This document shows, piece after piece, positions 1 to 64,000 of a stretch of DNA of 64,000 nucleotides. The translations under genes were made by a program, and so were the position numbers. Location: NCBI RefSeq assembly GCF_003668935.1, contig NZ_RAWP01000027.1:17555-81554 (forward strand), written 5' to 3'. This DNA is from Corallococcus sp. AB032C (GTDB lineage Bacteria; Myxococcota; Myxococcia; Myxococcales; Myxococcaceae). Positions within the stretch are counted from its first letter, which is position 1; each line of letters begins with the position of its first letter. The notes below the pieces were generated by a model, which searched no databases, had not been told where the DNA came from, and was given only the letters and a program-made list of their open reading frames with translations.

Positions 1-9
1 GTCCCGCTG

Positions 10-2112
10 ATGGCCCGCCCGACCGCGCCCGCCGTGAAAACCACCCTCTTCCAGCGCCTGGGCGGCAAGGCCCCCCTGACGGCCGCCGTGCAGAAGCTCT
101 ACGCGCGGGTGATGACGGACGCGCTGCTCAAGCCCTACTTCCGCCGCGCGGACATGATCCCACTGCAGCGCCAGATGGTCGCGTTCCTCACCCAGCACCT
201 GGGCGGGCCCGTCGTCTACAAGGGCCCGTCCATGCGTGACGTGCACGCGCGCATGGAGCTCAAGCCCCATCACTTCGGGCGCGTCGCCGAGCACCTGGCC
301 ACCGTGCTGGATGAGCTGGACGTGCCGGGCTCCGTCGCCCGCGAGCTGCTGGCGGCCGTGGGCACGTTGCACGACGACATCGTGAGCAGGCCCGTCGCGA
401 AGGCCGCATCCCGGACCGCCGCCGTGAAGCGTGCTCCGGCGCGTGCCTCCCGGACGGAGGGACGCCGGGTCGCCACGGCGTCCGTGCCCGCGGCCCGGTC
501 CTCGCGGCGCCGTGCGCCCACGCCGCTCGAAGGCGCCCTGAGCGAGGCGGTGCTGGACGCGGCGAGCGTCAACCTGTTCATCCTGGACGCGGACCTGGCC
601 ATCGTCTTCTCGAACGCGTCCTCCTCGGAGGCCATCGAGCGCATCAGCCAGACGGCCGGCTTCCGCGACAGCGCGGGGGACGCGGGCAGCGACTTCCTCG
701 CCCACTTCGAGCACCAGCTGCGGATGGAGGAGGAGCGGCTGCTTGACCCCTCCGCGCTGCCGCACGAGGCCCACTTCGCGGTGGGCCCCGCCCTGCTCAA
801 GGCGCGCATCGACGGCATCTCGGGCCGGCGTGGAGCGCTCACCGGCTACGTGGTGACGTGGACGGACGTCACGGATCAGCAGCGCGCGGACACGGAATTG
901 GCGCGCCTGAGGGCCATGCTGGAGAACGCGCCCACCTGCGTGATGGTGGCCGACCTGGACCTGAAGATCGTCTACCTGAACCCCGCCTCGCGCCGGCTGT
1001 TGCAGCGCGTGGAGAAGCACCTGCCCATCGCCGCGGACCGGGTGCTGGGTTCCCACATCGACGTCTTCCACAAGGACGTGGCGTACCAGCGGAAGATCCT
1101 GGCCAACGACAAGAACCTGCCGGTGCGCGCGAACATCCCTATTGGGCCGGAGACCGCGGACCTGCTGGTGACGGCGGTGTACGACGGCCAGGGCCGCTAC
1201 CTGGGGCCCATGGTGACGTGGGAGCTGATCACGGAGAAGCTCGCCGTGCAGCAGCGCGAGAGGGATCTGGACAGCACCCTGCGCGGCATCTTCCAGGAGG
1301 TGACGCAGCACTCGCAGACGCTCGCCGCGTCGTCGCAGGAGCTGTCCAGCGTCAGCCAGCAGATGGTGAGCAACGCGCAGGAGACCGCGGCGCAGGCCAC
1401 GCAGGTGTCCGCCGGCGCCGAACAGGTCAGCCGCAACGTGCAGAGCGTCGCGTCCGGCATGGAGGAGGTCAACGCGAACATCCGCGAGGTGGCGCGCAAC
1501 GCGAGCGCCGCCGCCAAGGTGGCCTCGTCCGCGGTCAAGATGGCGGACTCCACGTCCAGCGTCGTCGGCAAGCTGGGGACGAGCAGCCAGGAGATCGGCA
1601 AGGTCATCAAGGTCATCACCTCCATCGCGCAGCAGACGAACCTGCTGGCGCTCAACGCGACCATCGAGGCGGCCCGCGCCGGCGAGGCGGGCCGGGGCTT
1701 CGCGGTGGTGGCCAACGAGGTGAAGGAGCTGGCGCGCGAGACGGCCCGCGCCACGGAGGACATCGGTCAGAAGATCGGCAGCATCCAGGGCGACACCGAG
1801 GAGGTGGTCAACGCCATCCTGGAGATTGGCGCCACCATCGGCCGCATCAACGAGCTGCAGACGTCCATCGCCTCCTCCGTGGAGGAGCAGACGGCCACCG
1901 CGGGGGAGATCCTCCGCAACGTGGGCGAGGCCGCCAAGGGCAGCCAGCAGATCTCCGAGAACATGGCCGCCGTGGCGGAGGCCGCGCGCAGCACCACCGA
2001 GGGCGCGGGCAGCACGCAGCGATCGGCGGTGGAGCTGGCCCACATGGCGCAGTCGCTGCAACGGCTGGTCGTGCAGGTGGACACCTCCGACAAGCAGACG
2101 CGGACGAAGTAG
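10..2112 (+). CDS. Chemoreceptor fusing an N-terminal truncated hemoglobin (2/2 Hb, group I) to two PAS domains and a C-terminal methyl-accepting chemotaxis (MCP) signalling domain
   Basis: Seen: ATG at 10 and a 700-aa ORF. The N-terminus aligns along its length with trHbN (LGG...Y(B10)...Q(E7)...LGGP..Y.G..M..VH(F8)). Two PAS-like segments follow. The C-terminus is a typical MCP HAMP/signalling low-complexity region ([21 protein letters not shown]...[30 protein letters not shown]). Confidence 0.85.
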
Positions 2113-2146
2113 CGCGGGCGGCGTCAGGCACAGGGAGCGACGGCAC

Positions 2147-3676
2147 GTGCGAACCGGATTGAAGCGGTGGTGGGAGCTGGGCCAGGTGGCCCGTGCCTCC
2201 ACGCGTCCGCGGCGGGGGTCCCGGCCCCAGGACGCGGAGCGCGCGCGGCACGAGCTGGCCCAGCGCCTGTTGGGGCTGCGCGGGCTGCCCCAGAAGGTGG
2301 GCCAGGTGCTCACGCTCGCGGAGCTGGGCGCGGACACGCCGGGGTTCGGTTCGCTCGCGGAGGCGCCCTCCCCGCTCGCCCCGGAGGCCGCGCTGGAGGA
2401 GGTGTCCCGCCGGTTGGGCCGTCCCTGGCGGGAGGTGTTCAAGTCGCTGGAGGGCGAGGGCATCGCCGCGTCGCTGGGCCAGGTGCACCGGGGCGTGCTG
2501 CATGACGGGCGCACCGTGGCCGTGAAGCTGCGGCACCCGGGCATCGCGGAGGCCGTGCGGGATGACCTGCGCGCGCTGGGGTGGCTTGCCGCTCCGTTGG
2601 GCGGCTGGCGCGGGAAGCTGGACCTGTCCGCCTACCGCCACGAGCTGGCCCGCATGCTCCAGGGCGAGCTGGACTATCGCCACGAGGCCCAGGCGCTGCA
2701 GGACGCGGGCACTCGCATGGCGGAGGTGCCGGGCGTCGTCATCCCCGTGCCGGTGGATGAACTCACGCGGGAAGACCTGCTGGTGATGACGTGGGTGGAG
2801 GGCACGTCGCTCGCGGAGGGCTGGCGCTGGAGCGAAGCGGACCGCCGCGCGCTGTCCACGACGCTGGTCCGGCTGTTCCTCCACGGCTGCTTCACGTGGG
2901 GCGCGCTCCACGCGGATCCGCACCCGGGCAACTACCGCGTGTCGCGGGGACCGGACGGCAAGCCCGTGCTGGGAGTGCTCGACTTCGGCTGCGTGAAGAC
3001 ACTGCCGCCGGAGCTGCCCGTGGGGCTGGGGCGGTTGATCACGCTCCTGAACTGTCCGAGCACGCCGCCGCGCCCGGAGCAGCTCCTGTCCGCGTGGGTG
3101 ATGCTGGGCTTCGCGCCGGAGCTGCTGGAGCCCATGGCGGAAGCGCTGCCCGCCGTCAGCCGAGTGCTGCTGGAGCCCTTCCTCCTGGACCAACCCTTCC
3201 ACGCGCGAAGCTGGCGCCTGGGCGAGCGGCTCACCGAGGCACTGGGGCCGCACCGCTGGAACTTCCGCGCGGCGGGGCCCGCGTCGCTCTTGTTCGTCCT
3301 GCGCGCGTTCCACGGGCTGGTGCGACACCTGGACGTGCTGGATGCGCCCATCGCATGGGGACCCCTCCTGGATGAGGCCCGCGCCCCGTCACTGCCGCCT
3401 CCGCCATCGCCGTCGGCGGCTCCCGTGGAGGGCACCGCGCGCTACCTGAAGGTCCAGGTGACGGAAGGAGGGCGGACGCGCGTCGCGCTCACCTTCCGCG
3501 CGGACGTGACGGCGCACCTGGAGGACCTGCTGCCGGAGGACCTGCCTCGCAAGCTGGCGGCGCGGGGCGTGGATCCGGCGGCCATTGGTATCGCGGCGGT
3601 CGCGGCGGGTCTGCGGCCGTCGGAGTTGTTCCACCTGGACGAGGGCCGCCGGCGTGTCCGGGTCTGGCTCGAATGA
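2147..3676 (+). CDS. ABC1/UbiB-family atypical protein kinase (AarF domain)
   Basis: Seen: ABC1 motifs (AASLGQVHRGVL.DGRTVAVKLRHPG, GALHADPHPGN, LDFG). The listed ORF starts at 1826 inside the MCP gene. The in-frame GTG at 2147 is preceded by a GGGAG Shine-Dalgarno-like site and is taken as the start (uncertain). Confidence 0.7.
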   Translation: MRTGLKRWWELGQVARASTRPRRGSRPQDAERARHELAQRLLGLRGLPQKVGQVLTLAELGADTPGFGSLAEAPSPLAPEAALEEVSRRLGRPWREVFKSLEGEGIAASLGQVHRGVLHDGRTVAVKLRHPGIAEAVRDDLRALGWLAAPLGGWRGKLDLSAYRHELARMLQGELDYRHEAQALQDAGTRMAEVPGVVIPVPVDELTREDLLVMTWVEGTSLAEGWRWSEADRRALSTTLVRLFLHGCFTWGALHADPHPGNYRVSRGPDGKPVLGVLDFGCVKTLPPELPVGLGRLITLLNCPSTPPRPEQLLSAWVMLGFAPELLEPMAEALPAVSRVLLEPFLLDQPFHARSWRLGERLTEALGPHRWNFRAAGPASLLFVLRAFHGLVRHLDVLDAPIAWGPLLDEARAPSLPPPPSPSAAPVEGTARYLKVQVTEGGRTRVALTFRADVTAHLEDLLPEDLPRKLAARGVDPAAIGIAAVAAGLRPSELFHLDEGRRRVRVWLE

Positions 3677-3698
3677 AGCACGGACAAGGAGGTGACGG

Positions 3699-4034
3699 AT
3701 GGTCACCATCGGCATGAACTACGAAGTGCGTGAGGGCAAGGCGGAAGCCTTCGAGCGGAAGTTCGCGCTGGTGCTGGAGGCGATGCGCACGCTGCCGACG
3801 CACGCTCACACGGAGCTGTTCAAGAGCGTGGGAGCGCCGGGGCGCTACCTCATCGTCTCAGAGTGGCACAGCCGCGAGGGCTTCGACGCCTTCGTCGCGT
3901 CCGAGGCCTTCCACCGCGTGACGGACTGGGGCGCCAGCGCCATCCTCGCGAGCCGTCCGCGCCACGAGGTGTATGGCGAAAGTGCCTCCAGCGCCCTCGT
4001 GGGCCGCTGCCCGGTCGCGCACGCGGCGCGGTGA
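3699..4034 (+). CDS. Antibiotic-biosynthesis-monooxygenase (ABM) domain protein
   Basis: Seen: 111 aa; GGAGG precedes the ATG; fold pattern YxVxxGxxxxFExxF...SEWxSxExFxAFxxSExF typical of ABM/Dabb proteins. Confidence 0.7.
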   Translation: MVTIGMNYEVREGKAEAFERKFALVLEAMRTLPTHAHTELFKSVGAPGRYLIVSEWHSREGFDAFVASEAFHRVTDWGASAILASRPRHEVYGESASSALVGRCPVAHAAR

Positions 4035-4045
4035 AGCGGGTGCGA

Positions 4046-5110
4046 ATGAACGCCATCCGGGTCCTCGTGGTCGACGACGCGGCCGTGGTGCGGCGGCAGG
4101 TGTCGCTGCTGCTGGGCGCGGCTCCGGGCCTGGAGGTCGTCGCCACCGCGCCCAATGGCCGCATCGCCCTGGCGAAGGTGGAGCAGTTCCAGCCGGACGT
4201 CGTGCTGTTGGACCTGGAGATGCCGGAGCTGGACGGGCTGGAGACGCTGAAGCTCCTGCGCCAACGAGCCCCGGAGTTGCCCGTGGTGATGTTCAGCGCG
4301 CTCACCGAACGCGCGGGCGTGTTGACCCTGGAGGCGCTCGCGCTGGGGGCCCGCGACTACGTGACGAAGCCCACGTCCGCGGGCGGGATGAACATCACCG
4401 TGGAGGCCGTGCGGGACGAACTGGTGCGCAAGCTCAAGGCGCTGAACGTGCGCACGCCGTCCGCCACGCCCTCGCCTCCACTGGTGACGCGCGAGCCGCA
4501 GTCCAGACCGCGAGTTCCCGCGCGGGTGGAGGCCATCGTCGTCGGCGCGTCCACCGGAGGCCCTGGCGCGCTGGTGCGCCTGGTGTCCACGCTGCCCGCG
4601 GACCTGCCGGTGCCGGTGTTCATCGTGCAGCACATGCCGCCCCTCTTCACCCGGCTGCTCGCGGAGCGGTTGCAGGGCGTGACGCCGCTCACCGTGCGCG
4701 AGGCGGTGACCGGCGCATCCGTGAATGCGGGCGAGGTTTGGGTCGCTCCCGGCGACTTCCACCTGGCCGTGTGCCGGGATGCGACGGGCGTGCGGCTGCT
4801 CACGCACCAGGGGCCGGCGGAGAACGCGTGCCGTCCGGCGGTGGACCTGCTCTTCCGCTCCGCGGCGGAGGTGTACGGCGCGGGGGTGCTGGCGGTGGTG
4901 CTCACCGGCATGGGCCAGGACGGGCTGCGCGGCTGCCGGAGGGTGAACGAGGCAGGCGGTCAGGTGGTGGTGCAGGACCAGGCCAGCTGCGTCGTCGGCA
5001 GCATGCCGGGTGCGGTGGAACAAGCGGGGCTCGCGGATGCCGTGGTGCCCCTGGAGGCGCTGTCCCTGGAGCTGGCGCGGCGCGTGGATCCGCGCGGACG
5101 GAGGACCTGA
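4046..5110 (+). CDS. cheB: Chemotaxis response regulator protein-glutamate methylesterase CheB
   Basis: Seen: N-terminal receiver (VLVVDDAAVVRR...DVVLLDLEMPELDG) and C-terminal CheB methylesterase (VVGASTGGPGAL, VQHMPP, VVVQDQAS). ATG at 4046 is in frame with ORF 3863..5110. Confidence 0.85.
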   Translation: MNAIRVLVVDDAAVVRRQVSLLLGAAPGLEVVATAPNGRIALAKVEQFQPDVVLLDLEMPELDGLETLKLLRQRAPELPVVMFSALTERAGVLTLEALALGARDYVTKPTSAGGMNITVEAVRDELVRKLKALNVRTPSATPSPPLVTREPQSRPRVPARVEAIVVGASTGGPGALVRLVSTLPADLPVPVFIVQHMPPLFTRLLAERLQGVTPLTVREAVTGASVNAGEVWVAPGDFHLAVCRDATGVRLLTHQGPAENACRPAVDLLFRSAAEVYGAGVLAVVLTGMGQDGLRGCRRVNEAGGQVVVQDQASCVVGSMPGAVEQAGLADAVVPLEALSLELARRVDPRGRRT

Positions 5111-5112
5111 AC

Positions 5113-6003
5113 ATGTCCCTGCTTCCCGACGACTTCGCGTACCTGCGGCAGCGCGTGCTGCGCCGCTCCGGGCTCGTGCTGGAGTCCGACACGTACGCGC
5201 TGGTGGAGACGCGGCTCACGCCCCTCATGCGCGAGGAACGGCTGCCGGACCTCTCCTCCCTGGTCTCGCGGTTGCGCTCGCAGCCGGAGGGCAGTCCGCT
5301 GCACCAGCGGCTGGCGGAAGCGCTGGCCAACCACGAGACGGCCTTCTTCCGCGACGCGCCCGTCTTCGAGGCCCTGCGAACCACGGTGCTGCCCACGCTG
5401 CTGGCCAGGCGCATCCGCACGCGGACGCTGCGCATCTGGTGCGCGGCATGTGCCTACGGTCAGGAGCCCTACAGCGTCGCGATGACGCTGGCCGAGGCCG
5501 GGCTGCTCATCACCGGATGGACGGTGCGCATCCTCGCCACGGACTTCTCCACCCGCGCGATCGTGCGCGCCTGCGAGGCCCGCTACGACGCGAAGGAGAT
5601 CCACCGGGGCCTGACTCCCGAGCTGCGCCAGCGCTACTTCCACCAGGAGCGCGACGGGTGGCGGCTGAGCGAACAGGTGCGCAAGCCGGTGGAGTTCCGG
5701 CCGCTCAACCTGATGGAGGACTTCCCGCTGGAAGCGCCCGTGGATCTCGTCTTCCTGCGCAACGTGATGATCTACTGGGACGCGCCCACCCGGCGCGCGG
5801 TGCTCGCCCGCGTGCGGCGGATGCTCCACTCGGACGGCTACCTGGTGCTGGGCGCCGCGGAGGCCTCGCCCCTGGTGGAGGACGGCTTCACGCGGCACCT
5901 GATTGGACAGACGAGCTGGTACCGCCCCACGCCCGCCTCGACTGGCGTCGGCGCGCCCGTGGAGGACGTGCGGCGCTCGCCCCGCTCCGGCGCTACACCT
6001 TGA
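5113..6003 (+). CDS. cheR: Chemotaxis protein methyltransferase CheR
   Basis: Seen: CheR N-terminal helical region and SAM-dependent methyltransferase region (RIWCAACAYGQEPYSVAMTL, FLRNVMIYWD). ATG at 5113 lies 2 nt after the cheB stop. Confidence 0.85.
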   Translation: MSLLPDDFAYLRQRVLRRSGLVLESDTYALVETRLTPLMREERLPDLSSLVSRLRSQPEGSPLHQRLAEALANHETAFFRDAPVFEALRTTVLPTLLARRIRTRTLRIWCAACAYGQEPYSVAMTLAEAGLLITGWTVRILATDFSTRAIVRACEARYDAKEIHRGLTPELRQRYFHQERDGWRLSEQVRKPVEFRPLNLMEDFPLEAPVDLVFLRNVMIYWDAPTRRAVLARVRRMLHSDGYLVLGAAEASPLVEDGFTRHLIGQTSWYRPTPASTGVGAPVEDVRRSPRSGATP

Positions 6004-6913
6004 GGCGGATGGCGCCCGGCAACAGCGTCATGGTGCAGGGCAGCCGGCCCGGCGTCTCGCCGTCCACGTCCAGGAACACGTCGCCCGTCAGCGGCTCCGC
6101 GTGGAGGGTCCGGCAGCGCAGCCGCCGCGTGCCCTTCCAGGTGACGTGGTCGCCGTTGTAGACGCCCTTGGACTTGAGGACGAAGTCGGACAGGCCGTAG
6201 TTGGACCAGATGGTGACGTCGAAGAGGCCGTCGTGCGTCACCGCGTCGGGCGCCACGAACATGCCGCTGCCGAAGTAGCGGCCGTTGGCGACGGCCACCG
6301 CGGTGACGCTCACCGTCTCCGGCTCGCCGCCGTCCACCGTGAGGCGCACCTGCTGCTCCTGGTACTTGATGAGGCCCTTCACGGTGCCCCACATGAAGCT
6401 CAGGTTGCCGCCCAGCGCCTTGCTGCCCTGGTTCACCTCGCGGGCCACCACCGCGCTCACGCCGAACGAGGCGATGTTGGCGAAGAAGCGCGTGGCCGGC
6501 TTGCCGTCGTTGTCGGTGAACTCCAGCTGCCCCACGTCGAAGGGCTCGGTGGTCTCCGTGCGCAGCCGCTCCAGCGCGGACGTCAGCTCCAGGTCCCAAC
6601 CGAAGGTGCGGCGGAAGTCGCCGCCCGTGCCTCGGGGCAACAGGCCCAGCGTGGCCCGGGGGTTGATGACCTGTCCGTCGCGGAAGAAGCCGTTGGTGAC
6701 CTCGTTGAGGGTGCCGTCGCCGCCCACCGCGACGATGCACTCAAAACCGTCATCGATGGCCTGCCGCGCCAGACGCGCCGCATCCATGCCGCCGCTGGTG
6801 AAGCCGTACCCGAAGTCGCCGAGCACCTTGCCCACCTGCGCGGAGATCTCCACCCATCGCTTCCCCGTCTGCCCGTTGGCGCTGCGCGGGTTGACCACGA
6901 GGAACGTCTTCAT
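5993..6913 (-). CDS. Diacylglycerol-kinase catalytic-domain lipid kinase (YegS/DgkA-like)
   Basis: Seen: MKTFLVVNPRSANG...IVAVGGDGTLNEV motif typical of the DAGK_cat family; convergent with cheR and overlapping it by about 11 nt. Confidence 0.75.
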   Translation of the reverse strand: MKTFLVVNPRSANGQTGKRWVEISAQVGKVLGDFGYGFTSGGMDAARLARQAIDDGFECIVAVGGDGTLNEVTNGFFRDGQVINPRATLGLLPRGTGGDFRRTFGWDLELTSALERLRTETTEPFDVGQLEFTDNDGKPATRFFANIASFGVSAVVAREVNQGSKALGGNLSFMWGTVKGLIKYQEQQVRLTVDGGEPETVSVTAVAVANGRYFGSGMFVAPDAVTHDGLFDVTIWSNYGLSDFVLKSKGVYNGDHVTWKGTRRLRCRTLHAEPLTGDVFLDVDGETPGRLPCTMTLLPGAIRLKV

Positions 6914-7070
6914 TCAGTGCCTTCTCCCTGCTGCGAGAACGACCTGTTTACGCAATTGTGAGCCCAGGCTCCACTCCGTGACCCACGGGAGGGCCTTATC
7001 GCCCGGGGTGTTTGTCACCCGGCCCCGGCCATGCTGGGCTCTCCGCCCCCCATTTCGTCCCGGATCCCGA

Positions 7071-7748
7071 GTGAATGCCCCGTCCTCCACCGAGCAGCTC
7101 GCGCCCCACCGGGAGGCCACACTCGCCCTGGACTGGGCGCTGCCCGCGCTCCGAGCGGACCTGGCGGCGGCGGCGCGTCAGCCCTTCCGGGAGACAGGGG
7201 CCCAGGAGGAGTTCCTGCACCGTCATGACGCACCAGCCCATGAAGCCCAGGGGCCTGCGCGGACGGGGCGCTTCGAACGGGCCCTGGACCGGGTGCGGCG
7301 GTTCGCGGACATGGGCGAGCCGCTGACCTTCGCCCGGATGGTGGAGATCCAGTCGGAGCTCCTGGGGGCGCCCACGGGCTTCCGCACCGGAGACGCGTTC
7401 GCGCGGGGAGGCGCGCACCGCTATGCGCAAGCGCCCGGCCTGGAGGCGACCTTCCGCGACAAGGTGGAAGCGGACGCGCGGGAAGAGCGTCACCCGGTGG
7501 TACATGCCACGCGGTTGTACCTGGACCTGTGTTTCTTCCACCCCTTCCCGGACGGCAACGCCCGCGCGGCGCGGCTGTGGCTGGAATACATGCTGCGCCG
7601 GGGCCAGCTGCCCACGCCACCGTTGGCGCCCGTGGTGCTGTGGCCCAAGCGTCCGGGGGACGCGGTGAACTACACACGGCTGGCGAGGCTGCTGGCCCGG
7701 ACCATCGCGGGGCCGGACGCCCCGTGCCCCAACGAGGTGCCTGAATGA
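7071..7748 (+). CDS. Fic/Doc family protein (putative AMPylator)
   Basis: Seen: core motif HPFPDGNARAARLW (HxFx(D/E)GNxRxxR with Ala in place of the second Gly). The start is uncertain. GTG at 7071 is the first plausible in-frame start after the divergent upstream gene; the listed ORF start at 6285 is antisense read-through. Confidence 0.65.
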   Translation: MNAPSSTEQLAPHREATLALDWALPALRADLAAAARQPFRETGAQEEFLHRHDAPAHEAQGPARTGRFERALDRVRRFADMGEPLTFARMVEIQSELLGAPTGFRTGDAFARGGAHRYAQAPGLEATFRDKVEADAREERHPVVHATRLYLDLCFFHPFPDGNARAARLWLEYMLRRGQLPTPPLAPVVLWPKRPGDAVNYTRLARLLARTIAGPDAPCPNEVPE

Positions 7749-8410
7749 GCAGTGACGCTTCGGCTTTCACGTGGCGCGGCATCCGCGACAGCCTGGAGGC
7801 CTATGCACCGCAAGCGCTGGCGGCCCGGCTGCGGGAGGCCTTGGCCCCCTTGCGGTCCGGAGTCATTGCGCAAGGCCAGCTCAAGCAGGCGAAGAACGTC
7901 GTGAAGGACCTGCTCCAGGCCGAACTGGGGCCCTGGTACACGGAGAGTGGCCTGCCCCTGGGCAATGAAGTGCTGGGGGGCTATTGCTGGTGTCACTCGT
8001 TCTTCAACCAGAACCCGCCGCATCGGACGATGGACGTGGATGCGAACATCCAGCTCATGCTGGAGGCGCTGGAGCGGATCCGTTCGTTTCTGTACGCGCT
8101 GGACGGCGTGTATCAGGCCGCGCGCAGTCAGCTCGAGTTGGCGGCCGACGACAGGGCTCTCCGGGCGAAGGCGCTCGCGGAAGGGCTGGTGCGGACCGTG
8201 GACCTGACGGCGGAGACGACGTCCTGCGAGGAGACCTGGTACCAGGTCGCGCAGGACGCCATGTCGTGGTGCATCGAGGCGATGGGACTGCCCTTGTCGG
8301 ACGCCACGCAGGAGCAGTTGGACACGGCCTTCGTCTTCACGTCCTGGCTGGCGCCGCCCCCGGAGGTCCTCCGGGACGCCGCGGCGCGGGTCGCGGAGGT
8401 GGCCGTATGA
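7745..8410 (+). CDS. Hypothetical protein, paralog A of a Fic-associated pair (conserved LGPWYTE.GL.LGNE...GGYCWCH.FF...CEE.WY motifs)
   Basis: Seen: ATGA overlap with the Fic stop. 221 aa. About 40% identical to the next gene across the full length. Confidence 0.7.
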   Translation: MSSDASAFTWRGIRDSLEAYAPQALAARLREALAPLRSGVIAQGQLKQAKNVVKDLLQAELGPWYTESGLPLGNEVLGGYCWCHSFFNQNPPHRTMDVDANIQLMLEALERIRSFLYALDGVYQAARSQLELAADDRALRAKALAEGLVRTVDLTAETTSCEETWYQVAQDAMSWCIEAMGLPLSDATQEQLDTAFVFTSWLAPPPEVLRDAAARVAEVAV

Positions 8411-9102
8411 CCCGGTCGGCCCTGGGACATTGGCTGCTCATCCGCGACAGCCTGGACGGGTATGACCCGGAGAAGCTCATCCGGTTGCTGCGCGAATACC
8501 TGGCGCCGCGCGTGCCCCCGGGGACGCGCAAGCTCACGGACGAGCAGCACGACACGATGGCGAAGCACATCCAGCGGATGCTCAACCAGAACCTGGGGCC
8601 CTGGTACACGGAGACGGGTCTGTATCTGGGCAATGAGAGCTTCGGCGGCTACTGCTGGTGCCACCGTTTCTTCAGACAGAAGCCCGCCCCTAACATGAGC
8701 GTGGAATACAACATCCAGCTCATCATCAACGCGCTGGAGCAGTCGCGCGAATGGCTGTTCAAGCTGGATGCCCACTTCCAGGCGCTGAAGCGGGACCTGC
8801 CGTCCGGCCCCGGCGACAATGACATCCGGACGCTGGCGCTGGCGGATGGACTCGTCACCACGATGAACCTCACCATGGACGCCACGGGCTGCGAGGAGTC
8901 CTGGTACACCTTCGCGGACGAAGCGCTGTCCTGGATGTTCGACGCCATCGAACTGCGCCCCGGCTATCAGGCCGGGAAGCTGATGCGGAAGCTGTTCGCC
9001 TTCGAGTCCTGGCACTCGCCGCCCGAAGCGGAGCTGCGTGACTCGGCGGAGAAGGTGGCGGCGGCCGTCGTGGAAGACGAGGGCCGCCGGCACACGCATT
9101 GA
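8407..9102 (+). CDS. Hypothetical protein, paralog B of the Fic-associated pair
   Basis: Seen: ATGA overlap with paralog A. Shares LGPWYTETGLYLGNE, GGYCWCHRFF, NIQL and CEESWY blocks with paralog A. ATG at 8407 is in frame with ORF 7984..9102. Confidence 0.7.
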   Translation: MTRSALGHWLLIRDSLDGYDPEKLIRLLREYLAPRVPPGTRKLTDEQHDTMAKHIQRMLNQNLGPWYTETGLYLGNESFGGYCWCHRFFRQKPAPNMSVEYNIQLIINALEQSREWLFKLDAHFQALKRDLPSGPGDNDIRTLALADGLVTTMNLTMDATGCEESWYTFADEALSWMFDAIELRPGYQAGKLMRKLFAFESWHSPPEAELRDSAEKVAAAVVEDEGRRHTH

Positions 9103-9118
9103 TCCGCGCACCCCTCCC

Positions 9119-9787
9119 TCAGTGGATGGGCTTGCCGCGCGTCATCCGCCGGGCCTGCTCGCGCGATCCTCCCTTCACCTCGATGCGCTTGCCCTGGGGC
9201 AGCTCCTCCGGAAGCCGCAGGGAGACCTCCAGGACGCCGTTCTCGAAGTTCGCATGGATCGACTCCGTGTCGATGCCTTCCGGGAGCGGGATGACGCGGC
9301 GGAACAGACCGGTGCTGCGCTCCAGGCTCCAGATGCCCTCGGCCTCCTCTTCCTCCTCCAGTTCGAAGGAGCGTTCGCCTTCGATGATGAGCAGGTCCTT
9401 CAGCACCTCGACGTGGATGTCCTCCCGCCGCATTCCTGGCAGGTCGGCCTTCACGATGAGGTTCCCGTTGCGCTCCAGCACGTCCACCTGCGGTGACCAG
9501 AGGCCCTCCTCCAGCAGGCCGCTCCGAGCGGTGAGGCCCCGGCCTCCGAAGCCGGAGACGAGTTGGTCCATGTCCTCCATCATCCGGCGCAGCAGCCCGA
9601 ACGGACTCGCGGGCGCGGCTTCCCTGCCGATGGCCGGTGCCTGGGATTCGCGGCGGCTGATGCCAGCGCCCGTCCTCGGGTCCTGTCCCGGCGAGGTGGC
9701 GCTCGGCACCTCGGTCTGGGCGTTCTTCATGACGGGCGAGGAGGAGGGTCCCCCCTGCGCGCCTGGGTTCCTGTTGTCGGTTGCCAT
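9119..9787 (-). CDS. Hsp20/alpha-crystallin family small heat-shock protein
   Basis: Seen: alpha-crystallin domain (PQVDVLERNGNLIVKADLPGMRREDIHVEV...GVLEVSLRLP) after a low-complexity N-terminus. ATG at 9787 (MATDN) is preferred over the upstream ATG at 9847. Confidence 0.75.
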   Translation of the reverse strand: MATDNRNPGAQGGPSSSPVMKNAQTEVPSATSPGQDPRTGAGISRRESQAPAIGREAAPASPFGLLRRMMEDMDQLVSGFGGRGLTARSGLLEEGLWSPQVDVLERNGNLIVKADLPGMRREDIHVEVLKDLLIIEGERSFELEEEEEAEGIWSLERSTGLFRRVIPLPEGIDTESIHANFENGVLEVSLRLPEELPQGKRIEVKGGSREQARRMTRGKPIH

Positions 9788-9941
9788 GACGTCCTCCCCC
9801 GGTGGAGCCGGCTGGCGCCTGGCCGCCGGACCGCACCGGTCACTCAAGCGGGGATGGAATCATCCCAACCTCGAACCTGGAGGTGCGCGGCGAGGCCAAC
9901 AAGGGGCCCGGCCCCGCGGTCCGTCACGCGAGTGAGCCTCG

Positions 9942-10829
9942 CTATGCGAGCAGCGTGGCGTCCATCACGGTCAGGGCCACTCCACCGACGCGGGCGCGTT
10001 CGATGTGGCCTGGCTGGCCGGTGACCTGGATGTCGATGCGGCCCGGCTTGCCGAGCGTGTCGCCCTGTTCGATGCGACCCGACACCGTGCCGCCGTGCTC
10101 CGGCAGGCGAAGGCTCCCATGCTCGGCGAGGTAAGCCGCGAGCGGTCCCGCGGCGGAGCCCGTCACGGGGTCCTCCAGGATGCCGAAGCCCGGGACGAAG
10201 TAGCGCGCCTGGGCCACGCTCCCCTCCTCCTTCGCTTCGCGGGTGAAGAGGTAGACGCCGCGCAAGCCGTGCGGCATCAGCAGCGCGTTCATCGCCGCGC
10301 CTCGCGGCGTCAGGGCCTCCAGGTCCGCGAGCCGCCGGAGGGGCACCACCAACCGGTGACCCTGGCGGATCACCGGCAGCGACGGGTCCACCTGCGACGC
10401 GGTCCCGCCCAACGTGGCCATCAGCGCGTCCAGGGCCACGGGGTTGGGCTGCGCGGGAGGCGGGGGCGTGGCGATCCACACCCGAGTCCCACGCGTGCCC
10501 TGGGGCTCCAGCTCGATGCCGAGCGTGCCGCCGGGGCACTCCAGCGTGTACGTCCCCGGGCTTCGCAGGAGTTCCTTCTCCGCGAGCAGGTGGAAGGTGG
10601 CCACCGTGGCGTGGCCGCAGAAGGGAATCTCGTCCACGGGCGTGAAGTAGCGCAGGCGCACGGTGGCGTCACCGGGCCGGGACAGCAGGAACGCGGTCTC
10701 CGACGCGCTGACGGCCGCGGCGGTCCGCTGCATCGTGGGGACATCCAGCGCCGAGGCGTCGAGCACCACGCCCGCGCGATTTCCCGCACCGGCGGTGCGG
10801 GTGAAGGCATCGATGATGTGGACCTGCAT
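9942..10829 (-). CDS. PhzF-family isomerase-like protein
   Basis: Seen: MQVHIIDAFT...AGNRAGVV...SETAFL, FCGHATVA and YFVPGFGILEDPVTGSAAGPLAAYL match the PhzF family. Only the last 296 codons of the 831-aa ORF are coding. The ATG lies at 10829. Confidence 0.8.
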   Translation of the reverse strand: MQVHIIDAFTRTAGAGNRAGVVLDASALDVPTMQRTAAAVSASETAFLLSRPGDATVRLRYFTPVDEIPFCGHATVATFHLLAEKELLRSPGTYTLECPGGTLGIELEPQGTRGTRVWIATPPPPAQPNPVALDALMATLGGTASQVDPSLPVIRQGHRLVVPLRRLADLEALTPRGAAMNALLMPHGLRGVYLFTREAKEEGSVAQARYFVPGFGILEDPVTGSAAGPLAAYLAEHGSLRLPEHGGTVSGRIEQGDTLGKPGRIDIQVTGQPGHIERARVGGVALTVMDATLLA

Positions 10830-10973
10830 GGACGGACTCCGGACAGGGGAAGGGTCTGGGAAACAGCGCAGGCATGCTCCTCCTGGACCGTTGGCGTCAA
10901 GCGCTGGACCGACGCACCGGAGCCCCCACAACAGGGTTGAACGAGAGCGCCAGAGCAGGCACAGCAAGGATGC

Positions 10974-11750
10974 ATGAATCTCCTGAAGTCGGGTGGGTGG
11001 GTGGTGCTGGTGGTGCTGCTCCACGCGAGCGGCGCGGCGGCACAGATCGTCAACGTGCAGGCGCTCTTCGACGAGAAGGCGGAGCCGGGACCGGCCGCGG
11101 CCATCGAGCTGGGTGGCGACTGGCGCACGGGCAGCACGGAGCTGTTCTCCATTCGGGGCTCCCTGGTGGGCCAGCTGCGCTCCGAGCGTGACGTCTGGCT
11201 GGGCGTCATCCGGGGTGAGTATTCGTTCGCCAGCGGCGAGCGCATCGTCAGCCAGGTGCTGGAGCACGTGCGCTACCGGCGCAAGCTCACGGACACGGTG
11301 TCGGGCGAGATCTTCGCGCAGCACGAATACAACGAGTTCCGCCGGCTCCAGCTCCGGATCCTGCTGGGCGCGGGACCGCGCTTCATCCTGCTCAACGAGG
11401 ACCGCCTGGGGCTCACCTTCGGGGTGGCGCTGATGCTGGAGCACGAGCGGCTGCGCAAGGACGGAGAGCCGGACGCGGGAGACCGCTACACGGATCCGCG
11501 AGTCTCCAGCTACCTGCTGGGACGGATAAAGCTGATGGAGAACATCAACCTCGTGGAGACGGTCTACATCCAGCCGCGAGTCACCCGTCCCTCCGACCTG
11601 CGCGTGCTCAACGAGACGATCTTCGCGGTGACACCCAATCCCCGCGTCACAGTGGGCATCGGCTTCAACCTCACCTACGACAGCGCGCCGCCCGCGACAG
11701 TGCCCGCCCTGGACACGCAGCTGCGCACCACGGTGGGTGTGAAGCTTTGA
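10974..11750 (+). CDS. Putative outer-membrane beta-barrel protein (DUF481-like) with signal peptide
   Basis: Seen: N-terminal signal peptide (VVLVVLLHASGAAAQ), alternating hydrophobic beta-strand pattern, C-terminal aromatic/hydrophobic end (TTVGVKL). Family assignment is from memory. Confidence 0.55.
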   Translation: MNLLKSGGWVVLVVLLHASGAAAQIVNVQALFDEKAEPGPAAAIELGGDWRTGSTELFSIRGSLVGQLRSERDVWLGVIRGEYSFASGERIVSQVLEHVRYRRKLTDTVSGEIFAQHEYNEFRRLQLRILLGAGPRFILLNEDRLGLTFGVALMLEHERLRKDGEPDAGDRYTDPRVSSYLLGRIKLMENINLVETVYIQPRVTRPSDLRVLNETIFAVTPNPRVTVGIGFNLTYDSAPPATVPALDTQLRTTVGVKL

Positions 11751-12132
11751 GTGGGTGGCAAGGAGCGCGTTGACGAACCGGGCGCGGAAGCCAGGCTCGG
11801 GAGGAAGCATCTTCTCCAGCGTCAACGGTTCACCCACGGTCACCGCGCGCGGCGTGCGCCTGGGGCCCTGCACCACCAGGCCCCGCGCCGCGATCCACCG
11901 AAGCGCGTCGCGCGCTGTGTCCCGGAATACGGAATAGAGACGCGCCAGCTTCGCTTCCGTTCCGAATCGCGCACGGGCCGTCAGTCTCCCAAGCGAAAGC
12001 CCGCGCTCGAACTGCGCCCCCACATCCACCACGCTCCCCACTCGCACCATCCCCATCCCCTCTTCGTCCCAGCATCGCCATCCAACCACAGGGGTCTGAC
12101 ATGGACTCGACGTCACCCGTCGGGCCAGCACG

Positions 12133-12347
12133 GCCCCGGGCCCCATGCGGCGAAAACCTGTCCGACTGTCGGACAGGTTTGGAGGGAACCGGCCCCGTGC
12201 GGGCGCCGCTGTCCGTGACATCACCTTGGCGTCGGCACGCCCGACGTCGCTCAATGGCGGGGCTGGCGTGGCCCCGGGCCTCATGCAGGGGAAGCCTGTC
12301 CGACTGTCGGACAAGTTTGGAGGTAACCGGCCCCGGGCGGGCGCCTC
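12133..12347. repeat. Two direct copies (12133-12207 and 12271-12347, period about 138 bp) of a ~75-bp element with a 21-bp perfect palindrome core CCTGTCCGACTGTCGGACAGG
   Basis: Seen: the copies are about 85% identical. The palindrome core is at 12157-12177 (perfect) and 12295-12313 (19/21). The element lies in a 745-bp intergenic region upstream of proC. Confidence 0.8.
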
Positions 12348-12495
12348 TCTTCGTGGGCCCGCCCCACCGCCCGCGCCTGCATCCCGTCGGTCCCCATTGC
12401 CGCACCCCGCCAAGGCGCGCGCCGTCGCGGAGACCACAGGGTCACGGACCCTGTTGGCGAACTCCTGGCGGCCTACCTGAGGTTAGGCTTCAGCC

Positions 12496-13347
12496 ATGGC
12501 GTCCCCCTCCATTCCCGCCCCCGTCGTCCTTTTGGGGGGCGGCAAGATCGCCGAAGCCCTCATCCTGGGACTGTTGCGGTCCGGCCACGTACGTCCTTCG
12601 GACCTTCGCGTCACGGTGCGCCGGCCCGAGCGCGGAGAGGAATTGCGCTCCCGGCACGGCGTGCACGTCCTCATGGACAACGCGCAGGCGGTGCGGGGCG
12701 CGGGCGTAGTCGTGCTGGCGGTGCGACAGGCGCAGCTGCGGGACCTGATGGCGGTCATCTCGCCTGCCTTGGAACATGGGCAGACCGTGGTGTCGCTTTC
12801 CGCGGACGTGCGGCTCGCGCAGTTGGAAGCGGCTTTGCCCTCCAGCGTCTCCGTCATCCGCGCCCTGCCCCATACGCCCGTGCGCGTGGGAGCAGGCGTG
12901 ACGCCCCTGACGGCCGGGACCCGAGCGACGGAGACCGCGAGACAGGCCACCGAGTCCGTCTTCGCGGCGACGGGACGGCCCATGTGGATGACCGAGGAAG
13001 CGCTCACCGTCTGCACGGGCGTGTGCGGCACGGGCCCCGCGTATGTCTTCCGCTTCGTGGAGACCCTGGCCCAGGCCGCGATGGCGCACGGAATGGACGC
13101 GGCGGAAGCGGCGGCACTCGCGAAGGAAACGCTCATTGGCGCGGCGAAGCTGTTGGCCGAACCCGGCGCCACCACCCCTCGCCTCATCACGGAAATAGCG
13201 ACCCCGGGAGGCATCACCGAGGCGGGCCTGATGGCGATGGACTCCCACGGCCTCCCTCGCGTCGTGGGCGAAGCGGTCTCCGTCGCCATCCAGCGCACCC
13301 GGGAGCGCGCGGACGCGAACGCCGCGGCCTACAGCGCGCCGAAGTGA
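12496..13347 (+). CDS. proC: Pyrroline-5-carboxylate reductase
   Basis: Seen: N-terminal Rossmann fold (VLLGGGKIAEALILGLL), a P5CR dimerisation-domain motif (GVCGTGPAYVFRFVETLAQAAMAHGM) and TPGGITEAGL. Confidence 0.85.
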   Translation: MASPSIPAPVVLLGGGKIAEALILGLLRSGHVRPSDLRVTVRRPERGEELRSRHGVHVLMDNAQAVRGAGVVVLAVRQAQLRDLMAVISPALEHGQTVVSLSADVRLAQLEAALPSSVSVIRALPHTPVRVGAGVTPLTAGTRATETARQATESVFAATGRPMWMTEEALTVCTGVCGTGPAYVFRFVETLAQAAMAHGMDAAEAAALAKETLIGAAKLLAEPGATTPRLITEIATPGGITEAGLMAMDSHGLPRVVGEAVSVAIQRTRERADANAAAYSAPK

Positions 13348-14013
13348 CGCTTGATCCCCCGCTGGCCTCCAGGCGTGACAATGAGGCCGCGAGAATCGGG
13401 CTGACGTTCCACCCATCCCAATGAGAACACCTGGGCGGCGAGCGCTGCGCCCAACGCCCCTGCAAGGTGATCGCGCCGCTCGCTCCAGTCCAGGCAGCGG
13501 TGGGCGAAGTGGCGCCGCTGCTCGCGCACGGGCGCCAGGTCGATGCCGAAGTCCTGGAACCACGCCTCGCCGCTCGGGGTGAGCGCGAATGCCCGTTTAC
13601 GAAGGGAGAGATGCCCGGCCCGTAGGAGCGCGTCGGTGATGCCCATGCCCAATCTGCCCGCCAGATGGTCGTAGCAATAGCGCGCGGCACGCAGGGGTTC
13701 CGGAGTCACTGACGCACGGGGTCCACGGACCGCCACGGTCATCAGCGCTTCCACCATCCGCGCCACGGTGGGCGTGGCGATCCGGAACACCTTGTTGCGC
13801 CCCTGCCGGGTGACGCGGACCAGCCGGGCCTGCTCCAGCCGCTGAAGGTGCGCGGTCGCCGTCGCGGGGCTGACGCCCGTACCGAACGCGAGCTCCTTCG
13901 CGACGAGCGCCCGTCCCTCCATGAGCAGCTCCAGCATCCGGATCCGCGTGGCGTCACCCACGGCCGTGGCCAGCGTCGTGAGGTCCGGCCCTGCATTCAT
14001 CGTTCGGTCCATG
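13329..14013 (-). CDS. ArsR/SmtB-family transcriptional regulator with C-terminal extension
   Basis: Seen: winged-helix HTH (IRMLELLMEGRALVAKELAFGTGVSPATATAHLQRLEQARLV). ATG at 14013 (MDRTMNAG). Divergent from the P450 gene, 62 bp away. Confidence 0.75.
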
Positions 14014-14075
14014 GCGAACCATTTCCTAGCACACGGACACGGCAACGGCAGCAGAGTGTCCGGCCACGAGGACCG

Positions 14076-15197
14076 ATGACACCGCCCACCGACCCGTATC
14101 AGGCCGTCACCCACCCGGACCCATACCCCTACTACGCGGAGCTTCGCGCCCGGGGCGGACTGCACCGCGTCCCCGGCTTCGGGCCATGGATCGCGGCGGA
14201 TGCGGCCACCGTCCGCGCGGTGCTCACGAGCGAGCACTGCCGGGTCCGGCCACTGTCGGAACCGGTGCCTCCGCATCTGGTGGGCACCGCCGCCGGGTCC
14301 CTCTTTGGCCGGCTGGTGCGGATGAACGAAGGTGGCCCCTACCCCGCCGTGAAGCAGACGCTTTCGCGCGCATTGCCGGAGGCGCTGTGTGAGGTCGAAG
14401 CGGAGAGCCGCCGCCAGGCGGCCCGGCTGTTCGCGACGCCCTCACTGTCTCGGCTGCCGGACGCCGCCCTCCAGCTTCCCGTGTTCGTGCTGGGGTCGCT
14501 GCTGGGCTTCCCGGAAGACACGCTGGAGGCGAGCGTGCAGGACGTGGATGCCTATGTCCGCTCGGCCGCCGGTCCTCCCGCGGGCAGTGAGGGTGCGGCG
14601 AGGCTGAACGAACGCGTGGCGGCCTGCTTCCAGTCCACGGCGAGGACCGCGTTCACGACGCGGCTTCTGGAAGGCCATGGCTCGGAGGACCTGCGCATCC
14701 CGAACGCCGTGGGTCTGCTTACCCAGGCATATGAAGCGACGGCCGGGCTCCTGGGCTCGACGCTGCGGGCCTTCGCTCACGTGCCCGAGTTGCGCGAGCA
14801 ACTCTCACATGGCGCGTGCACGATGGACGACGTGGTCCAGGAAGCGGCTCGACACGATTCCCCGGTCCAGAACACGCGACGCTTCACCCACGCCGCCGCG
14901 ACCATCGCGGGTCAGGCGCTGGAGGCCGGTGCGACCGTGGTCGTCGTGCTCGCCGCCGCGAATCGGGATCCACTCGAGAATCCCCAGCCCGACGCCTTCC
15001 TGCCAAAGCGCGCGCGGCGCCAGAGCTTCACCTTCGGCCTGGGCTCGCATGCCTGCCCCGGGCCCCTGCTCGCGACGACGATGGCCAAGGCGGCGGCGGT
15101 GCGTGTGCTCGCGAGCGGCCTGGACCTGTCACCGTTGTCGGGCCCCGTCACCTGGCGTGCTTCCACCAATGCCCGCGTCCTGGGAGGACTGGAATGA
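14076..15197 (+). CDS. Cytochrome P450
   Basis: Seen: heme-binding loop FTFGLGSHACPG, EXXR (EAARHDSPVQNTRR) and an I-helix-like segment. ATG at 14076 is in frame with ORF 13848..15197. Confidence 0.85.
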   Translation: MTPPTDPYQAVTHPDPYPYYAELRARGGLHRVPGFGPWIAADAATVRAVLTSEHCRVRPLSEPVPPHLVGTAAGSLFGRLVRMNEGGPYPAVKQTLSRALPEALCEVEAESRRQAARLFATPSLSRLPDAALQLPVFVLGSLLGFPEDTLEASVQDVDAYVRSAAGPPAGSEGAARLNERVAACFQSTARTAFTTRLLEGHGSEDLRIPNAVGLLTQAYEATAGLLGSTLRAFAHVPELREQLSHGACTMDDVVQEAARHDSPVQNTRRFTHAAATIAGQALEAGATVVVVLAAANRDPLENPQPDAFLPKRARRQSFTFGLGSHACPGPLLATTMAKAAAVRVLASGLDLSPLSGPVTWRASTNARVLGGLE

Positions 15198-15538
15198 TTG
15201 CTGTCATCTTCGAGGTCTGGACACACGAGTCGCATCGGCAGCGATACCTGGACCTCGCGGCGGAGCTGCGGCCCCTGCTGGCGGACATCGACGGCTTCAT
15301 CTCCATCGAGCGGTTCCAGAGCCTCAGCACCCCGGGGAAGCTGCTGTCCCTGTCCTACTGGCGCGACGAGGCGGCGGTGGCGGAGTGGCGGCGCCAGGAG
15401 GCCCACCGTGAGGCCCAACGCGAAGGCCGGGGTGGCGTGTTCAGCGACTACCGCCTGCGAGTGGCGCACGTCGTGAGGGATTACGGCTTGAAGGACCGGG
15501 CGGCCGTGCCCGCCGACAGTCGCACCGTGCACGACTGA
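15194..15538 (+). CDS. ABM-domain monooxygenase-like protein, translationally coupled to the P450 gene
   Basis: Seen: ATGA overlap with the P450 stop. 114 aa. MIAVIFEVW...YLDLAAELRPLLADIDGFISIERFQS...SYWRDEAAVAEW is typical of ABM-fold proteins. Confidence 0.7.
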   Translation: MIAVIFEVWTHESHRQRYLDLAAELRPLLADIDGFISIERFQSLSTPGKLLSLSYWRDEAAVAEWRRQEAHREAQREGRGGVFSDYRLRVAHVVRDYGLKDRAAVPADSRTVHD

Positions 15539-15621
15539 CGTGGCCGGCGCACGGCGGCTGTCTTCCCGCCCGTCCCTCCCATGCGGGCCATGACTCCCCC
15601 ACCTTCTTTGGGGGGTGGACG

Positions 15622-16020
15622 ATGAAGCGAGGCCATTGGAGAGGTGCCTGGGGGCTGGCTGCCGCGCTGCTCGGGCTTCCGGCGGTGGGGCAGATGGAAG
15701 GCCCACCCGAGGGTGCGTCGCAATACTCCTGCTTCGAAGCGGCGCGCCAGGGCAGCTCGGTGAGTGAGAGCATCGCGGCGCAGCTCTGCCAGGGTGCCCG
15801 TTCCGACACCCCGGCACAGTGCTTCCTCCGGGTGAAGGAGAAGGGCTTCCTCGCCGACCCGCAGGCGCTCCAGCTCTGCCAGTACGCCCAGCCCTCGGAT
15901 GATCCCGCGGCATGCTTCTTCAAGGCGCGGACGTCCTCGTTCCTGGACGAGACCCAGCTCCTGGAGCTCTGCCGCCCGCCCATCGCGCAGATGCTGAAGA
16001 TGTGTCCCTACGGTCCGTGA
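15622..16020 (+). CDS. Small secreted protein with three ~30-aa Cys-containing repeats (LCQ.A..D.PA.CF......FL)
   Basis: Seen: signal peptide (WGLAAALLGLPAVGQ), then three repeats each with two conserved Cys. No homolog recognised. Confidence 0.55.
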   Translation: MKRGHWRGAWGLAAALLGLPAVGQMEGPPEGASQYSCFEAARQGSSVSESIAAQLCQGARSDTPAQCFLRVKEKGFLADPQALQLCQYAQPSDDPAACFFKARTSSFLDETQLLELCRPPIAQMLKMCPYGP

Positions 16021-16038
16021 GGCTTCACGCCGTGGGGC

Positions 16039-18723
16039 TCACCGGGCGCGGAGGAACGCCTTGACGCTCGGGGACTGGAGCTTCTGGGACTCGATGCACA
16101 GCCGGATGGACTCCAGGGCCCGGGTGAGCGCGCGCGGTCCGCCTTCAATCTTGTCCACGCGGGGCGTGAGGAACGTCTCCACCTGCGCCAGGTGGATGTC
16201 ATCGCAGAGGCTCCCCGTCTGGCCAATCAGCCGGCCCAGCTCATCCGAACGCAGCCGCTGGGCCAGCGCATCGAAGTGCGTCTGGTAGAAGTTCCACGCC
16301 AGCGACTGCGACTCCGGCGACATCAACGCCATCCGGAGGATGATCTGCGAGTCGCGCACGTCGAAGTCCGGAGACACCACGAGCCCCAACGCCCTCCACA
16401 ACAGCTCCGGGCTCCGGAAGTAGCCCAGCGACATCAGCAGCCGGGAACGCTCGGTGCGGTCCTGTTCCTTCTTCGCCGCTTCCAGCAGCGCGTCGAACAG
16501 CGCCGCATCGCCGTGCGTCGCCGCTCGGGGCAGCGCGGCACTGAACGCCTCCGGGTCCACCGACTTGCGGTCCGCCAGCCATGCGCGCACCAGGGGCAGC
16601 GCCTCCTTCACCAGCCGAGGGTCATCGCCCAGACCCCCGGCCAGCCGGAGGAACAGGGAGCGTGAATCCTTCACGGAGTCGTCCTCGCCCGGCTTCGGCA
16701 CCCAGCCCATGGCCCGCGCGCGCGCCGAGTAGAGCGAGGCCACCCACGCGCGGAAGCGCTGGCGCTCCTCGGGCGTGAGCTGCTCCAGACGCACGAGCTC
16801 CAGCAGCGAGGCGCCGCTCTGCACCACGAGCCGGTTCGTCGACTTCGCGGAGGCAGGCACCGCCTTCAGCGCCTCCCCCAGCGGCAGGTCGCCCCGGCTC
16901 ACCGCCGCATCCACATCCGCCCAGAGCGCCATCTGCTCCGCGGGAGTGAAGGCGGCGGCCGGAGTCGCGAGCAGCTTCGTCAACTGCTCGCGGGTGTAAC
17001 CGCCGCGGTAGTAACCCGTGCCGCCCGCGTTGAGCAGCACCCACGCCGGGCACTGCTTCGAGGGCAGCGCGACCTCCGTCGAGGGCCCCTGCACCATCGA
17101 GCACACCCGCGACGACTGCGTGCCCGTGCCCACGCGAAGACACACGGGCACCTGCCATTCCTGCCGCGAGTCCGCCTTGGAGCCCACGGGCAGGTACCGC
17201 TCCTGCGACAGCTTCACGGACGGAGCACCGCCCGCCGGGCACGACAGCTGCGCGGTGATCCGAGGCGCCCCGCTCCGCTCGATGAACCCGCCGAAGGATT
17301 GCGCCACCTCCGGCCCCGCCGCCTGGGACAGGTCCGCGAGGAAGTCCTCCATCGTCGCGACCTTCCACGCGTGCTTGCGGACATAGCCCCGGAGGAAGTC
17401 GCGGAAGCGCTCCGGTCCCATCCAGGCCTCGTACATGGCGATGACGGACGAGCCCTTGTCATACGTCGTCCCGTTGTCGAACGAGCCCACGATGTCGTCA
17501 TTGCTCTCCACCGGCTTGCGCACGGGCAGCGCCGACGCCAGCTCATCCGACGCCAGGGCGGAGCGGGTCGCGGACATGGCGCGCTCCTGCTGGTAGTCCC
17601 AGGACGGCTCCAGCCGGTCCACGGTCTGCCGGTCCAACCACGCGGTGAAGGATTCGTTCAGCCAGATGTCGTTCCACCAGGAGCAGGTGACGACGTCCCC
17701 GAACCAGTAGTGGCCCAGCTCATGGTTGGCGATGACCGCGTACGACTTGCGGCGAGCCAGCGTCTCCTCGCCGGGCGGAATGAGCGTGAGCGGCTGTCCG
17801 AGCGCGACGATGCCCGGGTGCTCCATGGTGCCCCAGTACCGGGGCACGACCGCCACATCGAGCTTCTCGTACGGATACGGCTGGTCGAAGAAGTCCTCCA
17901 GTCCCTTCACGATGCGAGGCGTGATGCTCGCGGCGAAGCGAGTCTCCGCACCCCGGCCCTTGGGGACGATGAAGCGCAGCGGCACGTTCGTGCGTCCCAC
18001 GGTGCCTGCCTCCACCACGTCGAACGGCCCCACCATGAAGGCCACGAGGTAGCTGGGCATCGGCTTGCTTTCCGCGAAGGTGACGCGCTCCAGGCCGTCC
18101 GCCAGCGGTTCGCGCGACACGACGGGATGGTTGGCCAGCGCCACGTGTCCGGCCTTCACGGTGAAGCGCAGGCGCCACGGCACCTTGAAGGTCGGCTCGT
18201 CGAAGCACGGGAAGGCACGGCGCGCGTCGATGGGCTCGAAGAACGTGTAGAGGTAGGGCTCACCGCCCTCCTCCACCCCGTAGATGCCCTGGCTGCGCTC
18301 ACGGTCCACCTTGCCCGTGAAGTCGAGCAGGAGCTGGGCCTTGCCCACCGGCAGTTCCTCCGGCAGCAGCAATCCCAGACGTCCTTCGGGCGCGGTGACA
18401 GGCTTCGCGGCGAACGTGCGGCCCGCCACGGTGACACGCGCCCGCGTCACTTCCACGTCCTGCGCATGCAGCCACACCTGGCGCACGGGCTCGCGGACCT
18501 CCACGTCGATGGTGACGCTCCCCGGGTACGTGTCCTCCTTGGGCACGAGCTTCAGGTCCAGCGCGTAGTGCACGGGCCGCACGGTGTCCGGCAACCGTAG
18601 CGCGGGAGGCAGTGCCTCCGGCCACGAGACGGCGGGCGGCGCGGAAGCAGCCGGTGCGGCCTCCGGCGCGTGGGCACAGCGGACGGTCAACACCACCAGG
18701 ACGAGGAGTGGGAGCAGTCGCAT
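16039..18723 (-). CDS. pepN: Secreted M1-family aminopeptidase N
   Basis: Seen: signal peptide; gluzincin motif HELGHYWFGD...WLNESFTAW; GAMEN-like upstream region; 894 aa. Confidence 0.85.
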   Translation of the reverse strand: MRLLPLLVLVVLTVRCAHAPEAAPAASAPPAVSWPEALPPALRLPDTVRPVHYALDLKLVPKEDTYPGSVTIDVEVREPVRQVWLHAQDVEVTRARVTVAGRTFAAKPVTAPEGRLGLLLPEELPVGKAQLLLDFTGKVDRERSQGIYGVEEGGEPYLYTFFEPIDARRAFPCFDEPTFKVPWRLRFTVKAGHVALANHPVVSREPLADGLERVTFAESKPMPSYLVAFMVGPFDVVEAGTVGRTNVPLRFIVPKGRGAETRFAASITPRIVKGLEDFFDQPYPYEKLDVAVVPRYWGTMEHPGIVALGQPLTLIPPGEETLARRKSYAVIANHELGHYWFGDVVTCSWWNDIWLNESFTAWLDRQTVDRLEPSWDYQQERAMSATRSALASDELASALPVRKPVESNDDIVGSFDNGTTYDKGSSVIAMYEAWMGPERFRDFLRGYVRKHAWKVATMEDFLADLSQAAGPEVAQSFGGFIERSGAPRITAQLSCPAGGAPSVKLSQERYLPVGSKADSRQEWQVPVCLRVGTGTQSSRVCSMVQGPSTEVALPSKQCPAWVLLNAGGTGYYRGGYTREQLTKLLATPAAAFTPAEQMALWADVDAAVSRGDLPLGEALKAVPASAKSTNRLVVQSGASLLELVRLEQLTPEERQRFRAWVASLYSARARAMGWVPKPGEDDSVKDSRSLFLRLAGGLGDDPRLVKEALPLVRAWLADRKSVDPEAFSAALPRAATHGDAALFDALLEAAKKEQDRTERSRLLMSLGYFRSPELLWRALGLVVSPDFDVRDSQIILRMALMSPESQSLAWNFYQTHFDALAQRLRSDELGRLIGQTGSLCDDIHLAQVETFLTPRVDKIEGGPRALTRALESIRLCIESQKLQSPSVKAFLRAR

Positions 18724-19305
18724 GGGGGCGCAGCGTAGACCAACGTCCGCCAGCGGTCTTCGCAGCCTGGATGCGGCCGGTGACTACACGACTCCGACGT
18801 CGGCCGGGTCCACCATGATGATGTGTCGAGTCCCTCCGAACAGGGGCACGCCAATGCGGGAAACGTTGAGAACAAGGACGCCGTCGCTCTCGATCTCCTC
18901 GATCGTGAAGACCTGACCGACACATGCCAGGAAGAGGCGCTGAATTCCCTACGAGCCATTCGTTCATGCAAGCACCAGGACATCCAGCCACCAGCCATTC
19001 CCAGGCGTGGGCACACGGATGGTTACGACTTTGTTCCGTCCGTACAGTCAAGACCATCGTGGTCCCACGACGGCGGACACGGATCATGCCTCAGGATGCT
19101 GCGTTTCAGCTCGCGTCCAAAGCCATCCTGGGACGTCTCCAATCCATAGCGCCGCAGACACGACGCGCAGAGCCCCACCCCGCCACGGGGTACTCATAGA
19201 CCCCGATCGGGTTTAGACAGACACCGCAGAACCCCACAACATGTCTGTCTTCATGCGTCCAAACTGATAGATCGCCCTTTCCTCTCACTTCGCCAGGAAC
19301 GTGCG

Positions 19306-21648
19306 ATGCGCCGACAAGCCACACCGCCTCGGGTTTTGTTTTACGCACTAATCAGCGCTGTCATTTCTGTCATGGCCTGCGACACGGGGGGCGAGCCGGA
19401 GCGGGAGACCGGCAACGTCCGGTTCGTCAGCGCGGTGCCCCAGGCGCTCGCGGGCGATGAGATCACCCGCGTGACCGTCACGCTGACGGCGTCCGGCGTG
19501 CCTTCCGCCACCACCGTGCTCACGAAGGGCACGGATGGCTGGAGCGGCACCATGTACCAAGTGCCCGCCGGCACCCAGCGCACCTTCACCGCGGAGGCCT
19601 TCGCCGCGGACGGCGCCCTGCGCTACCGGGGCGCGGCCTCGGACGTCACCATCACCGCGGGCACGACCTCCATCGTGGCCATCACCCTCCAGGCGCTGAA
19701 TGGCCCGGGCCCGTTCGACAACTCGGCCCCGTGCATCGACTCGCTCGTGGCATCCGCGAGCAGCATCCTCCCCGGGGGCTCCATCTCCCTCCAGGCCACG
19801 GCGCATGATCCGGATGCGTCCGACTCCATCACGTACGCCTGGACGGCGGCGGATGGCACCTTCGGTTCGCCCACGCTCACGTCCACGACCTGGACGGCGC
19901 CCGTGACCCCGGGCGTCTATGGGCTGACGTTGACGGTCATCGACTCGCGCGGCGCCACGGCGACCATCCGCATCGACATCACCGTCATCTCCAAGGACGG
20001 CGGCACCACGGCCGGCACCGCGGAGGTGTCCGTCACGTTCAACATCTCCCCCGCCGTCACCCGCGTCACCGCGTCCCGGTCCCCCGTGCCCGTGGGCCAG
20101 AGCACCACCGTCACCGCGGACGTGACGGATCCGGACGGCGACGCGCTGACCTACCAGTGGGCCGCGTCCTGCGCGGGCACCTGGACCGATGACACCTCCA
20201 ACGTCGCCTCCTTCACCCCGACCGCCGTGCCCGCTGGCGACTCGTGCGGCAACTGCGCGCTCACCGTCACCGTGAAGGATCCGAAGGGCGGCCAGACGCA
20301 GGGCACGCTGCGCATCTGCGTGGGCGACGGCGCGACCACCAACGTTCCCCCGCGCATCGTCCTCGCGCACCAGAGCAGCGCGTCCGTGGTGGGCGACAGC
20401 ACCGTGACGTTCCGCGTCCTCGCCGAGGACGGCAACGGTGGCGCCCTCACCTTCAACTGGGCCTCGAGCACCGGCACGCTCGCGGCGCCCTCGTCCGGGT
20501 TCACCTCCAGCGAGACCTCCTGGAAGGCCCCCACCTGCGCGCCCACCGGCGGGAACGCGACCGTCACCGCCACCGTCACCAACGCCCAGGGCTTCTCCGC
20601 GTCCCAGGCCTTCACCGTGGCGGTGCAGAACGCCCCCGCGTGCACGCCGCCCACCACGGTCGCGCGGTGGGACCTCACGGCCAGCATGACGCAGCGCCGC
20701 TTCGGTGCGAGCCTCATCCCCCTGGCCTCCGGGAAGATCCTCGTCTTCGGCGGGACGATTTCCTCCACCGCCCTGGGCACCGCGGAGCTCTACGATCCCG
20801 CGACGGGGACCTGGTCTTCCGCTGGAACGCTGGGCACCGCGCACTACAACCCCGCGGTGACACTGCTGCCCTCTGGCAAGGTCATGGTCACGGGCGGCTT
20901 CGTGGCGTACCCGGCCAGCACCGCGCTGCGCGCCGTGGAGTTCTATGATCCCGCGACCAACACCTGGACGGCTGGCCCGCAGATGGGCTTCGCGCGCGGC
21001 GCCCATACCTCGACGCTACTGCCCAACGGCAAGGTCCTGGTCATCGGCGGCGTCACCACGGGCGACACCGTCAGCAACCGCTCCATCGAGCTCTACGACC
21101 CCGCCACGAACAGCTGGGTGCCGGTGGCGAGCCCGACCTATGCCCGGTCCAACCACCGCGCGGTCCTGCTGCCGTCGGGCAAGGTGCTCACCGTGGGCGG
21201 CAACCTGCCGTCGGAGATCTACGATCCGTCCAACAACACCTGGAGCACCGCCACCGGCCTGACGACGCGGACCTTCACCGACGCCTTCCTCCAGCCGTCT
21301 GGCAAGGTCGTCCTGGTGGATGGGACGCTGGTCGCGACGTACGACCCGGTGCTCAACGTCCAGGCCACGCTGGGCAACTTCACCTACGAGCGCGCCAGCT
21401 CATCCCTGGTCCGGCTGAACTCCGGGAAGCTGCTGCTCGCGGGCGGGAACTCCACGGTGGGCCTGACGACGGAGGTCTTCGACCTTTCAACCGGTACCTC
21501 CGCGTTCTCCACCAGCATGGCGTCCAACCGCTACCTGATGGCCACCACCGTGCTTCCCAGCGGCAAGGTGCTCTTCATCAGCGGCTATGACCGGGACGAC
21601 GGAGCAACCGTCAGCGCCGTCCTCGTCTACACGCCCGCGAGCCCCTGA
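19306..21648 (+). CDS. Lipoprotein with Ig-like/PKD-type domains and C-terminal Kelch-repeat beta-propeller
   Basis: Seen: lipobox (VISVMAC), repeated Ig-like segments rich in T/S/A, then 6-7 Kelch-like blades (LLPSGKVLV.GG, YDP.TNTW). Confidence 0.75.
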   Translation: MRRQATPPRVLFYALISAVISVMACDTGGEPERETGNVRFVSAVPQALAGDEITRVTVTLTASGVPSATTVLTKGTDGWSGTMYQVPAGTQRTFTAEAFAADGALRYRGAASDVTITAGTTSIVAITLQALNGPGPFDNSAPCIDSLVASASSILPGGSISLQATAHDPDASDSITYAWTAADGTFGSPTLTSTTWTAPVTPGVYGLTLTVIDSRGATATIRIDITVISKDGGTTAGTAEVSVTFNISPAVTRVTASRSPVPVGQSTTVTADVTDPDGDALTYQWAASCAGTWTDDTSNVASFTPTAVPAGDSCGNCALTVTVKDPKGGQTQGTLRICVGDGATTNVPPRIVLAHQSSASVVGDSTVTFRVLAEDGNGGALTFNWASSTGTLAAPSSGFTSSETSWKAPTCAPTGGNATVTATVTNAQGFSASQAFTVAVQNAPACTPPTTVARWDLTASMTQRRFGASLIPLASGKILVFGGTISSTALGTAELYDPATGTWSSAGTLGTAHYNPAVTLLPSGKVMVTGGFVAYPASTALRAVEFYDPATNTWTAGPQMGFARGAHTSTLLPNGKVLVIGGVTTGDTVSNRSIELYDPATNSWVPVASPTYARSNHRAVLLPSGKVLTVGGNLPSEIYDPSNNTWSTATGLTTRTFTDAFLQPSGKVVLVDGTLVATYDPVLNVQATLGNFTYERASSSLVRLNSGKLLLAGGNSTVGLTTEVFDLSTGTSAFSTSMASNRYLMATTVLPSGKVLFISGYDRDDGATVSAVLVYTPASP

Positions 21649-21735
21649 AGTCCACCTGAAACTCAGTTGAGGAGCGGTCGGACCCACACAGGTCCGGCCG
21701 CTCCGGGCATTGCGGCGCCGCGCGATTGAGCGAGG

Positions 21736-22566
21736 ATGCGGCCCATGTCCAACCTCCAAGGCAAGACCCTCTTCATCACCGGCGCCAGCCGCGGCATCGG
21801 CAAGGCCATCGCGCTGCGCGCGGCCCGCGACGGCGCCAACATCGTCATCGCCGCGAAAACCACGGACCCGCACCCCAAGCTGCCCGGCACCATCTACACG
21901 GCGGCGAAGGAGATTGAAGAGGCCGGCGGCAAGGCGCTCCCCTGCGTGGTGGACATCCGCGACGAGGCGCAGATCCAAGCCGCCGTCGCCAAGGCCGTGG
22001 AGACCTTCGGCGGCATCGACATCCTGGTGAACAACGCCAGCGCCATCAGCCTCACCGGCACGCTGGAGACGCCGCTCAAGCGCTTCGACCTGATGCACGG
22101 CATCAACACGCGCGGCACCTTCGCGTGCTCGCAGGCGTGCATCCCGTACCTCAAGAAGTCCTCCAACCCGCACATCCTCAACAACTCGCCGCCGCTCAAC
22201 ATGGAGCCGCGCTGGTTCGGCCCCCACGTGGCCTACACCATCGCGAAGTACGGCATGAGCCTGTGCGCGCTGGGCATGGCGGAGGAGCTCAAGGACGACG
22301 GCATCGCCGTCAACACGCTGTGGCCCCGCACCGTCATCGCCACCGCCGCCGTGCAGAACCTGCTGGGCGGCGACGACACCATCAAAGGCAGCCGCACGCC
22401 GGAGATCATGGCGGACGCCGCGTACACCATCCTCACCAAGCCCAGCCGCTCCTTCACCGGCAACTTCTGCATCGACGATGAAGTGCTGCGCGCCGCCGGC
22501 ATCACCAACCTGGACAAGTACCAGTCCGTCCCCGGCGCGGAGCTGCTGCCCGACTTCTTCCTCTAG
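21736..22566 (+). CDS. Short-chain dehydrogenase/reductase (SDR) family oxidoreductase
   Basis: Seen: TGASRGIGKAIA cofactor motif, NNAS, and catalytic Y..K (YTIAKYGM). Confidence 0.85.
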   Translation: MRPMSNLQGKTLFITGASRGIGKAIALRAARDGANIVIAAKTTDPHPKLPGTIYTAAKEIEEAGGKALPCVVDIRDEAQIQAAVAKAVETFGGIDILVNNASAISLTGTLETPLKRFDLMHGINTRGTFACSQACIPYLKKSSNPHILNNSPPLNMEPRWFGPHVAYTIAKYGMSLCALGMAEELKDDGIAVNTLWPRTVIATAAVQNLLGGDDTIKGSRTPEIMADAAYTILTKPSRSFTGNFCIDDEVLRAAGITNLDKYQSVPGAELLPDFFL

Positions 22567-22580
22567 CGCGGCTCGGCCCC

Positions 22581-23501
22581 ATGCCCCCGCGCAAGCTCCA
22601 GCGACACCTGGTCTGGCTCGAGTCCTTCACCGCCGCCGTGGAGGCCGGCAGCATCGACGCCGCCGCGGAGCACCTGGGCGTCGCCCGCTCCGTCGTGAGC
22701 GAGCACATCCGCGCGCTGGAGGAAGCGCTCGCGGATGGCGCCGCCCTGCTGGAGCGGGGGCCGGGCCGGCGCCTGCAACTGTCCGCGCGTGGAGAGCGCC
22801 TCTACGCGGGCACCCAGACGCCGCTGCACCAGCTGGACGTGAAGCGGCTGATGGACCTGGCCCGAGTGGAGCCCACCCTGCGCCTGGGCCTCAACCCCAC
22901 GCTGTCCATGTCGCTGCTGGGCGGCATCGCGCAGGATGCCGCCGCCGCCGACCTCAAGCTGGTGGTGGGCTTCGGCGGCTCGCACGAACTCATGCGGCAG
23001 GTGCAGACGCGGCAGCAGGACCTGGCGCTCGACTTCACCCCCCTGCCCCCACACGAGGGCGTGGACACCGAGTCCCTGCTGCGCATGTCCTTCGTCGTCA
23101 TCGCGGGTCCCGACTCCGCGCTCGCCCGGGAGCACCCCTCCCGCCGCTCGCTGGACGTGAAGGACCTCCAGGGCCAGCGCTTCGTGGACTGGCTTCGAGA
23201 CGACCCCTACGGCGGCGCCAACAGCGCGCGCTTCGCCGCGCACGGCGTGTCCGTCACCGAGGTCGGCCGCGTGGAGAGCTTCCTCCACCTCTACGAGCTG
23301 CTGCGCGCCTACAAGGCCTGCACCATCGCCCCGGACGTACGCCCCACCCAGCCGTTCCCCACCGACCTCCACGTCTGGCCCCTGCGCGAACAGGAGCCCC
23401 AGGTCGTGGAGGTGGTAGCCGTCTGGCCCTCCGGAGGCCTCAGCCCCGCCGTCCAATCCATCCTTGACGGGCTGCGTCGCCGCCTGAACAAACGGCGATA
23501 A
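22581..23501 (+). CDS. LysR-family transcriptional regulator
   Basis: Seen: N-terminal HTH (LESFTAAVEAGSIDAAAEHLGVARSVVSEHIRALEEAL) and a C-terminal substrate-binding-like region. Confidence 0.75.
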   Translation: MPPRKLQRHLVWLESFTAAVEAGSIDAAAEHLGVARSVVSEHIRALEEALADGAALLERGPGRRLQLSARGERLYAGTQTPLHQLDVKRLMDLARVEPTLRLGLNPTLSMSLLGGIAQDAAAADLKLVVGFGGSHELMRQVQTRQQDLALDFTPLPPHEGVDTESLLRMSFVVIAGPDSALAREHPSRRSLDVKDLQGQRFVDWLRDDPYGGANSARFAAHGVSVTEVGRVESFLHLYELLRAYKACTIAPDVRPTQPFPTDLHVWPLREQEPQVVEVVAVWPSGGLSPAVQSILDGLRRRLNKRR

Positions 23502-23594
23502 TCCGACGAAGACGTCGAATTCTGCCGGATTTCCGTCTTGCAGTGGGGTGGGTATTCTTCAGGAGTCCTGCATCTCCTGAAGGAGCCGCTCGCG

Positions 23595-25190
23595 ATGACA
23601 CCCACGGAACGGACCATTGCCCGCCTTCCCGCCCACCTGCGCCGCTACGTGGTGGGCCAGGACTACGCGGCGTACACGCCCAGGGATCAGGCGGTGTGGC
23701 GGCACATCCTGGGGCAGCTGCGCGAGCACCTGAGCGACAAGGCGCACCCCGTCTACCTGGAGGGCCTGGAAGCCACGGGCATTGGCGCGGAGGCCATCCC
23801 CAGCCTGGACGAGATGAACGAGAAGCTGTCCAAGCTGGGCTGGTCCTGCGTGGCGGTGCGCGGCTTCATCCCGCCGGCCGTCTTCACGGAGCTGCAGGCG
23901 CAGGGCGTGCTGGCCATCGCGGCGGACATCCGCACGCACGAGCACATCCAGTACACGCCCGCGCCGGACATCGTCCATGAGAGCGCGGGCCACGCCCCCA
24001 TCATCGCGAACGCGCGTTACGCGCAGTACCTCAAGGCCGTGGGGCTGGTGGGCTTCAAGGCCATCGCCAGCGTGGAGGACCAGGCCGTCTTCGAGGCCAT
24101 CCGCAACCTCTCCGTGGTGAAGGAGGACCCCACCGCGACGGAGGAGGAGATTTCCCACGCCCAGGCCCGCCTGGAGGCCGCCAACGCCAGCCACCGCTAC
24201 ATCAGCGAGAGCACCCGCGCGAGCCGCCTGTACTGGTGGACCGCGGAGTACGGGCTGATTGGCGACCTGAAGCACCCGCGCATCTACGGCGCGGGCCTGC
24301 TGTCCAGCATTGGCGAGGCCCGGCACTGCCTGACGTCCGCCGTGCACAAGCTGTCCCTGGGCGTGGCGTGCGCGGACACGGACTACGACATCACCCGCAT
24401 GCAGCCGCAGCTCTTCGTGGCGCGCGACTTCGAGCACCTCTTCGAGGTCCTGGCCGAGTTCGAGTCCACGCTCGCGTGGAAGCGCGGCGGAGACCTGGGC
24501 CTCAACGAGGCGCTGCGCGCGCGCACGGTCAACCACCTGGTGCTCGCGGACGGCCGCGAGGTGACGGGCAAGGTGGTGGAGCTGCTGCCCGCCGCGAAGG
24601 ACGTGGCCCCGGGCCTGTCCACCGCGCTGGCCCGGCTGGAGGGCCCCATCCTCACGTCCATGAACGGGCACGCCGTGGACATGCCGTTCAGCGGCGCGGC
24701 GCTGGTCGCCTTTGGCCAGGGCACCCTGCCGGAGCGCGGGAGCTTCACGCTCACGCTCGACAGCGGGCTGGTGCTGGAGGGCTTCGCGGTGGGCGGCGGA
24801 GAAGTGATTGCCCTGCGCGGCACGCTGGCCGGCCAGGAGCTGACGCTGCCGTCCATGGCGCGCCTGTACCTGACGGAGCGGCTGCCGTCCGTGGCGGGCG
24901 GCCCCGCCGACCCGGGCACGTGGGACGAGTGGTTCGGGGAGATGGACGCCTTCACCGCGGGCGACGGCGAGGCCCAGGCGCGCGAGCGCAAGGCGCAGGC
25001 CCTGCCCCCGTCGCTGGCCGCCCTCTACACGGAGGTGCGCCGCATCCGCGAGACGGGGCAGCTGGCCGCCGAGCGGCTGGAGCAGATCGCCCGCGCGTCC
25101 ACGGACTTCCCCACCGACTGGCTCCTGCGCGCCGAGGTCGCGGAGCTGCGCGGCGAGGTGCCCGCGCGGCGCGAGGCGGCGCAGGCGTAG
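23595..25190 (+). CDS. phhA: Biopterin-dependent aromatic amino acid hydroxylase (phenylalanine-4-hydroxylase-like) with ~250-aa C-terminal extension
   Basis: Seen: iron-binding motifs PDIVHESAGHAPI and YGAGLLSSIGE, plus YWWTAEYGLI. GGAG precedes the ATG at 23595 (the ORF opens at 23538). The extension beyond about residue 290 has no recognisable family. Confidence 0.75.
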   Translation: MTPTERTIARLPAHLRRYVVGQDYAAYTPRDQAVWRHILGQLREHLSDKAHPVYLEGLEATGIGAEAIPSLDEMNEKLSKLGWSCVAVRGFIPPAVFTELQAQGVLAIAADIRTHEHIQYTPAPDIVHESAGHAPIIANARYAQYLKAVGLVGFKAIASVEDQAVFEAIRNLSVVKEDPTATEEEISHAQARLEAANASHRYISESTRASRLYWWTAEYGLIGDLKHPRIYGAGLLSSIGEARHCLTSAVHKLSLGVACADTDYDITRMQPQLFVARDFEHLFEVLAEFESTLAWKRGGDLGLNEALRARTVNHLVLADGREVTGKVVELLPAAKDVAPGLSTALARLEGPILTSMNGHAVDMPFSGAALVAFGQGTLPERGSFTLTLDSGLVLEGFAVGGGEVIALRGTLAGQELTLPSMARLYLTERLPSVAGGPADPGTWDEWFGEMDAFTAGDGEAQARERKAQALPPSLAALYTEVRRIRETGQLAAERLEQIARASTDFPTDWLLRAEVAELRGEVPARREAAQA

Positions 25191-25229
25191 GGCCCGGTGC
25201 TTCGAATCACAGACGGATGACGCGCAAAC

Positions 25230-25263
25230 GGCCCGGTCGACCTCTTCACGAGGTCGCCGGGCC
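25230..25263. terminator. Bidirectional hairpin terminator between convergent genes
   Basis: Seen: near-perfect inverted repeat GGCCCGGTCGACCTC-TTCAC-GAGGTCGCCGGGCC. Confidence 0.45.
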
Positions 25264-25294
25264 GAATCACTTCCAGGGGCTTTCGCCGCCGGGA

Positions 25295-26908
25295 CTACTT
25301 GTTGATGCGCACCATGGCCACGTCGTAGTGGCGCTCGGTCACGTAGCCGTTCGCGGCCTTGCCGGGGCGGTACATGTTCCCGGTCTTGTCATCCACGTAG
25401 AAGCGGTTGTTCGGGTTCGTGTCCTTGCCCGTGCTGGCGTTCTTCGTGCCCGGGTCGTGGAACGTGTAGTAGGTGCGGCCCTTGTCGTCGACGCCGCGGC
25501 CCGTGATGGTCACGAAGTGGTCCGTGAGGCCGTCCGCGTTGTAGCTCGCGTCCTTGTGGCTCACGCCGACGACCACCGGCTTGCCGGCCTCCAGCTGCTT
25601 GTCGATGTAGCTGCGGCCCTCGGCGGCCTTCTTCGAGTCCACGTTGAGCGCGCCGACGCCGTTCTCGCTCTTGCCCACCTGGATGCGGCGGTCGGGGCCC
25701 AGCACGGTCGCGCCGGAGTCACGCGCCATCGCCGTCGCGGCCTTGAAGCACGCCGTGTCGCTCGCGGTGTAGCCGTGGCCGTTCTCGAACTGGCTGTAGT
25801 ACGGCACCTTCACGTGCACCGCCGGCTTGTCCTTGGACGGGGCCACCTGCTCCGTGTTCGCGGGGGCCGCCTCCGTGGTGGGCTTGGAGGTGTTCGTGCC
25901 CTGCGTCGTGGGCTTGCCTTCCGTGGTGCCCGGCTTCGAACCGTTGTTCACGGACGGGGGAACCACGCCCGTGTTGGTGTTGGCCGGCTTCGTCGTGGTG
26001 CCCGACTTCTCCTGCTTCAGCATCGCGAGGGCGTCCTTCGCCTCCGACTTGAAGCGGTTGGCCACGCCCTTCTGCACATCCTTGGAGCTGCCGGAGAAGT
26101 GCACCAGGGTGCCGCTGGCGTTGGTGCGGCCGCGCTCGGCGTAGATGTCCTTGATGAGCTGCTCGTCGCTCACCTTCGCGGGGTCGCGCCCGTTGAGCGC
26201 CTTCTTGAAGATGTCGTCCGCCTTGCCCGGGCCGTGCTGCACGGAGGTGGACCAGGCCACGTCCCGCAGCGCCGCGGAGCGCTTGTCCAGGTCGATGCCC
26301 GTCGCCTTCTTGATGTTGGCGGCGCCCGCGTCGTAGTGCGTGGTCTTGATGTAGTCGTGCTGCGCCTTGTCGAAGCCCTTCGGGTCCTTCGCGGCCAGCT
26401 GCTTCCACGCGGCGGAGAACTCCGCGGTGCCCGGCTTGCTGCCCGACAGCGCCTTGTGGAACTCCGGGTTCGTCTTCTTCAGCGAGTTGACGAACGACTG
26501 CGCGGACCCGTTCGCGGAGGCGAACTGGTAGGAGCCGTAGGACACGCCGCCCTTGTCACCCTTGCCCGTGGACACGGTGCCGGGGCCGCGAGCCTCATAC
26601 TTGCGGCTCAGCCCGCCCAGCTCCCCGTTGGTCGCGCTGCTGGATGACGTGTTCGTCGCGGGCGTCGTCGCCTTCGCGCCGTCCGTGGACTGCGTGAAGC
26701 TGTCGCCCGACGTCTTCGTCCCCGCGCTCGACTTGTTGGTGCCCTTCGTGTCGAAGCCGTCCTGCACCTTCAGCGTCTGGCCAGCCAGGATCTTGTTCGG
26801 ATCCTTGATGTTGTTCGCCTTGGCCAGCGCGTCAACGGTGGTGTTGTAGCGCTTCGCGAGGCCGGAAAGCGTGTCACCCGACTGGATGCGAACGTTGGAG
26901 ACGGTCAC
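25295..26908 (-). CDS. LysM-domain protein with central unknown domain and C-terminal C39-like (papain-fold) peptidase domain; putative cell-wall hydrolase
   Basis: Seen: LysM ([43 protein letters not shown]). C-terminal VPYYSQ...[12 protein letters not shown]...DHFVTITG resembles Peptidase_C39_2. Preferred start is GTG at 26908, preceded by GAGGGG. The 105 nt further upstream to ATG 27013 are markedly lower in GC. Confidence 0.6.
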
Positions 26909-27101
26909 GGAGAAGACCCCTCTATGTCTGGCCGCGACCAAAGGCGCCGCGGACGTGCTTGGATTGACCGGATTATCGAAAGGCAATGCGATCAGTTTCG
27001 CATTCCCAGTCACAATCGCGTGAAACCAGTGATTCCAGTAACTTCAGTTTCAGCGGATCGATCCGCTGAGGCTGAAGAACCTGCCCAGGAGGACCAGTCC
27101 G

Positions 27102-28136
27102 ATGTCCAGGATCCAACCGGAATTCAAAAGTTTGGCATTGCTGTTTGCCATTTGCGTCACGAGCGCGGTCCCGGACGCCTCGGCTCAGGGGTCCGAGGGA
27201 CTCACGGGGGTCTATTCGAACAAGGGCGGGACGCTCGCCATCGTCGAGGGCAGCAACGAGACGCTCGTGCACTTCTCGGGCTCGTTCCCGCAGGGCAGCA
27301 GCGCGGGCACCTGCGATTGCGCTTTGGTCGTCCAGAAGAAGACAGTCACGAATTGGTCACTTCATCAGGCGGGTGAGGAAGACGCCTGGACGCTGCGCGT
27401 CAATCCCAAGCAATTCGTCCTGGAGTCGGGTCCGTCACCGTCCTGTTGCGGCGCCGGCTACTCAGGCAAGGACACGTTCGCCCGGAGCACCTCCAAGCCA
27501 CTGAGCATCTGCAAGGTGAAGGTGTCCAAGGCGGTCTTCCACGCGTCTGACGCGGCCAACACGCCGCGCAAGGCGTTCGTGGTGTCTGGCGACGCGGTGG
27601 AGGCCTACGTCGACCCGGTGGAGCCGGACTTCCTCGCCGCGCGCTTCCAGGGCCCCCAGAAGGCCACGGCGGGGCTGCTCAAGCGCGAGGACCTGGACTG
27701 CGCGGCGGAAGGCGCGCCCACGGCCGCGAAGGCTCCCGTGGCCGCGGACAAGCTCCAGCCCTTCGCGGGGACGTGGGTGGAGTTGACGCGCCAGGGCAAG
27801 GGCTTCGTGGTGCTCAAGCCCTGCTCGGCCGCGACGCGCAGCTTCACCGTCAAGCCCGCGACGGGTGAGGTGGAGGTGCAGTTGGGGCAGGAGGCCACGA
27901 CGATGAAGGTGACATCCGTGGAGGCCGGCAAGGGCACCGGGACCTGGGTGCTGGGGCTCACGGCCGCAGACGGCAAGCCGGAGGCGCTCCAGTGGAAGAC
28001 GGCCGACGCCGCCAAGGGCACCGTGACCGTGAACAGCCCGGACCTCTTCTCCCAGAGCCACGACTACGTGCGCCAGGAGAAGAAGTCCGCCTTCCCGTCC
28101 AAGCAGGAGACGGGGTGCGACGAGTTCGAGCGCTAA
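27102..28136 (+). CDS. Secreted hypothetical protein
   Basis: Seen: signal peptide (LALLFAICVTSAVPDASAQ), 344 aa, several Cys pairs, no recognised domain. Confidence 0.6.
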   Translation: MSRIQPEFKSLALLFAICVTSAVPDASAQGSEGLTGVYSNKGGTLAIVEGSNETLVHFSGSFPQGSSAGTCDCALVVQKKTVTNWSLHQAGEEDAWTLRVNPKQFVLESGPSPSCCGAGYSGKDTFARSTSKPLSICKVKVSKAVFHASDAANTPRKAFVVSGDAVEAYVDPVEPDFLAARFQGPQKATAGLLKREDLDCAAEGAPTAAKAPVAADKLQPFAGTWVELTRQGKGFVVLKPCSAATRSFTVKPATGEVEVQLGQEATTMKVTSVEAGKGTGTWVLGLTAADGKPEALQWKTADAAKGTVTVNSPDLFSQSHDYVRQEKKSAFPSKQETGCDEFER

Positions 28137-29713
28137 CGCGCCCGTGAACGCCGCCGGGCCCGCAGGCCCCCACCGAGCAGCAGCGCGACGAGCGCACCGG
28201 ACAGGGGGCCACCCGCGGCCTGGCAGCTACCGTCATCCGAGGGCGTGCGCGGATCATCAATGGGATCCACGGGCCTGCCCGCGTCCACGGTCCCCGCATC
28301 GGGGGTGCCCGCATCCGCGCCAGCATCGGGCGTCCCGGCGTCGGTTCCGGCGTCCGTGCCCGCATCCGTCGCATGGAGCGGCGCGCAGGACGCGGCCTGG
28401 CCGGTGACCGCGATGCACAGCCGGCCATAGCGGCCCAGGCCTTCCATCCGGCCGTCCACGACCGCCACCATCACGCGCGTGGCGTCATCCGCGGCCACCT
28501 GGGCGCGCAGGGCGTCCGGCCCGTCCACGGTCGCCACCCGCAGTACGGCGTCATCCGTGACGGCCGCGACGACCAGGTGCACCGTGGCCGGATCGATGCC
28601 CGGCTCGGGCTCATACGAGGCGCCCACGAAGGACGCGCCGCCGGGGACCTCGAAGATCCGCGAGGCCGCCGCCGCGACGCGCACGCGGTCGAGCGTGGTG
28701 GGGAACTCCGCCGCCGTCTTCGCCACCGGTGCATACCCCTCCCCTCGCGCGTAGCCGAACCCCGGCGTCGCGCGCGGGCCGGTGCCCAGGTTCCAGGTGG
28801 CGAATTGGGCGAAGGCCGCGTCGAAGCTGGAGGCGAAGTCGCGGCGCAGACAGGTGTCCAGCAGCACCGGCCAGCGGGCCTCCGGCTGGCGCACGGACTC
28901 CTCCAGCAGCGCGACGAGCGCGCCGTCACCGTAGCGCTCGCCCACGAACTGGAAGAAGAGCCCCGCGCCGTAGATGAAGGTCACGCCGGGCCCTGCGGGG
29001 TCCAGCACCAGCGTGCTGTCCGGAGTCAGCATGTAGCCGCGGGTGAAGTGCTCCAGGTCGTCGAGCGCGGGCTCGAAGCGCTCGGTGGCCCAGACGGCGG
29101 TGCCCTCGGAGGCGACGCCGCCCAGGTCGGGCCGGTAGGCGGCCTGCACCGCGTGGAAGAACTCGTGGCTGGCCAGGATCTCCACGGCCTCTGCGTCGGA
29201 CGGGTAGTTGTAGCCCGTGAAGTCGTTCTCCTGGAGCATGAAGCCGGTGCAGCGCGTGACGCCCTCCAGGCAGGTCTCCTGCCGGAAGGCGCCGTCGCCA
29301 ATCCCCGCGAAGTCCACCAGGTACACGTCGAAGCGGCCGTCGCCGCCGTCGTCCCCGGCCGGATTCGTGTCGTCGGGCGGCAGGCGGAAGCCCAGGTCCA
29401 CGTAGAACGTCGCCACGCGTTCGTAGGTGCGCCCGACGAGCTCCACGAAGTCGGGCACGCCGCTGCCATCCGCGTCCGCTGGCGGCACGGCGTGGGTGCC
29501 CTGGCGGGTGAAGTGGATGCGGAAGCGCCCGCCCGGAGACACGACGGACTCCACCGTGTCCCCGGGCTCATAGCGCGGCGCCTGCGCGCCAGGCGAGGTG
29601 GGCCGCCCGGACTCGGCGACCCGCTTCTGTACGGCCTCCCGCTCGTGCGGGAGGCCACGCGGGGTTCCCGCGCCGGCCAGCAGCAGGAGCAGCGTGGGAA
29701 CCCCGGGGGTCAT
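28133..29713 (-). CDS. Secreted putative zinc metalloprotease with C-terminal MYXO-CTERM sorting signal
   Basis: Seen: HExxH (ASHEFFHAVQ). The C-terminus has Cys, then a hydrophobic stretch, then an Arg-rich tail (GSCQAAGGPLSGALVALLLGGGLRARRRSRAR). ATG at 29713 overlaps the upstream gene stop (ATGA). Contains a TDAGTDAG repeat. Confidence 0.7.
   Translation of the reverse strand: MTPGVPTLLLLLAGAGTPRGLPHEREAVQKRVAESGRPTSPGAQAPRYEPGDTVESVVSPGGRFRIHFTRQGTHAVPPADADGSGVPDFVELVGRTYERVATFYVDLGFRLPPDDTNPAGDDGGDGRFDVYLVDFAGIGDGAFRQETCLEGVTRCTGFMLQENDFTGYNYPSDAEAVEILASHEFFHAVQAAYRPDLGGVASEGTAVWATERFEPALDDLEHFTRGYMLTPDSTLVLDPAGPGVTFIYGAGLFFQFVGERYGDGALVALLEESVRQPEARWPVLLDTCLRRDFASSFDAAFAQFATWNLGTGPRATPGFGYARGEGYAPVAKTAAEFPTTLDRVRVAAAASRIFEVPGGASFVGASYEPEPGIDPATVHLVVAAVTDDAVLRVATVDGPDALRAQVAADDATRVMVAVVDGRMEGLGRYGRLCIAVTGQAASCAPLHATDAGTDAGTDAGTPDAGADAGTPDAGTVDAGRPVDPIDDPRTPSDDGSCQAAGGPLSGALVALLLGGGLRARRRSRAR
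28270..28370 (-). repeat. In-frame tandem DNA repeat encoding a (T/P)DAG(T/A) low-complexity linker
   Basis: Seen: repeated gcgtcc/ggcgtc... units; translation is TDAGTDAGTDAGTPDAGADAGTPDAG. Coordinates are approximate. Confidence 0.45.
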
Positions 29714-30747
29714 CACGGCAGGTAGGCCCACCGCAGGCGGATCGACCCGGCGCTGGTGGAAGAGCTCACCGAGCCCGTCGTGTCGCACTGCGACTGCACG
29801 GTGGGCTCATAGTAGGCCTTGACCTGCAGCTTCGCGTGACGGCCGTCCGCCAACTGGATGAGGAAGACCTTGTTCGTCATCTGCAGGCACTGGGCATAGT
29901 CCCAGAACGTGAGGGTCTGGGTCGCCGGGCTCTGGAGGCCGAACGGGTCCCCGCTGAACGTGCAGGTGTCGGGGGTGTAGTAGTTCTCCGCCTGGAACTG
30001 AGCATCGGTAGGCACGGACGTCACCGCTTCGAACGTCGTGCCGTCCGGCGTCGGTGCCACTGTCACGCACGACGGCCCGGACACGCCGCTGTTGAAGCGC
30101 ACGACGTACCGGCGCACCGCGACGTCCCACGCCGTCGAGCTCAGCGCGGCCTGATCATCGATGTCGACCTTCTGGAGCCCCGTCGGCGTGAAGCGCGCGT
30201 AGGTGTACGACTCCGGAACGCTGGTGCCACCCGCGCGGCCGTCCAGGAACGTGAGGTACTCGCCCTGGGTCGTGCCTTCCTCGGTCACGCCGCCGGTGGC
30301 GACGGTGGTCCGGAGCCGAAGCTTGTCGATGCTCTGCTCCGTGCAGGCCACGGCGTTGCGGCACAGCTCCGCGCCACCGTCCGTGGGAGTGCCGGCGTCG
30401 GTCTCCGTACCCGCGTCGGTCTCCGTGCCCGCGTCCGTGGTCGTACCTGCGTCCGTCGTCGTGCCCGCGTCGGTGGTGGTCCCGGCGTCGGTGGTGGTGC
30501 CCGCGTCCGTCTCCGGCTCTTCGTCCGGCGTCAGGGTGCGCAGCTCGCACTTCTTGTCCGCGTTGCAGGTCCAGGCCTGGCCCGCGGGGGCCGCGCCCTC
30601 ATCACGGCAGTCGAACGCATCCACGCAGTCGTCGCTGCTGCATCCCGGCGCCACCACGGCCAGCGCGAGGGCCGCCAGGGCCCCCATGCCGAACCAACGT
30701 GCACCGCTCTTCCGGACCGCCCCTTCGGGGTTGCTCATCGTCGTCAC
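29713..30747 (-). CDS. Lipoprotein with TDAGT tandem repeats
   Basis: Seen: signal peptide and lipobox (ALAVVAPGC). An 18-bp unit repeated about 7 times gives TTTDAGTTTDAGT.... The C-terminal about 200 aa form a Cys-containing domain. Confidence 0.65.
   Translation of the reverse strand: MTTMSNPEGAVRKSGARWFGMGALAALALAVVAPGCSSDDCVDAFDCRDEGAAPAGQAWTCNADKKCELRTLTPDEEPETDAGTTTDAGTTTDAGTTTDAGTTTDAGTETDAGTETDAGTPTDGGAELCRNAVACTEQSIDKLRLRTTVATGGVTEEGTTQGEYLTFLDGRAGGTSVPESYTYARFTPTGLQKVDIDDQAALSSTAWDVAVRRYVVRFNSGVSGPSCVTVAPTPDGTTFEAVTSVPTDAQFQAENYYTPDTCTFSGDPFGLQSPATQTLTFWDYAQCLQMTNKVFLIQLADGRHAKLQVKAYYEPTVQSQCDTTGSVSSSTSAGSIRLRWAYLP
30389..30512 (-). repeat. 18-bp in-frame tandem repeat, about 7 copies
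   Basis: Seen: gtgccggcgtcggtctcc-like units within the lipoprotein gene. Confidence 0.6.
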
Positions 30748-30832
30748 CTTTCGCCGCGGAGACCCGCCGCCGTTCGATGGGGACGATCTCTATTCGATAA
30801 CGATTATCATTTTCAATATCGACGATCCATTT

Positions 30833-33109
30833 TCAGGCCGAAGTGTCGCCGGGCGGCTTCGGTGCGTTGTGGGCGGACAGGCGGGGTTGTCCGCCGGGGC
30901 CCAGGAGTCCCTGCATGGCGTCGAAGAGGTTGAGGTTGGAGCCGCTGGGGAGGAAGACGACCTTGTCGAGGCCTCCGACGACGGCGGCCTGGGCCTGCGC
31001 GGCCACGGCCTTCACGAAGTTCTCCCCGCCCCCCAGGGATTCCACGCGTTGGCGGAACTGACTGGCCTCCACTTCCGCGAGGCGCGACTGGCGTTCCACC
31101 TCCAGGTCATTGAGGCGCTGCTGGCGCTCCAGGGCCACCTGGGTGGTGAGCCGTTCGCGCTCGAGCTCCGCCTCGGAGCGGATGCGCGAAGCGCGGGCGT
31201 CGGACTCGGCGCGGGCCAGGGCCTCCTCGCTCTCCACGCGGGCGCGCTCCAGCTGGGCCTCCGCCTCCACCTTGGCGCGGCTGAGCGTCTCCAGCTGGTG
31301 GTTGCGGTTCTGCAATTCGATGAGGGATTGGCGCTCCGCCTCCGACTTGCGGTGGCTGGCGATGTCAGCGAGCTGCTTCTCCTCCTCGCTGCGGATGCGC
31401 TTGAGCTCCGCGGCGGCCTGGGCCTCCTGGCGTGAGGCGTCCAGCTGGATCTGGATGTTGGTGTCGATGGCCTCGCGCAGCTTCAGGGCCGTCTTATCAT
31501 CGACGGGGGCGATGTCCTTGATGTCGATGTCGATGATGCGCAGCTGGTTCTCGGAGAAGAGGCGGTCCTTGCGAGCGCGTCCCGCGTCATCCATGCCGAA
31601 GATGGTGCGGCGGATGAGCACGCTGGCGTTCTTGTGGAAGGTCTCGAACTCGTTCTCCGCGGCGACCTGGCGGATGCGCGACGCGAGGTTCTCACACACG
31701 TACCCGATGAAGTCGTTCACCCGGAAGATGGCCTTGTCCTTCTCCGGGTCGCCCTGCACGTCGAACTGCCACTTGTATGAAAGCTTGATGCGCAGCCGCG
31801 CGTGGTCGCGAGTGGCCACCTCGAACAGGTCCGTGGCGAAGTCCGGCCCCAGCCGCAGCATCAGCACCTTGAGCTGACGCGGGCGCTTGGGCGTGCTGCC
31901 GGACAAGTCCAGGACGGTGACGTCCTCGTACGGGCGCAACATCACCTTCGCGGGGCCGAACTCCACGCGCGCGTGATTGGACTCGAAGTCGTTGATGAGG
32001 ACCGCCGTGTTGTCCTCGATGCGCAGCACGATGGCGCGCGTGCGGTCCCCCCTCTCCGTCGCGATCATGGGACGTGGCGCGCGGGCGTCCTTCGCCTCCG
32101 CGGGCGGCAGCGGCGGAGTGAGGCCCAGCAGGGCCTCCGCGTCCGGGGACAGGCGCTTCTCGTGCAGTTCCTGGTGCGCCTCCGGCATGAACTGGCAAGG
32201 CCCCTGGACGAGCGACACCTTGCCCGAGCGCAGGTCGCGCACGTACAGGCCTTCCCCCTGCCCCAATGACAGCGCGGCAATCTCCCGGTGGATGAGGACC
32301 TTCTCGCTGGGCACGTAGGTGCGAGGGCCGCGGACGATCCACGTGTCACCGGCCTTGCGTGCACGCGGCTCGCCGCCCTCGTTCTCGGAGAGGTCGTCCA
32401 GTGCCTGGAGCTTCAGGCCCTGCAGCTCCGACAGGACATGCTTGCGGCGCACGTCCCCTTCCAGCGCCTCGCCGGGTTCGAGGAAGAAGACATCCGGGCC
32501 GGAGACGACCTTGCGGCGGCCCTCCTGCACGCGGCCGGTGGCGCGGTCCACGGGATTGAGGATGACGCAGTACTCGGTCTCCTTGAGGACGCGGGCCTTC
32601 TCCAGCGACACGACGGTGACGGATTCGCCCGGCACGTAGCGGCCGGGGCCTCGCACCAGCCACTCGTCACCGGCTTCACGGCGGCGGGGAGCGTCTGGGA
32701 CGTGGGCGTCCGTGAAGGCGGTGAGCGCGCGCAGACGCAGCGCCTCCGACACGCCCAGGACGTATTCCGGGACGATGTCGCCCTCCAGCTCCTCGCCGGG
32801 GTACAGCGGGAACACCTTCGGGCCCACGCGGACCTCGCGGTCGCCCACCGCGACGCGGGCCTGGCCGAAGTCGTCCAGCGCCACCTGGCCGTCCACGCGC
32901 ACCACGGGGTTGCGCACCACGCACCAGCTGCCGGCGCCCAACTCCACCATCCGCTCCTTCGCCACGAGCGTCAGGTGCGCTTCGAGCGTCAGCACGCGCG
33001 GGCCTACTTCCATGAGCACGACTCCGCGGTTGGCGTCCTCGATGTATGCGTACTCGCGGTTCTTCAGGGAGATGCGCTGGATGGCTTCGGTGCTGGGGGC
33101 GGACGGCAT
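30833..33109 (-). CDS. Major vault protein (MVP) homolog
   Basis: Seen: strong collinear similarity to eukaryotic MVP recalled from memory. MVP repeats match (FPLYPGEELEGDIVPEYVL...AGDEWLVRGPGRYVPGESVTVV vs human FPLYPGEVLEKDITPLQVV...[22 protein letters not shown]). The shoulder domain matches (LRLGPDFATDLFEVATRDHARLRIKLSYKWQF). A cap-helix coiled coil follows, and the C-terminus LNLFDAMQGLLGPGGQP matches human INLFNTAFGLLGMGPEGQP. 758 aa. Confidence 0.85.
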   Translation of the reverse strand: MPSAPSTEAIQRISLKNREYAYIEDANRGVVLMEVGPRVLTLEAHLTLVAKERMVELGAGSWCVVRNPVVRVDGQVALDDFGQARVAVGDREVRVGPKVFPLYPGEELEGDIVPEYVLGVSEALRLRALTAFTDAHVPDAPRRREAGDEWLVRGPGRYVPGESVTVVSLEKARVLKETEYCVILNPVDRATGRVQEGRRKVVSGPDVFFLEPGEALEGDVRRKHVLSELQGLKLQALDDLSENEGGEPRARKAGDTWIVRGPRTYVPSEKVLIHREIAALSLGQGEGLYVRDLRSGKVSLVQGPCQFMPEAHQELHEKRLSPDAEALLGLTPPLPPAEAKDARAPRPMIATERGDRTRAIVLRIEDNTAVLINDFESNHARVEFGPAKVMLRPYEDVTVLDLSGSTPKRPRQLKVLMLRLGPDFATDLFEVATRDHARLRIKLSYKWQFDVQGDPEKDKAIFRVNDFIGYVCENLASRIRQVAAENEFETFHKNASVLIRRTIFGMDDAGRARKDRLFSENQLRIIDIDIKDIAPVDDKTALKLREAIDTNIQIQLDASRQEAQAAAELKRIRSEEEKQLADIASHRKSEAERQSLIELQNRNHQLETLSRAKVEAEAQLERARVESEEALARAESDARASRIRSEAELERERLTTQVALERQQRLNDLEVERQSRLAEVEASQFRQRVESLGGGENFVKAVAAQAQAAVVGGLDKVVFLPSGSNLNLFDAMQGLLGPGGQPRLSAHNAPKPPGDTSA

Positions 33110-33343
33110 GGCACACCTGCTCGCGGGAGTGGGGTTCAGCCGCGAGTCATTGCGAGCCCCATGCCGTCACCGCTCGCCCTGGAACGGCTCCGCACCGCAC
33201 CGGACTGGCGCGGACACTCGCTCCACTCCGGTGCGCGGTGTTCCAGACTGGAGCGCATTTCGAACAACCAGCGCCGGGGTTTCCGCATCGTCCGACCCGT
33301 GTGGCTGGTACCGTTTGATGAGCAGGTATGGAGAACCCTCACG

Positions 33344-34246
33344 ATGGCCTTCACTCCGCTCAACGCGCTCAACGCCTTCGTCGCCGTCGCACGGAAGCTG
33401 AGCTTCGTCGTGGCCGCGCGGGAGCTCGGCGTGTCGACGTCCGCACTCAGCCAGTCGGTCCGCCAGCTCGAGGAGCGCTTGGAGACGCCGCTGCTCATTC
33501 GCAGCTCGCGCAGCGTCGCCCTCACGGAGGCGGGCCAACGGCTCCTTGAAAACGCAGGGCCGGCGGTGGACCAGGCGCTGGAGGCCCTGCAGACGGTGAA
33601 GGCCAGGCGTGGCGAAGTGACCGGACGTGTTCGCATCACCGTTCCGACCGCCGCGAGTTCGCTGGTACTCGAACGACTGATCCCCCGGTTCGTCGAACGA
33701 CACCCAAAGGTCGAACTGGAGGTGAGCGTCGATAATCGACTCGTCGACCCTGTCGCCGAGGGTTTCGACGCCGGCATCCGGCTCGTCGAGTCCATTGACC
33801 GGGACATGGTGCACATCCGGCTCACGGGCCCTTGCCGCGTCGTTGTCGCAGGCGCGCCTTCGTATCTCGACAAGCGCGGTACCCCGCAGAAGCCCGCCGA
33901 TCTGCTCCACCATGATTGCCTCGTGTTCCGGCTGGGACCCGGCGGTGGACTCTGGGCGTGGGAGTTGGAGCGTGGAAAGAAGACGGTCCGCGTCCCCGTG
34001 CGTGGACCGGTCGTGCTCAGTGACAACGAGCTGCGCCGCACGCTTGCCATCGCGGGGGTCGGCTTGACTTACGGACTCGAGCCGACGATGTCCGAGGACC
34101 TCCGCAGCGGCCGCCTGCGGGTGGTGCTTTCCCAGTACGCCCCGACGGTGCCCGGCCTGTTCCTCTACTTCCCGAACCGGGCTCAAATCTCTCCCGCGCT
34201 GCGCGCCTTCGTGACGGTCGCCCGGGAGCTGGCCAGCAGTCGTTAA
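33344..34246 (+). CDS. LysR-family transcriptional regulator
   Basis: Seen: HTH (LNALNAFVAVARKLSFVVAARELGVSTSALSQSVRQLEERL). ATG at 33344 is in frame with ORF 32288..34246. Divergent from the MVP gene (235-bp spacer). Confidence 0.8.
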   Translation: MAFTPLNALNAFVAVARKLSFVVAARELGVSTSALSQSVRQLEERLETPLLIRSSRSVALTEAGQRLLENAGPAVDQALEALQTVKARRGEVTGRVRITVPTAASSLVLERLIPRFVERHPKVELEVSVDNRLVDPVAEGFDAGIRLVESIDRDMVHIRLTGPCRVVVAGAPSYLDKRGTPQKPADLLHHDCLVFRLGPGGGLWAWELERGKKTVRVPVRGPVVLSDNELRRTLAIAGVGLTYGLEPTMSEDLRSGRLRVVLSQYAPTVPGLFLYFPNRAQISPALRAFVTVARELASSR

Positions 34247-34315
34247 GCTTTCCTAAAGCGTCCGTCCCAGAACCGGCGGTTTCGCGGAGGTGCCTTCGCG
34301 CGTACACCTCTGCTC

Positions 34316-35371
34316 ATGCCGATGAAGACCACCGGATACGCGGCGCATTCCGCGGATGCGCCTCTTTCTCCCTATACCTTCGAACGCCGCGAGCTCCGGC
34401 ACAACGACATCGCGATGGAGGTCCTCTATTGCGGCATCTGCCATACGGACCTGCATATGGCGCGCAACGACTGGGGCGCGACCCGGTACCCGTTCGTTCC
34501 CGGTCACGAGTTTGTTGGACGTGTCATCGCCGTTGGCTCGGACGTTTCACGCCACAAGATGGGCGACGCCGTGGCGGTGGGATGCATGCTCGACAGCTGC
34601 CAGCGCTGCGACCAGTGCCGCAAGGGCGAAGAGCAGCTCTGTCGCGAGGGCCATACCCACACGTACAACGGCATGGACCGGGTGACCGGAGATCCAACCT
34701 ACGGGGGCTACTCGAAGTTCATGGTGGTCCGGGAGGAGTTCGCGCTCCGCATGCCGGCCGCGCTCGCCCTTTCGAAGGCGGCGCCGCTGCTCTGTGCTGG
34801 CATCACGACGTACTCCCCGCTACGGACGTGGGGCGTCGGTCCGGGGAGCCGCGTGGGGGTCATTGGACTGGGGGGGCTTGGCCACATGGCGGTCAAGTTC
34901 GCCGTCGCAATGGGCGCCGAAGTCACCGTGCTGAGCCGCAGCGCCGCCAAGGAAGCGGACGCCCTCGCGCTCGGTGCGGATCGCCTGTTGGTGTCGACGG
35001 ATGCCAAGGCGATGGCGAAAGCAGGCTCAAGCCTCGATCTCATCATCGACACGGTGCCGACGAAGCACGAGCTCCTCCCCTACCTGCCGCTCCTGGATAT
35101 CGACGGAACGCTCGTCATCGTGGGTCAGGTCGGGCCACTGGCCGAGACGAGCTCGGTGCCACTTCTCTTCGGCCGTCGCCGCATCGCGGGCTCGCCCATC
35201 GGCGGTCTCGCCGAGACCCAGGAGATGCTCGATTTCTGCAGCCGGAAGCAGGTGCTTCCAGATTGCGAGCTGATTCGCATCGATCAGGTGAACGAGGCCT
35301 ACGAGCGGCTCGGGCAAGCAGACGTTCGGTACCGCTTCGTCATCGACATGGCCTCGTTGCCACAGCCGTGA
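34316..35371 (+). CDS. Zinc-dependent NAD(P)-alcohol dehydrogenase (cinnamyl-alcohol dehydrogenase-like)
   Basis: Seen: CGICHTDLH zinc site, GHEFVGRV, structural-zinc Cys cluster (C...CQRCDQC), GLGGLGHMAVKFA Rossmann motif. Confidence 0.85.
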   Translation: MPMKTTGYAAHSADAPLSPYTFERRELRHNDIAMEVLYCGICHTDLHMARNDWGATRYPFVPGHEFVGRVIAVGSDVSRHKMGDAVAVGCMLDSCQRCDQCRKGEEQLCREGHTHTYNGMDRVTGDPTYGGYSKFMVVREEFALRMPAALALSKAAPLLCAGITTYSPLRTWGVGPGSRVGVIGLGGLGHMAVKFAVAMGAEVTVLSRSAAKEADALALGADRLLVSTDAKAMAKAGSSLDLIIDTVPTKHELLPYLPLLDIDGTLVIVGQVGPLAETSSVPLLFGRRRIAGSPIGGLAETQEMLDFCSRKQVLPDCELIRIDQVNEAYERLGQADVRYRFVIDMASLPQP

Positions 35372-35394
35372 AGTCACCCAAGGAATCCAACATC

Positions 35395-37696
<2,302 letters not shown>

Positions 37697-37819
37697 AGTG
37701 TCCAAGAACTCCTCCAGCGAAGCGGTTCCGTCTTGGCTCGATCCCCGGCGTTTGTTCGAATGCCTTCCTGTCAGCGGGCCAGGATGCTCTGGCCCGGTGG
37801 CCCCCACCCCGGAGGAAGC

Positions 37820-38047
37820 ATGAAGGCATCGCGACTGAAGCAGACGATTCCTGGATTCGCGCTGATCATCGGCATCATGGCGGGCACGGCCCTGGCCATG
37901 GTTCCCGGCTCGACGGCGGAGACGACTGATAGCCAGACGTCCGCGGTCCAGATGATCTGTTCGCGCACCTGCAAGCCGTGCTCGACCCAGATGGAGTGCG
38001 GCACGAGCGGCGGTTCCTGCGGGGTCTGGCGCTGCACCCAGCCGTAA
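37820..38047 (+). CDS. Small secreted Cys-rich peptide (75 aa, 7 Cys in the last 30 residues)
   Basis: Seen: GGAGG 6 nt before the ATG; signal peptide (FALIIGIMAGTALAMVPGSTA); CSRTCKPCSTQMECGTSGGSCGVWRC; followed by a 14-bp-stem hairpin. Confidence 0.55.
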   Translation: MKASRLKQTIPGFALIIGIMAGTALAMVPGSTAETTDSQTSAVQMICSRTCKPCSTQMECGTSGGSCGVWRCTQP

Positions 38048-38052
38048 ACACA

Positions 38053-38084
38053 AGCGCCTCCGAGTCCCAGGACTCGGAGGCGCT
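38053..38084. terminator. Strong hairpin terminator between convergent small-peptide gene and nadC
   Basis: Seen: perfect inverted repeat AGCGCCTCCGAGTCC-CA-GGACTCGGAGGCGCT followed by CTTCT. Confidence 0.6.
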
Positions 38085-38116
38085 CTTCTACGGATTCGTG
38101 AAGACCGCTGACCGCT

Positions 38117-38995
38117 TCAGCCCTGCGCGGAGCGGGGCTTGCGCGTGGACTTCTTCGTCGTCGCGATCTCCAGCGACAGGTCCATGGCCCGCGCCGAGTG
38201 CGTCAGCGCGCCCATCGACACGAAGTCCACGCCCAGCTTCGCCAGCCGGGGCAGCCGGTCCAACGTGACGCCGCCCGACACTTCGATGGGCACGCGGCTC
38301 GCCGTCAGCTTCACCGCTTCGCGGATCTGCGCGTCGTCCATGTTGTCCAACATGATGACGTCCGCGCCCGCGGCGATGGCCTCCTCCAGCTGCTTGAAGT
38401 TGGTGACCTCCACTTCAATCTTCACCAGCCGGGGACCGTTCAGCTTCGCGCGGCGCACCGCTTCGGTGATGTCGCCACCTACCGCCGCGATGTGGTTGTC
38501 CTTGATGAGGATGCCGTCGAAGAGGCCGAAGCGGTGGTTGGACGCGCCTCCCATGCGCACCGCGTGCTTCGCGAGGCCTCGCATGCCCGGCGGAGTCTTG
38601 CGCGTGTCCAGCACCCGCAGCTTCGAGCCCCGCACGGAGGTCATCGCCTGCTGGGCCAGCGTCGCGATGCCGGCGGCGCGCTGCACCAGGTTGAGCGCCG
38701 TGCGCTCCGCGGCCAGCAGCGAACGCAGCTTGCCGTGGACGCGCGCGGCGACCACCTTCGGTTTGATCTCCTCGCCGTCGCGCTTGAGGACCTCCACCTC
38801 CACCTCCGCGTCCACCATGTGGAAGACGCGGACGAAGGCGTCCAGGCCGGCGACGATCATCTGCTCCTTCGCGACCAGCTCACCGCTGCCCTCCGCTTCG
38901 GCGGGGACCACCGCCAGCGAGGTGACGTCCCCCGCAGCACCCAGGTCCTCGTCGAGGGACAGCGCGATGAGCCGATCGAGATAATCCTGCTGCAC
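38117..38995 (-). CDS. nadC: Nicotinate-nucleotide pyrophosphorylase (quinolinate phosphoribosyltransferase)
   Basis: Seen: QAPRTase motifs ([45 protein letters not shown]). Confidence 0.85.
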
Positions 38996-39004
38996 TTCCG
39001 CCTC

Positions 39005-42000
39005 CTACCGGCGCGCCTTGCGAGCCGGCTTGCCCCGAGTGGTCTTCTTCGCCGCGGCCTTCTTCGCGGCGGTCTTCTTCCCCGCCGCCTTCTTCGCCGA
39101 AGCCTTCTTCGCAGGAGCCTTCTTCACCGCCGCCTTCTTCGCGGCCGTCTTCTTGCCCGCTGCCTTCTTCGCGGAAGCCTTCTTCGCAGGGGCCTTCTTC
39201 GCGGCGGACTTCTTGCTCGCCGCCTTCTTCGCGGAGGCCTTCTTCACCGCCGCCTTCTTCGCGGAGGCCTTCTTCGCAGGGGCCTTCTTCACCGCCGCCT
39301 TCTTCGCGGAGGCCTTCTTCGTCGGAGCCTTCTTCACCGGCTTCGCCGAGCCCTCCGGCGCCTCGCGGGCGTCGCCGCCCTCCTTGGCCCGGTCGAACTC
39401 GCGCATCGCGTCGTCCACGAGGCCCATGCTCATGTACGCGACGCCCAGGTCGTGGTGGTCCGCCGGGGACAGCCCTTCCTTGGTGCCCTCGCGCAGCTTG
39501 TTGAGGGCCTCCTCCACCATCGGATCCGCGGCCTGGGGCGCCTGCGAAGCCTCTTCGGCTTCAATCTCGCCCTTCAGCTCCTGGCCCAGGTTCACCGCTT
39601 CGTCCTTCGGTGCCTGCGGCTCGGTGGCCACCTTCACCTGGGCGCTCTCAGGCGCGAGGGACTCGGACGCTTCAGGGGCTTCGGACTCGGTGCTGCCCGG
39701 CAACGGCGACGGCGTCTCGGACATGGGGGGCTCCGGGGCGATGCGCTGGAGGTGATCCTGCAGCTTGACCGTGCGCTCCTGGAGCTCCGCCACCCGGGCC
39801 TTGTCCTTCTCCACCACGTCCGGCGGAGCACGGGCCACGAAGTTCGGGTTGTCCAGCTTGCGCTGCAAACCGGCGAGTTCCTGCTCGGCGCGGACGATCT
39901 CCTTCTTCAGGCGGTCGCGCTCCGCGTCCAGGTCCACCAGGCCCGCCAGGGGCACGTAGATTTCCAGGTTGCCGCTCACGAACGCCGCCGCCTGCGGAGG
40001 CTTGGCGCCCGGGGGGCCCACCACCACCTCGGACAGGCCCGCGAGCGGCATCAGGTACGCGCGCCAACGCTCCAACAGCTCGCGCGTCGTCGCGTCCGGG
40101 CTCTGCACCACCGCCTTCACCTTGGCGGACGGCGGCAGGTTGCTCTCGCCGCGCAGCGTGCGCAGGCCCTCGATGGCCGCGATGACCGGCGCCATCTCGC
40201 CTTCCGAGGCCGCGTCCACCCACGCCGTCTCCGGCGCCGGGTAGGCCGCGATGCAGATGCTCTCCGTGGGCCGGGACATCGGCAGCTTCTGCCAGATCTC
40301 CTCGGTGATGAACGGCATGAACGGGTGCATCAGCCGCAGGATGCGGTCCAGGCACGTCACCAGCACCGCGCGCGTGGTGTCCTTGGCCTCCGCGTCGTCG
40401 CCGTACAACGAGCCCTTCGCCAGCTCGATGTACCAATCGCAGAACTCCGCCCACAGGAACTGGTACAGCGTGGACGCGGCCTCCGCGAAGCCGAACGCCT
40501 CCAGCGACGCGCGCGTCTCCTCGGTGGCCTTCTGCAGGCGGGAGAGGATCCACCGGTCCGCCAGCGTCAGCTTGCGGCCCTCCAGCGGCGTCTTGTCCAG
40601 GCTGAAGTCGCCCATGTTCATCAGGGCGAAGCGGCTGGCGTTCCACAGCTTGTTGCAGAACGCCTTGTAGCCACCCAGGCGGTCCATCGACAGCTTGATG
40701 TCACGGCCCTGCTGCGTGAGCGACGCCAACGTGAAGCGCAGCGCGTCCGCGCCGTGCGCGGGCATGCCCTGCGGGAAGCGGTTGCGCAAGGACGGCTGCA
40801 GCGACTCCGCCTTCGCGCCGAGGATGACGTCCAGGGGATCGATGACGTTCCCCTTCGTCTTGGACATCTTCTCGCCCTTCTCGTCGCGCACCATCGCGTG
40901 CAGGTACACGGTGCGGAAGGGCACGTCGTTCATGAAGTGCAGGCCCATCATCATCATCCGGGCGACCCAGAAGAAGATGATGTCGTGGCCCGTCTCCATC
41001 ACGGACGTCGGGTAGAAGGTCTGGAGATCCGCCGTCTGCTTCGGCCAGCCCAGCGTGGAGAACGGCCACAGCGCGGACGAGAACCAGGTGTCCAGCACGT
41101 CCGGATCCTGCGTCAGCTCCTTGCCGCCGCACTTCGGGCAGGACTCCGGCGCCGTGCGCGACACGATGACGTCCGCCGTGTCCTTCGAGCGCTCTTCCGC
41201 CGGGGTGCACGCCGCGCAGTACCACGCCGGAATCTGGTGGCCCCACCACAGCTGGCGGCTCACGCACCAGTCGTGGATGTTGTTCATCCAGTGGAAGTAC
41301 GTGTTCGTCCACGACTCGGGGACGAACTTGGTGCGGCCCTCCTCCACGGCCTGGATGGCCGGCTTCGCCAGGGGTTCGATCTTGATGAACCACTGCGGCG
41401 ACAGGCGCGGCTCCACCACCGTGGTGCAGCGCTGGCAGGTGCCCACGTTCAGCTTGTGCGGCTCCTCCTTCTCCAGCAGGCCCAGCTCCGTCAGGTCCGC
41501 CAGCACCTGCGTGCGCGCCTCCCGGCTCTCCAGGCCCGCGTACTTGCCGGTGTCCTTCGTCATCCGCGCCGCTTCGTCCAGGATGGACAGCATCGGCAGC
41601 TTGTGGCGCAGGCCCGTCTGGTAGTCGTTGAAGTCGTGCGCGGGCGTGACCTTCACCACGCCGGTGCCGAACTCCATGTTCACCAGCTCGCCGTCCGCGA
41701 TGACCGGAATCTCACGGTCGGTGAGCGGCAGCGCCACGCTCTTGCCGATGAGGTCCTGGTAGCGCGGATCCTCCGGGTGCACGGCGACGGCCGTGTCGCC
41801 CAGCAGCGTCTCCGGGCGCGTCGTCGCCACGGTGAGGAAGCGCTCCGTGCCCTTCACCGGGTAGCGGATGTGCCAGAGCGAGCCGTTCTTCTCCTCGTGC
41901 TCCACTTCCAGGTCGGAGAGGGCCGTGCGGCAGGACGGGCACCAGTTGATCAGCTTCTGGGCCCGGTACATCAGGCCCTCTTCGTACAGCCGGACGAACA

Positions 42001-42484
42001 CCTCGCGCACCGCGGCCGAGGACTGCTCGTCCATGGTGAAGCGCTCGCGGCTCCAGTCCAGGGACGCGCCCAGGTAGCGGTGCTGCTCACCGATGCGCGC
42101 GCCGAACTTGCCCTTCCACGTCCAGACGCGCTCGAGGAACGCCTCGCGGCCCAGGTCGTGGCGGCTCTTGCCCTCCGTCTTCTTGAGCTCCTTCTCCACC
42201 ACCATCTGCGTGGCGATGCCCGCGTGGTCCGTGCCCGGCAGCCAGAGCGCGTTGAAGCCGCTCATCCGCTTCCAGCGCGTGAGGATGTCCTGGATGGTCG
42301 CGGTGAGCGCGTGGCCGATGTGCAGGCTGCCCGTCACGTTGGGCGGCGGCAGCACGATGCTGAACGGCGGCTTGGAGGAAGGGGCTTCGGCGCGGAAGTA
42401 GTCGCGCTCCAGCCAGTGGTTGTACCACCGCGCCTCCACTTCGGAGGGCTCGTAGGCCTTGGACAGTTCAGTCGTGTCAGTCAT
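39005..42484 (-). CDS. valS: Valyl-tRNA synthetase with ~200-aa C-terminal extension ending in a lysine/alanine-rich (KKAxAKK) histone-H1-like tail
   Basis: Seen: HIGH ([13 protein letters not shown]), KMSKT (EKMSKTKGN), ValRS editing and anticodon-binding regions, coiled coil. An acidic low-complexity segment follows, then a TPR-like motif and about 20 KKAxAKK repeats. 1159 aa. Confidence 0.85.
39045..39345 (-). repeat. In-frame tandem repeats (period about 18-36 bp) encoding AKKA/KKAP lysine-rich tail of ValS
   Basis: Seen: repeated gccttcttcgcgg/cgccttcttc units. Confidence 0.6.
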
Positions 42485-42492
42485 TGCAAGCG

Positions 42493-42514
42493 GCCGGCCC
42501 CCGACGGGGCCGGC
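42493..42514 (-). terminator. GC-rich hairpin (9-bp stem, 4-nt loop) between the romR-like gene and the valS start
   Basis: Seen: GCCGGCCCC-CGAC-GGGGCCGGC lying 8 nt from the valS start codon. May act as a terminator or a regulatory structure. Confidence 0.4.
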
Positions 42515-42537
42515 GGGGAATCAGAGGGGACTGCGAA

Positions 42538-43800
42538 TCAATGCTGGGTCTCGCGGTCCTTGATGAGCCGCTCCAGCTCTTCCCGGATGATGGTCTCCGC
42601 CAGCTGCGGAACGACCTCCCAGGCAATCTTCTCGATGACCTCGCGGGACGCCTTCGACAGCGCCTCGCGCAGCAGCGCCTCTCCGCCATCCGCGGCCGGA
42701 CGGGCGCGCGAGGGAGGAGTCGCCGGCGAGGGGCCGCCGATGTCCAGGGAGATCTCCTCCGCGCCGCTGGGCTCGGGCAGCGAGTCCTCGATGCGGATGC
42801 TCTCCGTGCGGGCCTGCGCCGCGGGCGGGGCGGCCGGAGCGCCCAGCCCGAACGGATCCCGGGCACGGGCGGCCGGAGGCACCGCGGCGGGCGGGGGCGC
42901 GGACGGCAGCGGCGCGGCGCCCGGAGGACGCGGGAAGCCGCCCGGGATGTTCGGGGCGCCAGGGCCCGGAGGACGCGCGGCCATGCCCGGAGGCGGCGCA
43001 CCCGGAGGACGCGCGCCCGGAGGCACGGCACCCGGAGGAGGACGCGCACCCGGCGGCATGGCGCCCGGAGGCGGCGCACCCGGAGGACGCGCGCCCATGC
43101 CCGGAGGCGGCGCACCCGGCGGAGGACGTGCACCCGGCGGCATGGCGCCCGGAGGCGGCGCACCCGGAGGACGCGCGCCCGGAGGAACAGCGCCCGGCAG
43201 CGGACGCGCCGCACCCGGAGGAGGAGGCACACCAGCGCCCGGAGGACGCGCGCCCGGAGGCACGGCACCCGGAGGAGGACGCGCACCCGGCGGCATGGCG
43301 CCCGGAGGCGGCGCACCCGCGGGACGCGCACCCGGCGGCACGGCGGCGGCGGGCGGCGCGCTGACCGGAGCGCTCGGGGCGGAGGTCTGGGGCAGAATGC
43401 GCGTCGCGGCGGACGCGGGCATCGTGTTGGACTTCTGGCCCACCAGCGCCTTCACCTTGTCGAGGAGGATCTGGCTCTCGAAGGGCTTGGTGATGTGGTC
43501 ATCCGCCCGGGCGGCCTTCGCGCGGTTCTCGTCGAACGCCTCGAAGGTGCCGGCGAGCAGCAGCACCGGGATGGCCTGCGTGGAGGGGTCGCCCTTGAGC
43601 GCCTCGCAGACCTCGTAGCCGCTCTTGCCCGGCATCATCACGTCGGCGAGCACCACGTCCGGACGCAGCTCGCGCGTGCGGGAGATGGCGTCCAGCCCGT
43701 TGTCCACCGCGGTCACCTGGAAGTCTTCCGTCGCGAAGATCATCCCGATCACCTTGCGGATGGTGAGCGAGTCGTCGGCGATCAGTAGATTCTTGGGCAT
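42538..43800 (-). CDS. romR: RomR-like polarity response regulator (receiver + proline-rich PGA(P/R) repeats + conserved C-terminal region)
   Basis: Seen: receiver domain (LLIADDSLTIRK...DVVLADVMMPGKSGYEV), a central region of about 200 aa of PPGARPPGA repeats, and a conserved acidic C-terminus (EALLREALSKASREVIEKIAWEVVPQLAETIIREELERL). ATG at 43800. The RomR assignment and the 420-aa comparison are from memory. Confidence 0.65.
   Translation of the reverse strand: MPKNLLIADDSLTIRKVIGMIFATEDFQVTAVDNGLDAISRTRELRPDVVLADVMMPGKSGYEVCEALKGDPSTQAIPVLLLAGTFEAFDENRAKAARADDHITKPFESQILLDKVKALVGQKSNTMPASAATRILPQTSAPSAPVSAPPAAAVPPGARPAGAPPPGAMPPGARPPPGAVPPGARPPGAGVPPPPGAARPLPGAVPPGARPPGAPPPGAMPPGARPPPGAPPPGMGARPPGAPPPGAMPPGARPPPGAVPPGARPPGAPPPGMAARPPGPGAPNIPGGFPRPPGAAPLPSAPPPAAVPPAARARDPFGLGAPAAPPAAQARTESIRIEDSLPEPSGAEEISLDIGGPSPATPPSRARPAADGGEALLREALSKASREVIEKIAWEVVPQLAETIIREELERLIKDRETQH
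42880..43340 (-). repeat. In-frame imperfect tandem repeats encoding the Pro/Gly/Ala-rich linker
   Basis: Seen: repeating cccggaggacgcgcgcccggagg... units of about 45-90 bp. Confidence 0.55.
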
Positions 43801-43917
43801 CGGCTCCGGCCTCGGGGGGCGCATACCCCCCTGAATTCGTTTGAGATTTCGGGCGAGCAAGCCTGCCTGCACGCCCTGTGTCAATCGGAGAAGCTTAGGA
43901 TTCGCGCGTTGGGCCGA

Positions 43918-44784
43918 TCAAGAAAACATGCGCTGCAGGTCCAGTAACATCACCGGATCCGGCAGCCCCGGCGCCCGGAACGTTCCGGGAAGCTCGGCCG
44001 GCTTGAACTTCTGCAGCACACCCAGCACCCGGTTGGCCGCCAGCCCCACGTTCCGCCCCGCCATTTCCGTGAGGACGAACAACTCCTCCGCCTGGGCCGG
44101 CGCACCCAGCAGCGCTGGAATCGAACAGATGGGCCATAGCGCCTGCGCGTGGGGATAGACGCCCGCCACCGGCCCGCTCTGCACCGGGAGGACGCTGAAC
44201 GCCTCGCCCCGGGGTACCACCTGGGAGACGCAACCCAGCGGGACGCCGAACAGCACCCCCTGGGACTCCAGCACCAGCGCCCGCTCAGGGGGCTCGTCCG
44301 CATAGTGCACGGGCCGGGGCTCTGGCGGGGTCGCCCGGGGGCCCGCCCGGTGCGGCAGCGCCTCCACGATGAGCTCCAGGTACAGCCGGTCCTTGTGCAG
44401 CACCGCGCCCCGGCTCAGCGGCGCCAGCGAGTCCGCCAGTCCCGGAGGCAGCAGGAAGAACGGATCCCTCGCGACGTCCGCGACCTCCACCACGGCGCGC
44501 ACCCGCACCGCGAGCGTGGGGCTGACGTCCAGGACCACCACCATGCCCGGCACTTCCTCAGGCAGGCCGCCGAGCAACGCGGCGAGGTCCTTCACTTCCA
44601 GTACGCCGCGCAGACTCGCGCCGCGAGCGCCCGGCATCGCGACCTCGATGACGGAGGTGGCCTCCACCGCGTAGCGCGTCTCTCCGGCCTCCACCAGCAG
44701 GCAGAGCCGCCGTCCGCTTTCAAAGGGCACGGCCCGGGACCCTAGCAGCCTTCCAGCGTTGGGTGCTAAGCCCTGAACAGTCAT
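43918..44784 (-). CDS. Protein with two CheW-like domains
   Basis: Seen: two segments with the CheW-like pattern (LLVEAGETRYAVEATSVIEV...LRGVLEVKDLAALLG and LVLESQGVLFGVPLGCVSQVV). ATG at 44784 is back-to-back with the divergent start at 44783. Confidence 0.6.
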   Translation of the reverse strand: MTVQGLAPNAGRLLGSRAVPFESGRRLCLLVEAGETRYAVEATSVIEVAMPGARGASLRGVLEVKDLAALLGGLPEEVPGMVVVLDVSPTLAVRVRAVVEVADVARDPFFLLPPGLADSLAPLSRGAVLHKDRLYLELIVEALPHRAGPRATPPEPRPVHYADEPPERALVLESQGVLFGVPLGCVSQVVPRGEAFSVLPVQSGPVAGVYPHAQALWPICSIPALLGAPAQAEELFVLTEMAGRNVGLAANRVLGVLQKFKPAELPGTFRAPGLPDPVMLLDLQRMFS

Positions 44785-46171
44785 GGCGCGACTGCTCCTC
44801 GTCGACGACGAAAAGATCGCCCGCAATCTCTACGGCGACTACCTCACGGCCGCGGGACACCTGGTCACGGCGGTGCCCACCGTGGCGGACGCGAAGGCCG
44901 CACTCTCCGCGGCGCGGTTCGACGCGGTGGTGACGGACCTCATCCTCCCCGGCGGCGACGGCATGGAGGTGCTTCGCCACGTGCGCGAGCGCTACCCCGG
45001 CGTGGAGGTGCTGGTCATCACCGGCCTGGACAAGGTGGCCCCCGCGGTGCGCGCCATCAAGAGCGGCGCGGCGGAGTACCTGGTCAAGCCCGTGGCGCCG
45101 GAGGCCCTGGAGCACGCGCTGCGCCGCGCGCTCACCACGCGCGACCTGATGCGTGAGAACGCGTCCCTGCGCCAGCACGTCGCGCTGCTGGAGGCGGGCC
45201 AGCGCATCGCCACCACGCTCGACCGCGAGCGGCTGTCCACGGCCGCGTCCGACGCGCTGGAGTCCATGGCCAACGCCTCCGCGGTGATGCTCCTGGAGCG
45301 GGACCCTGGCGGCACGGGCTTCCGCTCGCACGGCATGCGCGGGCTGCCGGTGGACCTGCACGAGGCGCTCGTCCCGCTGCTCATCGAGCGGCTTTCGGGC
45401 ACGCGCACGCAGGTGGAGCTCGACGGACTTCAAGTTCCCTGGCCGCGCACCCTCTCCTTCCCCGCCGTGGACGGCGAGCTGGTGCTGGGCCACGCGGTGC
45501 TCTTCCACGACAACGCGCCCGCGGAGCACCACGCGGAGACCGTGGGCTTCCTCGTGCGCAACTGGGCGCTGGCCCTGCGCAACCTGGGCCGCTTCGCCGC
45601 CGTGGAGGACCTGGCCTACGTCGATGATCTCACCCGCCTGTTCAACACGCGCTACCTGCACCTGGTGCTGGACCGCGAGGTGAACGAGGCCCTCCAGACG
45701 GAGCGCCCCTTCTCCCTGCTGTTCCTGGACCTGGACCGCTTCAAGGCCATCAACGACACGCACGGGCACCTGGTGGGCTCGCGGGTGCTGGTGGAGGCCG
45801 CGCGCGTGCTCAAGGGCTGCGTGCGCGACCCGGACGTGGTGGCGCGCTTCGGCGGCGACGAGTACGTGGTGCTCCTGCGCGGCACGGACTCCGGCGGGGC
45901 CCTCAAGGTCGCCGAGCGCATCCGCCGCACCATGGAGACCCATCAGTTCCTGGGCCGCGAGGGGCTGGCGCTCAAGCTCACCACCTGCATCGGCGTGGCC
46001 AGCTTCCCGGAGCATGCCCAGGACAAGGACCACCTGCTGGACCTGTCCGACCGGGCCATGTACCGGGGCAAGCGCGGCACCCGGAACGTCGTCTACATGG
46101 CGGCGCAGGACCTGGAAGCCACCCCGGCCGAGCGCCGTCAGAATCCCCCGCCCCCGCAGGGCCAGGGCTGA
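44783..46171 (+). CDS. Response regulator with receiver, GAF-like and GGDEF (diguanylate cyclase, GGDEY variant) domains
   Basis: Seen: REC (LLLVDDEKIARNL...DAVVTDLILPGGDGMEV), GGDEF core (LFLDLDRFKAINDTHGH...RFGGDEYVVLL). Confidence 0.8.
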   Translation: MARLLLVDDEKIARNLYGDYLTAAGHLVTAVPTVADAKAALSAARFDAVVTDLILPGGDGMEVLRHVRERYPGVEVLVITGLDKVAPAVRAIKSGAAEYLVKPVAPEALEHALRRALTTRDLMRENASLRQHVALLEAGQRIATTLDRERLSTAASDALESMANASAVMLLERDPGGTGFRSHGMRGLPVDLHEALVPLLIERLSGTRTQVELDGLQVPWPRTLSFPAVDGELVLGHAVLFHDNAPAEHHAETVGFLVRNWALALRNLGRFAAVEDLAYVDDLTRLFNTRYLHLVLDREVNEALQTERPFSLLFLDLDRFKAINDTHGHLVGSRVLVEAARVLKGCVRDPDVVARFGGDEYVVLLRGTDSGGALKVAERIRRTMETHQFLGREGLALKLTTCIGVASFPEHAQDKDHLLDLSDRAMYRGKRGTRNVVYMAAQDLEATPAERRQNPPPPQGQG

Positions 46172-46185
46172 ACGCCGGACGCGCG

Positions 46186-46581
46186 CTACTTGCGCAGGCT
46201 GCCCACGGTGAGGTGCTTGGGCAGCTCCACTTCCGCGGGCACGCCGCCGCCGCCGCCGCCCTCGCCCACCGCCTCCACCTCTTCGTGAGACGCGCCGGTG
46301 GTGATGAGGCGGTACTTCTGCGACGCCTCGCGGTCGTGCTGGGCCTGCTCCGGATCCAACCGCGCGATGAGCTGCCAGAAGAGGGCCGCGTGCTCGCGCT
46401 CCTCGTCCATGACGTGCCGCAGGATGGCCTTCGCCTCCTCGTTGTCCGTCGCGTCCAGGTGCGCGGCGTAGAGGTTGATGGCGTCCAGCTCCGCCTCGAT
46501 GTTGAGCCGGATGGAGCGGGCCAGTTCGGAGTCCGTCAGCTTCCGGGGCACCAGCGAGTGGAACGGGTTCGTCTGCGGCAT
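46186..46581 (-). CDS. encC: Ferritin-like/rubrerythrin-like encapsulin cargo protein (EncC-like) with C-terminal targeting peptide
   Basis: Seen: EExxH-type diiron motifs (EAELDAINLYAAH, MDEEREHAALFW), a Gly-rich linker, and a C-terminal LTVGSLRK resembling encapsulin cargo-loading peptides. About 131 aa; ATG at 46581. Confidence 0.65.
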   Translation of the reverse strand: MPQTNPFHSLVPRKLTDSELARSIRLNIEAELDAINLYAAHLDATDNEEAKAILRHVMDEEREHAALFWQLIARLDPEQAQHDREASQKYRLITTGASHEEVEAVGEGGGGGGVPAEVELPKHLTVGSLRK

Positions 46582-46737
46582 GAGGACCTCAGCGACAGGG
46601 AGGGTTTCCAGCAAGCGAGCGGGCAACGACGTTCCGTCAGGCCGGGCTGGAGGACGTGCGCGAGCATCCGTTCGGTCGCGAGCGCGGTCAACCGAATCCC
46701 GCTGGGGGTGCGTTGCGCGTGAACACCTGCCTCCGCC

Positions 46738-48267
46738 ATGCTCCCGTGCATGGAGACCCCCTCGCCGCTCGCGCAGCTGCTCCAGGCCCTGGACGCGGGG
46801 GACCTGGAGAAGGCACGGGTCGCGGCCGTGGCGCTGCAACGCGCCAACGCCCATACCCATCAGGTCGCCGCGGAGGTCCTCCATGAGCTGCGTCAGCCCC
46901 TCCTGGGCGCGAAGGCCTACGCCCAGCTGCTGGCCGAGGAAGGAGGCTCCAGCGGCCCGCTGAAGCTGCTGCTCGCGCAGGTGGAGCGGATGGAGCAGAT
47001 TGTCTCCGACTTCATCCGCCTGGCCAGCGAGCGGCCGGCCCCGCAGCAGCGGCTGTCCCTGGCCGCGCCCATCTGGGCGGCGGCGAAGGTGTTCAGCGTC
47101 AACCCGGACTCGGCGCGCATCTCGCTGGAGGTGGAGGCCCCCGAGGACCTCACCATCCAGGGCAACGCGCGGCTGATTGAGCAGCTCACGCTCAACCTGC
47201 TCAACAACGCCCGCGACGCCATGTCCGGCCGGGGCCGCGTGAAGGTGACGCTCACGCGCGATGGCGCCTCCGCGGCCCTCTACGTTTCCGACTGGGGACC
47301 GGGCATCCCGGACGAGCTGAAGACGCGCATCTTCGAGCCCTACGTCTCCGCCAGCAAACGCGGCACGGGCCTGGGGCTCGCCGTCTGTCGTCGCATCGCG
47401 CAGGAGCACCACGCGCAGGTTGCCCTGGTGCCGCCCACGACGCTGCGCGAGGTGCCGCCCCCGGCCACGGTGTTCCGCGTGCTCTTCCCGCCCACGGACG
47501 CGCCGCGCCCGCCGCGCAAGCGCCTGCTGGTGGTGGACGACGAGGGCATCATCCGGATGGTCTTCAAGGACCTGATGGACAAGGAGTGCGAAGTCATTGA
47601 AGCGGCCACGGGCGAGGCCGCGCTCGAAATCCTCCGCTCGTCGCGCGTGGACCTCATCGTCACGGACAAGAACCTGCCCGGAATCTCCGGCCTGGAGCTG
47701 GCCCAGCACGCGAGGAAGCTGGACCCCGCGTCGCGCGTCATCCTGATGACGGGCTACCCCTCGCTGGTGACGACGCAGCAGGCGCTGCAGCTGGGCCTGG
47801 TGGACTACCTGCTCAAGCCCTTCGACGACATCCGACAGGTGCGCGCGCTGCTGCGGCAGGCGCTGTACACGCCGGCCGCGCCGCCTGTCCCCGCCCCCAG
47901 CGCTGGCGTGCGCCGGGTGGACGTGCTGGAGGACAACCCGGCCACCGCGCGGCTGATTTCAGAGGCGCTGACGCTGCTGGGCCTGGAGGCGCGCGTCGTC
48001 GCGGGCGCGGAGGTGGCCACCATGGATCCGCCCGTGGGCGTGGTGGTGTCTTGGGACTTCGCGCCGGCCTACGGCAAGAAGGCGCTGGAGCTGGCCCGGG
48101 CCCTGAGCCAGGGCGCGCCCTTCGTCGTCCTGGCCGAGCACCTCACCATGGACACGGCGCTGGCGTCGCTGCGCGCCGGGGCCGCCGCGTGCCTGCCCAA
48201 GCTGCTCTCCGACACCACGGCGCTCAGCCGCGAGCTGGGCCTGGCCTTCAAGAAGACCGCTTCCTGA
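46738..48267 (+). CDS. Hybrid sensor histidine kinase (HisKA-HATPase-REC-REC-like)
   Basis: Seen: H-box (VLHELRQPL), N/G boxes (LLNNARDAM, SDWGPGIP, GTGLGLAV), receiver (LLVVDDEGIIRM...DLIVTDKNLPGISG). Confidence 0.8.
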   Translation: MLPCMETPSPLAQLLQALDAGDLEKARVAAVALQRANAHTHQVAAEVLHELRQPLLGAKAYAQLLAEEGGSSGPLKLLLAQVERMEQIVSDFIRLASERPAPQQRLSLAAPIWAAAKVFSVNPDSARISLEVEAPEDLTIQGNARLIEQLTLNLLNNARDAMSGRGRVKVTLTRDGASAALYVSDWGPGIPDELKTRIFEPYVSASKRGTGLGLAVCRRIAQEHHAQVALVPPTTLREVPPPATVFRVLFPPTDAPRPPRKRLLVVDDEGIIRMVFKDLMDKECEVIEAATGEAALEILRSSRVDLIVTDKNLPGISGLELAQHARKLDPASRVILMTGYPSLVTTQQALQLGLVDYLLKPFDDIRQVRALLRQALYTPAAPPVPAPSAGVRRVDVLEDNPATARLISEALTLLGLEARVVAGAEVATMDPPVGVVVSWDFAPAYGKKALELARALSQGAPFVVLAEHLTMDTALASLRAGAAACLPKLLSDTTALSRELGLAFKKTAS

Positions 48268-48274
48268 AAAAGAC

Positions 48275-48319
48275 TCCGGCCCCGGGCGCCCCGCTTTCGC
48301 GGAGCCCACCGGGGCCGGA
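48275..48319. terminator. Bidirectional GC-rich hairpin between convergent histidine kinase and groEL
   Basis: Seen: TCCGGCCCCGG...CCGGGGCCGGA 11-bp inverted repeat with a structured loop. Confidence 0.4.
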
Positions 48320-48352
48320 AACCCTACGAAGCTACGGAGCCGTCAAGTCGGC

Positions 48353-50044
<1,692 letters not shown>

Positions 50045-50071
50045 TTAGCACTCGGCCATGTCGAGCGCCAA
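50045..50071. promoter_or_regulatory. CIRCE-like operator (HrcA site) upstream of groEL
   Basis: Seen: TTAGCACTC-N9-GAGCGCCAA, versus the consensus TTAGCACTC-N9-GAGTGCTAA (left half 9/9, right half 7/9), 49-75 nt upstream of the groEL start. Confidence 0.6.
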
Positions 50072-50175
50072 CATAAGGGCCGCATCGACGATGTCAACGG
50101 AAAGGGGCAGACGTGTGGGCCTGAGGACGCCTACTGGCCCGCCCGGGTGGGGGGCCCGGGCTGCCCGGGAAGGCC

Positions 50176-50532
50176 CTACTCCGCGAAGCGCACGAGGTTG
50201 AGCAGCTGCCCCATGTCCAGGGGCTTCTGCAGGGTGATGGCGACGCCCTTGCGCAGGCCCCGGTCGGAGATGTTGGCGTCCGTGCTGGCGGTCATCATCA
50301 GGACGGAGATGCGCTGGAAGCGGGGATCCGCCTTCAGCATCTCCGTGAAGTGGATGCCGTCCAGGTGGGGCATCAGGTAGTCGGTGATGACCAGCCCCAC
50401 GGGGTGACGCTCCATGATGTCCAGGGCCTGGAGCGCGTCCGACGCCGAGAACACGGTGTAGCCATGCATCTCCAGGTAGCGAGAGAGCATGGTGCACAGC
50501 TCGTAATCGTCGTCGACGACCAGGATGTTCAC
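50176..50532 (-). CDS. Single-domain CheY-like response regulator
   Basis: Seen: MNILVVDDD...LVITDYLMPHLDG...MMTA with the receiver D/D/T/K pattern; 118 aa. Confidence 0.8.
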   Translation of the reverse strand: MNILVVDDDYELCTMLSRYLEMHGYTVFSASDALQALDIMERHPVGLVITDYLMPHLDGIHFTEMLKADPRFQRISVLMMTASTDANISDRGLRKGVAITLQKPLDMGQLLNLVRFAE

Positions 50533-50620
50533 GGGGTTCGGGCCGAAACGGGGCGCTGGAAGGTAACAGCGACGCCGGTCGTTGACAACGCGAAGGACGG
50601 CTTCTTAGCTGCCGGCCCGA

Positions 50621-51694
50621 ATGGCGAAGCGCATGGCGAAGCAAGGGGAGGCGCGGGACATGGACGCGCGGCTGGAGGGAGTCGCGGACGCCTTCGAGGC
50701 GAGGGACTTCGAGGCCGCGCTCACCAGCGCCGACGCCCTGCTCCGGGACGTTCCGGACTCACCAGAAGCCCTGCACTACCGGGCCGCCGCGCTGGTGGAG
50801 GTGGGACGCCTGGAGGACGCGGGCAAGGCCTATGGCGCCGCCCTCAAGATGGCCCCGGAAGACCTGGAGATCCTCTTCGGCGCGGCGGAATTCCTCGTGT
50901 GCCGCACCGGCGAGGACCGCGAGGCGGTGGAGGAAGGGCTGGAGTGGTGCGGCCGCGGGCGGAAGCTGGCGCAGCGGGCCGATGACGTGGAGCTCGTCTA
51001 CGAGTTCCTCCTCCTGGAGGGCATGGGCCTCAACCAGTTGGGGGAATGCGAGTCCGCGCTGAAAATCCTGGACCAGGCGCTGACGCACATGCCGCGCTCG
51101 ACGGACGCGCAGCTGGAGCGGGGCATCGCGCTGTTCGAGTTGTGCCGCTTCGCGCCCGCGCAGGAGGCCTTCGAGCGGGTGTTGAAGGACGCGCCGGACG
51201 AGGCCTGGGCGCACCACTACCTGGGGCTGGTCGCGGAGCGGCGCCAGGATGCGAAGGAGGCGAAGAAGCGCTTCTCCCGGGCGCAGGCGCTGGCCCCGGA
51301 GGAGCTGCCGCCGCCGGTGGCGCTGGAGGAGGCGGCGTTCGACCGCGCGGTGGAGGACGCGATGCGCGCCCTGCCCTCCCAGGTGAAGCAGTACATGGAC
51401 AACGTGACGCTGGCGGTGGAGGACCTGCCGTCGGATGAGGACCTGCTGGGTCAGCAGCCGCCACTGTCACCGTGCATCCTGGGGGTGTTCCGGGGCACGC
51501 CCGTGGGCGAGCGCAGCGTGATGGACGCGGCGGATCACTTCCCGCCCTCCATCGTGCTGTACCAGAAGAACCTGGAGCGCTTCGCGCGCACCCGCGAGGA
51601 ACTCATCGAACAGATTGGCATCACGGTGATGCACGAAGTCGGTCACTTGATGGGTCTGGATGAAGACGACCTGTGGGAGCGGGGGCTGGACTAG
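50621..51694 (+). CDS. TPR-repeat protein with C-terminal zincin-like metallopeptidase motif
   Basis: Seen: TPR-like helical repeats, then a C-terminal HEVGHLMGLDEDDL (HExxH) in a Zincin_1-like context. Confidence 0.6.
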   Translation: MAKRMAKQGEARDMDARLEGVADAFEARDFEAALTSADALLRDVPDSPEALHYRAAALVEVGRLEDAGKAYGAALKMAPEDLEILFGAAEFLVCRTGEDREAVEEGLEWCGRGRKLAQRADDVELVYEFLLLEGMGLNQLGECESALKILDQALTHMPRSTDAQLERGIALFELCRFAPAQEAFERVLKDAPDEAWAHHYLGLVAERRQDAKEAKKRFSRAQALAPEELPPPVALEEAAFDRAVEDAMRALPSQVKQYMDNVTLAVEDLPSDEDLLGQQPPLSPCILGVFRGTPVGERSVMDAADHFPPSIVLYQKNLERFARTREELIEQIGITVMHEVGHLMGLDEDDLWERGLD

Positions 51695-51715
51695 CGCCGT
51701 TCTCCCCTGCCCTGA

Positions 51716-52017
51716 TGCGCGCCATGCATGCATGGACGAAGCTGGGGCTGATGGCGGTGCTGGGTCTGACGGGCTGTCTGGGCGACGACGACGAGGAGCC
51801 GCGCACGTGTCCGCAGGTGGTGGTGTTCGCGCGCTCGGACAGCGAGACGTGCCAGTCCTTCCCGACGCCGTGTGACGTGCCGGAGGGGTACGTCGAGTGC
51901 TGCGGCGGCCTCTTCGGGGGCTGCGCGGGGAACGTGTCCGGAAACACCTGCGTGGATGATCCGTCCGACACGTGCCAGCCCGGGGGCAGCGCGGACTGCC
52001 CGGGCATCTGCCAGTAG
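51716..52017 (+). CDS. Small Cys-rich lipoprotein
   Basis: Seen: signal peptide and lipobox (LMAVLGLTGC), 12 Cys in about 80 mature residues. The start at ATG 51716 is uncertain (the ORF opens at 51673). Confidence 0.5.
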
Positions 52018-52022
52018 GCGTC

Positions 52023-54422
52023 TCAGGCGGCGCGAGAGCCCTTGTCCTCGAAGTAGGCGCGGCGGGCGCGGGCGCAGGTGGGGCACTGCCACTGCACCAG
52101 GGTGAGGTGGCGGTCGCCCAGGACGACGGCCTCGTGGCGGAGCGACTCCCGTGGGGCCTCGCTGGTGGCTCCGCAGGCGCAGCGCAGCCGGCCCAGCGTG
52201 GAGAGCAGCTCCTGAGGGCTGGTGATGGGGATGGCGGACCCGGCGCTGTCGCCCCGGTGGTCCGCGTCGAACTTGCGTGCGAAGGCGCGGCGCCGGCCCC
52301 AGGCGCGGCCCTTGCGCCAGAGCGCCACCGGGCCGCCCTGCGCGATGACGAACCACAGCACGAGGCACGTCGTGATGACGCCCAGGAGGATGGCACCCGC
52401 CTCGCCGGACGGAACGGACGAGGCCTGGTGGCGGGCGGCCCGGCTCCTGAGTTGGATGGCGTAGCCGCGCTGGGCCTCGGTGGCGCGCACGGCCTTCACG
52501 TACTCGGCGATGCGCTCGGGCGGGACCGAGTCCGCGGTGCTGCGGTAGCTGTAGTCGAGCAGCAGCGTCTTGCCTTCGGCGCGGGTGTCGGCCACGAAGC
52601 GGAAGGCCGGACCGTCCACGACCTCGTACTCCGTTTTGACAGGGGGCAGCTCGCCGGCCTTCAGCGTGATGCGGTGGCGGGCGAAGACGGGGTGCTCCAC
52701 CTCCAGCGGGAAGGCGCGGTGGGAGTAGTTCGGCACGGCGAGGTGCTGGCGGAGGCCATGCGCGCGGAACTCCCGGCGACCGTCCGAGGTCCAGAAGTCC
52801 TCGATGCGGTAGTGCTCTTGCGTGACGAGCACGTTCGTCACGGTGTCGTCGTCCACCGACATGGGCTTCGCGATGGAGATGTCCGCGTCCGTCTTCGCGT
52901 AGTAGTTGAAGTAGAGGCGGGACACCTCGGACAGGGACGTGCCCGCGAGCGCGCGGCGCATGGAGTTGGCGTCCGCCCCCGTGCGCGTGGTGACGACGTC
53001 GAGTGTCGCGGCCCCGTCGCGGCCCATCGCGACGTAGGTCTCGTCCACGAAGAGGGAGGGCTCCGTCAGCGTGGGCGTGGGGATGACGGAGAGCGCCGTG
53101 GTGGCGGGGGCGACAAGGAGGGCCCGGCCGTAGGAGGGCGGTTCGTAGCTTTCCAGCCCGCCGCGCTCCAGCGTCGCCGTGGGGTCCACCCACAGCTCGC
53201 GGCCGGCCACGGTGGCGTGGACGATGACGTGGTTGAACGCGGTGGCGGTGGGACGCAAGCCGTCCAGCAGCTGCGTGAGGTCCGTGCTCACGAGCGCCGG
53301 CTGCGCGTCGATGCCCAGCCCCTTGAGGAGCGATACCAAGAGGAGCGACTTGTCCTTGCAGTCGCCGAAGCGGCGCTGGAGGACCTCGTCGGGCGGATGG
53401 GGCTGGTGGGAGTTGGGGCCCATCTCGATGCCCAGGTAGCGCACCTCGTCCTGGACGAAGCGAAGCGCGGCGAGGAAGCGCGCCTCAGGGGTCGGCTCCT
53501 TCGACAGCCGGCGGACCTCCTGTTCCAGCGACTTCGAGCGGGCGGGCACCTGGAACAGCGTGGAGGCCCAGCGCGCGACGTCGTTCCAGTCCTTGTATTC
53601 GCTGAACTGGATCCACGGGTAGACGGGCTGCCAGCCGGGGACGTTGTCCTCGTGGCGGACCGCGGGCACGTGGTGGCGCTCCAGGATGATTTCACGCTCG
53701 CCGTTCAGCATCGACTCCGAGCGCGACAGGCCCGGCGCGGCGAAGTCCCGGATGAAGAGCGTGCGACCCCGCCCTTCCGGCCACAGCAGCCGGTAGGCGA
53801 AGTGGACCACGGGATAGGAATGGCCCACGCCGACGACGTCGGAGAAGCGGCCGCCAAAGACGGGGTTGGCGCCTTCGAAGGAGTACGCGACCTCCACGGT
53901 GTCGCCCACCCGCACGTCGTGGAGGAAGGGCACCACGGAGAGGTTGCCGTTGTAGAGCCGGTTCTGGAGCTCGGTCTCCTGCTGGATGACCCGGGCCTCG
54001 GCGGGCTGGAAGACGTCCTCGCGGCGGCCGTCGCGGATGCGCCAGATGCCGTGGACGGTGAGCTTCTGGTACGTCGGATCGAAGCGGAACTGGATGTCCG
54101 TGACGCGGTCGATGCCCCGCGGCGAGAGGACCTTCTGGGCCGAGTGCAGGTAGTGCACGCGCGATGGGCCGGACACGCGCACCTGTTCCTCGATCAGCAG
54201 CTGGGAGACGCTGGTCTCCTCCTCGCCCTCGGGAGTCGGGCCGGGGTCTGGAGGAATGGGAAGCGGCTTCACCCACGCGGCGGGAGGCCCGACGCGGAAC
54301 GGCCTGGCGTTCGTCGCCGCCGGTGCTGCCCGGGCGATCAAGGACAGACACAGACACAGCAGCAGGACGAGCGCCGGCGGGAAGCCCGGTGCCAGGGGGA
54401 CGGAACGGAAGGTTCGGCGCAT
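52023..54422 (-). CDS. Exported transglutaminase-like cysteine-protease-fold protein with N-terminal DUF3857-like region and C-terminal TM plus zinc-ribbon-like Cys pairs
   Basis: Seen: signal peptide (LVLLLCLCLSLIARA at the preferred ATG 54422), transglutaminase-like core (FGDCKDKSLLLVSLLKGLG), C-terminal hydrophobic helix, then CACG...CPTC. Confidence 0.65.
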   Translation of the reverse strand: MRRTFRSVPLAPGFPPALVLLLCLCLSLIARAAPAATNARPFRVGPPAAWVKPLPIPPDPGPTPEGEEETSVSQLLIEEQVRVSGPSRVHYLHSAQKVLSPRGIDRVTDIQFRFDPTYQKLTVHGIWRIRDGRREDVFQPAEARVIQQETELQNRLYNGNLSVVPFLHDVRVGDTVEVAYSFEGANPVFGGRFSDVVGVGHSYPVVHFAYRLLWPEGRGRTLFIRDFAAPGLSRSESMLNGEREIILERHHVPAVRHEDNVPGWQPVYPWIQFSEYKDWNDVARWASTLFQVPARSKSLEQEVRRLSKEPTPEARFLAALRFVQDEVRYLGIEMGPNSHQPHPPDEVLQRRFGDCKDKSLLLVSLLKGLGIDAQPALVSTDLTQLLDGLRPTATAFNHVIVHATVAGRELWVDPTATLERGGLESYEPPSYGRALLVAPATTALSVIPTPTLTEPSLFVDETYVAMGRDGAATLDVVTTRTGADANSMRRALAGTSLSEVSRLYFNYYAKTDADISIAKPMSVDDDTVTNVLVTQEHYRIEDFWTSDGRREFRAHGLRQHLAVPNYSHRAFPLEVEHPVFARHRITLKAGELPPVKTEYEVVDGPAFRFVADTRAEGKTLLLDYSYRSTADSVPPERIAEYVKAVRATEAQRGYAIQLRSRAARHQASSVPSGEAGAILLGVITTCLVLWFVIAQGGPVALWRKGRAWGRRRAFARKFDADHRGDSAGSAIPITSPQELLSTLGRLRCACGATSEAPRESLRHEAVVLGDRHLTLVQWQCPTCARARRAYFEDKGSRAA

Positions 54423-54600
54423 GGCGGAAGGGCGCACATCATGGAGCCCGGATGACGCGCCGGGCAAGGCGCCCCCTGGGACACCGGGCGAGCGGCCCCG
54501 CTTCATTCACCAGTGAAAACCGTCATGCAGGCCAAGCCTGGAATCGCCGTGACACGGGCTAGGGTTCCGGCCATCGGGTGGACGGCCCAGGAGGCTGGCG

Positions 54601-55569
54601 ATGGTCAACGTGAGGCAGGTCGCGACGCGGCTGAAGAGTGCGTTCCTGGCGGACCCGGAGCGCTTCTATACGAACGAGACAGGAGCCTGGGTGGCGGGGA
54701 TGCCGGCGCCGAGCGACATCCGGGTGACGACGGGCCGGGAGCCCTTCTGGATCAACCTGGGCTACTGGAAGCACGTGGAGAAGGTGGACGACTCCAACGT
54801 GGAGCGCGTGGGGGAGCTGTTCCGGTCCGCCCAGGCGGAGATGGCGCGCCTCCTGGCGAGGACCGCGAAGCTGGGGCCCGGGGATGCCGTCTTGGACTGC
54901 GGCTTCGGGTACGCGGACCAGGACCTGCTGTGGGCGGAGGAGTTCAAGCCCGCGAGCATCGTCGGGGTGAACATCACGCCGAACCAGGTGAAGGTGGGCC
55001 GGGAGCGCGTGAAGCTGACGGGGCTGGAGGGCGTGGTCCGGCTGGAGGTGGGGAGCGCGACGGCGCTGCCGGGACCGGAGGGAGCGTTCGACGGGGTGTT
55101 CGCGCTGGAGTCCGCGATGCACTTCCGGATGCGGCAGGACTTCCTGCGCGAGGCCTTCCGGGTGCTGAAGCCGGGAGGCCGGCTGGTGATGGCGGACATG
55201 GCGCAGAAGACGGACCGTGAGGCTGGAGCAGGACTCCGAGCGCGGCTGCGCTACCGCTACTGGCGGGGGCTGATTGCCTTCCCGGAGGAGAACGTCTGGT
55301 CGACGGAGCGCTACCGGGAGGAGCTGCGGCGGGCGGGGTTCCAGGACGTGAAGGTGGAGTCCATCGCGGAGGATGTGTACCCGGCGGTGAACACGGCGCT
55401 GGTGGCGCTGCGGGGCATGACGCAGCTGGAGCGCAATCCAGGGAGCACGTCCCTGCACCAGGTGCGCGCGGACGTGCACAAGGCGATGCGGATGACACCG
55501 GAGCAGCTCCAGTGGCCCGCGCTGTTCAACTGCGATGAGTACGCCGTGGTGTCCGCGCGCAAGCCGTGA
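54601..55569 (+). CDS. Class I SAM-dependent methyltransferase
   Basis: Seen: VLDCGFGYADQDL (motif I) and LKPGGRLVMAD (post I/II). Confidence 0.75.
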   Translation: MVNVRQVATRLKSAFLADPERFYTNETGAWVAGMPAPSDIRVTTGREPFWINLGYWKHVEKVDDSNVERVGELFRSAQAEMARLLARTAKLGPGDAVLDCGFGYADQDLLWAEEFKPASIVGVNITPNQVKVGRERVKLTGLEGVVRLEVGSATALPGPEGAFDGVFALESAMHFRMRQDFLREAFRVLKPGGRLVMADMAQKTDREAGAGLRARLRYRYWRGLIAFPEENVWSTERYREELRRAGFQDVKVESIAEDVYPAVNTALVALRGMTQLERNPGSTSLHQVRADVHKAMRMTPEQLQWPALFNCDEYAVVSARKP

Positions 55570-55611
55570 CCGTGGTTGACGGACTGGGGCGGAGCGGCGG
55601 TAATCGGAAGC

Positions 55612-55710
55612 GGTAGGGCCTCCGGACCTGGTGGCCGGCCCGGTCTTCAAAACCGGTGAGGGGCTGCGAGAGCAGTCCCTGGCGAGTTCGATTCCCGTGC
55701 CCTACCGCCA
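55612..55710 (+). tRNA. selC: tRNA-Sec (selenocysteine tRNA, anticodon UCA)
   Basis: Seen: 8-bp acceptor stem (GGTAGGGC/GCCCTACC) followed by G73 and an encoded CCA. Anticodon stem-loop CCGGT-CTTCAAA-ACCGG gives TCA. Long variable arm (GGGGCTGCGAGAGCAGTCCC), T-loop GTTCGATTCC, 99 nt. Overall collinear with E. coli selC as recalled from memory. Confidence 0.8.
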
Positions 55711-55853
55711 ATACTTCCGAGGGGTTACGCCCCACCTGCCCTGTGGATACCGTACCCTGCTGCGTCCAGGCGCGTCCAGACCAGTCCACTCGACTGCGTT
55801 ACCGCTGCGTTACTGCGCAGCAGGCAACGGCGAGGACTCAGCAACGGGCTCCC

Positions 55854-56768
55854 TTAGGGGAACATCACGTTGCCAAACACGACAGTACGCGACCCATCTT
55901 CCTCCCAGAGCTTGAGTGAGAAGGGCCCTCGGGTTGTTTCTGGTGAGGCCTCGGCTTCCACAACAACCCGACCGACGTTTCCTCCTGGAATTGGCATTCG
56001 CTGCCATACGCGGATCACCTTCAACTCCACGCCAGCCTTGCCTTTGAGCGTTGCGCCCTTCGCGAGCCATGGCTGAGCCCCGGCCTTCACGTCCAACTTG
56101 ATGTCCACCGCTACGCCCGTAGTGGAGCGATAGCTCGTGATGTAAGAGGCCGTCAGGTCACTCCCAGAGACTTGGGAGAACTCAAGGGTCACGACTTGCC
56201 CGGCCACACCACGCTCGTCCATTCCTCCGGTGGAGATCAGGCCCGCCAGCCCTCCCGGAGCATCGTGCTCGGCCATCAGTCTTGCGTTCTCATTTTGGCA
56301 GCGAAGCAATTCCGCATGCGCCTCGCGGGCTTCCTGCTGGTACGTCTCAATCGTCCGCTTTCCGCGATAGACCTCAATGAGAGACTCGGCCTTTGCCGGA
56401 TGGATCCGCAAAAGGAAGAATGCACTCAAGGGGGCTGCGCCATCCCTGAATCGCACGACCAGACGAAACCGCTCGCCTGGAGCTACACGCGACGAAGGCA
56501 CCAGTCGGATTGTGGCTTGCCCCACATCCACCAGTGCAAAGCGATCTCGCCCCTCCAACTCGACACTGTCGCGCATCAGGTCGGAATCGAAGAAGAGAGC
56601 CGTCGAGAGTCCAGAACTGATCGCGATCTCGGGGGCGACTTGAACATCGTCCGGCGACAATTCGATGCGTCGTGCGCCCGGCACCGACGCTGAACCCTCT
56701 GACTGAGCGACGGCCGTTTCGGCCACGAACAGCAGGCCCAGGAGCACGACGAAAGAAGAAGATGACAC
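55854..56768 (-). CDS. Secreted DUF2381-like protein (myxobacterial family usually paired with Ser/Thr kinases)
   Basis: Seen: signal peptide (FVVLLGLLFVAETAVAQ), 304 aa, directly downstream of a kinase gene on the same strand (26-bp gap). Family assignment is from memory. Confidence 0.55.
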   Translation of the reverse strand: MSSSSFVVLLGLLFVAETAVAQSEGSASVPGARRIELSPDDVQVAPEIAISSGLSTALFFDSDLMRDSVELEGRDRFALVDVGQATIRLVPSSRVAPGERFRLVVRFRDGAAPLSAFFLLRIHPAKAESLIEVYRGKRTIETYQQEAREAHAELLRCQNENARLMAEHDAPGGLAGLISTGGMDERGVAGQVVTLEFSQVSGSDLTASYITSYRSTTGVAVDIKLDVKAGAQPWLAKGATLKGKAGVELKVIRVWQRMPIPGGNVGRVVVEAEASPETTRGPFSLKLWEEDGSRTVVFGNVMFP

Positions 56769-56794
56769 TCGGCGATTACTCCCAGGTGGTGCTG

Positions 56795-58642
56795 TTACTC
56801 AAACTCGCTCACCGCCCTCACGTATTCGCTCGTGAAGATACGGCCATTGGAGGGTGAGTCGTTTCCGGGCTCGCGTGCCATTCCTCGTTCCCCGTCTTTC
56901 ACGTCGTAGACCTCCAGGCAGACAGGAAAACTGTCGCCCTTTGGCGTAGTCGCCGAGGTGAGTCGCCCGTAAACGCGGTCTCGCACGATTAGCCGACCAG
57001 ACAGAACTGTCCCGTGCGGCATTTCCTCCCAATCGCCGTACAAGAACACCTGGGCAGGGCCTTCCCGAACAGAAATGAATTGCGGGCGGTCACGGGTGAA
57101 AACGGCTTCGTGCCTGTCTCCAATGTCGATGCCCAGCTTCGCCATGGCCTTCACAGCACCCTTTGGGCACGGCTCCGGAGGTGGTGCCGGACGCACCTGC
57201 GGCCCTGGGCAGCCGAGCGCTGTGCAAGCCGCCGCCATTCCGACAGCACGGGCCATGACGCTCATGCCCTTCTTCGTGGGCTTCGAGGGGAGCTGAAGGG
57301 GCTGCGTCTCTTTCGGCTGCGTCGTCACGGTGGCTGAAACCTCCTGGAGCGTCGCGGGGAGAGCGACGGCCGCAGCAGTGGCCTCCGGCCCGGTGGGAGC
57401 TGCGGCGCGGTCAGCTTGAGGCGACTTGCCAGAGGGCGCTACTTCCTGACGGGTGGGGACTGGCCCTGCGACGCGCGACATCCCGAGGCCCCACGCCGCC
57501 CCTGACAGGACGAGCACCACCGCGAGCGCCGCCCAGGCGCGGAAGGCCCCACGCTGCGCAGGCGTCACACGCACGGTCGTCGCGGGCGGCGGTGTCTCAT
57601 CCGCAGCAGCCGCGTCCTCCGCTGGCACCTGTTTCTGGGGAATGCGTTTGCCGCGACGCGGGCGGTGTCGGGGTTGGTGCCGCCACTGCTCGAAGCTGTC
57701 GATGTCCTCTCCTTCCGTCGTCGCGGAATCCTCGTCGTAGGCGTCGCAGAGCGGCACGTCCCACGTCTCGTCCGCACCGCGCAGCGCCTGCTCCAGCAAC
57801 TCGCAGAGAGCCTGGGCGCTGGGCGTGCGCGCCTCGGGCGTCTTCTCCAGGAGCTGCAAGCACACGTCGCTCAGCGCCCGAGGCACCCGCTCGTTCTCCT
57901 CGTGCGGCGGTGTGGGAGGGCTGGAGAGAATCGCCTCCGTCAAGCTGGCGCCGTCCTCGCCGTCAAAGGGGAAGCGCCCCGTCAGCAGCCGGTAGGTGAC
58001 GAGTCCCAGCGCCCACAAGTCGTCCGCCGGCCCCGCTGTGTAACGGGCGTCCCTTGCCTCAAGGTGAGCACGCAGGAAGCGCCACGCCTCCGGGGAGCGG
58101 TAGTCCACCGTCCCGGGCGGGAGAATGTCCGCCGTCAGCTCGCGCGCGCCCGTGTAGTCGCCGATGCCGAAGTCCACCAGCTTGGCCAGGCCGTCCGAGG
58201 CGCGCACCATGACGTTGGCCTCCTTCACGTCCCGGTGCACCACCCCATCCGCGTGGGCAGCGGCGAGCGCCCGTGCCACGCCCAGCAGCACGCGCGTCAC
58301 CTGCCGCGCCGTGGGGTTCTCCGCGTCGGCCCACGCGTCCAGCTGACGCCCTTCCACGTACTCCGTAACGATGACGATGAATTGAGGCTGGGCCACCGGC
58401 CAGTAGCCATGGCCCAGAATCCGCACCACGTTGGGGTGATGCAGGCGAGTGAGGATGGAAACTTCGCGCTCCGCCCTCTCGCCTACGCGCGGCAGGTGCA
58501 GCAGCTTCAGAGCGAAGCGCTGGCCCTCGCAGTGCGCGAGGTACACCGTGCCGAAGCCGCCCTGCCCCAGCTGGCGCTCCACCGTGTAGCCCAGCACCTG
58601 GGCCCCAGGAGACAGCACGGCCGGAGGTGGCCCCCGCATCAT
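56795..58642 (-). CDS. Ser/Thr protein kinase (predicted active) with C-terminal non-catalytic region
   Basis: Seen: GQGGFGTVY, ALKLL, HRDVKEANVMV, DFG, SPE/APE motifs. A TM-like segment (ALAVVLVLSGAAWGL) is followed by a Cys-containing extracytoplasmic domain. Confidence 0.85.
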   Translation of the reverse strand: MMRGPPPAVLSPGAQVLGYTVERQLGQGGFGTVYLAHCEGQRFALKLLHLPRVGERAEREVSILTRLHHPNVVRILGHGYWPVAQPQFIVIVTEYVEGRQLDAWADAENPTARQVTRVLLGVARALAAAHADGVVHRDVKEANVMVRASDGLAKLVDFGIGDYTGARELTADILPPGTVDYRSPEAWRFLRAHLEARDARYTAGPADDLWALGLVTYRLLTGRFPFDGEDGASLTEAILSSPPTPPHEENERVPRALSDVCLQLLEKTPEARTPSAQALCELLEQALRGADETWDVPLCDAYDEDSATTEGEDIDSFEQWRHQPRHRPRRGKRIPQKQVPAEDAAAADETPPPATTVRVTPAQRGAFRAWAALAVVLVLSGAAWGLGMSRVAGPVPTRQEVAPSGKSPQADRAAAPTGPEATAAAVALPATLQEVSATVTTQPKETQPLQLPSKPTKKGMSVMARAVGMAAACTALGCPGPQVRPAPPPEPCPKGAVKAMAKLGIDIGDRHEAVFTRDRPQFISVREGPAQVFLYGDWEEMPHGTVLSGRLIVRDRVYGRLTSATTPKGDSFPVCLEVYDVKDGERGMAREPGNDSPSNGRIFTSEYVRAVSEFE

Positions 58643-58836
58643 GGCGACCTTCTTTCGGGCTCCCAGGCCTCTCGCATGCGGCGTCCTCCCAGCGGGGCGC
58701 GGACCCTACCAGAAGCGCGAGAAGCCCGGGAATCCCTCCCTCTGGCTGCACTCTCCAGAAAGGACTCAGGGAGTCCATTGTATTTCGCACAACCTCCAGC
58801 ATTCACTCTTAGCGAACCTTCGGTTACGCTTCCGCC

Positions 58837-59178
58837 ATGGCGCGCCCCTCCTCGCAGCCGGCCCATCCCCTCGCCAGCACCATTGGTGACGCCGCGCGAG
58901 CGGCACGCACCCGCCTGGGCCTCACCCAGGCCGAAATGGCCCAGCGCGTGGGCCTCGCGCATGCCGTCTACAGCCGCATGGAGCGAGGCCGCATGCTTCC
59001 CCGAGTCTCCACGCTCCAACGCCTGTGCGGCGCGCTGGGCGTCACCCCGGACGAACTGATGGGCCACACGCCCCCTTCCGACGACTTGCCTGCGCGGCAC
59101 CAGCTCCTCCTGCGTGTGCGCACCCTGGAGGAGCCCCAGGTGCGGGCGCTGCTGCTGTTGCTTCCCGAGTCCCGGTAG
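58837..59178 (+). CDS. XRE-family HTH transcriptional regulator (paralog 1)
   Basis: Seen: LGLTQAEMAQRVGLAHAVYSRMERGRMLPRVSTLQRLCGALGVTPDELMG, a Cro/CI-type HTH. Confidence 0.75.
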   Translation: MARPSSQPAHPLASTIGDAARAARTRLGLTQAEMAQRVGLAHAVYSRMERGRMLPRVSTLQRLCGALGVTPDELMGHTPPSDDLPARHQLLLRVRTLEEPQVRALLLLLPESR

Positions 59179-59205
59179 CGTGCCCTCGGCTACGCTGCGC
59201 CCGCC

Positions 59206-59565
59206 ATGAATGAGGAACTCGGCATCACCATCGGCACGGAGGCCCGCGCCGCCCGCCAGCACCTGGGCCTTACGCAGGCCGAAGTCGCGGAGCGCGTTGG
59301 GCTGGTGCACCCCGTCTACAACCGCCTGGAGCGCGGGAAGATGCTTCCCAGCGTCCCCTCCCTCTACCGCCTCTGCCGGGAGCTGCGGGTGTCGCCCGAG
59401 AAGCTGATGGGCCTGACGCCCACGGGCGACGTGCGCAAGGCCACGAAGCCCAAGCCCAAGGAAGAGGACGCCCCGGAGCTGCGGCGCCTCCTCCACCTCG
59501 CGCGCAAGCTGGACGCGGAGGACCTCGCGGCCCTCCTCCACGTCGCCTCGGCCCTGGCGCGCTGA
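59206..59565 (+). CDS. XRE-family HTH transcriptional regulator (paralog 2)
   Basis: Seen: LGLTQAEVAERVGLVHPVYNRLERGKMLPSVPSLYRLCRELRVSPEKLMG; about 60% identical to paralog 1 across the HTH. Confidence 0.75.
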   Translation: MNEELGITIGTEARAARQHLGLTQAEVAERVGLVHPVYNRLERGKMLPSVPSLYRLCRELRVSPEKLMGLTPTGDVRKATKPKPKEEDAPELRRLLHLARKLDAEDLAALLHVASALAR

Positions 59566-59569
59566 AGCC

Positions 59570-60739
59570 CTACTCCCGCTTCAAGCCCTCCAACTCGTGG
59601 GCCTCCAGACCCTCGGGGAAGAAGCGCTCCTCGCCGAACTCCACCTCGTCGCGAAGGACGCTGCCCTCCGCCAGCACCTGGGCCCATTCCGCTGCGGCTT
59701 CCTGCCGGCCGTAGCCCGGGTGCCGCCTCGCCAGGGCGACTCGCATCGCGTCGCGCATGTCCGCCGCCGTGGCAAATCGCTCCTCGGGTTTGGCGCGCAA
59801 CGCGACATGCAGCATCGCCTTCACGTCCGGAGATAGTGTGGCCACGGCCTCCTCGACGTCCTCCGGTCCGAAGCTCGCCAGCAGCACCTGCATTTGCGTG
59901 AGGGGCAGCGAAGGGAGGATTTCAGGCTGGAGGTGGACCAGCCCCTTGAGCGGACCCGGCACGTCCTCGACGTCGAAGAGGTGCTTGCCGGTGAAGAGTT
60001 CCACCAGCAGCACGCCCAGGCTGAAGACATCGGAGCGCGGAGTCAGGGGCTGCCGCGTCAGGTACTCCGGCGAGGCATACGCCACGTCGCCCCGGACGAG
60101 GCTCGCGGGCGACTCCTCGCGGCCCACCACCAGCGAGTAGGCCGCACCGAAGTTCGTCAGCTTCACCTCGCCTTGCGTGCCCACGTAGACATGCCGGGGG
60201 TTGACGTCGCGGTGGATGATGCCCAGCGACTTGCCGTCCGCGTCCGTCAGCGTGTGCGCGTGGTGCAGGGCCTCCGCGAGTTCCGCGCCGACGTAGAGGG
60301 CGAAGGCCTCGGAGACAGGCCGGCCGCGCGCCACCCCCGCACTCACCAGCGTCTCCAGCGAAGGGCCGTCCACATACTCCATGACGGCGTGCAGCGCGCC
60401 CTTGTGCACCTTGCGGTGAAACACGGTGGCGATGGCGGGGTGGCGCAGACGGAAGGCCAGCTGAATCTCCTCCCCCAGCCGCGTGCGCTGCATGAAGGTG
60501 GAGGGGTTCGCCAGCCGCCGCACGAAGCAATAGCTGGGCAGCTTGTTGCCGCGCTCCGTGAAGCGCTGGGCCAGCATCAGCACCTCGCCCGTCTCCATCA
60601 GCACCAGCTCGCGGACGGCTTCGTAGCGGATGCCGTCGATGGTGAAGAGGAGCAGGGGCCTCTCAGGCGTCGGCGGAAGCTGCCTGCGGCGCGCGGAGGC
60701 TTCGGTGCGCGCCAGGTCATCGGTTGTCGTGTCGGGCAT
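59570..60739 (-). CDS. Protein-kinase-like protein, predicted pseudokinase
   Basis: Seen: kinase fold (HRDVNPRHV, APE-like SPEYL) but no Gly-rich loop, HRDxKxxN degraded to HRDVNPRH, and DFG replaced by NFG. Confidence 0.65.
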   Translation of the reverse strand: MPDTTTDDLARTEASARRRQLPPTPERPLLLFTIDGIRYEAVRELVLMETGEVLMLAQRFTERGNKLPSYCFVRRLANPSTFMQRTRLGEEIQLAFRLRHPAIATVFHRKVHKGALHAVMEYVDGPSLETLVSAGVARGRPVSEAFALYVGAELAEALHHAHTLTDADGKSLGIIHRDVNPRHVYVGTQGEVKLTNFGAAYSLVVGREESPASLVRGDVAYASPEYLTRQPLTPRSDVFSLGVLLVELFTGKHLFDVEDVPGPLKGLVHLQPEILPSLPLTQMQVLLASFGPEDVEEAVATLSPDVKAMLHVALRAKPEERFATAADMRDAMRVALARRHPGYGRQEAAAEWAQVLAEGSVLRDEVEFGEERFFPEGLEAHELEGLKRE

Positions 60740-60838
60740 GGCTCCTCGGGAGGCGGGAGAGAAGGCGCGGCGGCGCCTCCCGAGGAGTTTGAGCGCAGTT
60801 AACTTTTAAAGTCCATAACGACGGACTCTAAAGAGCCA

Positions 60839-61135
60839 TCATCGCACCCGGGCGAGGGCGAAGCCTGCCCCCGCGCCGAGCACCACCGCCAGCACTACAG
60901 CCAGAACAGGGACGGGGCGCGGCTGCTGGCGGAGCACCTCGTTCTCCGCCTGGAGGCGGCGCAGCTCGCGAGCCGTGAGGATGCAGCGCTCCGTGGACAG
61001 CCAGCAGCCCTCAGCCACCACCACCGTGCGCCCGTCCTGAAGCGTCACGGTGGCGCGGGCCACATCCAGCACCTCCCCTTCGGCACGCGCCCCGCCTGCT
61101 ATCAGCAGGGCCAGCGCTAGCACCAGGCCCCTCAC
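60839..61135 (-). CDS. Small exported protein with coiled-coil segment and C-terminal TM helix (possibly spanin-like)
   Basis: Seen: N-terminal signal-like segment, ARELRRLQAENEVLRQQ, C-terminal hydrophobic helix. The start overlaps the upstream gene stop. Confidence 0.4.
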   Translation of the reverse strand: MRGLVLALALLIAGGARAEGEVLDVARATVTLQDGRTVVVAEGCWLSTERCILTARELRRLQAENEVLRQQPRPVPVLAVVLAVVLGAGAGFALARVR

Positions 61136-61641
61136 CGCTTGTCGCCCGGCTGGAGTGCATCGAGCGCGGCCACCGCCGCCGCCTTACCGGCAATCTCCCC
61201 GGCCGCCACCTCCCCCGCCTCGCGCGCCGCGTCCGCCACCGAGTCACCGAAGAGGAGCGTCTTCACCACCGTGAAGCCGCCCGCCGCCCCGAGGCCGATG
61301 GTGAGCGCCTTCAGCAGCAGGGCCACGGTGAAGGACTCGCCCGCCAGCAGCGCGTTGGACACCGCACCCGCGACGGACAGCAGCAGCGCCAGCACCGCGC
61401 CCGCCCGCGCCGTGCGCAAGAGCGGCCACCACGCGCCCACGAAGCGGCGCAGCACGTAGACGAGAGCGATGACGGCCAGGGACGCGACGAGGGCCCAGTT
61501 GCGGGCCGTCACCGCGTCGAGGATGAGGCGCGCGAAGGCCTCCATGTTGCCCGGGTCGGGCGTGCCGCTCGCCTGCGCAAAGGCGACGGAGGGGAAGACG
61601 AGGCAAAGGAAGAGGACGGCGAGACGTCGCAACATGGGCAT
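61132..61641 (-). CDS. Membrane protein with signal peptide and about three TM helices (holin-like position in a lysis-cassette-like arrangement)
   Basis: Seen: ATG at 61641 (MPMLRRLAVLFLCLVFPSVAFA), hydrophobic helices, charged C-terminus. Confidence 0.45.
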   Translation of the reverse strand: MPMLRRLAVLFLCLVFPSVAFAQASGTPDPGNMEAFARLILDAVTARNWALVASLAVIALVYVLRRFVGAWWPLLRTARAGAVLALLLSVAGAVSNALLAGESFTVALLLKALTIGLGAAGGFTVVKTLLFGDSVADAAREAGEVAAGEIAGKAAAVAALDALQPGDKR

Positions 61642-61682
61642 GCCTTTCGTGGGTGAGGCGCGGCGAAGTGCCGCGCGGGAAG

Positions 61683-62249
61683 TCAGAAGCCGAGCCGCGC
61701 CAGGGAGGCCGCGAGCGCCGGGTGCATGGCGCGCCACTCCGGCATCGAGCGCAGCGTGTCGAGGAAGCGCCAGACGGCGGCGAGCCGCTGCGCGTCCGTG
61801 CTGCCCTTTGGCTCCGAGTGGAAGAGGCCGCGCACGGGCTCCAATTGGCTGCCGCTCACGAGGCTCGGCCACTGGCAGTGCGGCGCGTCCCCGAAGGAGC
61901 CACCCCAGGCGAGGCCCGCGCTGCGCGTCTCCTCGCCAAGAATGGCGTAGGCAGGACCATCCCAGCGCGGCTGAAGTCCCGGGCGGTTCACGTCCGCATC
62001 GCGGCAGAAGTCGTTCGCCAGCCCGTAGTTGTGCGCGGAGAGTCCTTCCGGCGCCGCGCGCCCACCCTCTCCCTTCAGGTAGCGCAGGTGCAGCACGCGC
62101 TGCTCGGCGAAGGTGGAGTAGCCGCGCGTGGCGACGTAGTCCGCGCCTCGCGCTCGGCAACGGGCGATGACTTCCCCCATCACCGCCTGGAAGGGCGGAT
62201 AGAGGGGCTTCAAGTCGAGGCGGGAGAAGAGTTCAGGGTTGGGAATCAT
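61683..62249 (-). CDS. M15-family (VanY/DD-carboxypeptidase-like) zinc peptidase, endolysin-like
   Basis: Seen: LSAHNYGLANDF (H..D zinc ligands of the LAS/M15 fold), 188 aa, no signal peptide. Confidence 0.65.
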   Translation of the reverse strand: MIPNPELFSRLDLKPLYPPFQAVMGEVIARCRARGADYVATRGYSTFAEQRVLHLRYLKGEGGRAAPEGLSAHNYGLANDFCRDADVNRPGLQPRWDGPAYAILGEETRSAGLAWGGSFGDAPHCQWPSLVSGSQLEPVRGLFHSEPKGSTDAQRLAAVWRFLDTLRSMPEWRAMHPALAASLARLGF

Positions 62250-62289
62250 CCCCCACTGAATGGGGGCGGGTTTCGACGTGTGGCGTGAG

Positions 62290-63903
62290 TCACCCTTCCG
62301 CGCGGAATCGCACTCCGTCGAGGCTCACCCAGGCCGCCCCCGTGGGCAGGCTAAAAACTTGGAGGCCACCGTCCACGTTGAGCTGCCCCATGGCAAAGCC
62401 GTGGCTCGTCGGCAGTGACAGGATGCGGTTGGAGCTGGCCCGGTAGCCCACTGGGAAGCGGTACGCGTTCACGTAGCCCACCGCCCCTGGGCGGATGAGG
62501 CCGCGTGCGGACACCTCGTTGTCGCTGTTCTTGTAGAAGCCCAGGGGCCAGTTGGTCGCATCCCACGCCACCCAGCCATTCTCCAGGTCGCTAATCTGCC
62601 CCGTGCGGATGGCCGCCCACGGCTCGACGAGGCCGCCGATGCGCTCCAGGCGCACCGAATCGACGAACACCCACGGCAAGCCTTGCGTTGCATGGGCCAG
62701 CAGACGCACCTGGACGTAGCGCGTCCCGGTGGGCGCATTGTGGAAGCCTGTCGTCCGCTCCCAGCCACTCGTCGGCAGCGTTTTCGTCGTGCTCACCGTA
62801 CCCAACACGTTGAAGGCGCCGCCGTACCAGACGAGTTGGACAGAGAAGGCCGCCCCTACCTGTGACGCCCTCGCGAGGGCATCCACGCTGTACCTGTCGC
62901 CCGGCCGGGCAATCATCGCCTGCGAGTCAAGCCGCGTCCCGCTCGCCATGAGGCGGACGGCACGAGCCCCCGTGTACGCGTCCGCCGTCACCTGGGCATG
63001 CGCACCCCAGAGGCCCACGCCCATAGTCCAGGCGTCTGGCGGCAGCTCCTCGAAGGAGTGCGCCTCGAAGTCGGGGTTGGGTGGCGATTCCCCGAAGGCT
63101 ACGGCGGGCTGCAGCGTGGCGGGCGTCACATAGCCCGTCGTGACGGACACCTCGGCGGATGGCGCGCCCAGGTTGCCAGAGGCATCGCGGCCCACGACCC
63201 GGCAGTAATACGTCGCGCCGGGGCGCAGTTCGGACAACGGGAAGCGCGTCGCCGAGGCCCGCCCCTGGAAGGTGGCCTCGGAAGGCTGGAAGCCCGGCGT
63301 TCGCGACGCATGCACCTCGTACTCGGCCCAGGCTGGGCCGGTAGTCGCAGGGGTCCACGTCACCACGCACCCGTTGACGGTCGGCACCGCCCTCACCTCC
63401 TGCGGCGCGGCCGGGCCCGTGAAGGCCGCGCTGGGAGCGATGCCCGGTCGACTGTCACGCTCCAGCCACTCACGCAGCGAGGTAGAAGGCTGGCCGCGCA
63501 GCACCAGTTTCATGCGCGCCGTGCCGTCCGTGGCGCACTGGTGCTCCAGCTCCTGCACCGCAAGCCGCTGCGCCGTGTCCAACCGCACGCCATCCGGAAG
63601 CACGAGCACCAGGTCCGCCAGCTCCAGGCCCGGGTGCGGATCCACCGTCATGGTGACGGCGAGGGGAGAGACGGAGAGATCCGCGATGGCCGCGTCCGCG
63701 AGCCGTTGCGCTTCGGGCTCCGTGTCGATGTTGCTGGAGGACTCCTCCGCCACCTGCATCCAGCGGCGGCCCACCTGCGCGCGAGCCGTGGGGTTGCTGG
63801 CCGCCACCGTCTTTCGCTTCGGTGTTCCCGAGGCGTCCAAATCGTATTTGTCGCTGTAGACGACTTCGACGTCCGTGCGGATGTCCGCCAACTGCCGCGT
63901 CAT
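62290..63903 (-). CDS. Phage tail-fibre/host-specificity-like protein with fibronectin type III domain
   Basis: Seen: FN3 segment (CVVTWTPATTGPAWAEYEVHASRTPGFQP...YYCRVVGRDASGNLGAPSAEVSVTT), 537 aa, directly upstream and co-directional with the peptidase/holin-like genes. Confidence 0.45.
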   Translation of the reverse strand: MTRQLADIRTDVEVVYSDKYDLDASGTPKRKTVAASNPTARAQVGRRWMQVAEESSSNIDTEPEAQRLADAAIADLSVSPLAVTMTVDPHPGLELADLVLVLPDGVRLDTAQRLAVQELEHQCATDGTARMKLVLRGQPSTSLREWLERDSRPGIAPSAAFTGPAAPQEVRAVPTVNGCVVTWTPATTGPAWAEYEVHASRTPGFQPSEATFQGRASATRFPLSELRPGATYYCRVVGRDASGNLGAPSAEVSVTTGYVTPATLQPAVAFGESPPNPDFEAHSFEELPPDAWTMGVGLWGAHAQVTADAYTGARAVRLMASGTRLDSQAMIARPGDRYSVDALARASQVGAAFSVQLVWYGGAFNVLGTVSTTKTLPTSGWERTTGFHNAPTGTRYVQVRLLAHATQGLPWVFVDSVRLERIGGLVEPWAAIRTGQISDLENGWVAWDATNWPLGFYKNSDNEVSARGLIRPGAVGYVNAYRFPVGYRASSNRILSLPTSHGFAMGQLNVDGGLQVFSLPTGAAWVSLDGVRFRAEG

Positions 63904-64000
63904 CCCATCGAGGTTGCCGTACTCGTCCGGACCGTAGCTCCAGTCCTCCTCCGTCTGGAGTCGGTTGGGCGCGGCGAGCGTCAGTGCGTAGGCGCTTGCA

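Follow-up and report, generated by a model that had tools for sequence, protein, structure and literature searches.

A Fic-family enzyme encoded in the window (the whole 64,000-nucleotide stretch of Corallococcus DNA analysed here) is followed directly by two overlapping, paralogous genes, X-A and X-B, whose products belong to what is, as far as sequence comparison goes, an undescribed domain family, here called X. Because X is found fused to Fic proteins, and encoded immediately downstream of them in recurrent fashion, we consider X almost certainly a dedicated partner of one particular Fic clade. The features of the locus are as follows.

6914..7070, no strand assigned: divergent intergenic region, presumed to hold the Fic-X-X promoter (ORF map)
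7071..7748, plus strand: Fic-family gene, 225 aa, GTG start, with the clade signature HPFxDGNARxAR
7539..7574, plus strand: Fic active-site motif HPFPDGNARAAR, residues 157-168, read from the sequence
7734..7748, plus strand: junction 1, Shine-Dalgarno-like GAGGTG (7734-7739), then ATGA; the X-A start at 7745 overlaps the Fic stop at 7746-7748
7745..8410, plus strand: X-A, 221 aa, the faster-evolving, apparently dispensable paralog (44% identity to X-B; patchy orthologs; dN/dS 0.36-0.61)
7985..7996, plus strand: CWCH of X-A, residues 81-84 (sequence)
8395..8410, plus strand: junction 2, GGAGGTG (8395-8401), then ATGA; the X-B start at 8407 overlaps the X-A stop at 8408-8410
8407..9102, plus strand: X-B, 231 aa, the conserved copy, predicted to be all-helical with a structured Cys/His loop
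8653..8664, plus strand: CWCH of X-B, residues 83-86 (sequence)

The Fic gene lies where the first-pass annotation had placed it, opening with GTG at 7071 and closing with TGA at 7746-7748, and its product matches the Pfam Fic profile (PF02661) with an E-value of 2.2e-9 and 38.5 bits, above the curated cutoff of 24, which makes it a member of the Fic/Fido family. A wrong start or a disrupted pseudogene had been raised as a possible flaw; the reading frame is intact, and since an identical protein (100% identity over the full 225 aa) bears the annotation 'Fic family protein [Corallococcus exiguus]', the start is no artefact. Set against the strict pattern HxFx(D/E)GNGRxxR, the motif HPFPDGNARAAR matches at His, Phe, Asp, the first Gly, Asn and both Arg, so that all the catalytic His, Asp, Asn and Arg residues are present, and Ala stands where canonical GNGR has its second Gly. 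Across 74 clade members there is no variation at the active-site H, D, G, N, R and R; of 78 sequences, 71 have Ala at motif position 8, four have Ser and three Gly. Because deviation from the consensus motif may signal different transfer chemistry (PMC3667792), the Gly-to-Ala change may mean that these enzymes carry out a reaction other than AMPylation. The best NCBIfam similarity, to NF041381 (XopAC/AvrAC; E-value 1.3e-8, 34 bits, in the Fic region), is so far under that family's cutoff of 450 bits that it excludes the window Fic from membership. In PADLOC there are weak, partial Fic-domain similarities to SoFic, PDC-S04 and PDC-S24, the best to PDC-S24 (E-value 1.8e-8, 31.7 bits); assignment to a known PADLOC anti-phage system was rejected, as no match is full-length, the Fic-domain similarity is generic and X has no match.

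The inhibitory motif (S/T)xxxE(G/N) is present in about 90% of Fic proteins with the canonical active-site motif (PMC3667792), whereas in the clade of the window Fic it is not conserved, occurring in only 4 of 78 sequences and at positions that vary. Such scattered occurrence within the Fic polypeptide led us to reject assignment to class II or III, and the lack of the canonical motif makes some other control element plausible. The split-type Fic proteins of the clade nevertheless have Glu46 in a T-x-x-x-E context in 39 of 48 sequences, some 111 residues N-terminal to the catalytic His, with E, D, V, I or A, not G or N, as the next residue; TxxxE is partly conserved in these split forms only and is absent from the fused ones. 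Glu46 may represent a class II inhibitory Glu, built in but degenerate, in which case X would not be needed for inhibition.

A YegS/DAGK-like lipid kinase gene on the minus strand starts at 6913 and is divergent from Fic, and the operon promoter is presumed to lie between the two, in 6914..7070. No sigma-70 consensus was found there by the promoter scan; the scan, which covered promoters and terminators, is uninformative in a high-GC organism. The starts of both X genes overlap the preceding stops in ATGA, as first described, and each junction has its Shine-Dalgarno-like site five nucleotides upstream of the ATG. We infer that Fic, X-A and X-B form one translationally coupled operon. All three genes have dN/dS below 1, with a fairly high range of 0.14-0.61.

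X-A and X-B share 44% identity over 215 residues (E-value 2e-60), in keeping with the two proteins of 220-230 aa and about 40% identity noted at first, and the blocks singled out then (LGPWYTE, LGNE, GGYCWCH.FF, NIQL and CEE.WY) are all found in both. X-B is the ortholog of the single X of other genera; X-A orthologs are restricted to some Corallococcus and are missing or truncated in several species. Judged from these orthologs, the duplication is specific to Corallococcus, with copy A often lost or truncated. The duplicated partners of the first-pass annotation are thus real, but they are a lineage-specific detail and not the defining feature of the system.

The CWCH motif, which had been called invariant, is so in Corallococcus and close relatives; in the wider family the motif is C-x-C-H or C-C-x-x-H, with neither present in some members. 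Hyalangium X reads GGYVSSYFF in its place, and the Cys/His motif is also missing from P0038, P0051 and P0060. Across an alignment of 55 X sequences, C83 is conserved in 91% and H86 in 89%, and the second Cys in 62% at its aligned column, being at a shifted position in X of the CCxxH type. Only about half of the X representatives have a third Cys (C162), a position taken by Ala in most fusions. The CWCH of X-B and Cys162 (in CEESWY) make a possible 3Cys-1His site; as the Cys/His motif is lost in some X and the third Cys is mostly Ala in fusions, metal or redox sensing cannot be universal in the family. The conserved polar and aromatic residues of X are G64, W66, C83, H86, D/E164, W166, W176, F199, S201, W202 and P205. 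A c-type heme site (CxxCH) was rejected, the spacing of CxCH and CCxxH being wrong and a signal peptide lacking. The idea that X supplies the canonical inhibitory motif was likewise rejected, since (S/T)xxxE(G/N) has no conserved match in the alignment of 55 domains, where its eight sporadic regex matches are about the number expected by chance.

That the family could not be recognised at first reading is borne out by Pfam, NCBIfam, PADLOC and PHROGs, none of which has a match for X; Pfam and NCBIfam reveal no DNA-binding or other known domain in it, and comparison with PDB folds gave no significant match to its predicted all-helical fold. X as a degenerate duplicate of Fic was rejected, there being no profile-profile or fold similarity between the two. 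A literature search found nothing relevant on this module or on myxobacterial Fic proteins. In current annotation, split X proteins go by 'hypothetical protein', and in the fusions the X half is left unannotated.

The proposal that the paralogs are partners in a novel Fic-centred module is carried by the distribution of X, for which an exhaustive profile search gave about 149 representative clusters. In 23 of these, X and Fic are the N-terminal and C-terminal parts of a single protein. The fused Fic halves belong to the clade of the window Fic (HPFxDGNARxAR, no canonical inhibitory-helix motif), to which they are 29-35% identical and with which they have the clade-specific blocks FRxxxAFAxxGxxRY and YLDxxFFHPFxDGNARxAR in common. 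An AF2 model of one fusion, P0099, has a pLDDT of 92.4 and a pTM of 0.72, and because its 40-residue linker is confidently modelled, the model is consistent with a defined two-domain assembly. As separate genes, a Fic of the window's clade lies directly upstream of X and overlaps it in three unrelated metagenomic contexts (L008, L009/L010 and L011/L012), and a Fic of this clade also lies directly 5' of X in four myxobacterial genera, Corallococcus, Pyxidicoccus, JPH2 and Hyalangium, all of which also keep the divergent layout of DAGK_cat and Fic. The possibility that homologs of the paralogs are never Fic-associated, entertained at the outset, can be set aside, since the survey of their neighbours found the opposite. 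Split and fused forms are set apart by clade-specific co-variation. Most X members come from Myxococcota-like genomes or metagenomes; a genome scan with a single pattern returned Corallococcus and Pyxidicoccus only, and a metagenome scan one locus. Myxococcus xanthus seems to be without the module. In a sub-branch of the P0072 type, X is fused to a different, unrecognised domain, which shows no relation to the Fic and X profiles, and no Fic adjoins it. A NACHT gene adjoins the Fic-X pair in L008, and a weak SUKH-like ORF adjoins a fusion in L031. No X homolog was found on plasmids or phages; as the locus is also syntenic across genera, this suggests that the module has a resident, cellular function.

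The reading that we favour, tentatively and with a little less than even confidence, is that of a two-component Fic enzyme in which X binds Fic and governs its activity, perhaps by sensing metal or redox state. Fic would be the catalytic subunit, with all the catalytic residues of nucleotide-phosphate-transferring Fic enzymes and without a canonical inhibitory helix motif in its own chain, and X, a predicted all-helical protein of about 220 aa, would be the accessory subunit, held in fixed proportion to Fic by translational coupling and, in other lineages, joined to the N-terminus of the same Fic. X would contact Fic directly, holding or gating the enzyme until a signal arrives, and the signal might be metal or redox state, perceived through the Cys-Cys-His(-Cys) loop of X. 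A small inhibitory helix is the control element of class I-III Fic proteins; X, an unrelated and far larger domain, would take over its role. In C. exiguus, where X is duplicated, X-B would be the ancestral, constrained copy, and X-A, diverging and dispensable, would act as a second regulator or as an alternative partner. One may go further, to a rather doubtful proposal, and picture a fourth mode of Fic control, in which a large, cofactor-bearing helical sensor (Zn or Fe-S, held by two to three Cys and a His) gates a GNAR Fic by redox or metal, in trans from a coupled gene or in cis within a fusion, with two sensors tuning one enzyme in Corallococcus. Against regulation it could be held that Glu46, if it is a working built-in element in the 39 of 48 split Fic proteins, would leave X with nothing to inhibit.

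The main rival is possible but unlikely in our estimation: X would be a target-recognition or adaptor subunit, which recruits substrates or sets location, and the two Corallococcus paralogs would provide alternative specificities. The same fusions and adjacency fit this reading, and so would a split Fic that already carries its own Glu46. The TPR (FICD), ankyrin (AnkX), LRR (AvrAC), BID (Bep) and wHTH domains of characterised Fic proteins serve mostly in targeting or localisation, not in inhibition, and by analogy this precedent would favour an adaptor over a regulator; a duplicated, fast-diverging, dispensable X-A would suit a specificity subunit open to gain and loss, and a protein as large as X (about 220 aa), with many invariant Trp, could make a binding surface. 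Yet X has no recognisable protein- or ligand-binding fold, its most conserved residues (C, H, D/E, S and W) resemble a cofactor or active site and not a variable recognition surface, and outside Myxococcota no candidate target gene is conserved nearby. Type II toxin-antitoxin systems have a labile antitoxin, usually with a DNA-binding domain, and are frequently mobile. A classical system of this kind, or a defence system, is improbable; in it Fic would be the growth-arresting toxin of a selfish or defence island, X its labile antitoxin or an immunity protein, and the fusions autoinhibited sensor-effectors. The overlapping two-gene layout, the relatively high dN/dS, the weak PADLOC similarities, the NACHT neighbour in L008 and the SUKH-like ORF in L031 would all suit it, and class I Fic toxin-antitoxin pairs are known (PMC3667792, PMC5033356). 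Here, in contrast, the toxin gene would come first and the partner is as big as the toxin; X has neither a DNA-binding domain nor an alpha-inh motif; the locus is inherited vertically at one syntenic site beside the lipid kinase gene in at least four genera; plasmid and phage homologs of X were not found; and the PADLOC matches reflect generic Fic similarity, far short of full length.

The near-invariant C83, H86, D/E164 and S201 of X raise another thought, that X serves Fic as its substrate or is itself an enzyme, undoing the Fic reaction or carrying it to completion, for example as a hydrolase acting through Cys/His/Asp or Ser/His/Asp. Pairs of AMPylation enzyme and eraser exist, such as SidM/SidD, and the Fic-1-AntF deAMPylase is among the PDB matches. 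This we hold to be distinctly improbable: the predicted all-helical fold of X resembles no hydrolase, some X members lack the Cys/His residues, and a substrate fused one-to-one to its enzyme could be modified once only, which would be odd for 23 independent clusters. Lastly, X might have no link to Fic and be a conserved hypothetical protein that stays beside it only by common descent within Myxococcota. Synteny alone explains the layout within Myxococcaceae and Archangiaceae, and the mostly Myxococcota-like origin of X members agrees with it; the overlapping pair in three non-syntenic contexts and the co-variation that separates split from fused forms do not, and the 23 clusters of X-Fic fusions bring this reading close to refutation, leaving it barely credible.

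Fic enzymes make up a major class of post-translational modifiers, and for most bacterial members the central question is what switches them on. A Fic clade without the textbook inhibitory helix, paired with one new 220-aa domain as a coupled gene or a fusion, gives a clean and experimentally tractable pair for studying the control or targeting of such a Fic, and X merits a name as a new domain family in annotation. The myxobacteria that carry the module as a resident locus are social predators, so its target may be connected with their physiology.

Among known systems, Fic-1/AntF of Pseudomonas fluorescens and Doc/Phd resemble Fic-X in joining a Fic-fold enzyme to a cognate partner that alters its action, the Fic-1-AntF complex acting as a deAMPylase according to the title of PDB entry 8wt0; AntF and Phd are small and unrelated to X, with no sequence or fold similarity found, and Doc differs further in being a kinase and in its motif. 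XopAC/AvrAC, the uridylyl-transferring effector of Xanthomonas to which the window Fic has its best NCBIfam similarity, likewise has a large accessory domain N-terminal to its Fic, as the X-Fic fusions do; its accessory domain is an LRR, however, and it is a secreted effector. Class II proteins (FICD/HYPE, SoFic, BT_2513) differ in that the window clade lacks the canonical N-terminal TxxxE(G/N), has X where they have TPR or wHTH, and has the second motif Gly replaced. Class I antitoxins are proteins of about 60 aa, encoded by the upstream gene, that act through one (S/T)xxxE(G/N) helix, whereas X has 221-231 aa, is encoded downstream, shows no relation to them in sequence or predicted fold and has no such motif, and the window Fic has GNAR, not GNGR; with X so large, downstream and without a conserved inhibitory motif in 55 domains, we rejected assignment as a class I toxin-antitoxin pair. 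What Fic-X does have in common with class I (VbhT-VbhA, EcFicT-EcFicA) is the plan of a Fic with a separate, co-transcribed, specific partner, whose function a related lineage carries within the same polypeptide, as class I stands to classes II and III.

[quoted passage not shown] We call the partner family X and its two members here X-A and X-B, the latter being the ortholog of the single X of other genera. The operon and its flanks, in window coordinates, are:

3699-6003, upstream flank: ABM-type monooxygenase-like ORF, CheB (response regulator plus methylesterase) and CheR (translations and ortholog annotations)
5993-6913, minus strand: YegS/DAGK_cat lipid-kinase gene, divergent partner of the Fic-X operon (also at loci L001-L005 and L030)
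7071 (GTG)-7748, same strand as X-A and X-B: Fic gene, 225 aa (ORF map)
7745-8410, same strand as Fic: X-A, 221 aa
8407-9102, same strand as Fic: X-B, 231 aa
9119-9847, minus strand: Hsp20 gene (Pfam)
within 9119-13347, downstream flank: PhzF-like ORF (translation and ortholog annotations)
10974-11750: DUF481 protein (Pfam)
12122-12217 and 12260-12355: two copies of a 96-nt intergenic element, 84% identical and 138 nt apart
12496-13347: ProC-like reductase (translation and ortholog annotations)

In this DNA of ~70% G+C, the ATGA overlaps at both the Fic/X-A and X-A/X-B junctions, together with GAGGTG (7734-7739) five nt 5' of the X-A ATG and GGAGGTG (8395-8401) five nt 5' of the X-B ATG, are a classical translational coupling layout. 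The Fic ORF scores above the Pfam Fic cutoff, carries the active-site motif HPFPDGNARAAR, and has a product that matches an annotated C. exiguus protein at 100% identity; X-B is 98% identical to a protein of Corallococcus sp. CA041A and 44% identical to X-A (E 2e-60). The source of the DNA is C. exiguus or a strain very near to it. Each copy of the downstream 96-nt element contains the 27-nt palindrome AAACCTGTCCGACTGTCGGACAGGTTT; the element is possibly of the repetitive extragenic kind, or else a site bound by a protein.

The paralogs had been said to belong to no recognised family, and searches of Pfam, NCBIfam, PADLOC and PHROGs, as well as an X profile run against PDB sequences, all came back empty; X is covered by no curated family. 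A word-indexed search returned orthologs from Myxococcaceae only; an HMM search run exhaustively over 1.84 billion representatives gave 149 X clusters at E<=1e-3. It is this wider family that bears out the suggestion of a Fic-centred module. Twenty-three of the 149 clusters are fusions of 374-550 aa, with X N-terminal and a Pfam Fic domain C-terminal, those among them that carry a name being 'Fic family protein' of Myxococcota MAGs; their Fic halves, 29-35% identical to the window Fic, share with it the clade-specific blocks FRxxxAFAxxGxxRY (the flap) and YLDxxFFHPFxDGNARxAR. Where the two are separate genes (split type), a same-clade Fic lies directly upstream of X and overlaps it; this holds for three metagenomic neighbourhoods unrelated to one another (L008, L009/L010, L011/L012), and likewise for Corallococcus, Pyxidicoccus, Myxococcaceae strain JPH2 and Hyalangium. 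Taken together, the fusions and the independently conserved adjacency argue strongly that Fic and X are directly linked in function and probably also physically.

In the four myxobacterial lineages just named the pair is always divergent to the YegS/DAGK-like lipid kinase gene. At the unrelated locus L011, Fic-X sits among acyltransferase, CarS-like and methyltransferase genes. A tie to lipid metabolism is conceivable. Exceptions to the Fic-then-X arrangement also occur. One sub-branch (P0072-type, ~510 aa, L013:1950-3464; also P0073, P0085 and P0086) follows X with a 290-aa C-terminal domain that has no Pfam match and resembles neither Fic nor X; no Fic gene is near it. On a metagenome contig (L032:699-2052) an X ORF precedes Fic-coding sequence spread across two other reading frames; either the genes are separate, in the order X then Fic, and Fic is frameshifted, or sequencing errors have broken up a fusion gene. 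The short contig L007 extends just 36 nt beyond X. As for fusion neighbours, in a Myxococcota MAG the ORF directly upstream of an X-Fic fusion (L031:5408-5926) has weak, sub-threshold SUKH/SMI1-KNR4 similarity (E 1e-4).

X is, with high probability, a physical partner dedicated to Fic. AF2 models a natural fusion with confidence along its whole length, long linker included (pLDDT 92.4, pTM 0.72), and the model fits a fixed two-domain assembly. In our proposal, Fic and X would assemble into a complex within which X would control the enzyme; that X gates Fic activity, possibly in a metal- or redox-responsive manner through its Cys/His loop, is put forward tentatively. X might instead be an adaptor for target specificity, which we think somewhat less probable, and that it is a substrate or an eraser of Fic is possible, if poorly supported. 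A selfish toxin-antitoxin or defence module is less likely, because the module keeps its synteny from one genus to another, X lacks a DNA-binding domain, equals Fic in size and is encoded downstream, and no plasmid or phage homologs of X were found.

Near-invariant positions of X (X-B numbering) are G64, W66, C83, H86, D/E164, W166, W176, F199, S201, W202 and P205. The GGYCWCH motif, earlier called invariant, holds as C-x-C-H in the split branch; it becomes C-C-x-x-H in the fusion branch and its standalone relatives and is absent in some members. A third Cys, C162 (in CEESWY), is found in roughly half of the clusters, most fusions having Ala in its place. In the X of Hyalangium rubrum (P0040, L030:6001-6711, a syntenic Fic-X locus) GGYVSSYFF replaces GGYCWCHSFF, so that the motif is lost, the protein being otherwise well conserved and keeping the later Cys (GCEDAWY). 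A putative site of two to three Cys plus His (Zn or a 3Cys-1His cluster) could plausibly staple the loop onto the helical bundle; such a site is not universal across the family.

The duplication itself is labile on the X-A side. In a neighbour-joining tree the sole X of JPH2 and that of the one-copy Corallococcus species fall with X-B, and X-A forms a separate clade with longer branches, arising after the Pyxidicoccus split. X-A is missing, with X-B kept, in five Corallococcus species examined (L020, L021, L024, L026, L027), is reduced to 151 aa by an in-frame deletion in C. coralloides KYC2213 (L017:2549-3004), and is truncated in two database clusters (P0025, P0032). dN/dS is 0.24-0.35 for Fic, 0.14-0.48 for X-B and 0.36-0.61 for X-A, all <1 and not low. 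Given this late origin and these losses and truncations, the duplication is a lineage-specific elaboration and not a defining feature of the module.

The Fic enzyme of this clade is very likely active, because none of the 74 aligned sequences varies at the His, Asp, Gly, Asn or either Arg of the active site; among 78, the motif reads GNAR in 71, GNSR in four and GNGR in three. Chemistry other than AMPylation is possible where the motif departs from HxFx(D/E)GNGRxxR (PMC3667792). The inhibitory motif (S/T)xxxE(G/N), present in ~90% of canonical Fic proteins, is provided in trans in class I and in cis in classes II and III (PMC3667792). It occurs in 4/78 of the clade sequences, at inconsistent positions, and is not conserved in X. 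Glu46 (window 7206-7208), ~111 residues before the catalytic His, is kept in 39/48 split-type Fic proteins, often as T-x-x-x-E, and is R, L or Q in the fusions, which also lack the conserved split-type segments at residues 22-33 and 55-57. Its position presumably approximates the class II inhibitory Glu site (in SoFic, E73 versus H198). These split-type features may reflect a built-in inhibitory Glu in degenerate form, or the surface where X docks when supplied in trans.

The result would matter chiefly to work on Fic enzymes and AMPylation and to annotation, and is readily testable; the literature searched contained no description of a Fic-X pairing. By sequence the nearest solved relative is FICD, and by fold SoFic, FICD and BT_2513, all of class II. 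As to Fic itself, it is an ordinary representative of its known superfamily, yet in a distinct GNAR clade. With its split-or-fused architecture, the partner domain gives a known theme, that of a Fic enzyme plus a cognate control or accessory element, a new form.

What the first reader, a model, noticed from the sequence alone, without database searches (positions are those of the whole stretch)
28133..33109. Bacterial major vault protein homolog, followed on the same strand by a repeat lipoprotein and a MYXO-CTERM metalloprotease, and divergent from a LysR regulator
The 758-aa protein is collinear with eukaryotic MVP, from the N-terminal repeats through the shoulder and cap-helix to the characteristic C-terminal LNLF..GLLG motif. 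Vaults are eukaryotic particles. Bacterial MVP homologs are rare and essentially uncharacterised. Here the gene looks native (local GC and codon usage) and carries a dedicated divergent LysR regulator 235 bp away. It is followed on the same strand by two exported proteins whose stop and start overlap (ATGA). No TEP1/vPARP-like partners are present. This raises the possibility of a bacterial vault-like nanocompartment or a distinct MVP-based structure.
Basis: partly seen in the sequence, partly recalled or inferred. Interest (0 to 1): 0.75.

Follow-up and report, generated by a model that had tools for sequence, protein, structure and literature searches.

The report
Myxobacterial major vault protein, stand-alone gene
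This Corallococcus gene is a true, strongly conserved bacterial relative of the eukaryotic major vault protein, already noted in the literature, but it is a stand-alone gene with its own conserved promoter, and the LysR regulator and the two exported proteins beside it are unrelated, strain-variable neighbours.

Summary
The 758-aa ORF at 30833-33109 (-) is a real major vault protein (MVP). All five Pfam vault models pass their cut-offs, it matches rat MVP at E=4.5e-139 over the full length, and its AlphaFold model hits MVP structures at E~1e-50 against ~1e-8 for generic SPFH proteins. It has 7 N-terminal repeats, not 9; two of rat R3-R5, the PARP4-binding zone, are missing. It is under strong purifying selection (dN/dS 0.06-0.13).

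The proposed four-gene module is not supported:
- The LysR gene sits in a 4.47-kb insertion of lower GC3 (33275-37745). That insertion is absent from a strain with an identical MVP and from most Corallococcus species.
- The HmuY-like lipoprotein and HExxH protease have their own Fur-box-like site and are deleted in several species.
- No neighbour of MVP is conserved in any of 84 bacterial loci.
- No TEP1-, vPARP- or vault-RNA-like partner was found in the window.

What stays with MVP across at least four genera is about 165 bp of upstream DNA. It holds a sigma-54-type -24/-12 element and three 13-nt boxes.

The Corallococcus coralloides ortholog was listed in 2013 and placed in a 2023 tree, so the gene is already known. 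No experimental study of it turned up. It most likely assembles into a shorter vault-like shell; this is inferred, not shown.

The parts
30833..33109 (-). Major vault protein (MVP) homolog CDS, 758 aa
   Evidence: Five Pfam vault models pass their cut-offs. phmmer against rat MVP gives E=4.5e-139. Foldseek hits MVP structures at E=5e-50. dN/dS is 0.06-0.13. GC3 is 0.92.
31850..33085 (-). Seven MVP beta-repeat domains (aa 9-58, 59-119, 120-176, 177-227, 228-283, 284-360, 361-420). Two of rat R3-R5 are absent.
   Evidence: AF2 secondary structure, with pLDDT above 90 for aa 10-320. Pfam Vault_2 x2, Vault x2, Vault_4 and Vault_3. The double alignment of query 111-179 to rat R3 and R5. Segmentation.
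31499..31849 (-). Shoulder (SPFH-like) domain, aa 421-537
   Evidence: PF11978 MVP_shoulder, E=8.6e-45, covering positions 1-118 of 118. Invariant GPDF..T.DH..Y.W core.
30977..31498 (-). Cap-helix, aa 538-711, a long helix of about 170 residues with one break
   Evidence: AF2 helices 538-580, 588-691 and 695-711, aligned to the rat cap-helix.
30836..30976 (-). Cap-ring / C-terminal tail, aa 712-758, with NLNLF..GLLG
   Evidence: Alignment to rat residues 822-857. N727 and L728 are nearly invariant.
33110..33274 (-). About 165 bp of upstream DNA that accompanies MVP in every Corallococcus locus, whatever lies further upstream
   Evidence: Alignments A2 and A3. blastn breakpoints at 33274.
33151..33165 (-). 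Sigma-54-type -24/-12 element GGCATG-GGGC-TCGCA, 42-56 nt upstream of the ATG
   Evidence: It is the only match to GGCAYGNNNNTSGCA in the window. The GGCA and T.GCA positions are invariant in 18 upstream regions from Corallococcus, Hyalangium, Archangium, Vitiosangium and MAGs. No sigma-70-like site was found.
33200..33255 (-). Three copies of a 13-nt box CGC[GT]CCA[GC]TC[CT]GG (33243-33255, 33219-33231 inverted, 33200-33212): candidate binding sites for an enhancer-binding protein
   Evidence: Repeats. The matching conserved columns in A3. The function is inferred.
30796..30814 (-). Fur-box-like palindrome GAAAATGATAATCGTTATC in the 94-bp gap after the MVP stop. It belongs to the downstream unit, not to MVP.
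   Evidence: It matches 17 of 19 consensus positions, with 0 matches expected by chance. It is present in 9 of 9 loci that carry the downstream pair.
29713..30738 (-). HmuY-like probable lipoprotein with TDAGT repeats. A neighbour, not an MVP partner.
   Evidence: PF14064, E=2.6e-13. Present after MVP in 9 of 13 Corallococcus loci and in no other genus. dN/dS about 0.38.
28133..29713 (-). MXAN_6640-family HExxH metalloprotease with a MYXO-CTERM-like tail. A neighbour, translationally coupled to the lipoprotein gene through TGATG.
   Evidence: NF045524 at 240 bits. HEFFH at aa 183 and the C-terminal tail. Junction sequence.
33275..37745 (+). Strain-variable 4.47-kb cassette: LysR (33345-34246), ADH (34316-35371), SDR (35395-36234), AKR (36231-37100), NmrA-like (37097-37696)
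   Evidence: Absent from L081, which has an identical MVP. GC3 0.73-0.85. Found only in the window/L080 and L019.

Best explanation
The gene encodes a true ortholog of the major vault protein. It belongs to a deep lineage found so far only on bacterial contigs: Myxococcaceae, Archangiaceae and unnamed metagenomic relatives.

The protein is soluble and has no membrane segment. It keeps the whole assembly-relevant architecture: repeat R1 with waist residues, a beta-repeat wall, an SPFH-like shoulder, a cap-helix of about 170 residues and the cap-ring motif. It has only 7 wall repeats, because two of the three repeats that bind PARP4 in mammals are missing.

The most likely mechanism (inferred) is that it self-assembles in the cytoplasm. 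Lateral cap-helix and shoulder contacts would build a hollow half-shell, and two half-shells would pair through R1. The result would be a vault-like cage shorter than the 67-nm eukaryotic vault and lacking TEP1, vPARP and vault RNA.

The gene is a stand-alone transcription unit. The only DNA that stays with it across genera is about 165 bp upstream, carrying a sigma-54-type -24/-12 promoter and three 13-nt boxes. Expression is therefore probably switched by an unidentified enhancer-binding protein, not by the adjacent LysR.

The LysR-oxidoreductase cassette is an accidental, strain-variable neighbour. So is the Fur-box-preceded HmuY-like lipoprotein/protease pair, which probably scavenges iron or haem.
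For: Shown:
- Family membership.
- Seven repeats and the domain map.
- No hydrophobic segment; the maximum KD19 is 1.33.
- R1 residues equivalent to rat R9, N22 and D39 are R12, N27 and E43 (with the residue roles taken from PMC12280208).
- Strong constraint. dN/dS is 0.06-0.13, against 0.32-0.47 for the neighbours. Identity between families is 85-88%.
- Deep bacterial clade: the bipartition from the eukaryote plus cyanobacterial-type MVPs is found in 100 of 100 bootstraps. Clade naming rests.
- No conserved neighbour in 84 loci.
- The LysR cassette is an insertion.
- A Fur-box-like site is present, and the downstream pair has been deleted in several species.
- The -24/-12 element and the boxes are conserved across genera, and there is no sigma-70-like site.

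From established knowledge: recombinant MVP alone forms vaults (cited in bioRxiv 10.1101/2023.11.10.566534), and PARP4 binds repeats R3-R5 (PMC12280208).
Against: There is no experimental or computed evidence of oligomerisation here; only a monomer was modelled.

The AF2 model has low confidence in loop 401-421 (equivalent to the 'keyhole' loop), in 337-350 and in the tail.

The loss of two repeats and about 62% sequence divergence from rat MVP could change or abolish closed-cage geometry.

The NAD+/ADP-ribose pocket of human MVP is only half conserved: 6 of 13 positions are identical to rat.

The sigma-54 assignment rests on a consensus match plus conservation only. This strain has GGCATG rather than GGCACG. 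A match anywhere in the window is not improbable by chance (0.51 expected). No enhancer-binding protein gene was identified.

No terminator was found between MVP and the lipoprotein gene, so some read-through cannot be excluded.
Confidence: 0.6

Rival explanations
1. One reading: LysR, MVP, the lipoprotein and the MYXO-CTERM protease form one functional module. LysR would control MVP, and the exported proteins would be cargo or partners of an MVP-based structure.
For: The genes are adjacent, and MVP, the lipoprotein and the protease lie on the same strand. LysR is divergent at 235 bp, a common LysR-target arrangement. No terminator was detected after MVP.
Against: A strain with an identical MVP lacks LysR and its four oxidoreductase genes. 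The cassette has atypical GC3. In C. carmarthensis it lies 1.9 kb away.

The lipoprotein/protease pair is absent from 4 of 13 Corallococcus loci, with deletion scars, and from all Archangiaceae and all distant MVP loci. It has its own Fur-box-like site. It evolves 3-5 times faster than MVP.

The two proteins carry export signals, whereas MVP has none.
Confidence: 0.03
2. The protein acts like other SPFH-family scaffolds (HflK/C, flotillin, stomatin). It would form a single dome or ring docked on the inner membrane that organises or sequesters membrane proteins, not a closed two-halved vault.
For: The shoulder domain is SPFH-like, and the AF2 model also hits HflK/C, flotillin, prohibitin and stomatin cages at E of 1e-8 to 1e-5. 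Half-vaults exist as intermediates in eukaryotes (background knowledge).
Against: There is no transmembrane or hydrophobic anchor. The protein keeps a full wall of 7 repeats and the R1 repeat, including residues implicated in half-to-half contact. MVP structures match about 40 orders of magnitude better than SPFH cages.
Confidence: 0.12
3. The gene is a decaying or functionless relic of a horizontal transfer from a eukaryote into myxobacteria.
For: Myxobacteria carry other eukaryote-like genes, and HGT was proposed for bacterial MVPs (PMC3762200). Distribution within Myxococcota is patchy: no Myxococcus or Stigmatella hits appear among the listed hits.
Against: The ORF is intact in all 25 myxobacterial loci. 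dN/dS is about 0.1, and codon usage is native. The upstream promoter region is conserved across genera. The clade branches outside the eukaryote plus cyanobacterial-type group with 100% bootstrap and is only 37.7% identical to rat MVP over the tree alignment columns, whereas cyanobacterial-type MVPs are about 56% identical to rat.
Confidence: 0.03

Closest known systems
Eukaryotic major vault protein (rat/human MVP; PDB 4V60, 4HL8, 9BW5)
   Same: The order of domains is the same: R1, beta-repeats, SPFH-like shoulder, long cap-helix, then cap-ring with the NLF..GLLG motif. The sequence match is full length (E=4.5e-139), with 37.7% identity to rat over the alignment columns used for the tree. 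Both are soluble. The R1 residues R9, N22 and D39 are kept as R12, N27 and E43.
   Different: It has 7 repeats instead of 9; two of R3-R5, the PARP4 MINT-binding zone, are missing. No TEP1, vPARP or vault RNA was found nearby. Only 6 of 13 NAD+-pocket positions are identical. It is a bacterial gene with a sigma-54-type promoter. Particle formation is untested.
Cyanobacterial-type bacterial MVPs, usually annotated 'colicin uptake protein' (e.g. Nostoc sp. T09, Microseira wollei, Parabeggiatoa, Anaerolineae)
   Same: They are bacterial, lone MVP genes without conserved neighbours or vault partners.
   Different: They are about 850-900 aa with the full repeat set, and about 55% identical to rat MVP. 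They group with eukaryotic MVPs in the tree. The window protein is only 38-40% identical to them and lies on the other side of the deepest split.
Corallococcus coralloides H8MNI3 and Melittangium boletus MVP homologs in the literature
   Same: They are orthologs of the window protein (97-99% and 86-87% identity). H8MNI3 is listed as a putative MVP in PMC3762200, and both appear in the tree of bioRxiv 10.1101/2023.11.10.566534.
   Different: The passages of those papers that I read gave only sequence, model and tree placement. I found no mention of the repeat count, genomic context, promoter or selection, but I did not read the papers in full.
SPFH/band-7 cages (HflK/C, flotillin, prohibitin, stomatin)
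   Same: They share the shoulder fold and a following long helix that builds a closed dome.
   Different: They are membrane-anchored and lack an MVP repeat wall. Their structural match is far weaker (E~1e-8 against 1e-50).

Membership tests
Major vault protein family (Pfam Vault repeats + MVP_shoulder) | Array of MVP beta-repeat domains at the N-terminus | tested here: met
   PF17794 (1.6e-31), PF01505 (2.1e-30), PF17795 (1.8e-19) and PF17796 (3.2e-06) are all above the gathering score. AF2 shows 7 repeats against 9 in rat.
Major vault protein family (Pfam Vault repeats + MVP_shoulder) | MVP shoulder (SPFH-like) domain after the repeats | tested here: met
   PF11978 at 152 bits, E=8.6e-45, full-length match.
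Major vault protein family (Pfam Vault repeats + MVP_shoulder) | Long cap-helix followed by a cap-ring C-terminus, collinear with solved MVPs | tested here: met
   phmmer alignment of query 111-742 to rat 214-857. AF2 helices span 538-711. The top 12 Foldseek hits are all full-length MVP/vault structures at E<=3e-42.
Major vault protein family (Pfam Vault repeats + MVP_shoulder) | Self-assembly into a hollow, two-halved barrel (D39 78-mer in mammals) | not testable with these tools
   Only a monomer could be modelled. This needs expression plus EM, or cryo-ET.
Vault ribonucleoprotein particle (eukaryotic type) | Minor components TEP1 (TROVE/NACHT/WD40/DUF4062) and vPARP/PARP4 | tested here: not met
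   No such Pfam domains were found in the called genes within +/-10 kb or in 20 further large ORFs of the window. The R3-R5 PARP4-binding repeats are reduced to one. The rest of the genome was not available.
Vault ribonucleoprotein particle (eukaryotic type) | Vault RNA | tested here: not met
   An Rfam gathering-threshold scan of the 64-kb window found only tRNA-Sec. The rest of the genome was not searched.
Vault ribonucleoprotein particle (eukaryotic type) | NAD+/ADP-ribose pocket in the shoulder (human R437, R504, K506, R507, P508, H509, R511, L517, D521, F522, W545, P565, K573) | tested here: inconclusive
   K408, R409, P410, D423, F424 and W447 are kept. The changes are R504T, H509R, R511L, L517R, P565N and K573E, and the R437 region is poorly aligned. 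Several of these positions also vary among eukaryotes (residue list from PMC12280208).
SPFH/band-7 membrane scaffolds | N-terminal membrane anchor (TM helix or hairpin) | tested here: not met
   The maximum Kyte-Doolittle 19-residue mean is 1.33, in the C-terminal Ala/Val-rich stretch. There is no N-terminal hydrophobic segment.
LysR-regulated divergent operon | Regulator and target co-inherited as a unit | tested here: not met
   LysR is absent in L081, which has an identical MVP. It is present in 2 of 13 Corallococcus loci and in none of the 12 other myxobacterial loci, Archangiaceae included.
Sigma-54-dependent promoter | GG at -24 and GC at -12 with fixed spacing (TGGCACG-N4-TTGCW), conserved upstream of the gene | tested here: met
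   GGCA[CT]G-N4-T[CG]GCA is invariant in spacing and core bases in the upstream regions of 22 of 23 myxobacterial loci examined, from at least 4 genera; the exception is L022. It lies about 43 nt before the start codon.
Sigma-54-dependent promoter | Dependence on RpoN and an enhancer-binding protein | not testable with these tools
   Three conserved 13-nt boxes lie 35-90 nt upstream of the -24 element and are candidate UAS. No EBP gene was identified nearby.

The most novel reading that the evidence does not exclude
Myxobacteria build a true vault-like protein cage from a 7-repeat MVP without TEP1, vPARP or vault RNA. The cage would be switched on through a sigma-54 enhancer-binding protein. 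The protein belongs to an old, bacteria-only MVP lineage that is sister to the eukaryotic one. That would give a genetically tractable bacterial model for asking what a 'minimal' vault shell is for, and whether vaults originated in bacteria.
Probability: 0.45. Interest if true: 0.7.

Novelty: already known. Interest (0 to 1): 0.4.

Why it matters
Vault function has been an open question for about 40 years. A bacterial MVP that is strongly constrained, stands alone and lacks all known minor vault components suggests that the shell itself has a selectable role.

The points below were not mentioned in the passages of the three papers I read, and each is a concrete experimental handle:
- the 7-repeat architecture, which lacks the PARP4-binding repeats;
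- the conserved sigma-54-type control region;
- the clean separation of MVP from its neighbours.

Still, the existence, fold prediction and rough phylogenetic placement of the Corallococcus MVP are already published. The specific new idea in the finding, a LysR-MVP-exported-protein module, does not hold.

Tried and rejected
1. Conserved partner genes. tblastn of 13 window proteins against 81 loci, and all-against-all clustering of 3,183 ORFs, found no neighbour shared beyond Corallococcus synteny. The best cluster in the 56 cyanobacterial-type loci was a class-V aminotransferase, in 7 loci at variable distance. Two further distant bacterial loci again had different neighbours.

2. Vault partners. 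No TROVE, PARP, vWA, NACHT, WD40 or DUF4062 domain was found in the scanned ORFs. Rfam gave no vault RNA or Y RNA.

3. Defence or phage link. PADLOC and PHROGs gave no hit. The IMG/VR pattern scan confirmed no relative; its sensitivity is limited.

4. A 5'-UTR hairpin between the -12 element and the start codon looked plausible by eye. RNAalifold on 20 sequences predicted no consensus pairs, so I dropped it.

5. NAD+-pocket conservation as a functional test was inconclusive.

6. Sigma-70 promoter and terminator scans around MVP gave nothing above shuffles.

7. NCBIfam has no model for this protein. That probably explains why most deposited orthologs are called 'hypothetical protein'.


Full report
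**1. What is in the sequence**

The window has about 70% GC. It is 100% identical over 22.3 kb to a Corallococcus assembly (GCA_013155175.1, contig JABJTS010000010.1).

The ORF at 30833-33109 (-) encodes 758 aa. It hits Pfam Vault_2, Vault, Vault_3, Vault_4 and MVP_shoulder, all above the curated cut-offs. It aligns to rat MVP (4V60, 4HL8, 2QZV) with E=4.5e-139 from residue 8 to 742. The alignment includes the C-terminal SNLNLFDAMQGLLG against rat SPINLFSTAFGLLG.

An AlphaFold2 model built on a 65-sequence alignment has mean pLDDT 77.5, and above 90 through most of the repeat wall. With Foldseek its top 12 hits are all full-length MVP/vault structures, at E=5e-50 to 3e-42. Generic SPFH cages (HflK/C, flotillin, prohibitin, stomatin) appear only at about 1e-8 or weaker. 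This is a real MVP.

**2. Anatomy**

The model and the Pfam layout give these parts:
- seven beta-repeats: aa 9-58, 59-119, 120-176, 177-227, 228-283, 284-360, 361-420;
- a shoulder, aa 421-537;
- a cap-helix, aa 538-711;
- a cap-ring and tail, aa 712-758.

Rat MVP has nine repeats. Query residues 111-179 align to both rat R3 and rat R5, and the shoulder is offset by about 100 residues. So two of the three R3-R5 repeats are missing. In human vaults the PARP4 MINT domain binds exactly at MVP repeats 3-5 (PMC12280208). Their absence fits the lack of a vPARP partner.

The R1 residues described as forming the polar network between vault halves (R9, N22, D39; PMC12280208) correspond to R12, N27 and E43 here.

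The protein has no hydrophobic segment long enough for a membrane anchor.

Of the 13 residues lining the human NAD+/ADP-ribose pocket, six are identical here and the rest differ. Several of these positions also vary among eukaryotes, so nucleotide binding cannot be judged.

**3. Is it a working gene?**

Yes. GC3 is 0.92, like the flanking native genes.

dN/dS against six orthologs is 0.06-0.13. The two downstream genes give 0.32-0.47.

Orthologs are 93-99% identical within Corallococcus and 85-88% identical in Hyalangium, Archangium, Vitiosangium and Melittangium.

**4. The neighbours are not partners**

*LysR.* Two deposited strains encode exactly the same 758-aa MVP. One, which matches the window, has LysR, ADH, SDR, AKR and NmrA-like genes upstream. 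The other has none of them. blastn places the difference at window 33275-37745 (4,471 bp), which 150 bp replace in the other strain.
- The cassette genes have GC3 of 0.73-0.85, against 0.90-0.97 around them.
- The cassette occurs in only 2 of 13 Corallococcus loci. In C. carmarthensis it lies 1.9 kb from MVP.
- In C. interemptor, C. coralloides and C. exercitus the DNA next to the MVP upstream block is homologous to window 37711-38088, on the far side of the cassette. The cassette is therefore an insertion.
- LysR is co-directional with the four oxidoreductase genes and most likely regulates them (inference).

*Lipoprotein and protease.* These are the HmuY-like lipoprotein (PF14064, E=2.6e-13) and the MXAN_6640-family HExxH protease (NF045524, 240 bits). 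They follow MVP in 9 of 13 Corallococcus loci and in no other genus.
- Species without them keep scars: a fragment of the intergenic palindrome and the last codons of the protease. The pair was therefore deleted while MVP stayed intact.
- The 94-bp gap after the MVP stop holds GAAAATGATAATCGTTATC (30796-30814). It matches 17 of 19 positions of the classical Fur box, with zero matches in 100 shuffles. It is present in all nine loci that carry the pair.
- The pair thus looks like an independent unit regulated by iron, perhaps for haem scavenging (inference from HmuY family knowledge).
- The junction between the two genes is TGATG, a one-base overlap at 29713, not ATGA.

*Wider comparison.* All-against-all clustering of ORFs from 81 loci found no gene that accompanies MVP beyond local Corallococcus synteny. 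This held for the Archangiaceae and for the 56 cyanobacterial-type loci. Two more distant bacterial contigs again had unrelated neighbours.

*Vault partners.* No TROVE, PARP, vWA, NACHT, WD40 or DUF4062 domain was seen in the window's ORFs. Rfam gave no vault RNA. There was no PADLOC, PHROGs or IMG/VR link.

**5. What does travel with MVP**

The 165 bp upstream of the ATG (33110-33274) are conserved in every Corallococcus locus, whatever lies beyond them.

Within this block, GGCA[CT]G-N4-T[CG]GCA is invariant in its core bases and spacing. In the window it is GGCATGGGGCTCGCA at 33151-33165. This holds in 18 aligned upstream regions from at least four genera, and the element always lies about 43 nt before the start codon. 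It matches the sigma-54 consensus TGGCACG-N4-TTGCW. It is the only match in the window, with 0.51 expected over 128 kb, or roughly 0.001 for this one intergenic region and strand.

Upstream of it lie three copies of a 13-nt box, CGC[GT]CCA[GC]TC[CT]GG, two direct and one inverted (33200-33255). These coincide with conserved columns across genera. No sigma-70-like promoter was found.

I infer a sigma-54 promoter activated by an unidentified enhancer-binding protein. That would be typical for regulated genes in myxobacteria, but it is not demonstrated. A suspected 5'-UTR hairpin was not supported by RNAalifold.

**6. Evolutionary placement**

An exhaustive HMMER scan of 1.84 billion cluster representatives found 210 clusters at E<=1e-30.

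I built a neighbour-joining tree of 75 full-length sequences (577 columns, Kimura distances). It splits into two groups:
- Group A: the myxobacterial clade plus unnamed metagenomic proteins that sit on bacterial contigs.
- Group B: eukaryotes (Anaeramoeba, kinetoplastids, a sponge, rat) together with the cyanobacterial-type bacterial MVPs.

The A/B split, the myxobacterial clade and the cyanobacterial-type clade each appear in 100 of 100 bootstraps.

The window protein is 37.7% identical to rat MVP and 39% to a Nostoc MVP. The Nostoc-type proteins are about 56% identical to rat.

This reproduces published topologies (bioRxiv 10.1101/872010; bioRxiv 10.1101/2023.11.10.566534). It argues against a recent transfer from eukaryotes into myxobacteria. 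The tree is unrooted and uses a simple method, so the direction of ancestry remains open.

**7. Mechanism**

Shown: a soluble, intact, highly constrained MVP with every domain that mediates vault assembly in eukaryotes.

Inferred from the behaviour of eukaryotic MVP, which forms vaults on its own: cytoplasmic self-assembly into a hollow shell whose wall is two repeats shorter per half, without the known minor components. The cargo and the physiological role are unknown.

I put about 0.6 on the overall picture and about 0.45 on the specific claim of a closed, vault-like cage. The main rival is an SPFH-like single dome at the membrane (about 0.12). The lack of any anchor and the conserved R1 repeat disfavour it.

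**8. Novelty and score**

Corallococcus coralloides H8MNI3, the ortholog of this protein, is named as a putative MVP in Daly et al. 2013 (PMC3762200). Bacterial MVPs in Myxococcales, Cytophagales and Oscillatoriales are the topic of a 2019 preprint. C. coralloides and Melittangium MVPs appear in a 2023 preprint's tree. My library searches turned up no experimental study of a bacterial MVP.

The feature is therefore already known as a gene and family member. What this analysis adds is the repeat count, the promoter region, the selection data and the refutation of the neighbour-based module.

Interest is 0.4. It is a worthwhile experimental target bearing on an old open question, but it would not surprise a specialist, and the part of the finding that was new does not hold.

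Noticed in passing
window 30796-30814 (-), with genes 29713-30738 (-) and 28133-29713 (-): A Fur-box-like palindrome (17 of 19 consensus positions) precedes an HmuY-like lipoprotein and an MXAN_6640-family HExxH, MYXO-CTERM protease. This is probably an iron- or haem-scavenging unit. It is conserved in 9 loci and cleanly deleted in four Corallococcus species, with scars in L001 and L003.
   Followed up: partly
window 33275-37745 (+): A 4.47-kb cassette carrying LysR, Zn-ADH, SDR, aldo-keto reductase and NmrA-like genes. Its GC3 is lower (0.73-0.85). It is present in this strain and in C. carmarthensis but absent from a strain with an identical MVP, so it is a recent insertion next to the MVP control region.
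   Followed up: yes
window 37820-38047 (+): A 75-aa ORF with a signal-peptide-like N-terminus and a Cys-rich C-terminus (CSRTCKPCSTQMECGTSGGSCGVWRC). It was found only in some Corallococcus species and has no Pfam hit. It may be a secreted peptide.
   Followed up: partly
window 55612-55706 (+): A selenocysteine tRNA (Rfam RF01852, 70.5 bits, E=2.2e-12). It was the only Rfam match in the window.
   Followed up: no
window 46192-46581 (-): A 130-aa EncFtn-like/rubrerythrin-like protein (PF22277, E=4.1e-09). Members of this family are often encapsulin cargo. No encapsulin shell gene was seen among the ORFs scanned. It lies 13 kb from MVP, and there is no evidence of a link.
   Followed up: no
window 1-2112 (+): A globin-coupled chemoreceptor (Bac_globin, PAS and MCPsignal domains) followed by ABC1 kinase-like and CheB genes. 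The ORF runs off the window start.
   Followed up: no
L024-L079 (cyanobacteria, Chloroflexota, Thiotrichaceae, one Actinomycetota MAG): The 9-repeat bacterial MVPs, mostly annotated 'colicin uptake protein', are about 55% identical to rat MVP. That is closer to rat than several protist MVPs are, and they fall among the eukaryotic MVPs (group B) in the tree. Most hosts are filamentous or gliding bacteria, as a 2019 preprint noted. This fits gene transfer between eukaryotes and bacteria in one direction or the other.
   Followed up: partly
window 27102-28136 (+) and 25295-26908 (-): A 344-aa secreted protein with no family match lies convergent with the protease gene. Next to it is a LysM plus T6SS VgrG3-like C-terminal domain protein, probably a peptidoglycan hydrolase. 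Both are part of Corallococcus-specific synteny.
   Followed up: no

What the first reader, a model, noticed from the sequence alone, without database searches (positions are those of the whole stretch)
42538..46581. Polarity/c-di-GMP/encapsulin-cargo neighbourhood: RomR-like regulator, double-CheW protein, REC-GGDEF, and an EncC-like ferritin cargo gene without a shell gene
The EncC-like protein (diiron EExxH motifs plus a C-terminal LTVGSLRK targeting peptide) lies convergent to a REC-GGDEF gene, and no encapsulin shell (HK97-fold) gene is in the window. This implies in-trans loading into a shell encoded elsewhere. On the other side, the adjacent RomR-like, double-CheW and REC-GGDEF genes place this stress-cargo gene next to motility-polarity and c-di-GMP signalling genes. 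A GC hairpin sits 8 nt from the valS start, between romR and valS.
Basis: partly seen in the sequence, partly recalled or inferred. Interest (0 to 1): 0.5.

Follow-up and report, generated by a model that had tools for sequence, protein, structure and literature searches.

The report
Known EncC cargo gene beside romR
This stretch of a Corallococcus genome is the direct counterpart of the well-studied Myxococcus xanthus valS-romR-cheW-gacA-encC region, so the ferritin-like cargo gene encoded away from its encapsulin shell gene is real but already understood, and the neighbouring "c-di-GMP" enzyme is more likely a cGAMP synthase.

Summary
The window is 100% identical to Corallococcus assembly GCA_013155175.1, contig JABJTS010000010. 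The gene order valS, romR, 2xCheW, REC-GGDEF, encC matches M. xanthus MXAN_4460 to 4464, with 72-80% protein identity.

- **EncC (131 aa):** matches the M. xanthus EncC crystal structure 7S8T (E=3.5e-64). Ferroxidase residues are kept in 120/120 homologs and the LTVGSLR targeting peptide in 116/120.
- **Shell:** none in the window. The same assembly has encB'-encA on contig JABJTS010000462, 96% identical to M. xanthus EncA. Neither refutation condition is met.
- **Prior work:** in M. xanthus, EncC is the main native cargo and its peptide alone loads foreign protein.
- **Correction:** the REC-GGDEF is the ortholog of MxGacA, a Hypr GGDEF. It has Ser where diguanylate cyclases have Asp and best matches PDB 6D9M, so cGAMP is the more likely product.
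- **Neighbourhood:** the block is conserved in about 55 species together with valS, so adjacency does not show coupling. The M. xanthus gacA deletion moves and develops normally.
- **Hairpin:** real and structurally conserved. It is most likely the romR terminator or a valS leader element.

Interest is low.

The parts
39005..42484 (-). valS (valyl-tRNA synthetase, 1159 aa) with a C-terminal Lys/Ala-rich, histone-H1-like tail. Counterpart of MXAN_4460.
   Evidence: Pfam tRNA-synt_1 1.2e-150, Anticodon_1, Val_tRNA-synt_C and HC2. 72% identical to M. xanthus valS.
42493..42514 (-). G/C hairpin (9-bp stem, GUCG loop) in the 53-nt romR-valS spacer, ending 8 nt before the valS ATG. Probably the romR terminator or a valS leader element.
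   Evidence: Sequence. Centroid fold -23.6 kcal/mol, z=-1.3. A hairpin occurs in nearly all loci where the spacer could be extracted (about 40), ending about 8 nt before the ATG in Corallococcus, Myxococcus, Pyxidicoccus and Stigmatella and about 10 nt in Archangium. Consensus fold: 8 pairs, 183/184 cells paired, 2 pairs with compensatory changes. It was not called as a terminator by the U-tract scan.
42538..43800 (-). romR ortholog (420 aa): REC domain, Pro-rich linker, invariant Glu-rich C-terminal tail.
   Evidence: Pfam Response_reg 1.1e-21. Against M. xanthus RomR: REC 108/116, linker 163/252, tail 52/52 identical, same length. Architecture as described in PMC2034494.
43918..44730 (-). 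Double-CheW-domain protein, counterpart of MXAN_4462. The likely start is GTG at 44730 (270 aa). NCBI calls ATG at 44784 (288 aa).
   Evidence: Pfam CheW 51.6 bits, 2 stretches. Orthologs are 269-271 aa and start V/M-x-P-F/Y-ESGRR. The codon at 44730 is GTG. 77% identical to the M. xanthus protein.
44783..46171 (+). REC-GGDEF, ortholog of MxGacA (MXAN_4463). Hypr-type GGDEF, so a predicted GMP-AMP (3',3'-cGAMP) cyclase with an RxxD I-site and a GGDEY active site.
   Evidence: Pfam REC and GGDEF. Best PDB hit is 6D9M, the Geobacter GacA Hypr GGDEF, at 1.8e-48, against PleD at 6e-34. It shares NDTHGHLVGS. 79% identical to the M. xanthus ortholog. The Ser motif is found in 55 of the 56 species loci with an adjacent gacA; in the remaining one the motif region lies outside the contig.
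46186..46581 (-). encC ortholog: 131-aa encapsulated ferritin-like cargo protein (ferroxidase).
   Evidence: PDB 7S8T EncC E=3.5e-64 over the full length. Pfam EncFtn-like 36.5 bits. NCBIfam EncB_fam 111 bits against a cutoff of 90. 80% identical to M. xanthus EncC.
46189..46218 (-). C-terminal targeting peptide KHLTVGSLRK of EncC.
   Evidence: Core motif [LMF][TS][VIM]G[SNTGA][LMF] within the last 16 residues of 116/120 homologs. It matches the published EncC peptide PEKRLTVGSLRR, which is sufficient to load SNAP-tag (PMC10402063).
46663..46691 (-). Conserved promoter-like element upstream of encC: TTGACC (46686-46691), a 17-nt spacer of variable sequence, then GATGCT (46663-46668).
   Evidence: Both hexamers are invariant and the spacer sequence varies in Corallococcus, Stigmatella, Archangium, M. 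hansupus, Aggregicoccus (18-nt spacer) and M. xanthus. This is a phylogenetic footprint only. It was not found by the strict consensus scan.
46750..48267 (+). Hybrid histidine kinase (HisKA-HATPase-REC) divergent from encC. Conserved neighbour, counterpart of the gene beside encC in M. xanthus.
   Evidence: Pfam. Present next to encC in all annotated loci. 76% identical to the M. xanthus protein.

Best explanation
The region is the Corallococcus ortholog of the M. xanthus MXAN_4460-4465 block.

encC is an independently transcribed gene for a two-helix ferritin-like protein. By homology to the solved M. xanthus protein, it forms decamers with ferroxidase sites at the dimer interfaces. Its flexible Gly-rich linker ends in the peptide LTVGSLRK. 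That peptide docks into the inner surface of the family-1 encapsulin shell EncA while the shell assembles. EncA is encoded at a separate locus, next to the second ferritin cargo gene encB. EncC is therefore co-packaged with EncB to oxidise and store iron inside the shell. The cargo and shell genes are shown here; assembly and activity are inferred from the 80-96% identical M. xanthus proteins.

The neighbours are separate, known genes:
- romR, a polarity regulator
- a two-CheW-domain protein
- gacA, a Hypr REC-GGDEF predicted to make mainly cGAMP rather than c-di-GMP

Their adjacency to encC is inherited synteny, not a demonstrated functional unit. The hairpin before valS is a conserved stem-loop. 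It most likely terminates or attenuates romR transcription just ahead of valS.
For: Identity of the window: 100% over 20,396 bp to GCA_013155175.1, contig JABJTS010000010.1.

EncC:
- Full-length match to 7S8T and family models passed.
- Ferroxidase residue pattern in 120/120 homologs and targeting-peptide core in 116/120.

Shell:
- None in the window.
- The same assembly has encB'-encA-sigma54 activator on contig JABJTS010000462.1.
- That EncA is 96% identical to PDB 4PT2, with Asp39, Asp214 and Tyr217 unchanged. It scores 288 bits on NCBIfam encap_f1.
- Sister strain AB030 has the identical EncC and a full encB-encA on different contigs.

Literature:
- EncC is MXAN_4464 (PMC11202242).
- Native particles hold about 92 EncC copies (PMC11126975), which is 52% of the cargo, and the peptide alone loads SNAP-tag (PMC10402063).
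- Locus map of MXAN4460-4463 (PMC2034494).

Orthology of all six genes to M. xanthus is 72-80%. The Hypr signature is shown and defined in PMC6456294; the MxGacA assignment is in 10.1101/600031. The block is conserved in 57 species loci. The hairpin is conserved with compensatory changes.
Against: - No experiment exists for this Corallococcus strain. Encapsulation, ferroxidase activity and the nucleotide product of the GGDEF enzyme are all inferred from orthologs.
- The shell contig in the window's assembly is short (6.2 kb) and encB is cut by the contig end.
- Hypr GGDEF enzymes are promiscuous and also make some c-di-GMP (PMC6456294, PMC9140294). The cross-dimer residue here is Thr, which has not been characterised.
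- The hairpin has no U-tract in this genome (CGCUUGCA) and was not called by the terminator scan.
Confidence: 0.9

Rival explanations
1. Functional neighbourhood. In this reading, encC, gacA, the 2xCheW gene, romR and the adjacent hybrid kinase form one signalling or stress module. The kinase would phosphorylate the GacA and/or RomR receiver domains, the CheW protein would act as a scaffold, and iron or oxidative status would be linked to polarity or gliding through cGAMP.
For: - HK, encC, gacA, cheW2 and romR are adjacent in essentially every genome that has the 2xCheW gene. gacA is adjacent in 56/57 by the automatic test (57/57 after manual review of L052), romR in 47/47 assessable, and encC in 53/54 assessable after manual review.
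- GacA's receiver domain is described as an orphan (10.1101/600031), yet a sensor-less hybrid kinase is conserved two genes away.
- In Bdellovibrio, the Hypr GGDEF Bd0367 controls gliding through cGAMP (PMC9140294), and RomR is required for gliding in M. xanthus (PMC2034494).
Against: - The same block also carries the housekeeping gene valS (46/47 assessable loci), and nadC and groEL in the seven annotated loci. Conservation is therefore explained by vertical inheritance of a stable region.
- encC has its own conserved promoter-like element and is convergent with gacA.
- Deleting MXAN4463 did not affect growth, gliding or T4P motility (PMC4686200). It is not among the four GGDEF/EAL/HD-GYP mutants reported with developmental defects (PMC4877007).
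- One divergent MAG (L079) has a CxxCH lipoprotein gene in place of encC while keeping the rest of the block.
Confidence: 0.1
2. The REC-GGDEF is an ordinary diguanylate cyclase that makes c-di-GMP.
For: - Pfam and NCBIfam call it GGDEF / diguanylate cyclase.
- It has an intact RxxD I-site and a GGDE-Y motif.
- Hypr enzymes do make some c-di-GMP in vitro (PMC6456294).
Against: - The guanine-specifying Asp (PleD D344) is replaced by Ser in this protein and in 55 of the 56 species loci with an adjacent gacA. The S-to-D mutant of GacA is what converts it into a diguanylate cyclase (PMC6456294, PMC9140294).
- The closest solved structure is the Hypr GGDEF 6D9M.
- The M. xanthus ortholog is listed as GMP-AMP cyclase MxGacA (10.1101/600031).
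Confidence: 0.12
3. EncC in this organism works as a free, non-encapsulated ferritin-like protein, and its C-terminal motif is only a relic.
For: The gene is unlinked to the shell gene. Encapsulated ferritins lack storage capacity of their own, so this would need a different role.
Against: - The targeting peptide is under clear purifying selection: 116/120 homologs, and 47 of 57 species loci by the automatic test, with five more recovered by hand.
- The shell, with unchanged peptide-contact residues, is in the same genome.
- EncC is the most abundant cargo in native M. xanthus particles (PMC10402063).
Confidence: 0.03
4. The hairpin is a translational or stability element of the valS mRNA (a 5' stem-loop 8 nt from the start codon) rather than a terminator for romR.
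For: - The distance from the stem to the ATG is fixed at 8 nt in Corallococcus, Myxococcus and Pyxidicoccus, with a conserved CGYYTKCA-ATG tail.
- There is no room for a promoter between the stem and the ATG.
- There is no U-tract in Corallococcus.
Against: - In M. xanthus, M. hansupus and Archangium the stem is followed by a U-run (CGUUUUCA, UUCUCGUUUUCC), as in intrinsic terminators.
- The stem sits directly after the romR stop codon region.
- The two roles do not exclude each other.
Confidence: 0.3

Closest known systems
M. xanthus EncA/EncB/EncC/EncD encapsulin system (EncC = MXAN_4464, PDB 7S8T; EncA = PDB 4PT2/7S20)
   Same: - EncC is 80% identical and EncA 96% identical, with the same ferroxidase residues and the same LTVGSLR targeting peptide.
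- encB-encA sit at one locus and encC at a distant one.
- The genes flanking encC are the same.
   Different: - It is a different genus (Corallococcus).
- The peptide ends in Lys instead of Arg (LRK against LRR), a change shared by the Corallococcus species.
- The linker is Gly-rich.
- There are no experimental data for this strain.
Operon-encoded encapsulated ferritins (R. rubrum EncFtn PDB 5DA5, H. ochraceum EncFtn)
   Same: The two-helix EncFtn fold family, a ferroxidase site formed between monomers, and a C-terminal targeting peptide of the same type (xLxIGSLK) (PMC11202242).
   Different: Those cargo genes lie directly next to their shell gene. encC is unlinked, as already documented for M. 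xanthus.
RomR (MXAN_4461), polarity response regulator of M. xanthus
   Same: - Same length (420 aa).
- REC domain 93% identical, Pro-rich linker, and a Glu-rich tail that is 52/52 identical.
- Same flanking genes (PMC2034494).
   Different: The Pro-rich linker has diverged (65% identity) and contains strain-variable internal repeats.
GacA-type Hypr GGDEF GMP-AMP cyclases (GSU1658, Gmet GacA PDB 5VS9/6D9M, MXAN_4463, Bd0367)
   Same: REC-GGDEF architecture, Ser at the specificity position, a GGD-E motif as the 'Goldilocks' rule requires, and an I-site (PMC6456294).
   Different: The cross-dimer residue is Thr rather than the Tyr304 of Geobacter GacA. The last motif residue is Tyr (GGDEY). The product has not been measured.

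Membership tests
Encapsulin ferritin-like cargo (EncFtn / EncB-EncC family) | Sequence membership in the EncFtn-like family, above curated cutoffs | tested here: met
   Pfam PF22277 scores 36.5 bits (cutoff 27). NCBIfam NF058679 EncB_fam scores 111.2 bits (cutoff 90). PDB 7S8T EncC E=3.5e-64.
Encapsulin ferritin-like cargo (EncFtn / EncB-EncC family) | Ferroxidase-centre residues (Glu, Tyr and ExxH on two helices) | tested here: met
   E31, Y38 and E61-x-x-H64 align with the same residues in EncC and other EncFtn structures. The pattern is present in 120/120 homologs.
Encapsulin ferritin-like cargo (EncFtn / EncB-EncC family) | C-terminal targeting peptide after a flexible linker | tested here: met
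   The protein ends KHLTVGSLRK after a GEGGGGGG linker. The core motif is in 116/120 homologs. It matches the published peptide sequences (PMC11202242, PMC10402063).
Encapsulin ferritin-like cargo (EncFtn / EncB-EncC family) | A family-1 encapsulin shell gene in the same genome | tested here: met
   L022 is GCA_013155175.1, contig JABJTS010000462.1. It carries a 290-aa EncA that is 96% identical to 4PT2 and scores 288 bits on encap_f1.
Encapsulin ferritin-like cargo (EncFtn / EncB-EncC family) | Physical encapsulation and ferroxidase activity | not testable with these tools
   Shown only for the M. xanthus orthologs (PMC11126975, PMC10402063).
RomR polarity regulator | N-terminal REC, Pro-rich linker, conserved Glu-rich C-terminal tail, and orthologous genome position | tested here: met
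   REC 108/116, linker 163/252 and tail 52/52 identical to the M. xanthus protein at the syntenic position. The domain scheme is from PMC2034494.
RomR polarity regulator | Polar localisation and a requirement for gliding motility | not testable with these tools
   Experimental property, known for M. xanthus only.
Hypr GGDEF (GMP-AMP cyclase, GacA type) | Ser (or Thr) in place of the guanine-specifying Asp (GmGacA Ser348 / PleD Asp344) | tested here: met
   The window has NDTHGHLVGS, 6D9M has the same string, and PleD has NDTFGHDIGD. The Ser is kept in 55 of the 56 species loci with an adjacent gacA. The criterion is from PMC6456294 and PMC9140294.
Hypr GGDEF (GMP-AMP cyclase, GacA type) | A GGDEF-type (Asp) rather than GGEEF active-site motif, needed together with the Ser ('Goldilocks' model) | tested here: met
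   The motif is RDPDVVARFGGDEY. The criterion is from PMC6456294.
Hypr GGDEF (GMP-AMP cyclase, GacA type) | A cross-dimer residue that is not Arg (Tyr, Ser, Ala or Gln favour cGAMP) | tested here: inconclusive
   The window has Thr (LFN-T-RYL) where GmGacA has Tyr304 (alignment). It is not Arg, but Thr has not been characterised.
Hypr GGDEF (GMP-AMP cyclase, GacA type) | cGAMP as the main product | not testable with these tools
   Needs an enzyme assay. The M. xanthus ortholog is listed as a GMP-AMP cyclase in 10.1101/600031.
   The residue is Ser.
CheW-like coupling protein with two domains | Two CheW-like domains | tested here: met
   Pfam PF01584 scores 51.6 bits (cutoff 23.5) in 2 stretches. 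The ortholog MXAN4462 is described as having two CheW domains (PMC2034494).
Intrinsic (Rho-independent) terminator | A G/C-rich stem-loop directly followed by a U-tract | tested here: inconclusive
   The stem is present and conserved. The tail is CGCUUGCA in this genome and was not called by the scan. It is U-richer in Myxococcus and Archangium.

The most novel reading that the evidence does not exclude
The near-invariant adjacency of a sensor-less hybrid kinase, encC, the cGAMP-type cyclase gacA, a two-CheW-domain protein and romR may reflect a real signalling module. The kinase and CheW scaffold would feed the 'orphan' receiver domains of GacA and RomR, and cGAMP would modulate gliding polarity, as it controls gliding in Bdellovibrio. 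encC would be co-regulated as part of a surface or starvation stress response.
Probability: 0.08. Interest if true: 0.55.

Novelty: already known. Interest (0 to 1): 0.1.

Why it matters
It matters little as a discovery.

There are three useful outcomes:
1. A correction of the annotation. The REC-GGDEF should be read as a GacA-type cGAMP synthase, not a c-di-GMP enzyme.
2. A quantified picture of conservation. The HK-encC-gacA-cheW2-romR-valS block and the EncC targeting peptide are conserved across about 55 myxobacterial species.
3. A conserved stem-loop and a conserved promoter-like element that could guide transcript mapping.

Tried and rejected
- **Sigma-54 promoter.** I looked for a shared TGG-N9-TGC motif upstream of encC and encB, because a sigma-54 activator sits beside encA. 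None was found.
- **Rfam scan of the whole window.** Nothing falls in the finding's region. In particular there is no riboswitch or T-box before valS.
- **PDB search with RomR.** Only generic receiver-domain hits came back and nothing for the tail. Orthology had to be shown by fetching the M. xanthus locus.
- **Direct look-up of EncB to reach the window's own assembly.** Two sigma-54 activator variants led to other assemblies before P0290 gave the right contig.
- **First automatic synteny table.** It flagged 7 species as lacking encC. Inspection showed 6 were false negatives caused by frameshifted assemblies or a longer ~480-nt spacer. Only L079 truly lacks it.
- **Consensus promoter/terminator scan.** It found no sigma-70 promoter in 42300-47000 and did not call the valS hairpin. 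The promoter-like element upstream of encC rests on cross-species conservation only.
- **Overlapping divergent start codons of cheW2 and gacA in the NCBI calls.** I rejected these as a start-site artefact, because the orthologs use a GTG 54 nt downstream.

Full report
**1. What is in the sequence**

The window has about 70% G+C. Between 38 kb and 50 kb it carries these genes:
- nadC, 38117-38995 (-)
- valS, 39005-42484 (-)
- a REC / Pro-rich protein, 42538-43800 (-)
- a protein with two CheW-like stretches, 43918-44730 or 44784 (-)
- a REC-GGDEF protein, 44783-46171 (+)
- a 131-aa ferritin-like protein, 46186-46581 (-)
- a HisKA-HATPase-REC hybrid kinase, 46738/46750-48267 (+)
- groEL, 48353-49996 (-)

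The ferritin-like gene is convergent with the GGDEF gene, with 14 nt between the stop codons. Its product ends in KHLTVGSLRK. The 53-nt romR-valS spacer holds a 9-bp all-G/C stem with a GUCG loop at 42493-42514. The stem ends exactly 8 nt before the valS ATG.

There are two small corrections. The protein has a single ExxH (E60-E61-R62-E63-H64) plus an upstream Glu31 and Tyr38, not several EExxH motifs. The hairpin taken alone is not unusual for DNA this G+C-rich: z = -1.3, and 17 of 200 shuffles fold as well.

**2. Where the window comes from**

The exact EncC-like protein is encoded in three NCBI assemblies with the same gene order. One of them, GCA_013155175.1 contig JABJTS010000010.1 (64.5 kb), is 100% identical to the window over the 20,396 bases fetched. 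The sister assembly GCA_003668965.1 is Corallococcus sp. AB030. The proteins of these assemblies are named Corallococcus exiguus or Corallococcus in NCBI. The organism is therefore a Corallococcus of the exiguus group.

**3. The cargo protein**

The 131-aa protein matches the crystal structure of M. xanthus EncC (7S8T) over its whole length at E = 3.5e-64. More distant hits are other encapsulated ferritins and EncB. It passes Pfam EncFtn-like and the NCBIfam 'EncB family encapsulin cargo' model, at 111 bits against a cutoff of 90.

Among the 120 best of 301 homologs:
- The ferroxidase residue pattern is present in 120/120.
- The targeting-peptide core [LMF][TS][VIM]G[SNTGA][LMF] lies within the last 16 residues in 116/120. 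Two of the four exceptions are truncated sequences and two are near-variants.
- The consensus is K-R/Q-L-T-V-G-S/N-L/F/M-R-R.

**4. The shell**

tblastn of this probe against the window gives nothing better than E = 8.1. EncC is the only ORF in the window with a targeting-peptide-like tail.

In public genomes, Corallococcus EncA sits directly downstream of a 162-aa EncFtn-like gene and upstream of a sigma-54 activator. That upstream gene is EncB by its match to PDB 7S5C, E = 9e-40. Strain AB030 has the window's exact EncC on contig RAWQ01000078 and encB-encA on contig RAWQ01000007.

I reached the window's own assembly through the neighbouring sigma-54 activator. Contig JABJTS010000462.1 of GCA_013155175.1 carries the 3' end of encB (…PLTIGSLRRGGGSGGSSGGR), a 290-aa EncA and the activator. 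This EncA is 96% identical to M. xanthus EncA. Asp39, Asp214 and Tyr217 are unchanged. PMC11126975 names Asp39 and Asp214 as salt-bridge partners of the peptide's first Arg, and Asp214 and Tyr217 as contacts of the terminal Arg of EncB and EncC. The protein scores 288 bits on NCBIfam's family-1 encapsulin model. The first refutation condition, no shell gene in the genome, is also not met.

**5. This is already known**

- EncC is MXAN_4464 and EncB is MXAN_3557 (PMC11202242), so the two loci are far apart in the M. xanthus locus-tag numbering.
- Native M. xanthus particles contain about 36 EncB, 92 EncC and 47 EncD copies (PMC11126975, citing McHugh 2014). EncC is the main cargo, at 52% (PMC10402063).
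- The EncC peptide PEKRLTVGSLRR fused to SNAP-tag is sufficient for loading (PMC10402063).
- Structures of EncC and of EncA-EncC particles exist (PMC11126975).

**6. The neighbours**

Leonardy et al. 2007 (PMC2034494, Fig. [quoted passage not shown]

I fetched a complete M. xanthus chromosome that carries the exact 7S8T EncC and compared the proteins:

| Protein | Identity to M. xanthus |
|---|---|
| EncC | 80% |
| REC-GGDEF | 79% |
| 2xCheW | 77% |
| hybrid kinase | 76% |
| RomR | 74% |
| ValS | 72% |

RomR is 420 aa in both species. Its REC domain is 108/116 identical, its Pro-rich linker 163/252, and its Glu-rich tail 52/52. The regulator is RomR, not merely RomR-like.

**7. The GGDEF enzyme is a Hypr type**

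The best solved-structure match is 6D9M, the Geobacter GacA Hypr GGDEF domain, at E = 1.8e-48; PleD scores 6e-34. The window's protein shares NDTHGHLVGS with 6D9M, where PleD has NDTFGHDIGD.

The eLife study (PMC6456294) gives the criteria:
- Ser348 in place of the canonical Asp is the signature of Hypr GGDEFs.
- The Ser requires a GGDEF rather than a GGEEF motif.
- S348D converts the enzyme into a diguanylate cyclase.

The window's protein has the Ser, a GGDEY motif and an RxxD I-site. At the cross-dimer position (Tyr304 in Geobacter) it has Thr. That is not Arg but has not been characterised. The M. xanthus ortholog MXAN_4463 is named MxGacA and counted as one of two GMP-AMP cyclases (bioRxiv 10.1101/600031). 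The Ser was found in 55 of the 56 species loci with an adjacent gacA; in the remaining one the motif region lies outside the contig. The 'c-di-GMP' label should therefore be replaced by 'probably 3',3'-cGAMP, with some c-di-GMP possible'.

**8. Is the neighbourhood meaningful?**

The same order, from groEL to nadC, is found in Stigmatella, Archangium, M. hansupus, Aggregicoccus and M. xanthus.

I scanned one genome per species with an alignment of the 2xCheW protein. It found 57 loci, all Myxococcaceae/Archangiaceae-type genomes and related Myxococcota MAGs. Results:
- gacA is adjacent in 56/57 by the automatic test. The one miss (L052) is a frameshifted assembly in which gacA is present.
- romR is adjacent in 47/47 loci with enough sequence.
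- valS is adjacent in 46/47.
- encC is adjacent in 47/54 by the automatic test and in 53/54 after inspecting the misses.
- The one true exception, the divergent MAG L079, has a small CxxCH lipoprotein gene in that place.

So the block is very stable. But it includes plainly unrelated housekeeping genes: valS across the scan, and nadC and groEL in the seven annotated loci. encC also has its own conserved promoter-like element, TTGACC-N17-GATGCT, in which the hexamers are invariant while the spacer sequence varies across six genera. In M. xanthus, 21 of 24 GGDEF/EAL/HD-GYP mutants, including the MXAN4463 deletion, had normal growth, gliding and T4P motility (PMC4686200). MXAN4463 is not among the four mutants reported with developmental defects (PMC4877007).

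I therefore read the adjacency as inherited synteny. A functional module cannot be excluded. The 'orphan' GacA receiver next to a conserved sensor-less hybrid kinase, and the cGAMP-gliding link in Bdellovibrio (PMC9140294), are suggestive. I give this reading about 8-10%.

**9. The hairpin**

A G/C stem-loop lies just upstream of the valS ATG in nearly all of the loci where the spacer could be extracted (about 40). It ends 8 nt before the ATG in Corallococcus, Myxococcus, Pyxidicoccus and Stigmatella, and 10 nt before it in Archangium.

A consensus fold of 23 distinct sequences gives 8 pairs with 183 of 184 cells paired. Two pairs show compensatory double changes, G-C to A-U and C-G to G-C. 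The upper stem lengthens by matched insertions on both arms.

The tail is U-rich in Myxococcus (CGUUUUCA) and Archangium, but not in this genome (CGCUUGCA). The terminator scan did not call it, and Rfam has no match. The most likely role is termination or attenuation of romR transcription just before valS. A role as a valS leader element is a live alternative, and the two are not exclusive.

**10. Verdict**

It is wrong or incomplete about c-di-GMP, and unsupported about functional coupling. Everything maps onto published M. xanthus biology, so novelty is 'already known' and interest is low.

Noticed in passing
window 30833-33109 (-): A 758-aa homolog of the eukaryotic major vault protein: MVP_shoulder 152 bits, plus Vault, Vault_2, Vault_3 and Vault_4 repeats. 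It is a second protein-cage-type gene, about 13 kb from encC. Bacterial MVP homologs, including in myxobacteria, have been described (bioRxiv 10.1101/872010).
   Followed up: partly
window 33275-37745: A stretch of about 4.5 kb is present in this strain but replaced by about 150 nt in the sister strains L001 and L003. It carries a Zn-alcohol dehydrogenase, an aldo/keto reductase and an NAD(P)H-binding NmrA-like gene. It looks like a strain-specific insertion or deletion between nadC and the vault gene.
   Followed up: partly
window 39005-39400 (-), 3' end of valS: ValS carries a C-terminal Lys/Ala-rich repeat tail of about 110 aa (AKKA repeats; Pfam HC2 histone-H1-like, 41.5 bits). The length of ValS varies widely between relatives: 1159 aa here, 1306 in M. 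xanthus and 1355 in M. hansupus.
   Followed up: no
window 42998-43096 and 43235-43333: Two 99-nt direct repeats, 96% identical, lie inside the Pro-rich linker of romR. The linker is the part of RomR that varies between strains and species.
   Followed up: no
window 44730-44784: NCBI gene calls make the divergent cheW2 and gacA start codons overlap by 2 nt. Orthologs instead use a GTG at 44730, which leaves a divergent spacer of only 52 nt (32-55 nt in other genera). That is very little room for two promoters.
   Followed up: partly
window 46750-48267 (+): A hybrid histidine kinase with almost no N-terminal sensor region is conserved next to encC and two genes from gacA in all annotated loci, although GacA's receiver domain is described in the literature as an orphan (10.1101/600031).
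   Followed up: no
window 55612-55706 (+): A selenocysteine tRNA gene (Rfam tRNA-Sec, 70.5 bits, E=2e-12).
   Followed up: no
L079:1908-2521: In one divergent Myxococcaceae MAG, the slot between the kinase and gacA holds a small lipoprotein-like ORF with a CxxCH haem-binding motif instead of encC.
   Followed up: partly
L004:5344-5448 (Corallococcus encB upstream): The encB upstream region has TTGACG-N17-GAGGGT close to the start codon. This resembles the TTGACC-N17-GATGCT element upstream of encC and could be a basis for co-expression of shell and trans-encoded cargo. It has not been tested.
   Followed up: no

What the first reader, a model, noticed from the sequence alone, without database searches (positions are those of the whole stretch)
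55612..55710. tRNA-Sec (selC-like) gene, implying selenoprotein capacity, followed by island-like content
The tRNA is 99 nt with an 8-bp acceptor stem, anticodon UCA, G73 and a long extra arm. These are the defining features of bacterial tRNA-Sec, and the sequence is closely collinear with E. coli selC as recalled. The overlapping six-frame ORFs would hide it from automated annotation. selC is a classic integration hotspot. Downstream lie accessory-type genes: DUF2381 plus kinase, tandem Cro/CI-like XRE regulators, a pseudokinase, and a phage-like lysis/tail-fibre block running to the window edge. This is consistent with an island inserted at the tRNA 3' end.
Basis: partly seen in the sequence, partly recalled or inferred. 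Interest (0 to 1): 0.55.

Follow-up and report, generated by a model that had tools for sequence, protein, structure and literature searches.

The report
tRNA-Sec gene used as prophage site
This is an ordinary, functional-looking selenocysteine tRNA gene in a Corallococcus (myxobacterial) genome. Its 3' end is a landing site for mobile DNA, and here it is occupied by one end of a tailed-phage-like prophage, which is a familiar arrangement already known from other bacteria.

Summary
Window 55612-55710 (+) is a 99-nt tRNA-Sec gene, called by ARAGORN and by Rfam RF01852 (70.5 bits against a gathering score of 47). It has the bacterial 8+5 acceptor/T fold, anticodon UCA, a G discriminator, an encoded CCA and a 9-bp extra arm. 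Every substitution among six aligned Corallococcus copies keeps its base pair.

The genome is a Corallococcus sp. Published work already lists C. coralloides as a selenocysteine user with 3 selenoproteins, so the tRNA is not new.

The island reading also holds. Synteny with seven other Corallococcus loci, from six species, stops within 16 bases of the tRNA 3' end, at window 55710 exactly in four of them. What follows differs in almost every species. Two species have a tyrosine integrase right after the tRNA. One has a small island ending in a decayed tRNA-Sec repeat.

In this genome the occupant is one end of a siphovirus-type prophage. In order towards the tRNA it carries tail genes, lysis genes, a pseudokinase, two XRE regulators, a kinase and DUF2381. 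A related prophage ends with a homologous integrase, the same tandem motif as one junction, and a 66-nt tRNA-Sec 3' copy.

This element's own integrase and far repeat lie out of reach. The sel genes were not tested. Verdict: a new member of a known kind, of low to moderate interest.

The parts
54601..55569 (+). SAM-dependent methyltransferase gene. It is the conserved left flank of the tRNA in all Corallococcus loci and is not part of the mobile element.
   Evidence: Pfam Methyltransf_11/25/31. Orthologues are 84-96% identical in Corallococcus and are followed by tRNA-Sec in every locus that extends past the gene's 3' end.
55612..55710 (+). tRNA-Sec (selC) gene, 99 nt, anticodon UCA, CCA encoded.
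   Evidence: ARAGORN. Rfam RF01852, 70.5 bits against a gathering score of 47. Cloverleaf fold. Compensatory changes among species. Collinear with E. coli selC.
55645..55710 (+). Inferred attachment-site core: the 3' 66 nt of the tRNA, from the anticodon loop to CCA.
   Evidence: Inferred, not shown for this element. The partial tRNA-Sec copies at the far end of a related prophage (L058 17811-17877) and of the small island in L002 both match from CTTCA(A/G)AAC of the anticodon loop to CCGCCA.
55711..55853 (.). Junction between the tRNA and the first prophage gene (attL-type arm). It contains two tandem direct repeats: GCGTCCAGGC/GCGTCCAGAC (55762-55781) and CTGCGTTACCG/CTGCGTTACTG (55794-55815, 11-bp spacing).
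   Evidence: Repeat scan. The same layout, a tandem 9-11-nt repeat spaced 11 bp and lying 48-84 nt after the tRNA, occurs in L001, L006 and L002. The L001 motif GTCGTTAGCG recurs next to the integrase and partial tRNA-Sec copy of prophage L058. That these are integrase-binding sites is inference.
55854..56768 (-). DUF2381 secreted protein, 304 aa. It is the lowest-GC gene of the region and is hypervariable between strains.
   Evidence: Pfam PF09544, E = 1e-39. GC is 0.606 in 56-57 kb. It is 60-62% identical to the alleles in L001 and L021, while the genes from the XRE gene to the tail gene are 93-95% identical and the adjacent kinase 84-86%.
56795..58642 (-). Transmembrane Ser/Thr protein kinase, 615 aa, with catalytic motifs present.
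   Evidence: Pfam Pkinase, E = 7e-41. G-loop, ALK lysine motif (VAIK-type), HRD, DFG and SPE motifs plus a hydrophobic segment can be read in the translation.
58837..59178 (+). XRE/Cro-CI-type HTH regulator, 113 aa.
   Evidence: Pfam HTH_3, E = 3e-15. Gene call on the public record.
59206..59565 (+). Second XRE-type HTH regulator, 119 aa, a tandem paralogue of the first.
   Evidence: Pfam HTH_3. A 214-nt direct repeat at 71% identity links the two genes (family D1).
59570..60739 (-). Kinase-fold protein, 389 aa, probably a pseudokinase.
   Evidence: Pfam Pkinase match from model position 42 only. HRD is present, DFG is replaced by NFG, and no glycine-rich (GxGxxG) loop is apparent.
60839..61635 (-). 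Two small membrane proteins (95 and 167 aa) downstream of the endolysin gene. They are candidate holin/spanin-type lysis proteins.
   Evidence: Gene calls. Hydrophobic segments in the translations. No family match. The lysis function is inferred.
61683..62249 (-). M15-family peptidase, the endolysin.
   Evidence: Pfam Peptidase_M15_4. PHROG endolysin families, E = 2e-10.
62290..64000 (-). C-terminal 570 residues of an 800-aa tail protein with an fn3 domain. The gene runs past the window end to window-equivalent 64692.
   Evidence: Pfam fn3. PHROG tail protein / central tail fibre J. The full gene is seen in L020 and L022, which are 100% identical to the window.

Best explanation
Window 55612-55710 is the functional selC (tRNA-Sec) gene of a Corallococcus species.

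From established knowledge of the pathway: the tRNA is charged with serine by SerRS. SelA converts it to selenocysteinyl-tRNA using selenophosphate made by SelD. SelB delivers it to in-frame UGA codons that are followed by a SECIS hairpin. None of these steps was tested here.

The 3' 66 nt of the gene, from the anticodon loop to CCA, also serve as the chromosomal attachment site for a family of tyrosine integrases. The position immediately after the tRNA is therefore a hypervariable hotspot, occupied by different elements in different Corallococcus species.

In this genome the occupant is a siphovirus-type (HK97-like) prophage. One end abuts the tRNA. Reading outward from the tRNA the order is:
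- a junction arm with tandem repeats;
- DUF2381, a transmembrane Ser/Thr kinase, two XRE regulators and a pseudokinase;
- a lysis cassette;
- the tail module, interrupted by a KAP-NTPase gene.

By analogy with a related prophage, the element should be about 41 kb long. It should end with an integrase gene next to a partial tRNA-Sec repeat at about window-equivalent 97 kb.

Shown here: the tRNA, the synteny break, the phage genes, and the integrases and att repeats in relatives. Inferred: that this copy entered by the same integrase, that it is complete, the role of the tandem repeats, and selenoprotein use in this strain.
For: The tRNA:
- Called by ARAGORN and Rfam, with a supporting fold, compensatory changes between species and collinearity with E. 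coli selC.
- Sec use is published for C. coralloides (3 selenoproteins) and for Myxococcus species.

The hotspot:
- tRNA-Sec follows the methyltransferase gene in all eight related Corallococcus loci that extend past that gene's 3' end.
- blastn identity to the window ends at 55710 in L002, L003, L004 and L018, at 55713 in L005, and at 55726 in L006 and L017. Only L001 continues.
- The downstream regions are mutually unrelated except for two pairs (window with L001, L006 with L017) and one shared kinase gene. GC is 0.565-0.646 in five of them, against about 0.69 for the genome.
- A PF00589 integrase starts about 110 nt after the tRNA in L006 and L017.
- L002 has a 3.4-kb island carrying a ParA gene (GC 0.565 for the 4.4 kb downstream of the tRNA) that ends in a decayed tRNA-Sec copy.

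The prophage:
- L020 and L022 are 100% identical to window 49570-64000 and extend it.
- They show, in order, a tail terminator, a KAP NTPase on the opposite strand, tail completion, major tail (PF06199), tape measure, a 271-aa protein, the 800-aa tail protein, and the M15 endolysin.
- Tape-measure relatives in IMG/VR carry terminase small and large subunits, portal, protease, major head and adaptor genes. They also carry a replication module.

The att system:
- L058 lies on the same IMG/VR contig as L041, whose tail genes are 87% identical to those of this genome.
- L058 carries a 376-aa protein that is 45% identical (E = 2e-102) to the L006 integrase.
- 12 nt beyond that gene's start is the tandem GTCGTTAGC motif also found at the L001 junction, and 62 nt further is a 66-nt 3' copy of tRNA-Sec.
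- Integrase homologues at 77-85% identity sit at the contig ends of L064 and L071.

Mobility:
- The same block is 93% identical in another strain (L021) but lies next to an NRPS gene with no tRNA-Sec.
- C. exercitus is closer to the window upstream of the tRNA (94%) than L001 is (about 91%), yet it lacks the block.
Against: - No integrase and no repeat of the tRNA 3' end occur in the window or in the 8.2 kb beyond it. The far end of this particular element was never seen.
- Head and replication genes of this copy were not seen either, so it may be a remnant.
- Overall GC of the downstream 8.3 kb (0.684) hardly differs from that of the genome.
- The window's tandem motif (CTGCGTTAC) differs from the one in L001 and L058 (GTCGTTAGC).
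- The 376-aa L058 protein has no Pfam hit of its own at E <= 0.001. Its assignment as an integrase rests on 45% identity to the L006 protein, whose PF00589 hit is modest (34.9 bits).
- DUF2381 plus kinase pairs are, from my own knowledge, a common chromosomal paralogous family in myxobacteria. Their presence alone is therefore not a sign of foreign DNA.
- The exact 30-nt tRNA 3' end has no match in IMG/VR.
- selA, selB, selD and selenoprotein genes were not examined in this genome.
Confidence: 0.75

Rival explanations
1. The block downstream of the tRNA entered by site-specific integration but is now a defective prophage remnant, or a domesticated tail-plus-lysis cluster (a tailocin-like element of the flexible-tail type). 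In that case there would be no integrase, no far-end repeat and no capacity to excise.
For: Only tail, lysis and accessory genes were seen. A KAP-NTPase gene on the opposite strand interrupts the morphogenesis module. There is no integrase or att repeat within 16.5 kb of the tRNA. GC is close to that of the host. The junction and the DUF2381 gene have diverged far more than the rest between the window and L001, as expected for an old insertion.
Against: All visible structural genes are intact long ORFs: tape measure 892 aa and tail protein 800 aa. A tail-terminator gene lies beyond the KAP gene, so the module continues. Close relatives carry full head, replication and integrase modules. In the related prophage L058 the integrase lies at the end opposite the tail module, so an integrase at the unseen far end, out of reach here, is what the prophage model predicts.
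Confidence: 0.2
2. The tRNA merely marks the edge of a recombination-prone, lineage-specific region. The variable content arose by rearrangement or homologous exchange, not by integrase-mediated insertion into the tRNA.
For: Two species have host-like DNA after the tRNA: GC is 0.69-0.70 in L003 and L018, with third-codon-position GC about 0.92. Their genes there are an AlkZ-like glycosylase, an ABC transporter and giant NRPS/PKS-like proteins. The methyltransferase orthologue sits in a different context in Myxococcus, Pyxidicoccus and Archangium.
Against: Breakpoints fall within 0-16 nt of the tRNA 3' end in seven independent comparisons. Integrases lie directly at the site in two species. Partial tRNA-Sec repeats bound elements in L002 and L058. 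A shared tandem motif links the L001 junction to the L058 integrase arm.
Confidence: 0.04
3. The tRNA-like sequence is a non-functional relic or a tRNA-Ser-type variant, so it implies no selenocysteine decoding.
For: There are two non-Watson-Crick positions: A15.G23 in the D stem and A74.C84 in the T stem. The sel genes were not examined here.
Against: The Rfam tRNA-Sec score is well above gathering. The anticodon is UCA, with the 8+5 fold and a G discriminator. The sequence is identical or compensated across six species while the flanks diverge. C. coralloides is a published Sec user. A genuinely decayed copy (the L002 distal copy) looks quite different.
Confidence: 0.02

Closest known systems
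E. coli selC (tRNA-Sec, b3658) and the elements integrated at it (the LEE pathogenicity island and other selC islands)
   Same: The tRNA is of the same type and is collinear with selC: 63 identical columns, 8-bp acceptor, UCA, long extra arm, G73. It plays the same role as an integration site where different strains carry different foreign DNA directly after the 3' end. The literature describes selC as an integration site (PMC6174562, PMC7545054, PMC2704930).
   Different: The host is a myxobacterium at about 70% GC. The extra arm is about 3-4 nt longer. The cargo is a siphovirus-type prophage with kinases, DUF2381 and XRE genes, not virulence islands. The integrases here were not compared with the enterobacterial selC integrases, so no homology is claimed.
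Lambda-type prophage layout: integrase at one end, tail and accessory region at the other, arm-type sites on both att arms
   Same: The late genes run head, tail, lysis, accessory genes and then att. The integrase of the related prophage L058 is at the opposite end, next to the other att site. Tandem short repeats flank the core on both arms.
   Different: The core lies inside a tRNA gene. The accessory genes are myxobacterial-type kinases and DUF2381. Binding of the integrase to the repeats is untested. The far end of this copy was not seen.
Temperate myxophages that integrate into tRNA genes, such as Mx8 at a tRNA-Asp locus (from my own knowledge, not checked here)
   Same: A tyrosine-integrase phage of Myxococcaceae that uses the 3' part of a tRNA gene as attB.
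   Different: The tRNA target and the morphogenesis module differ. The 800-aa tail protein had no match among 50,697 deposited phage genomes. No paper in the held library that I found describes tRNA-Sec integration in myxobacteria.
Pseudomonas Pf filamentous prophages integrated at tRNA-Sec (PMC7549136, seen in the hit list only)
   Same: tRNA-Sec used as a prophage attachment site outside the Enterobacteriaceae.
   Different: Those are filamentous inoviruses, whereas this is a tailed-phage module. I did not read that paper beyond the hit list.

Membership tests
Bacterial tRNA-Sec (Rfam RF01852; selC) | Covariance-model score above the curated gathering threshold | tested here: met
   70.5 bits against 47, E = 2.2e-12, model positions 1-91 of 91. 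ARAGORN also calls tRNA-SeC.
Bacterial tRNA-Sec (Rfam RF01852; selC) | Anticodon UCA in a 7-nt loop | tested here: met
   Loop CUUCAAA at tRNA positions 34-40.
Bacterial tRNA-Sec (Rfam RF01852; selC) | 8-bp acceptor stem plus 5-bp T stem (the 8+5 fold, 13 bp in all) | tested here: met
   Positions 1-8 pair perfectly with 88-95. Positions 71-75 pair with 83-87, with one G.U and one A.C, invariant in all copies.
Bacterial tRNA-Sec (Rfam RF01852; selC) | Extended 6-bp D stem with a small loop | tested here: inconclusive
   Positions 11-16 with 22-27 give five Watson-Crick pairs plus an A.G, with a 5-nt loop. The Rfam alignment uses another register with more mismatches.
Bacterial tRNA-Sec (Rfam RF01852; selC) | Long variable arm and G73 discriminator (SerRS identity elements) | tested here: met
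   A 9-bp arm with a GAGA loop at positions 48-69, carrying two compensatory pairs in L006. G at position 96 is followed by CCA.
Bacterial tRNA-Sec (Rfam RF01852; selC) | Partner genes selA, selB and selD, and UGA/SECIS selenoprotein genes, in the same genome | not testable with these tools
   None lie in the window. Published for C. coralloides DSM 2259: a Sec user with 3 selenoproteins (PMC5029168 Table S2).
tRNA-integrated prophage / genomic island | Synteny with relatives breaks at the 3' end of the tRNA gene | tested here: met
   Breaks at 55710, 55713 or 55726 in seven of the eight other Corallococcus loci that include the tRNA.
tRNA-integrated prophage / genomic island | Integrase gene belonging to the element | tested here: inconclusive
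   None between 55711 and window-equivalent 72.2 kb. A homologous integrase family is present at the same site in L006 and L017, and at the far end of the related prophages L058, L064 and L071.
tRNA-integrated prophage / genomic island | Direct repeat of the tRNA 3' segment at the distal boundary | tested here: inconclusive
   Not found in the window or in L020 (window-equivalent up to about 70.7 kb). Found for the L002 island and the L058 prophage. The distal boundary of this copy is out of reach.
tRNA-integrated prophage / genomic island | Phage structural and lysis genes | tested here: met
   Tail terminator, tail completion, major tail, tape measure, tail protein and M15 endolysin.
tRNA-integrated prophage / genomic island | Composition distinct from the host | tested here: not met
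   GC is 0.684 downstream against about 0.69-0.70 for the genome. Only the DUF2381 gene dips, to 0.606. Relatives in IMG/VR are at 0.63-0.67.

The most novel reading that the evidence does not exclude
The att-proximal cargo of this prophage family is a secreted, hypervariable DUF2381 protein paired with a transmembrane Ser/Thr kinase, together with two XRE regulators and a pseudokinase. The most novel reading is that this cargo is a phage-borne lysogenic-conversion module, for example a polymorphic surface sensor for superinfection exclusion or for kin or self discrimination. If so, the large 'paralogous' DUF2381-kinase family of myxobacteria would be spread and diversified in part by tRNA-Sec-integrating phages.

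The evidence that does not exclude this reading:
- The block travels with the tail genes to a different chromosomal site in another strain.
- DUF2381 alleles are only 60-62% identical where most neighbouring genes are 93-95% identical.
Probability: 0.15. Interest if true: 0.55.

Novelty: new member of a known kind. Interest (0 to 1): 0.3.

Why it matters
In itself it matters little. A tRNA-Sec gene in a genus already listed as a selenocysteine user, with mobile DNA at its 3' end, is the classic selC situation.

There are three modest points of value:
- It documents tRNA-Sec as a hypervariable integration hotspot in Corallococcus. The nine loci examined carry seven unrelated downstream contents.
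- It defines a candidate att core, tandem arm motifs and an integrase family. These could be turned into a site-specific integration tool for Corallococcus and related myxobacteria, where such tools are few.
- It links a widespread siphovirus-type prophage family of myxobacteria to that site.

Tried and rejected
- Repeat of the tRNA 3' end. I searched the window (30-mer, up to 3 mismatches) and did fuzzy searches of all fetched loci. Nothing was found for this element.
- Walking beyond the window. A homology search with the KAP-NTPase fragment did not return the genome's own protein. Its best hits were 54-56% identical, including named Pseudomonas proteins, so it could not be used to walk further. 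The public contig ends at about window-equivalent 80 kb in any case.
- The exact 30-nt tRNA 3' end in IMG/VR: no match.
- The 800-aa tail protein against deposited phage genomes and against IMG/VR: no match.
- Consensus promoter and terminator scan around the tRNA: nothing found. An upstream GGTAAT-containing motif is conserved in all Corallococcus copies, but its function is not established.
- The tRNA-like 3' fragment at the L021 junction (CCCAGGGTTCGATCCCCGGCTCGTGCAC) was not supported by Rfam and recurs in no other strain's locus (its only other occurrence, L023, is the same contig as L021). I treat it as unverified.
- A hit of the fuzzy search in L071 looks like chance inside coding sequence.
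- Literature searches found nothing on tRNA-Sec integration or on this prophage family in myxobacteria.
- The methyltransferase orthologues of Myxococcus, Pyxidicoccus and Archangium gave no usable 'empty site', because both of their flanks differ.
Full report
**The observation**

The window has exactly one tRNA gene. An Rfam scan of the whole window at gathering thresholds gives a single hit, RF01852 tRNA-Sec. It scores 70.5 bits against a gathering score of 47, E = 2.2e-12, and covers the full model.

The sequence folds without constraints into four of the five cloverleaf helices (acceptor, D, anticodon and extra arm); the predicted T-arm pairing is not the canonical one. The energy is -52.5 kcal/mol, z = -3.1, and none of 200 shuffles folds as well. 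Its features are:
- an 8-bp perfect acceptor stem;
- a 6-position D stem with one A.G;
- a 5-bp anticodon stem with loop CUUCAAA;
- a 9-bp extra arm closed by GAGA;
- a 5-position T stem with one G.U and one A.C;
- a G discriminator and an encoded CCA.

In six aligned Corallococcus copies (three distinct sequences), all nine variable positions lie in stems. They form four double compensatory changes and one wobble change.

Alignment with the annotated E. coli K-12 selC is collinear, with 63 identical columns and four gap positions.

The remark that overlapping ORFs would hide the gene is not borne out. The genes called on the public record leave the tRNA in an intergenic gap. The overlapping ORF is a shadow frame of the methyltransferase gene.

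**The organism and selenocysteine use**

GC is about 70%. Gene content is myxobacterial, with DUF2381, many Ser/Thr kinases and response regulators.

The methyltransferase gene just upstream of the tRNA has its closest relatives in Corallococcus species at 84-96% identity. Relatives in Myxococcus, Pyxidicoccus and Archangium are 67-74% identical. A public contig, GCA_013155175.1 JABJTS010000010.1, is 100% identical to window 49570-64000.

No sel gene and no obvious selenoprotein gene lies in the window. I could not scan the rest of the genome. Table S2 of Peng et al. [quoted passage not shown] It also lists several Myxococcus species with 2-3.

Together with the compensatory conservation of the tRNA, this makes selenocysteine decoding likely here. 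It also means the trait is already known for the genus.

**The hotspot**

tRNA-Sec follows the methyltransferase gene in every related Corallococcus locus that extends past that gene's 3' end (L001-L006, L017, L018). It does not do so in the Myxococcus, Pyxidicoccus and Archangium loci, where both flanks of the methyltransferase also differ.

blastn identity to the window runs through the upstream 10 kb at 79-94%. It stops at 55710 in L002, L003, L004 and L018, at 55713 in L005, and at 55726 in L006 and L017. Only L001 (C. coralloides KYC2213) continues, at 87% downstream of the tRNA.

The downstream regions are mutually unrelated apart from two pairs, window with L001 and L006 with L017, and one kinase gene shared by L006 with the window and L001. 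GC is 0.565-0.646 in five of them. Even two C. exercitus strains differ from each other (L003 against L018).

In L006 and L017 a PF00589 tyrosine integrase gene starts about 110 nt after the tRNA.

In L002 a 3.4-kb island carrying a ParA gene (GC 0.565 over the 4.4 kb after the tRNA) ends in a decayed copy of tRNA-Sec. That copy is best preserved from the anticodon loop to CCA.

These are the standard signatures of a tRNA gene used as an integrase attachment site.

**What occupies the site in this genome**

Reading away from the tRNA, the window holds:
- a 143-nt junction;
- DUF2381 (304 aa);
- a transmembrane Ser/Thr kinase with all catalytic motifs;
- two tandem paralogous XRE regulators;
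- a kinase-fold protein with NFG in place of DFG and no apparent glycine-rich (GxGxxG) loop;
- two small membrane proteins;
- an M15 endolysin;
- the C-terminal 570 residues of an 800-aa tail protein with an fn3 domain.

The identical public contig extends this by 8.2 kb. That stretch adds a 271-aa protein, an 892-aa tape measure protein, a 127-aa protein, a major tail protein (PF06199), a tail completion protein, a KAP-family NTPase on the opposite strand, and then a tail-terminator gene.

The KAP gene has no close relative. Its best hits are 54-56% identical, including named Pseudomonas proteins. It looks like a later insertion into the tail module.

**The prophage family**

Relatives of the tape measure protein in IMG/VR (60-65% identity) belong to a family of at least 17 predicted prophages, whose large terminases are 91-100% identical. 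They carry:
- small and large terminase, portal, protease, major head and adaptor genes;
- a replication module with a VapE-like primase, a DNA methylase, a PD-(D/E)XK nuclease, a PolA-like polymerase and a sigma factor.

Some members are 87-92% identical to this genome over the tail completion and major tail genes. The block is therefore one end of a siphovirus-type prophage, or of its remnant.

**Link between this prophage family and tRNA-Sec**

One family member, L058, is on the same IMG/VR contig as L041. At the end opposite the tail genes it ends with three features:
- a 376-aa protein that is 45% identical (E = 2e-102) to the integrase sitting next to tRNA-Sec in L006;
- a tandem motif, GTCGTTAGC-ac-GTCGTTAGCG, 12 nt beyond that gene's start;
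- a 66-nt copy of the tRNA-Sec 3' part, running from CTTCAAAACCGG of the anticodon loop to CCGCCA, 62 nt further on.

Homologues of this integrase at 77-85% identity sit at the contig ends of two more members.

The same motif, GTCGTTAGCG repeated twice at 11-bp spacing, lies 84 nt after the complete tRNA-Sec in L001. At the same distance the window has CTGCGTTACCG/CTGCGTTACTG (55794-55815), plus a second tandem pair at 55762-55781. L006 and L002 have their own tandem 9-11-nt pairs at 11-bp spacing, 71 and 48 nt after the tRNA.

I read these as arm-type integrase sites on both arms of the attachment site. That is an inference.

The layout then matches a lambda-like prophage. The complete tRNA, an arm, the accessory genes, the lysis genes and the tail genes sit at one end. 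The integrase, the other arm and the partial tRNA sit at the other.

Adding the L058/L041 distances to the 16 kb seen here gives an expected length of about 41 kb. The far end would fall near window-equivalent 97 kb, which I could not reach.

**Evidence of mobility**

In another strain (L021, assembly GCA_013155195.1) the same block is 93% identical from the tail protein into the DUF2381 gene. It abuts an NRPS gene, with no tRNA-Sec and no methyltransferase gene.

Similarity drops inside DUF2381, as expected if the attachment and integrase module was exchanged. Another family member (L072) carries a different PF00589 integrase next to tRNA-Leu(UAA).

C. exercitus is closer to the window upstream of the tRNA than C. 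coralloides KYC2213 is, yet it lacks the block.

**What remains open**

- The integrase, the distal repeat, and the head and replication genes of this particular copy were not seen. It may be complete or a remnant.
- The composition of the block is close to that of the host.
- The tandem motif differs from that of L001 and L058.
- The sel genes were not examined.
- A possible tRNA-like fragment at the L021 junction could not be validated.

**Comparison with what is known, and verdict**

The closest known case is E. coli selC with its islands and prophages (for the literature; for the tRNA). tRNA-Sec integration is also reported in Pseudomonas Pf phages (hit list only).

I found no paper in the held library describing tRNA-Sec integration or this prophage family in myxobacteria.

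It is a new member of a well-known kind. Interest is low to moderate.

Noticed in passing
window 30833-33166 (-): A 777-aa protein with strong matches to the major vault protein domains (MVP_shoulder E = 9e-45, Vault repeat domains). It is a bacterial homologue of a protein best known from eukaryotic vault particles.
   Followed up: no
window 55854-56768 (-); L001 11222-12136; L021 7332-8246: The DUF2381 gene next to the att junction is hypervariable, 60-62% identical at the protein level between strains, while most neighbouring prophage genes are 93-95% identical. It is also the lowest-GC gene of the region (0.606). The differences are spread along the whole protein.
   Followed up: partly
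L020 1-949 / L022 258-2459 (window-equivalent about 68.3-70.5 kb): A 733-aa KAP-family P-loop NTPase lies on the opposite strand, between the tail-terminator and tail-completion genes of the prophage. Its best database relatives are only 54-56% identical, including named Pseudomonas proteins. It looks like a defence-type gene inserted into the tail module.
   Followed up: partly
L002 14535-14633: The repeat that bounds the 3.4-kb island in C. carmarthensis aligns to more than the 3' 63 nt of tRNA-Sec. It also aligns to the 5' acceptor strand and to the conserved upstream GGTAAT motif, with the D arm deleted. It therefore looks like a decayed whole tRNA-Sec copy rather than a simple att duplication.
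   Followed up: partly
L021 / L023 8247-8469: In another Corallococcus strain the same prophage end lies next to a 3528-aa NRPS gene. The 223-nt junction holds a sequence resembling a tRNA T-arm plus acceptor 3' strand (CCCAGGGTTCGATCCCCGGCTCGTGCAC). Neither ARAGORN nor Rfam supports it as a tRNA.
   Followed up: partly
L072 17386-18720: A member of the same prophage family carries a different, strongly matching PF00589 integrase directly next to a tRNA-Leu(UAA) gene. This suggests that integrase and attachment modules are exchanged within the family.
   Followed up: no
window 55685 and 55695 (tRNA positions 74 and 84): An A.C mismatch in the T stem is invariant in all Corallococcus tRNA-Sec genes. 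The partial copy at the end of prophage L058 has A-U at that position, and E. coli selC also has A-U there.
   Followed up: no
window 39005-42484 (-): The valyl-tRNA synthetase gene carries a C-terminal extension of about 100 aa that is low in complexity and resembles histone H1 / HC2.
   Followed up: no
window 25295-27043 (-): A protein with a LysM domain and a type VI secretion VgrG3-like C-terminal domain (E = 3e-53), lying outside any obvious T6SS cluster in the window.
   Followed up: no
window 1-2112 (+) and 6279-7748 (+): A globin-coupled methyl-accepting chemotaxis protein, cut by the window start, and a Fic-domain protein.
   Followed up: no
window 58870-59431: The two XRE regulator genes are tandem paralogues: a 214-nt direct repeat at 71% identity with 348-nt spacing.
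   Followed up: no
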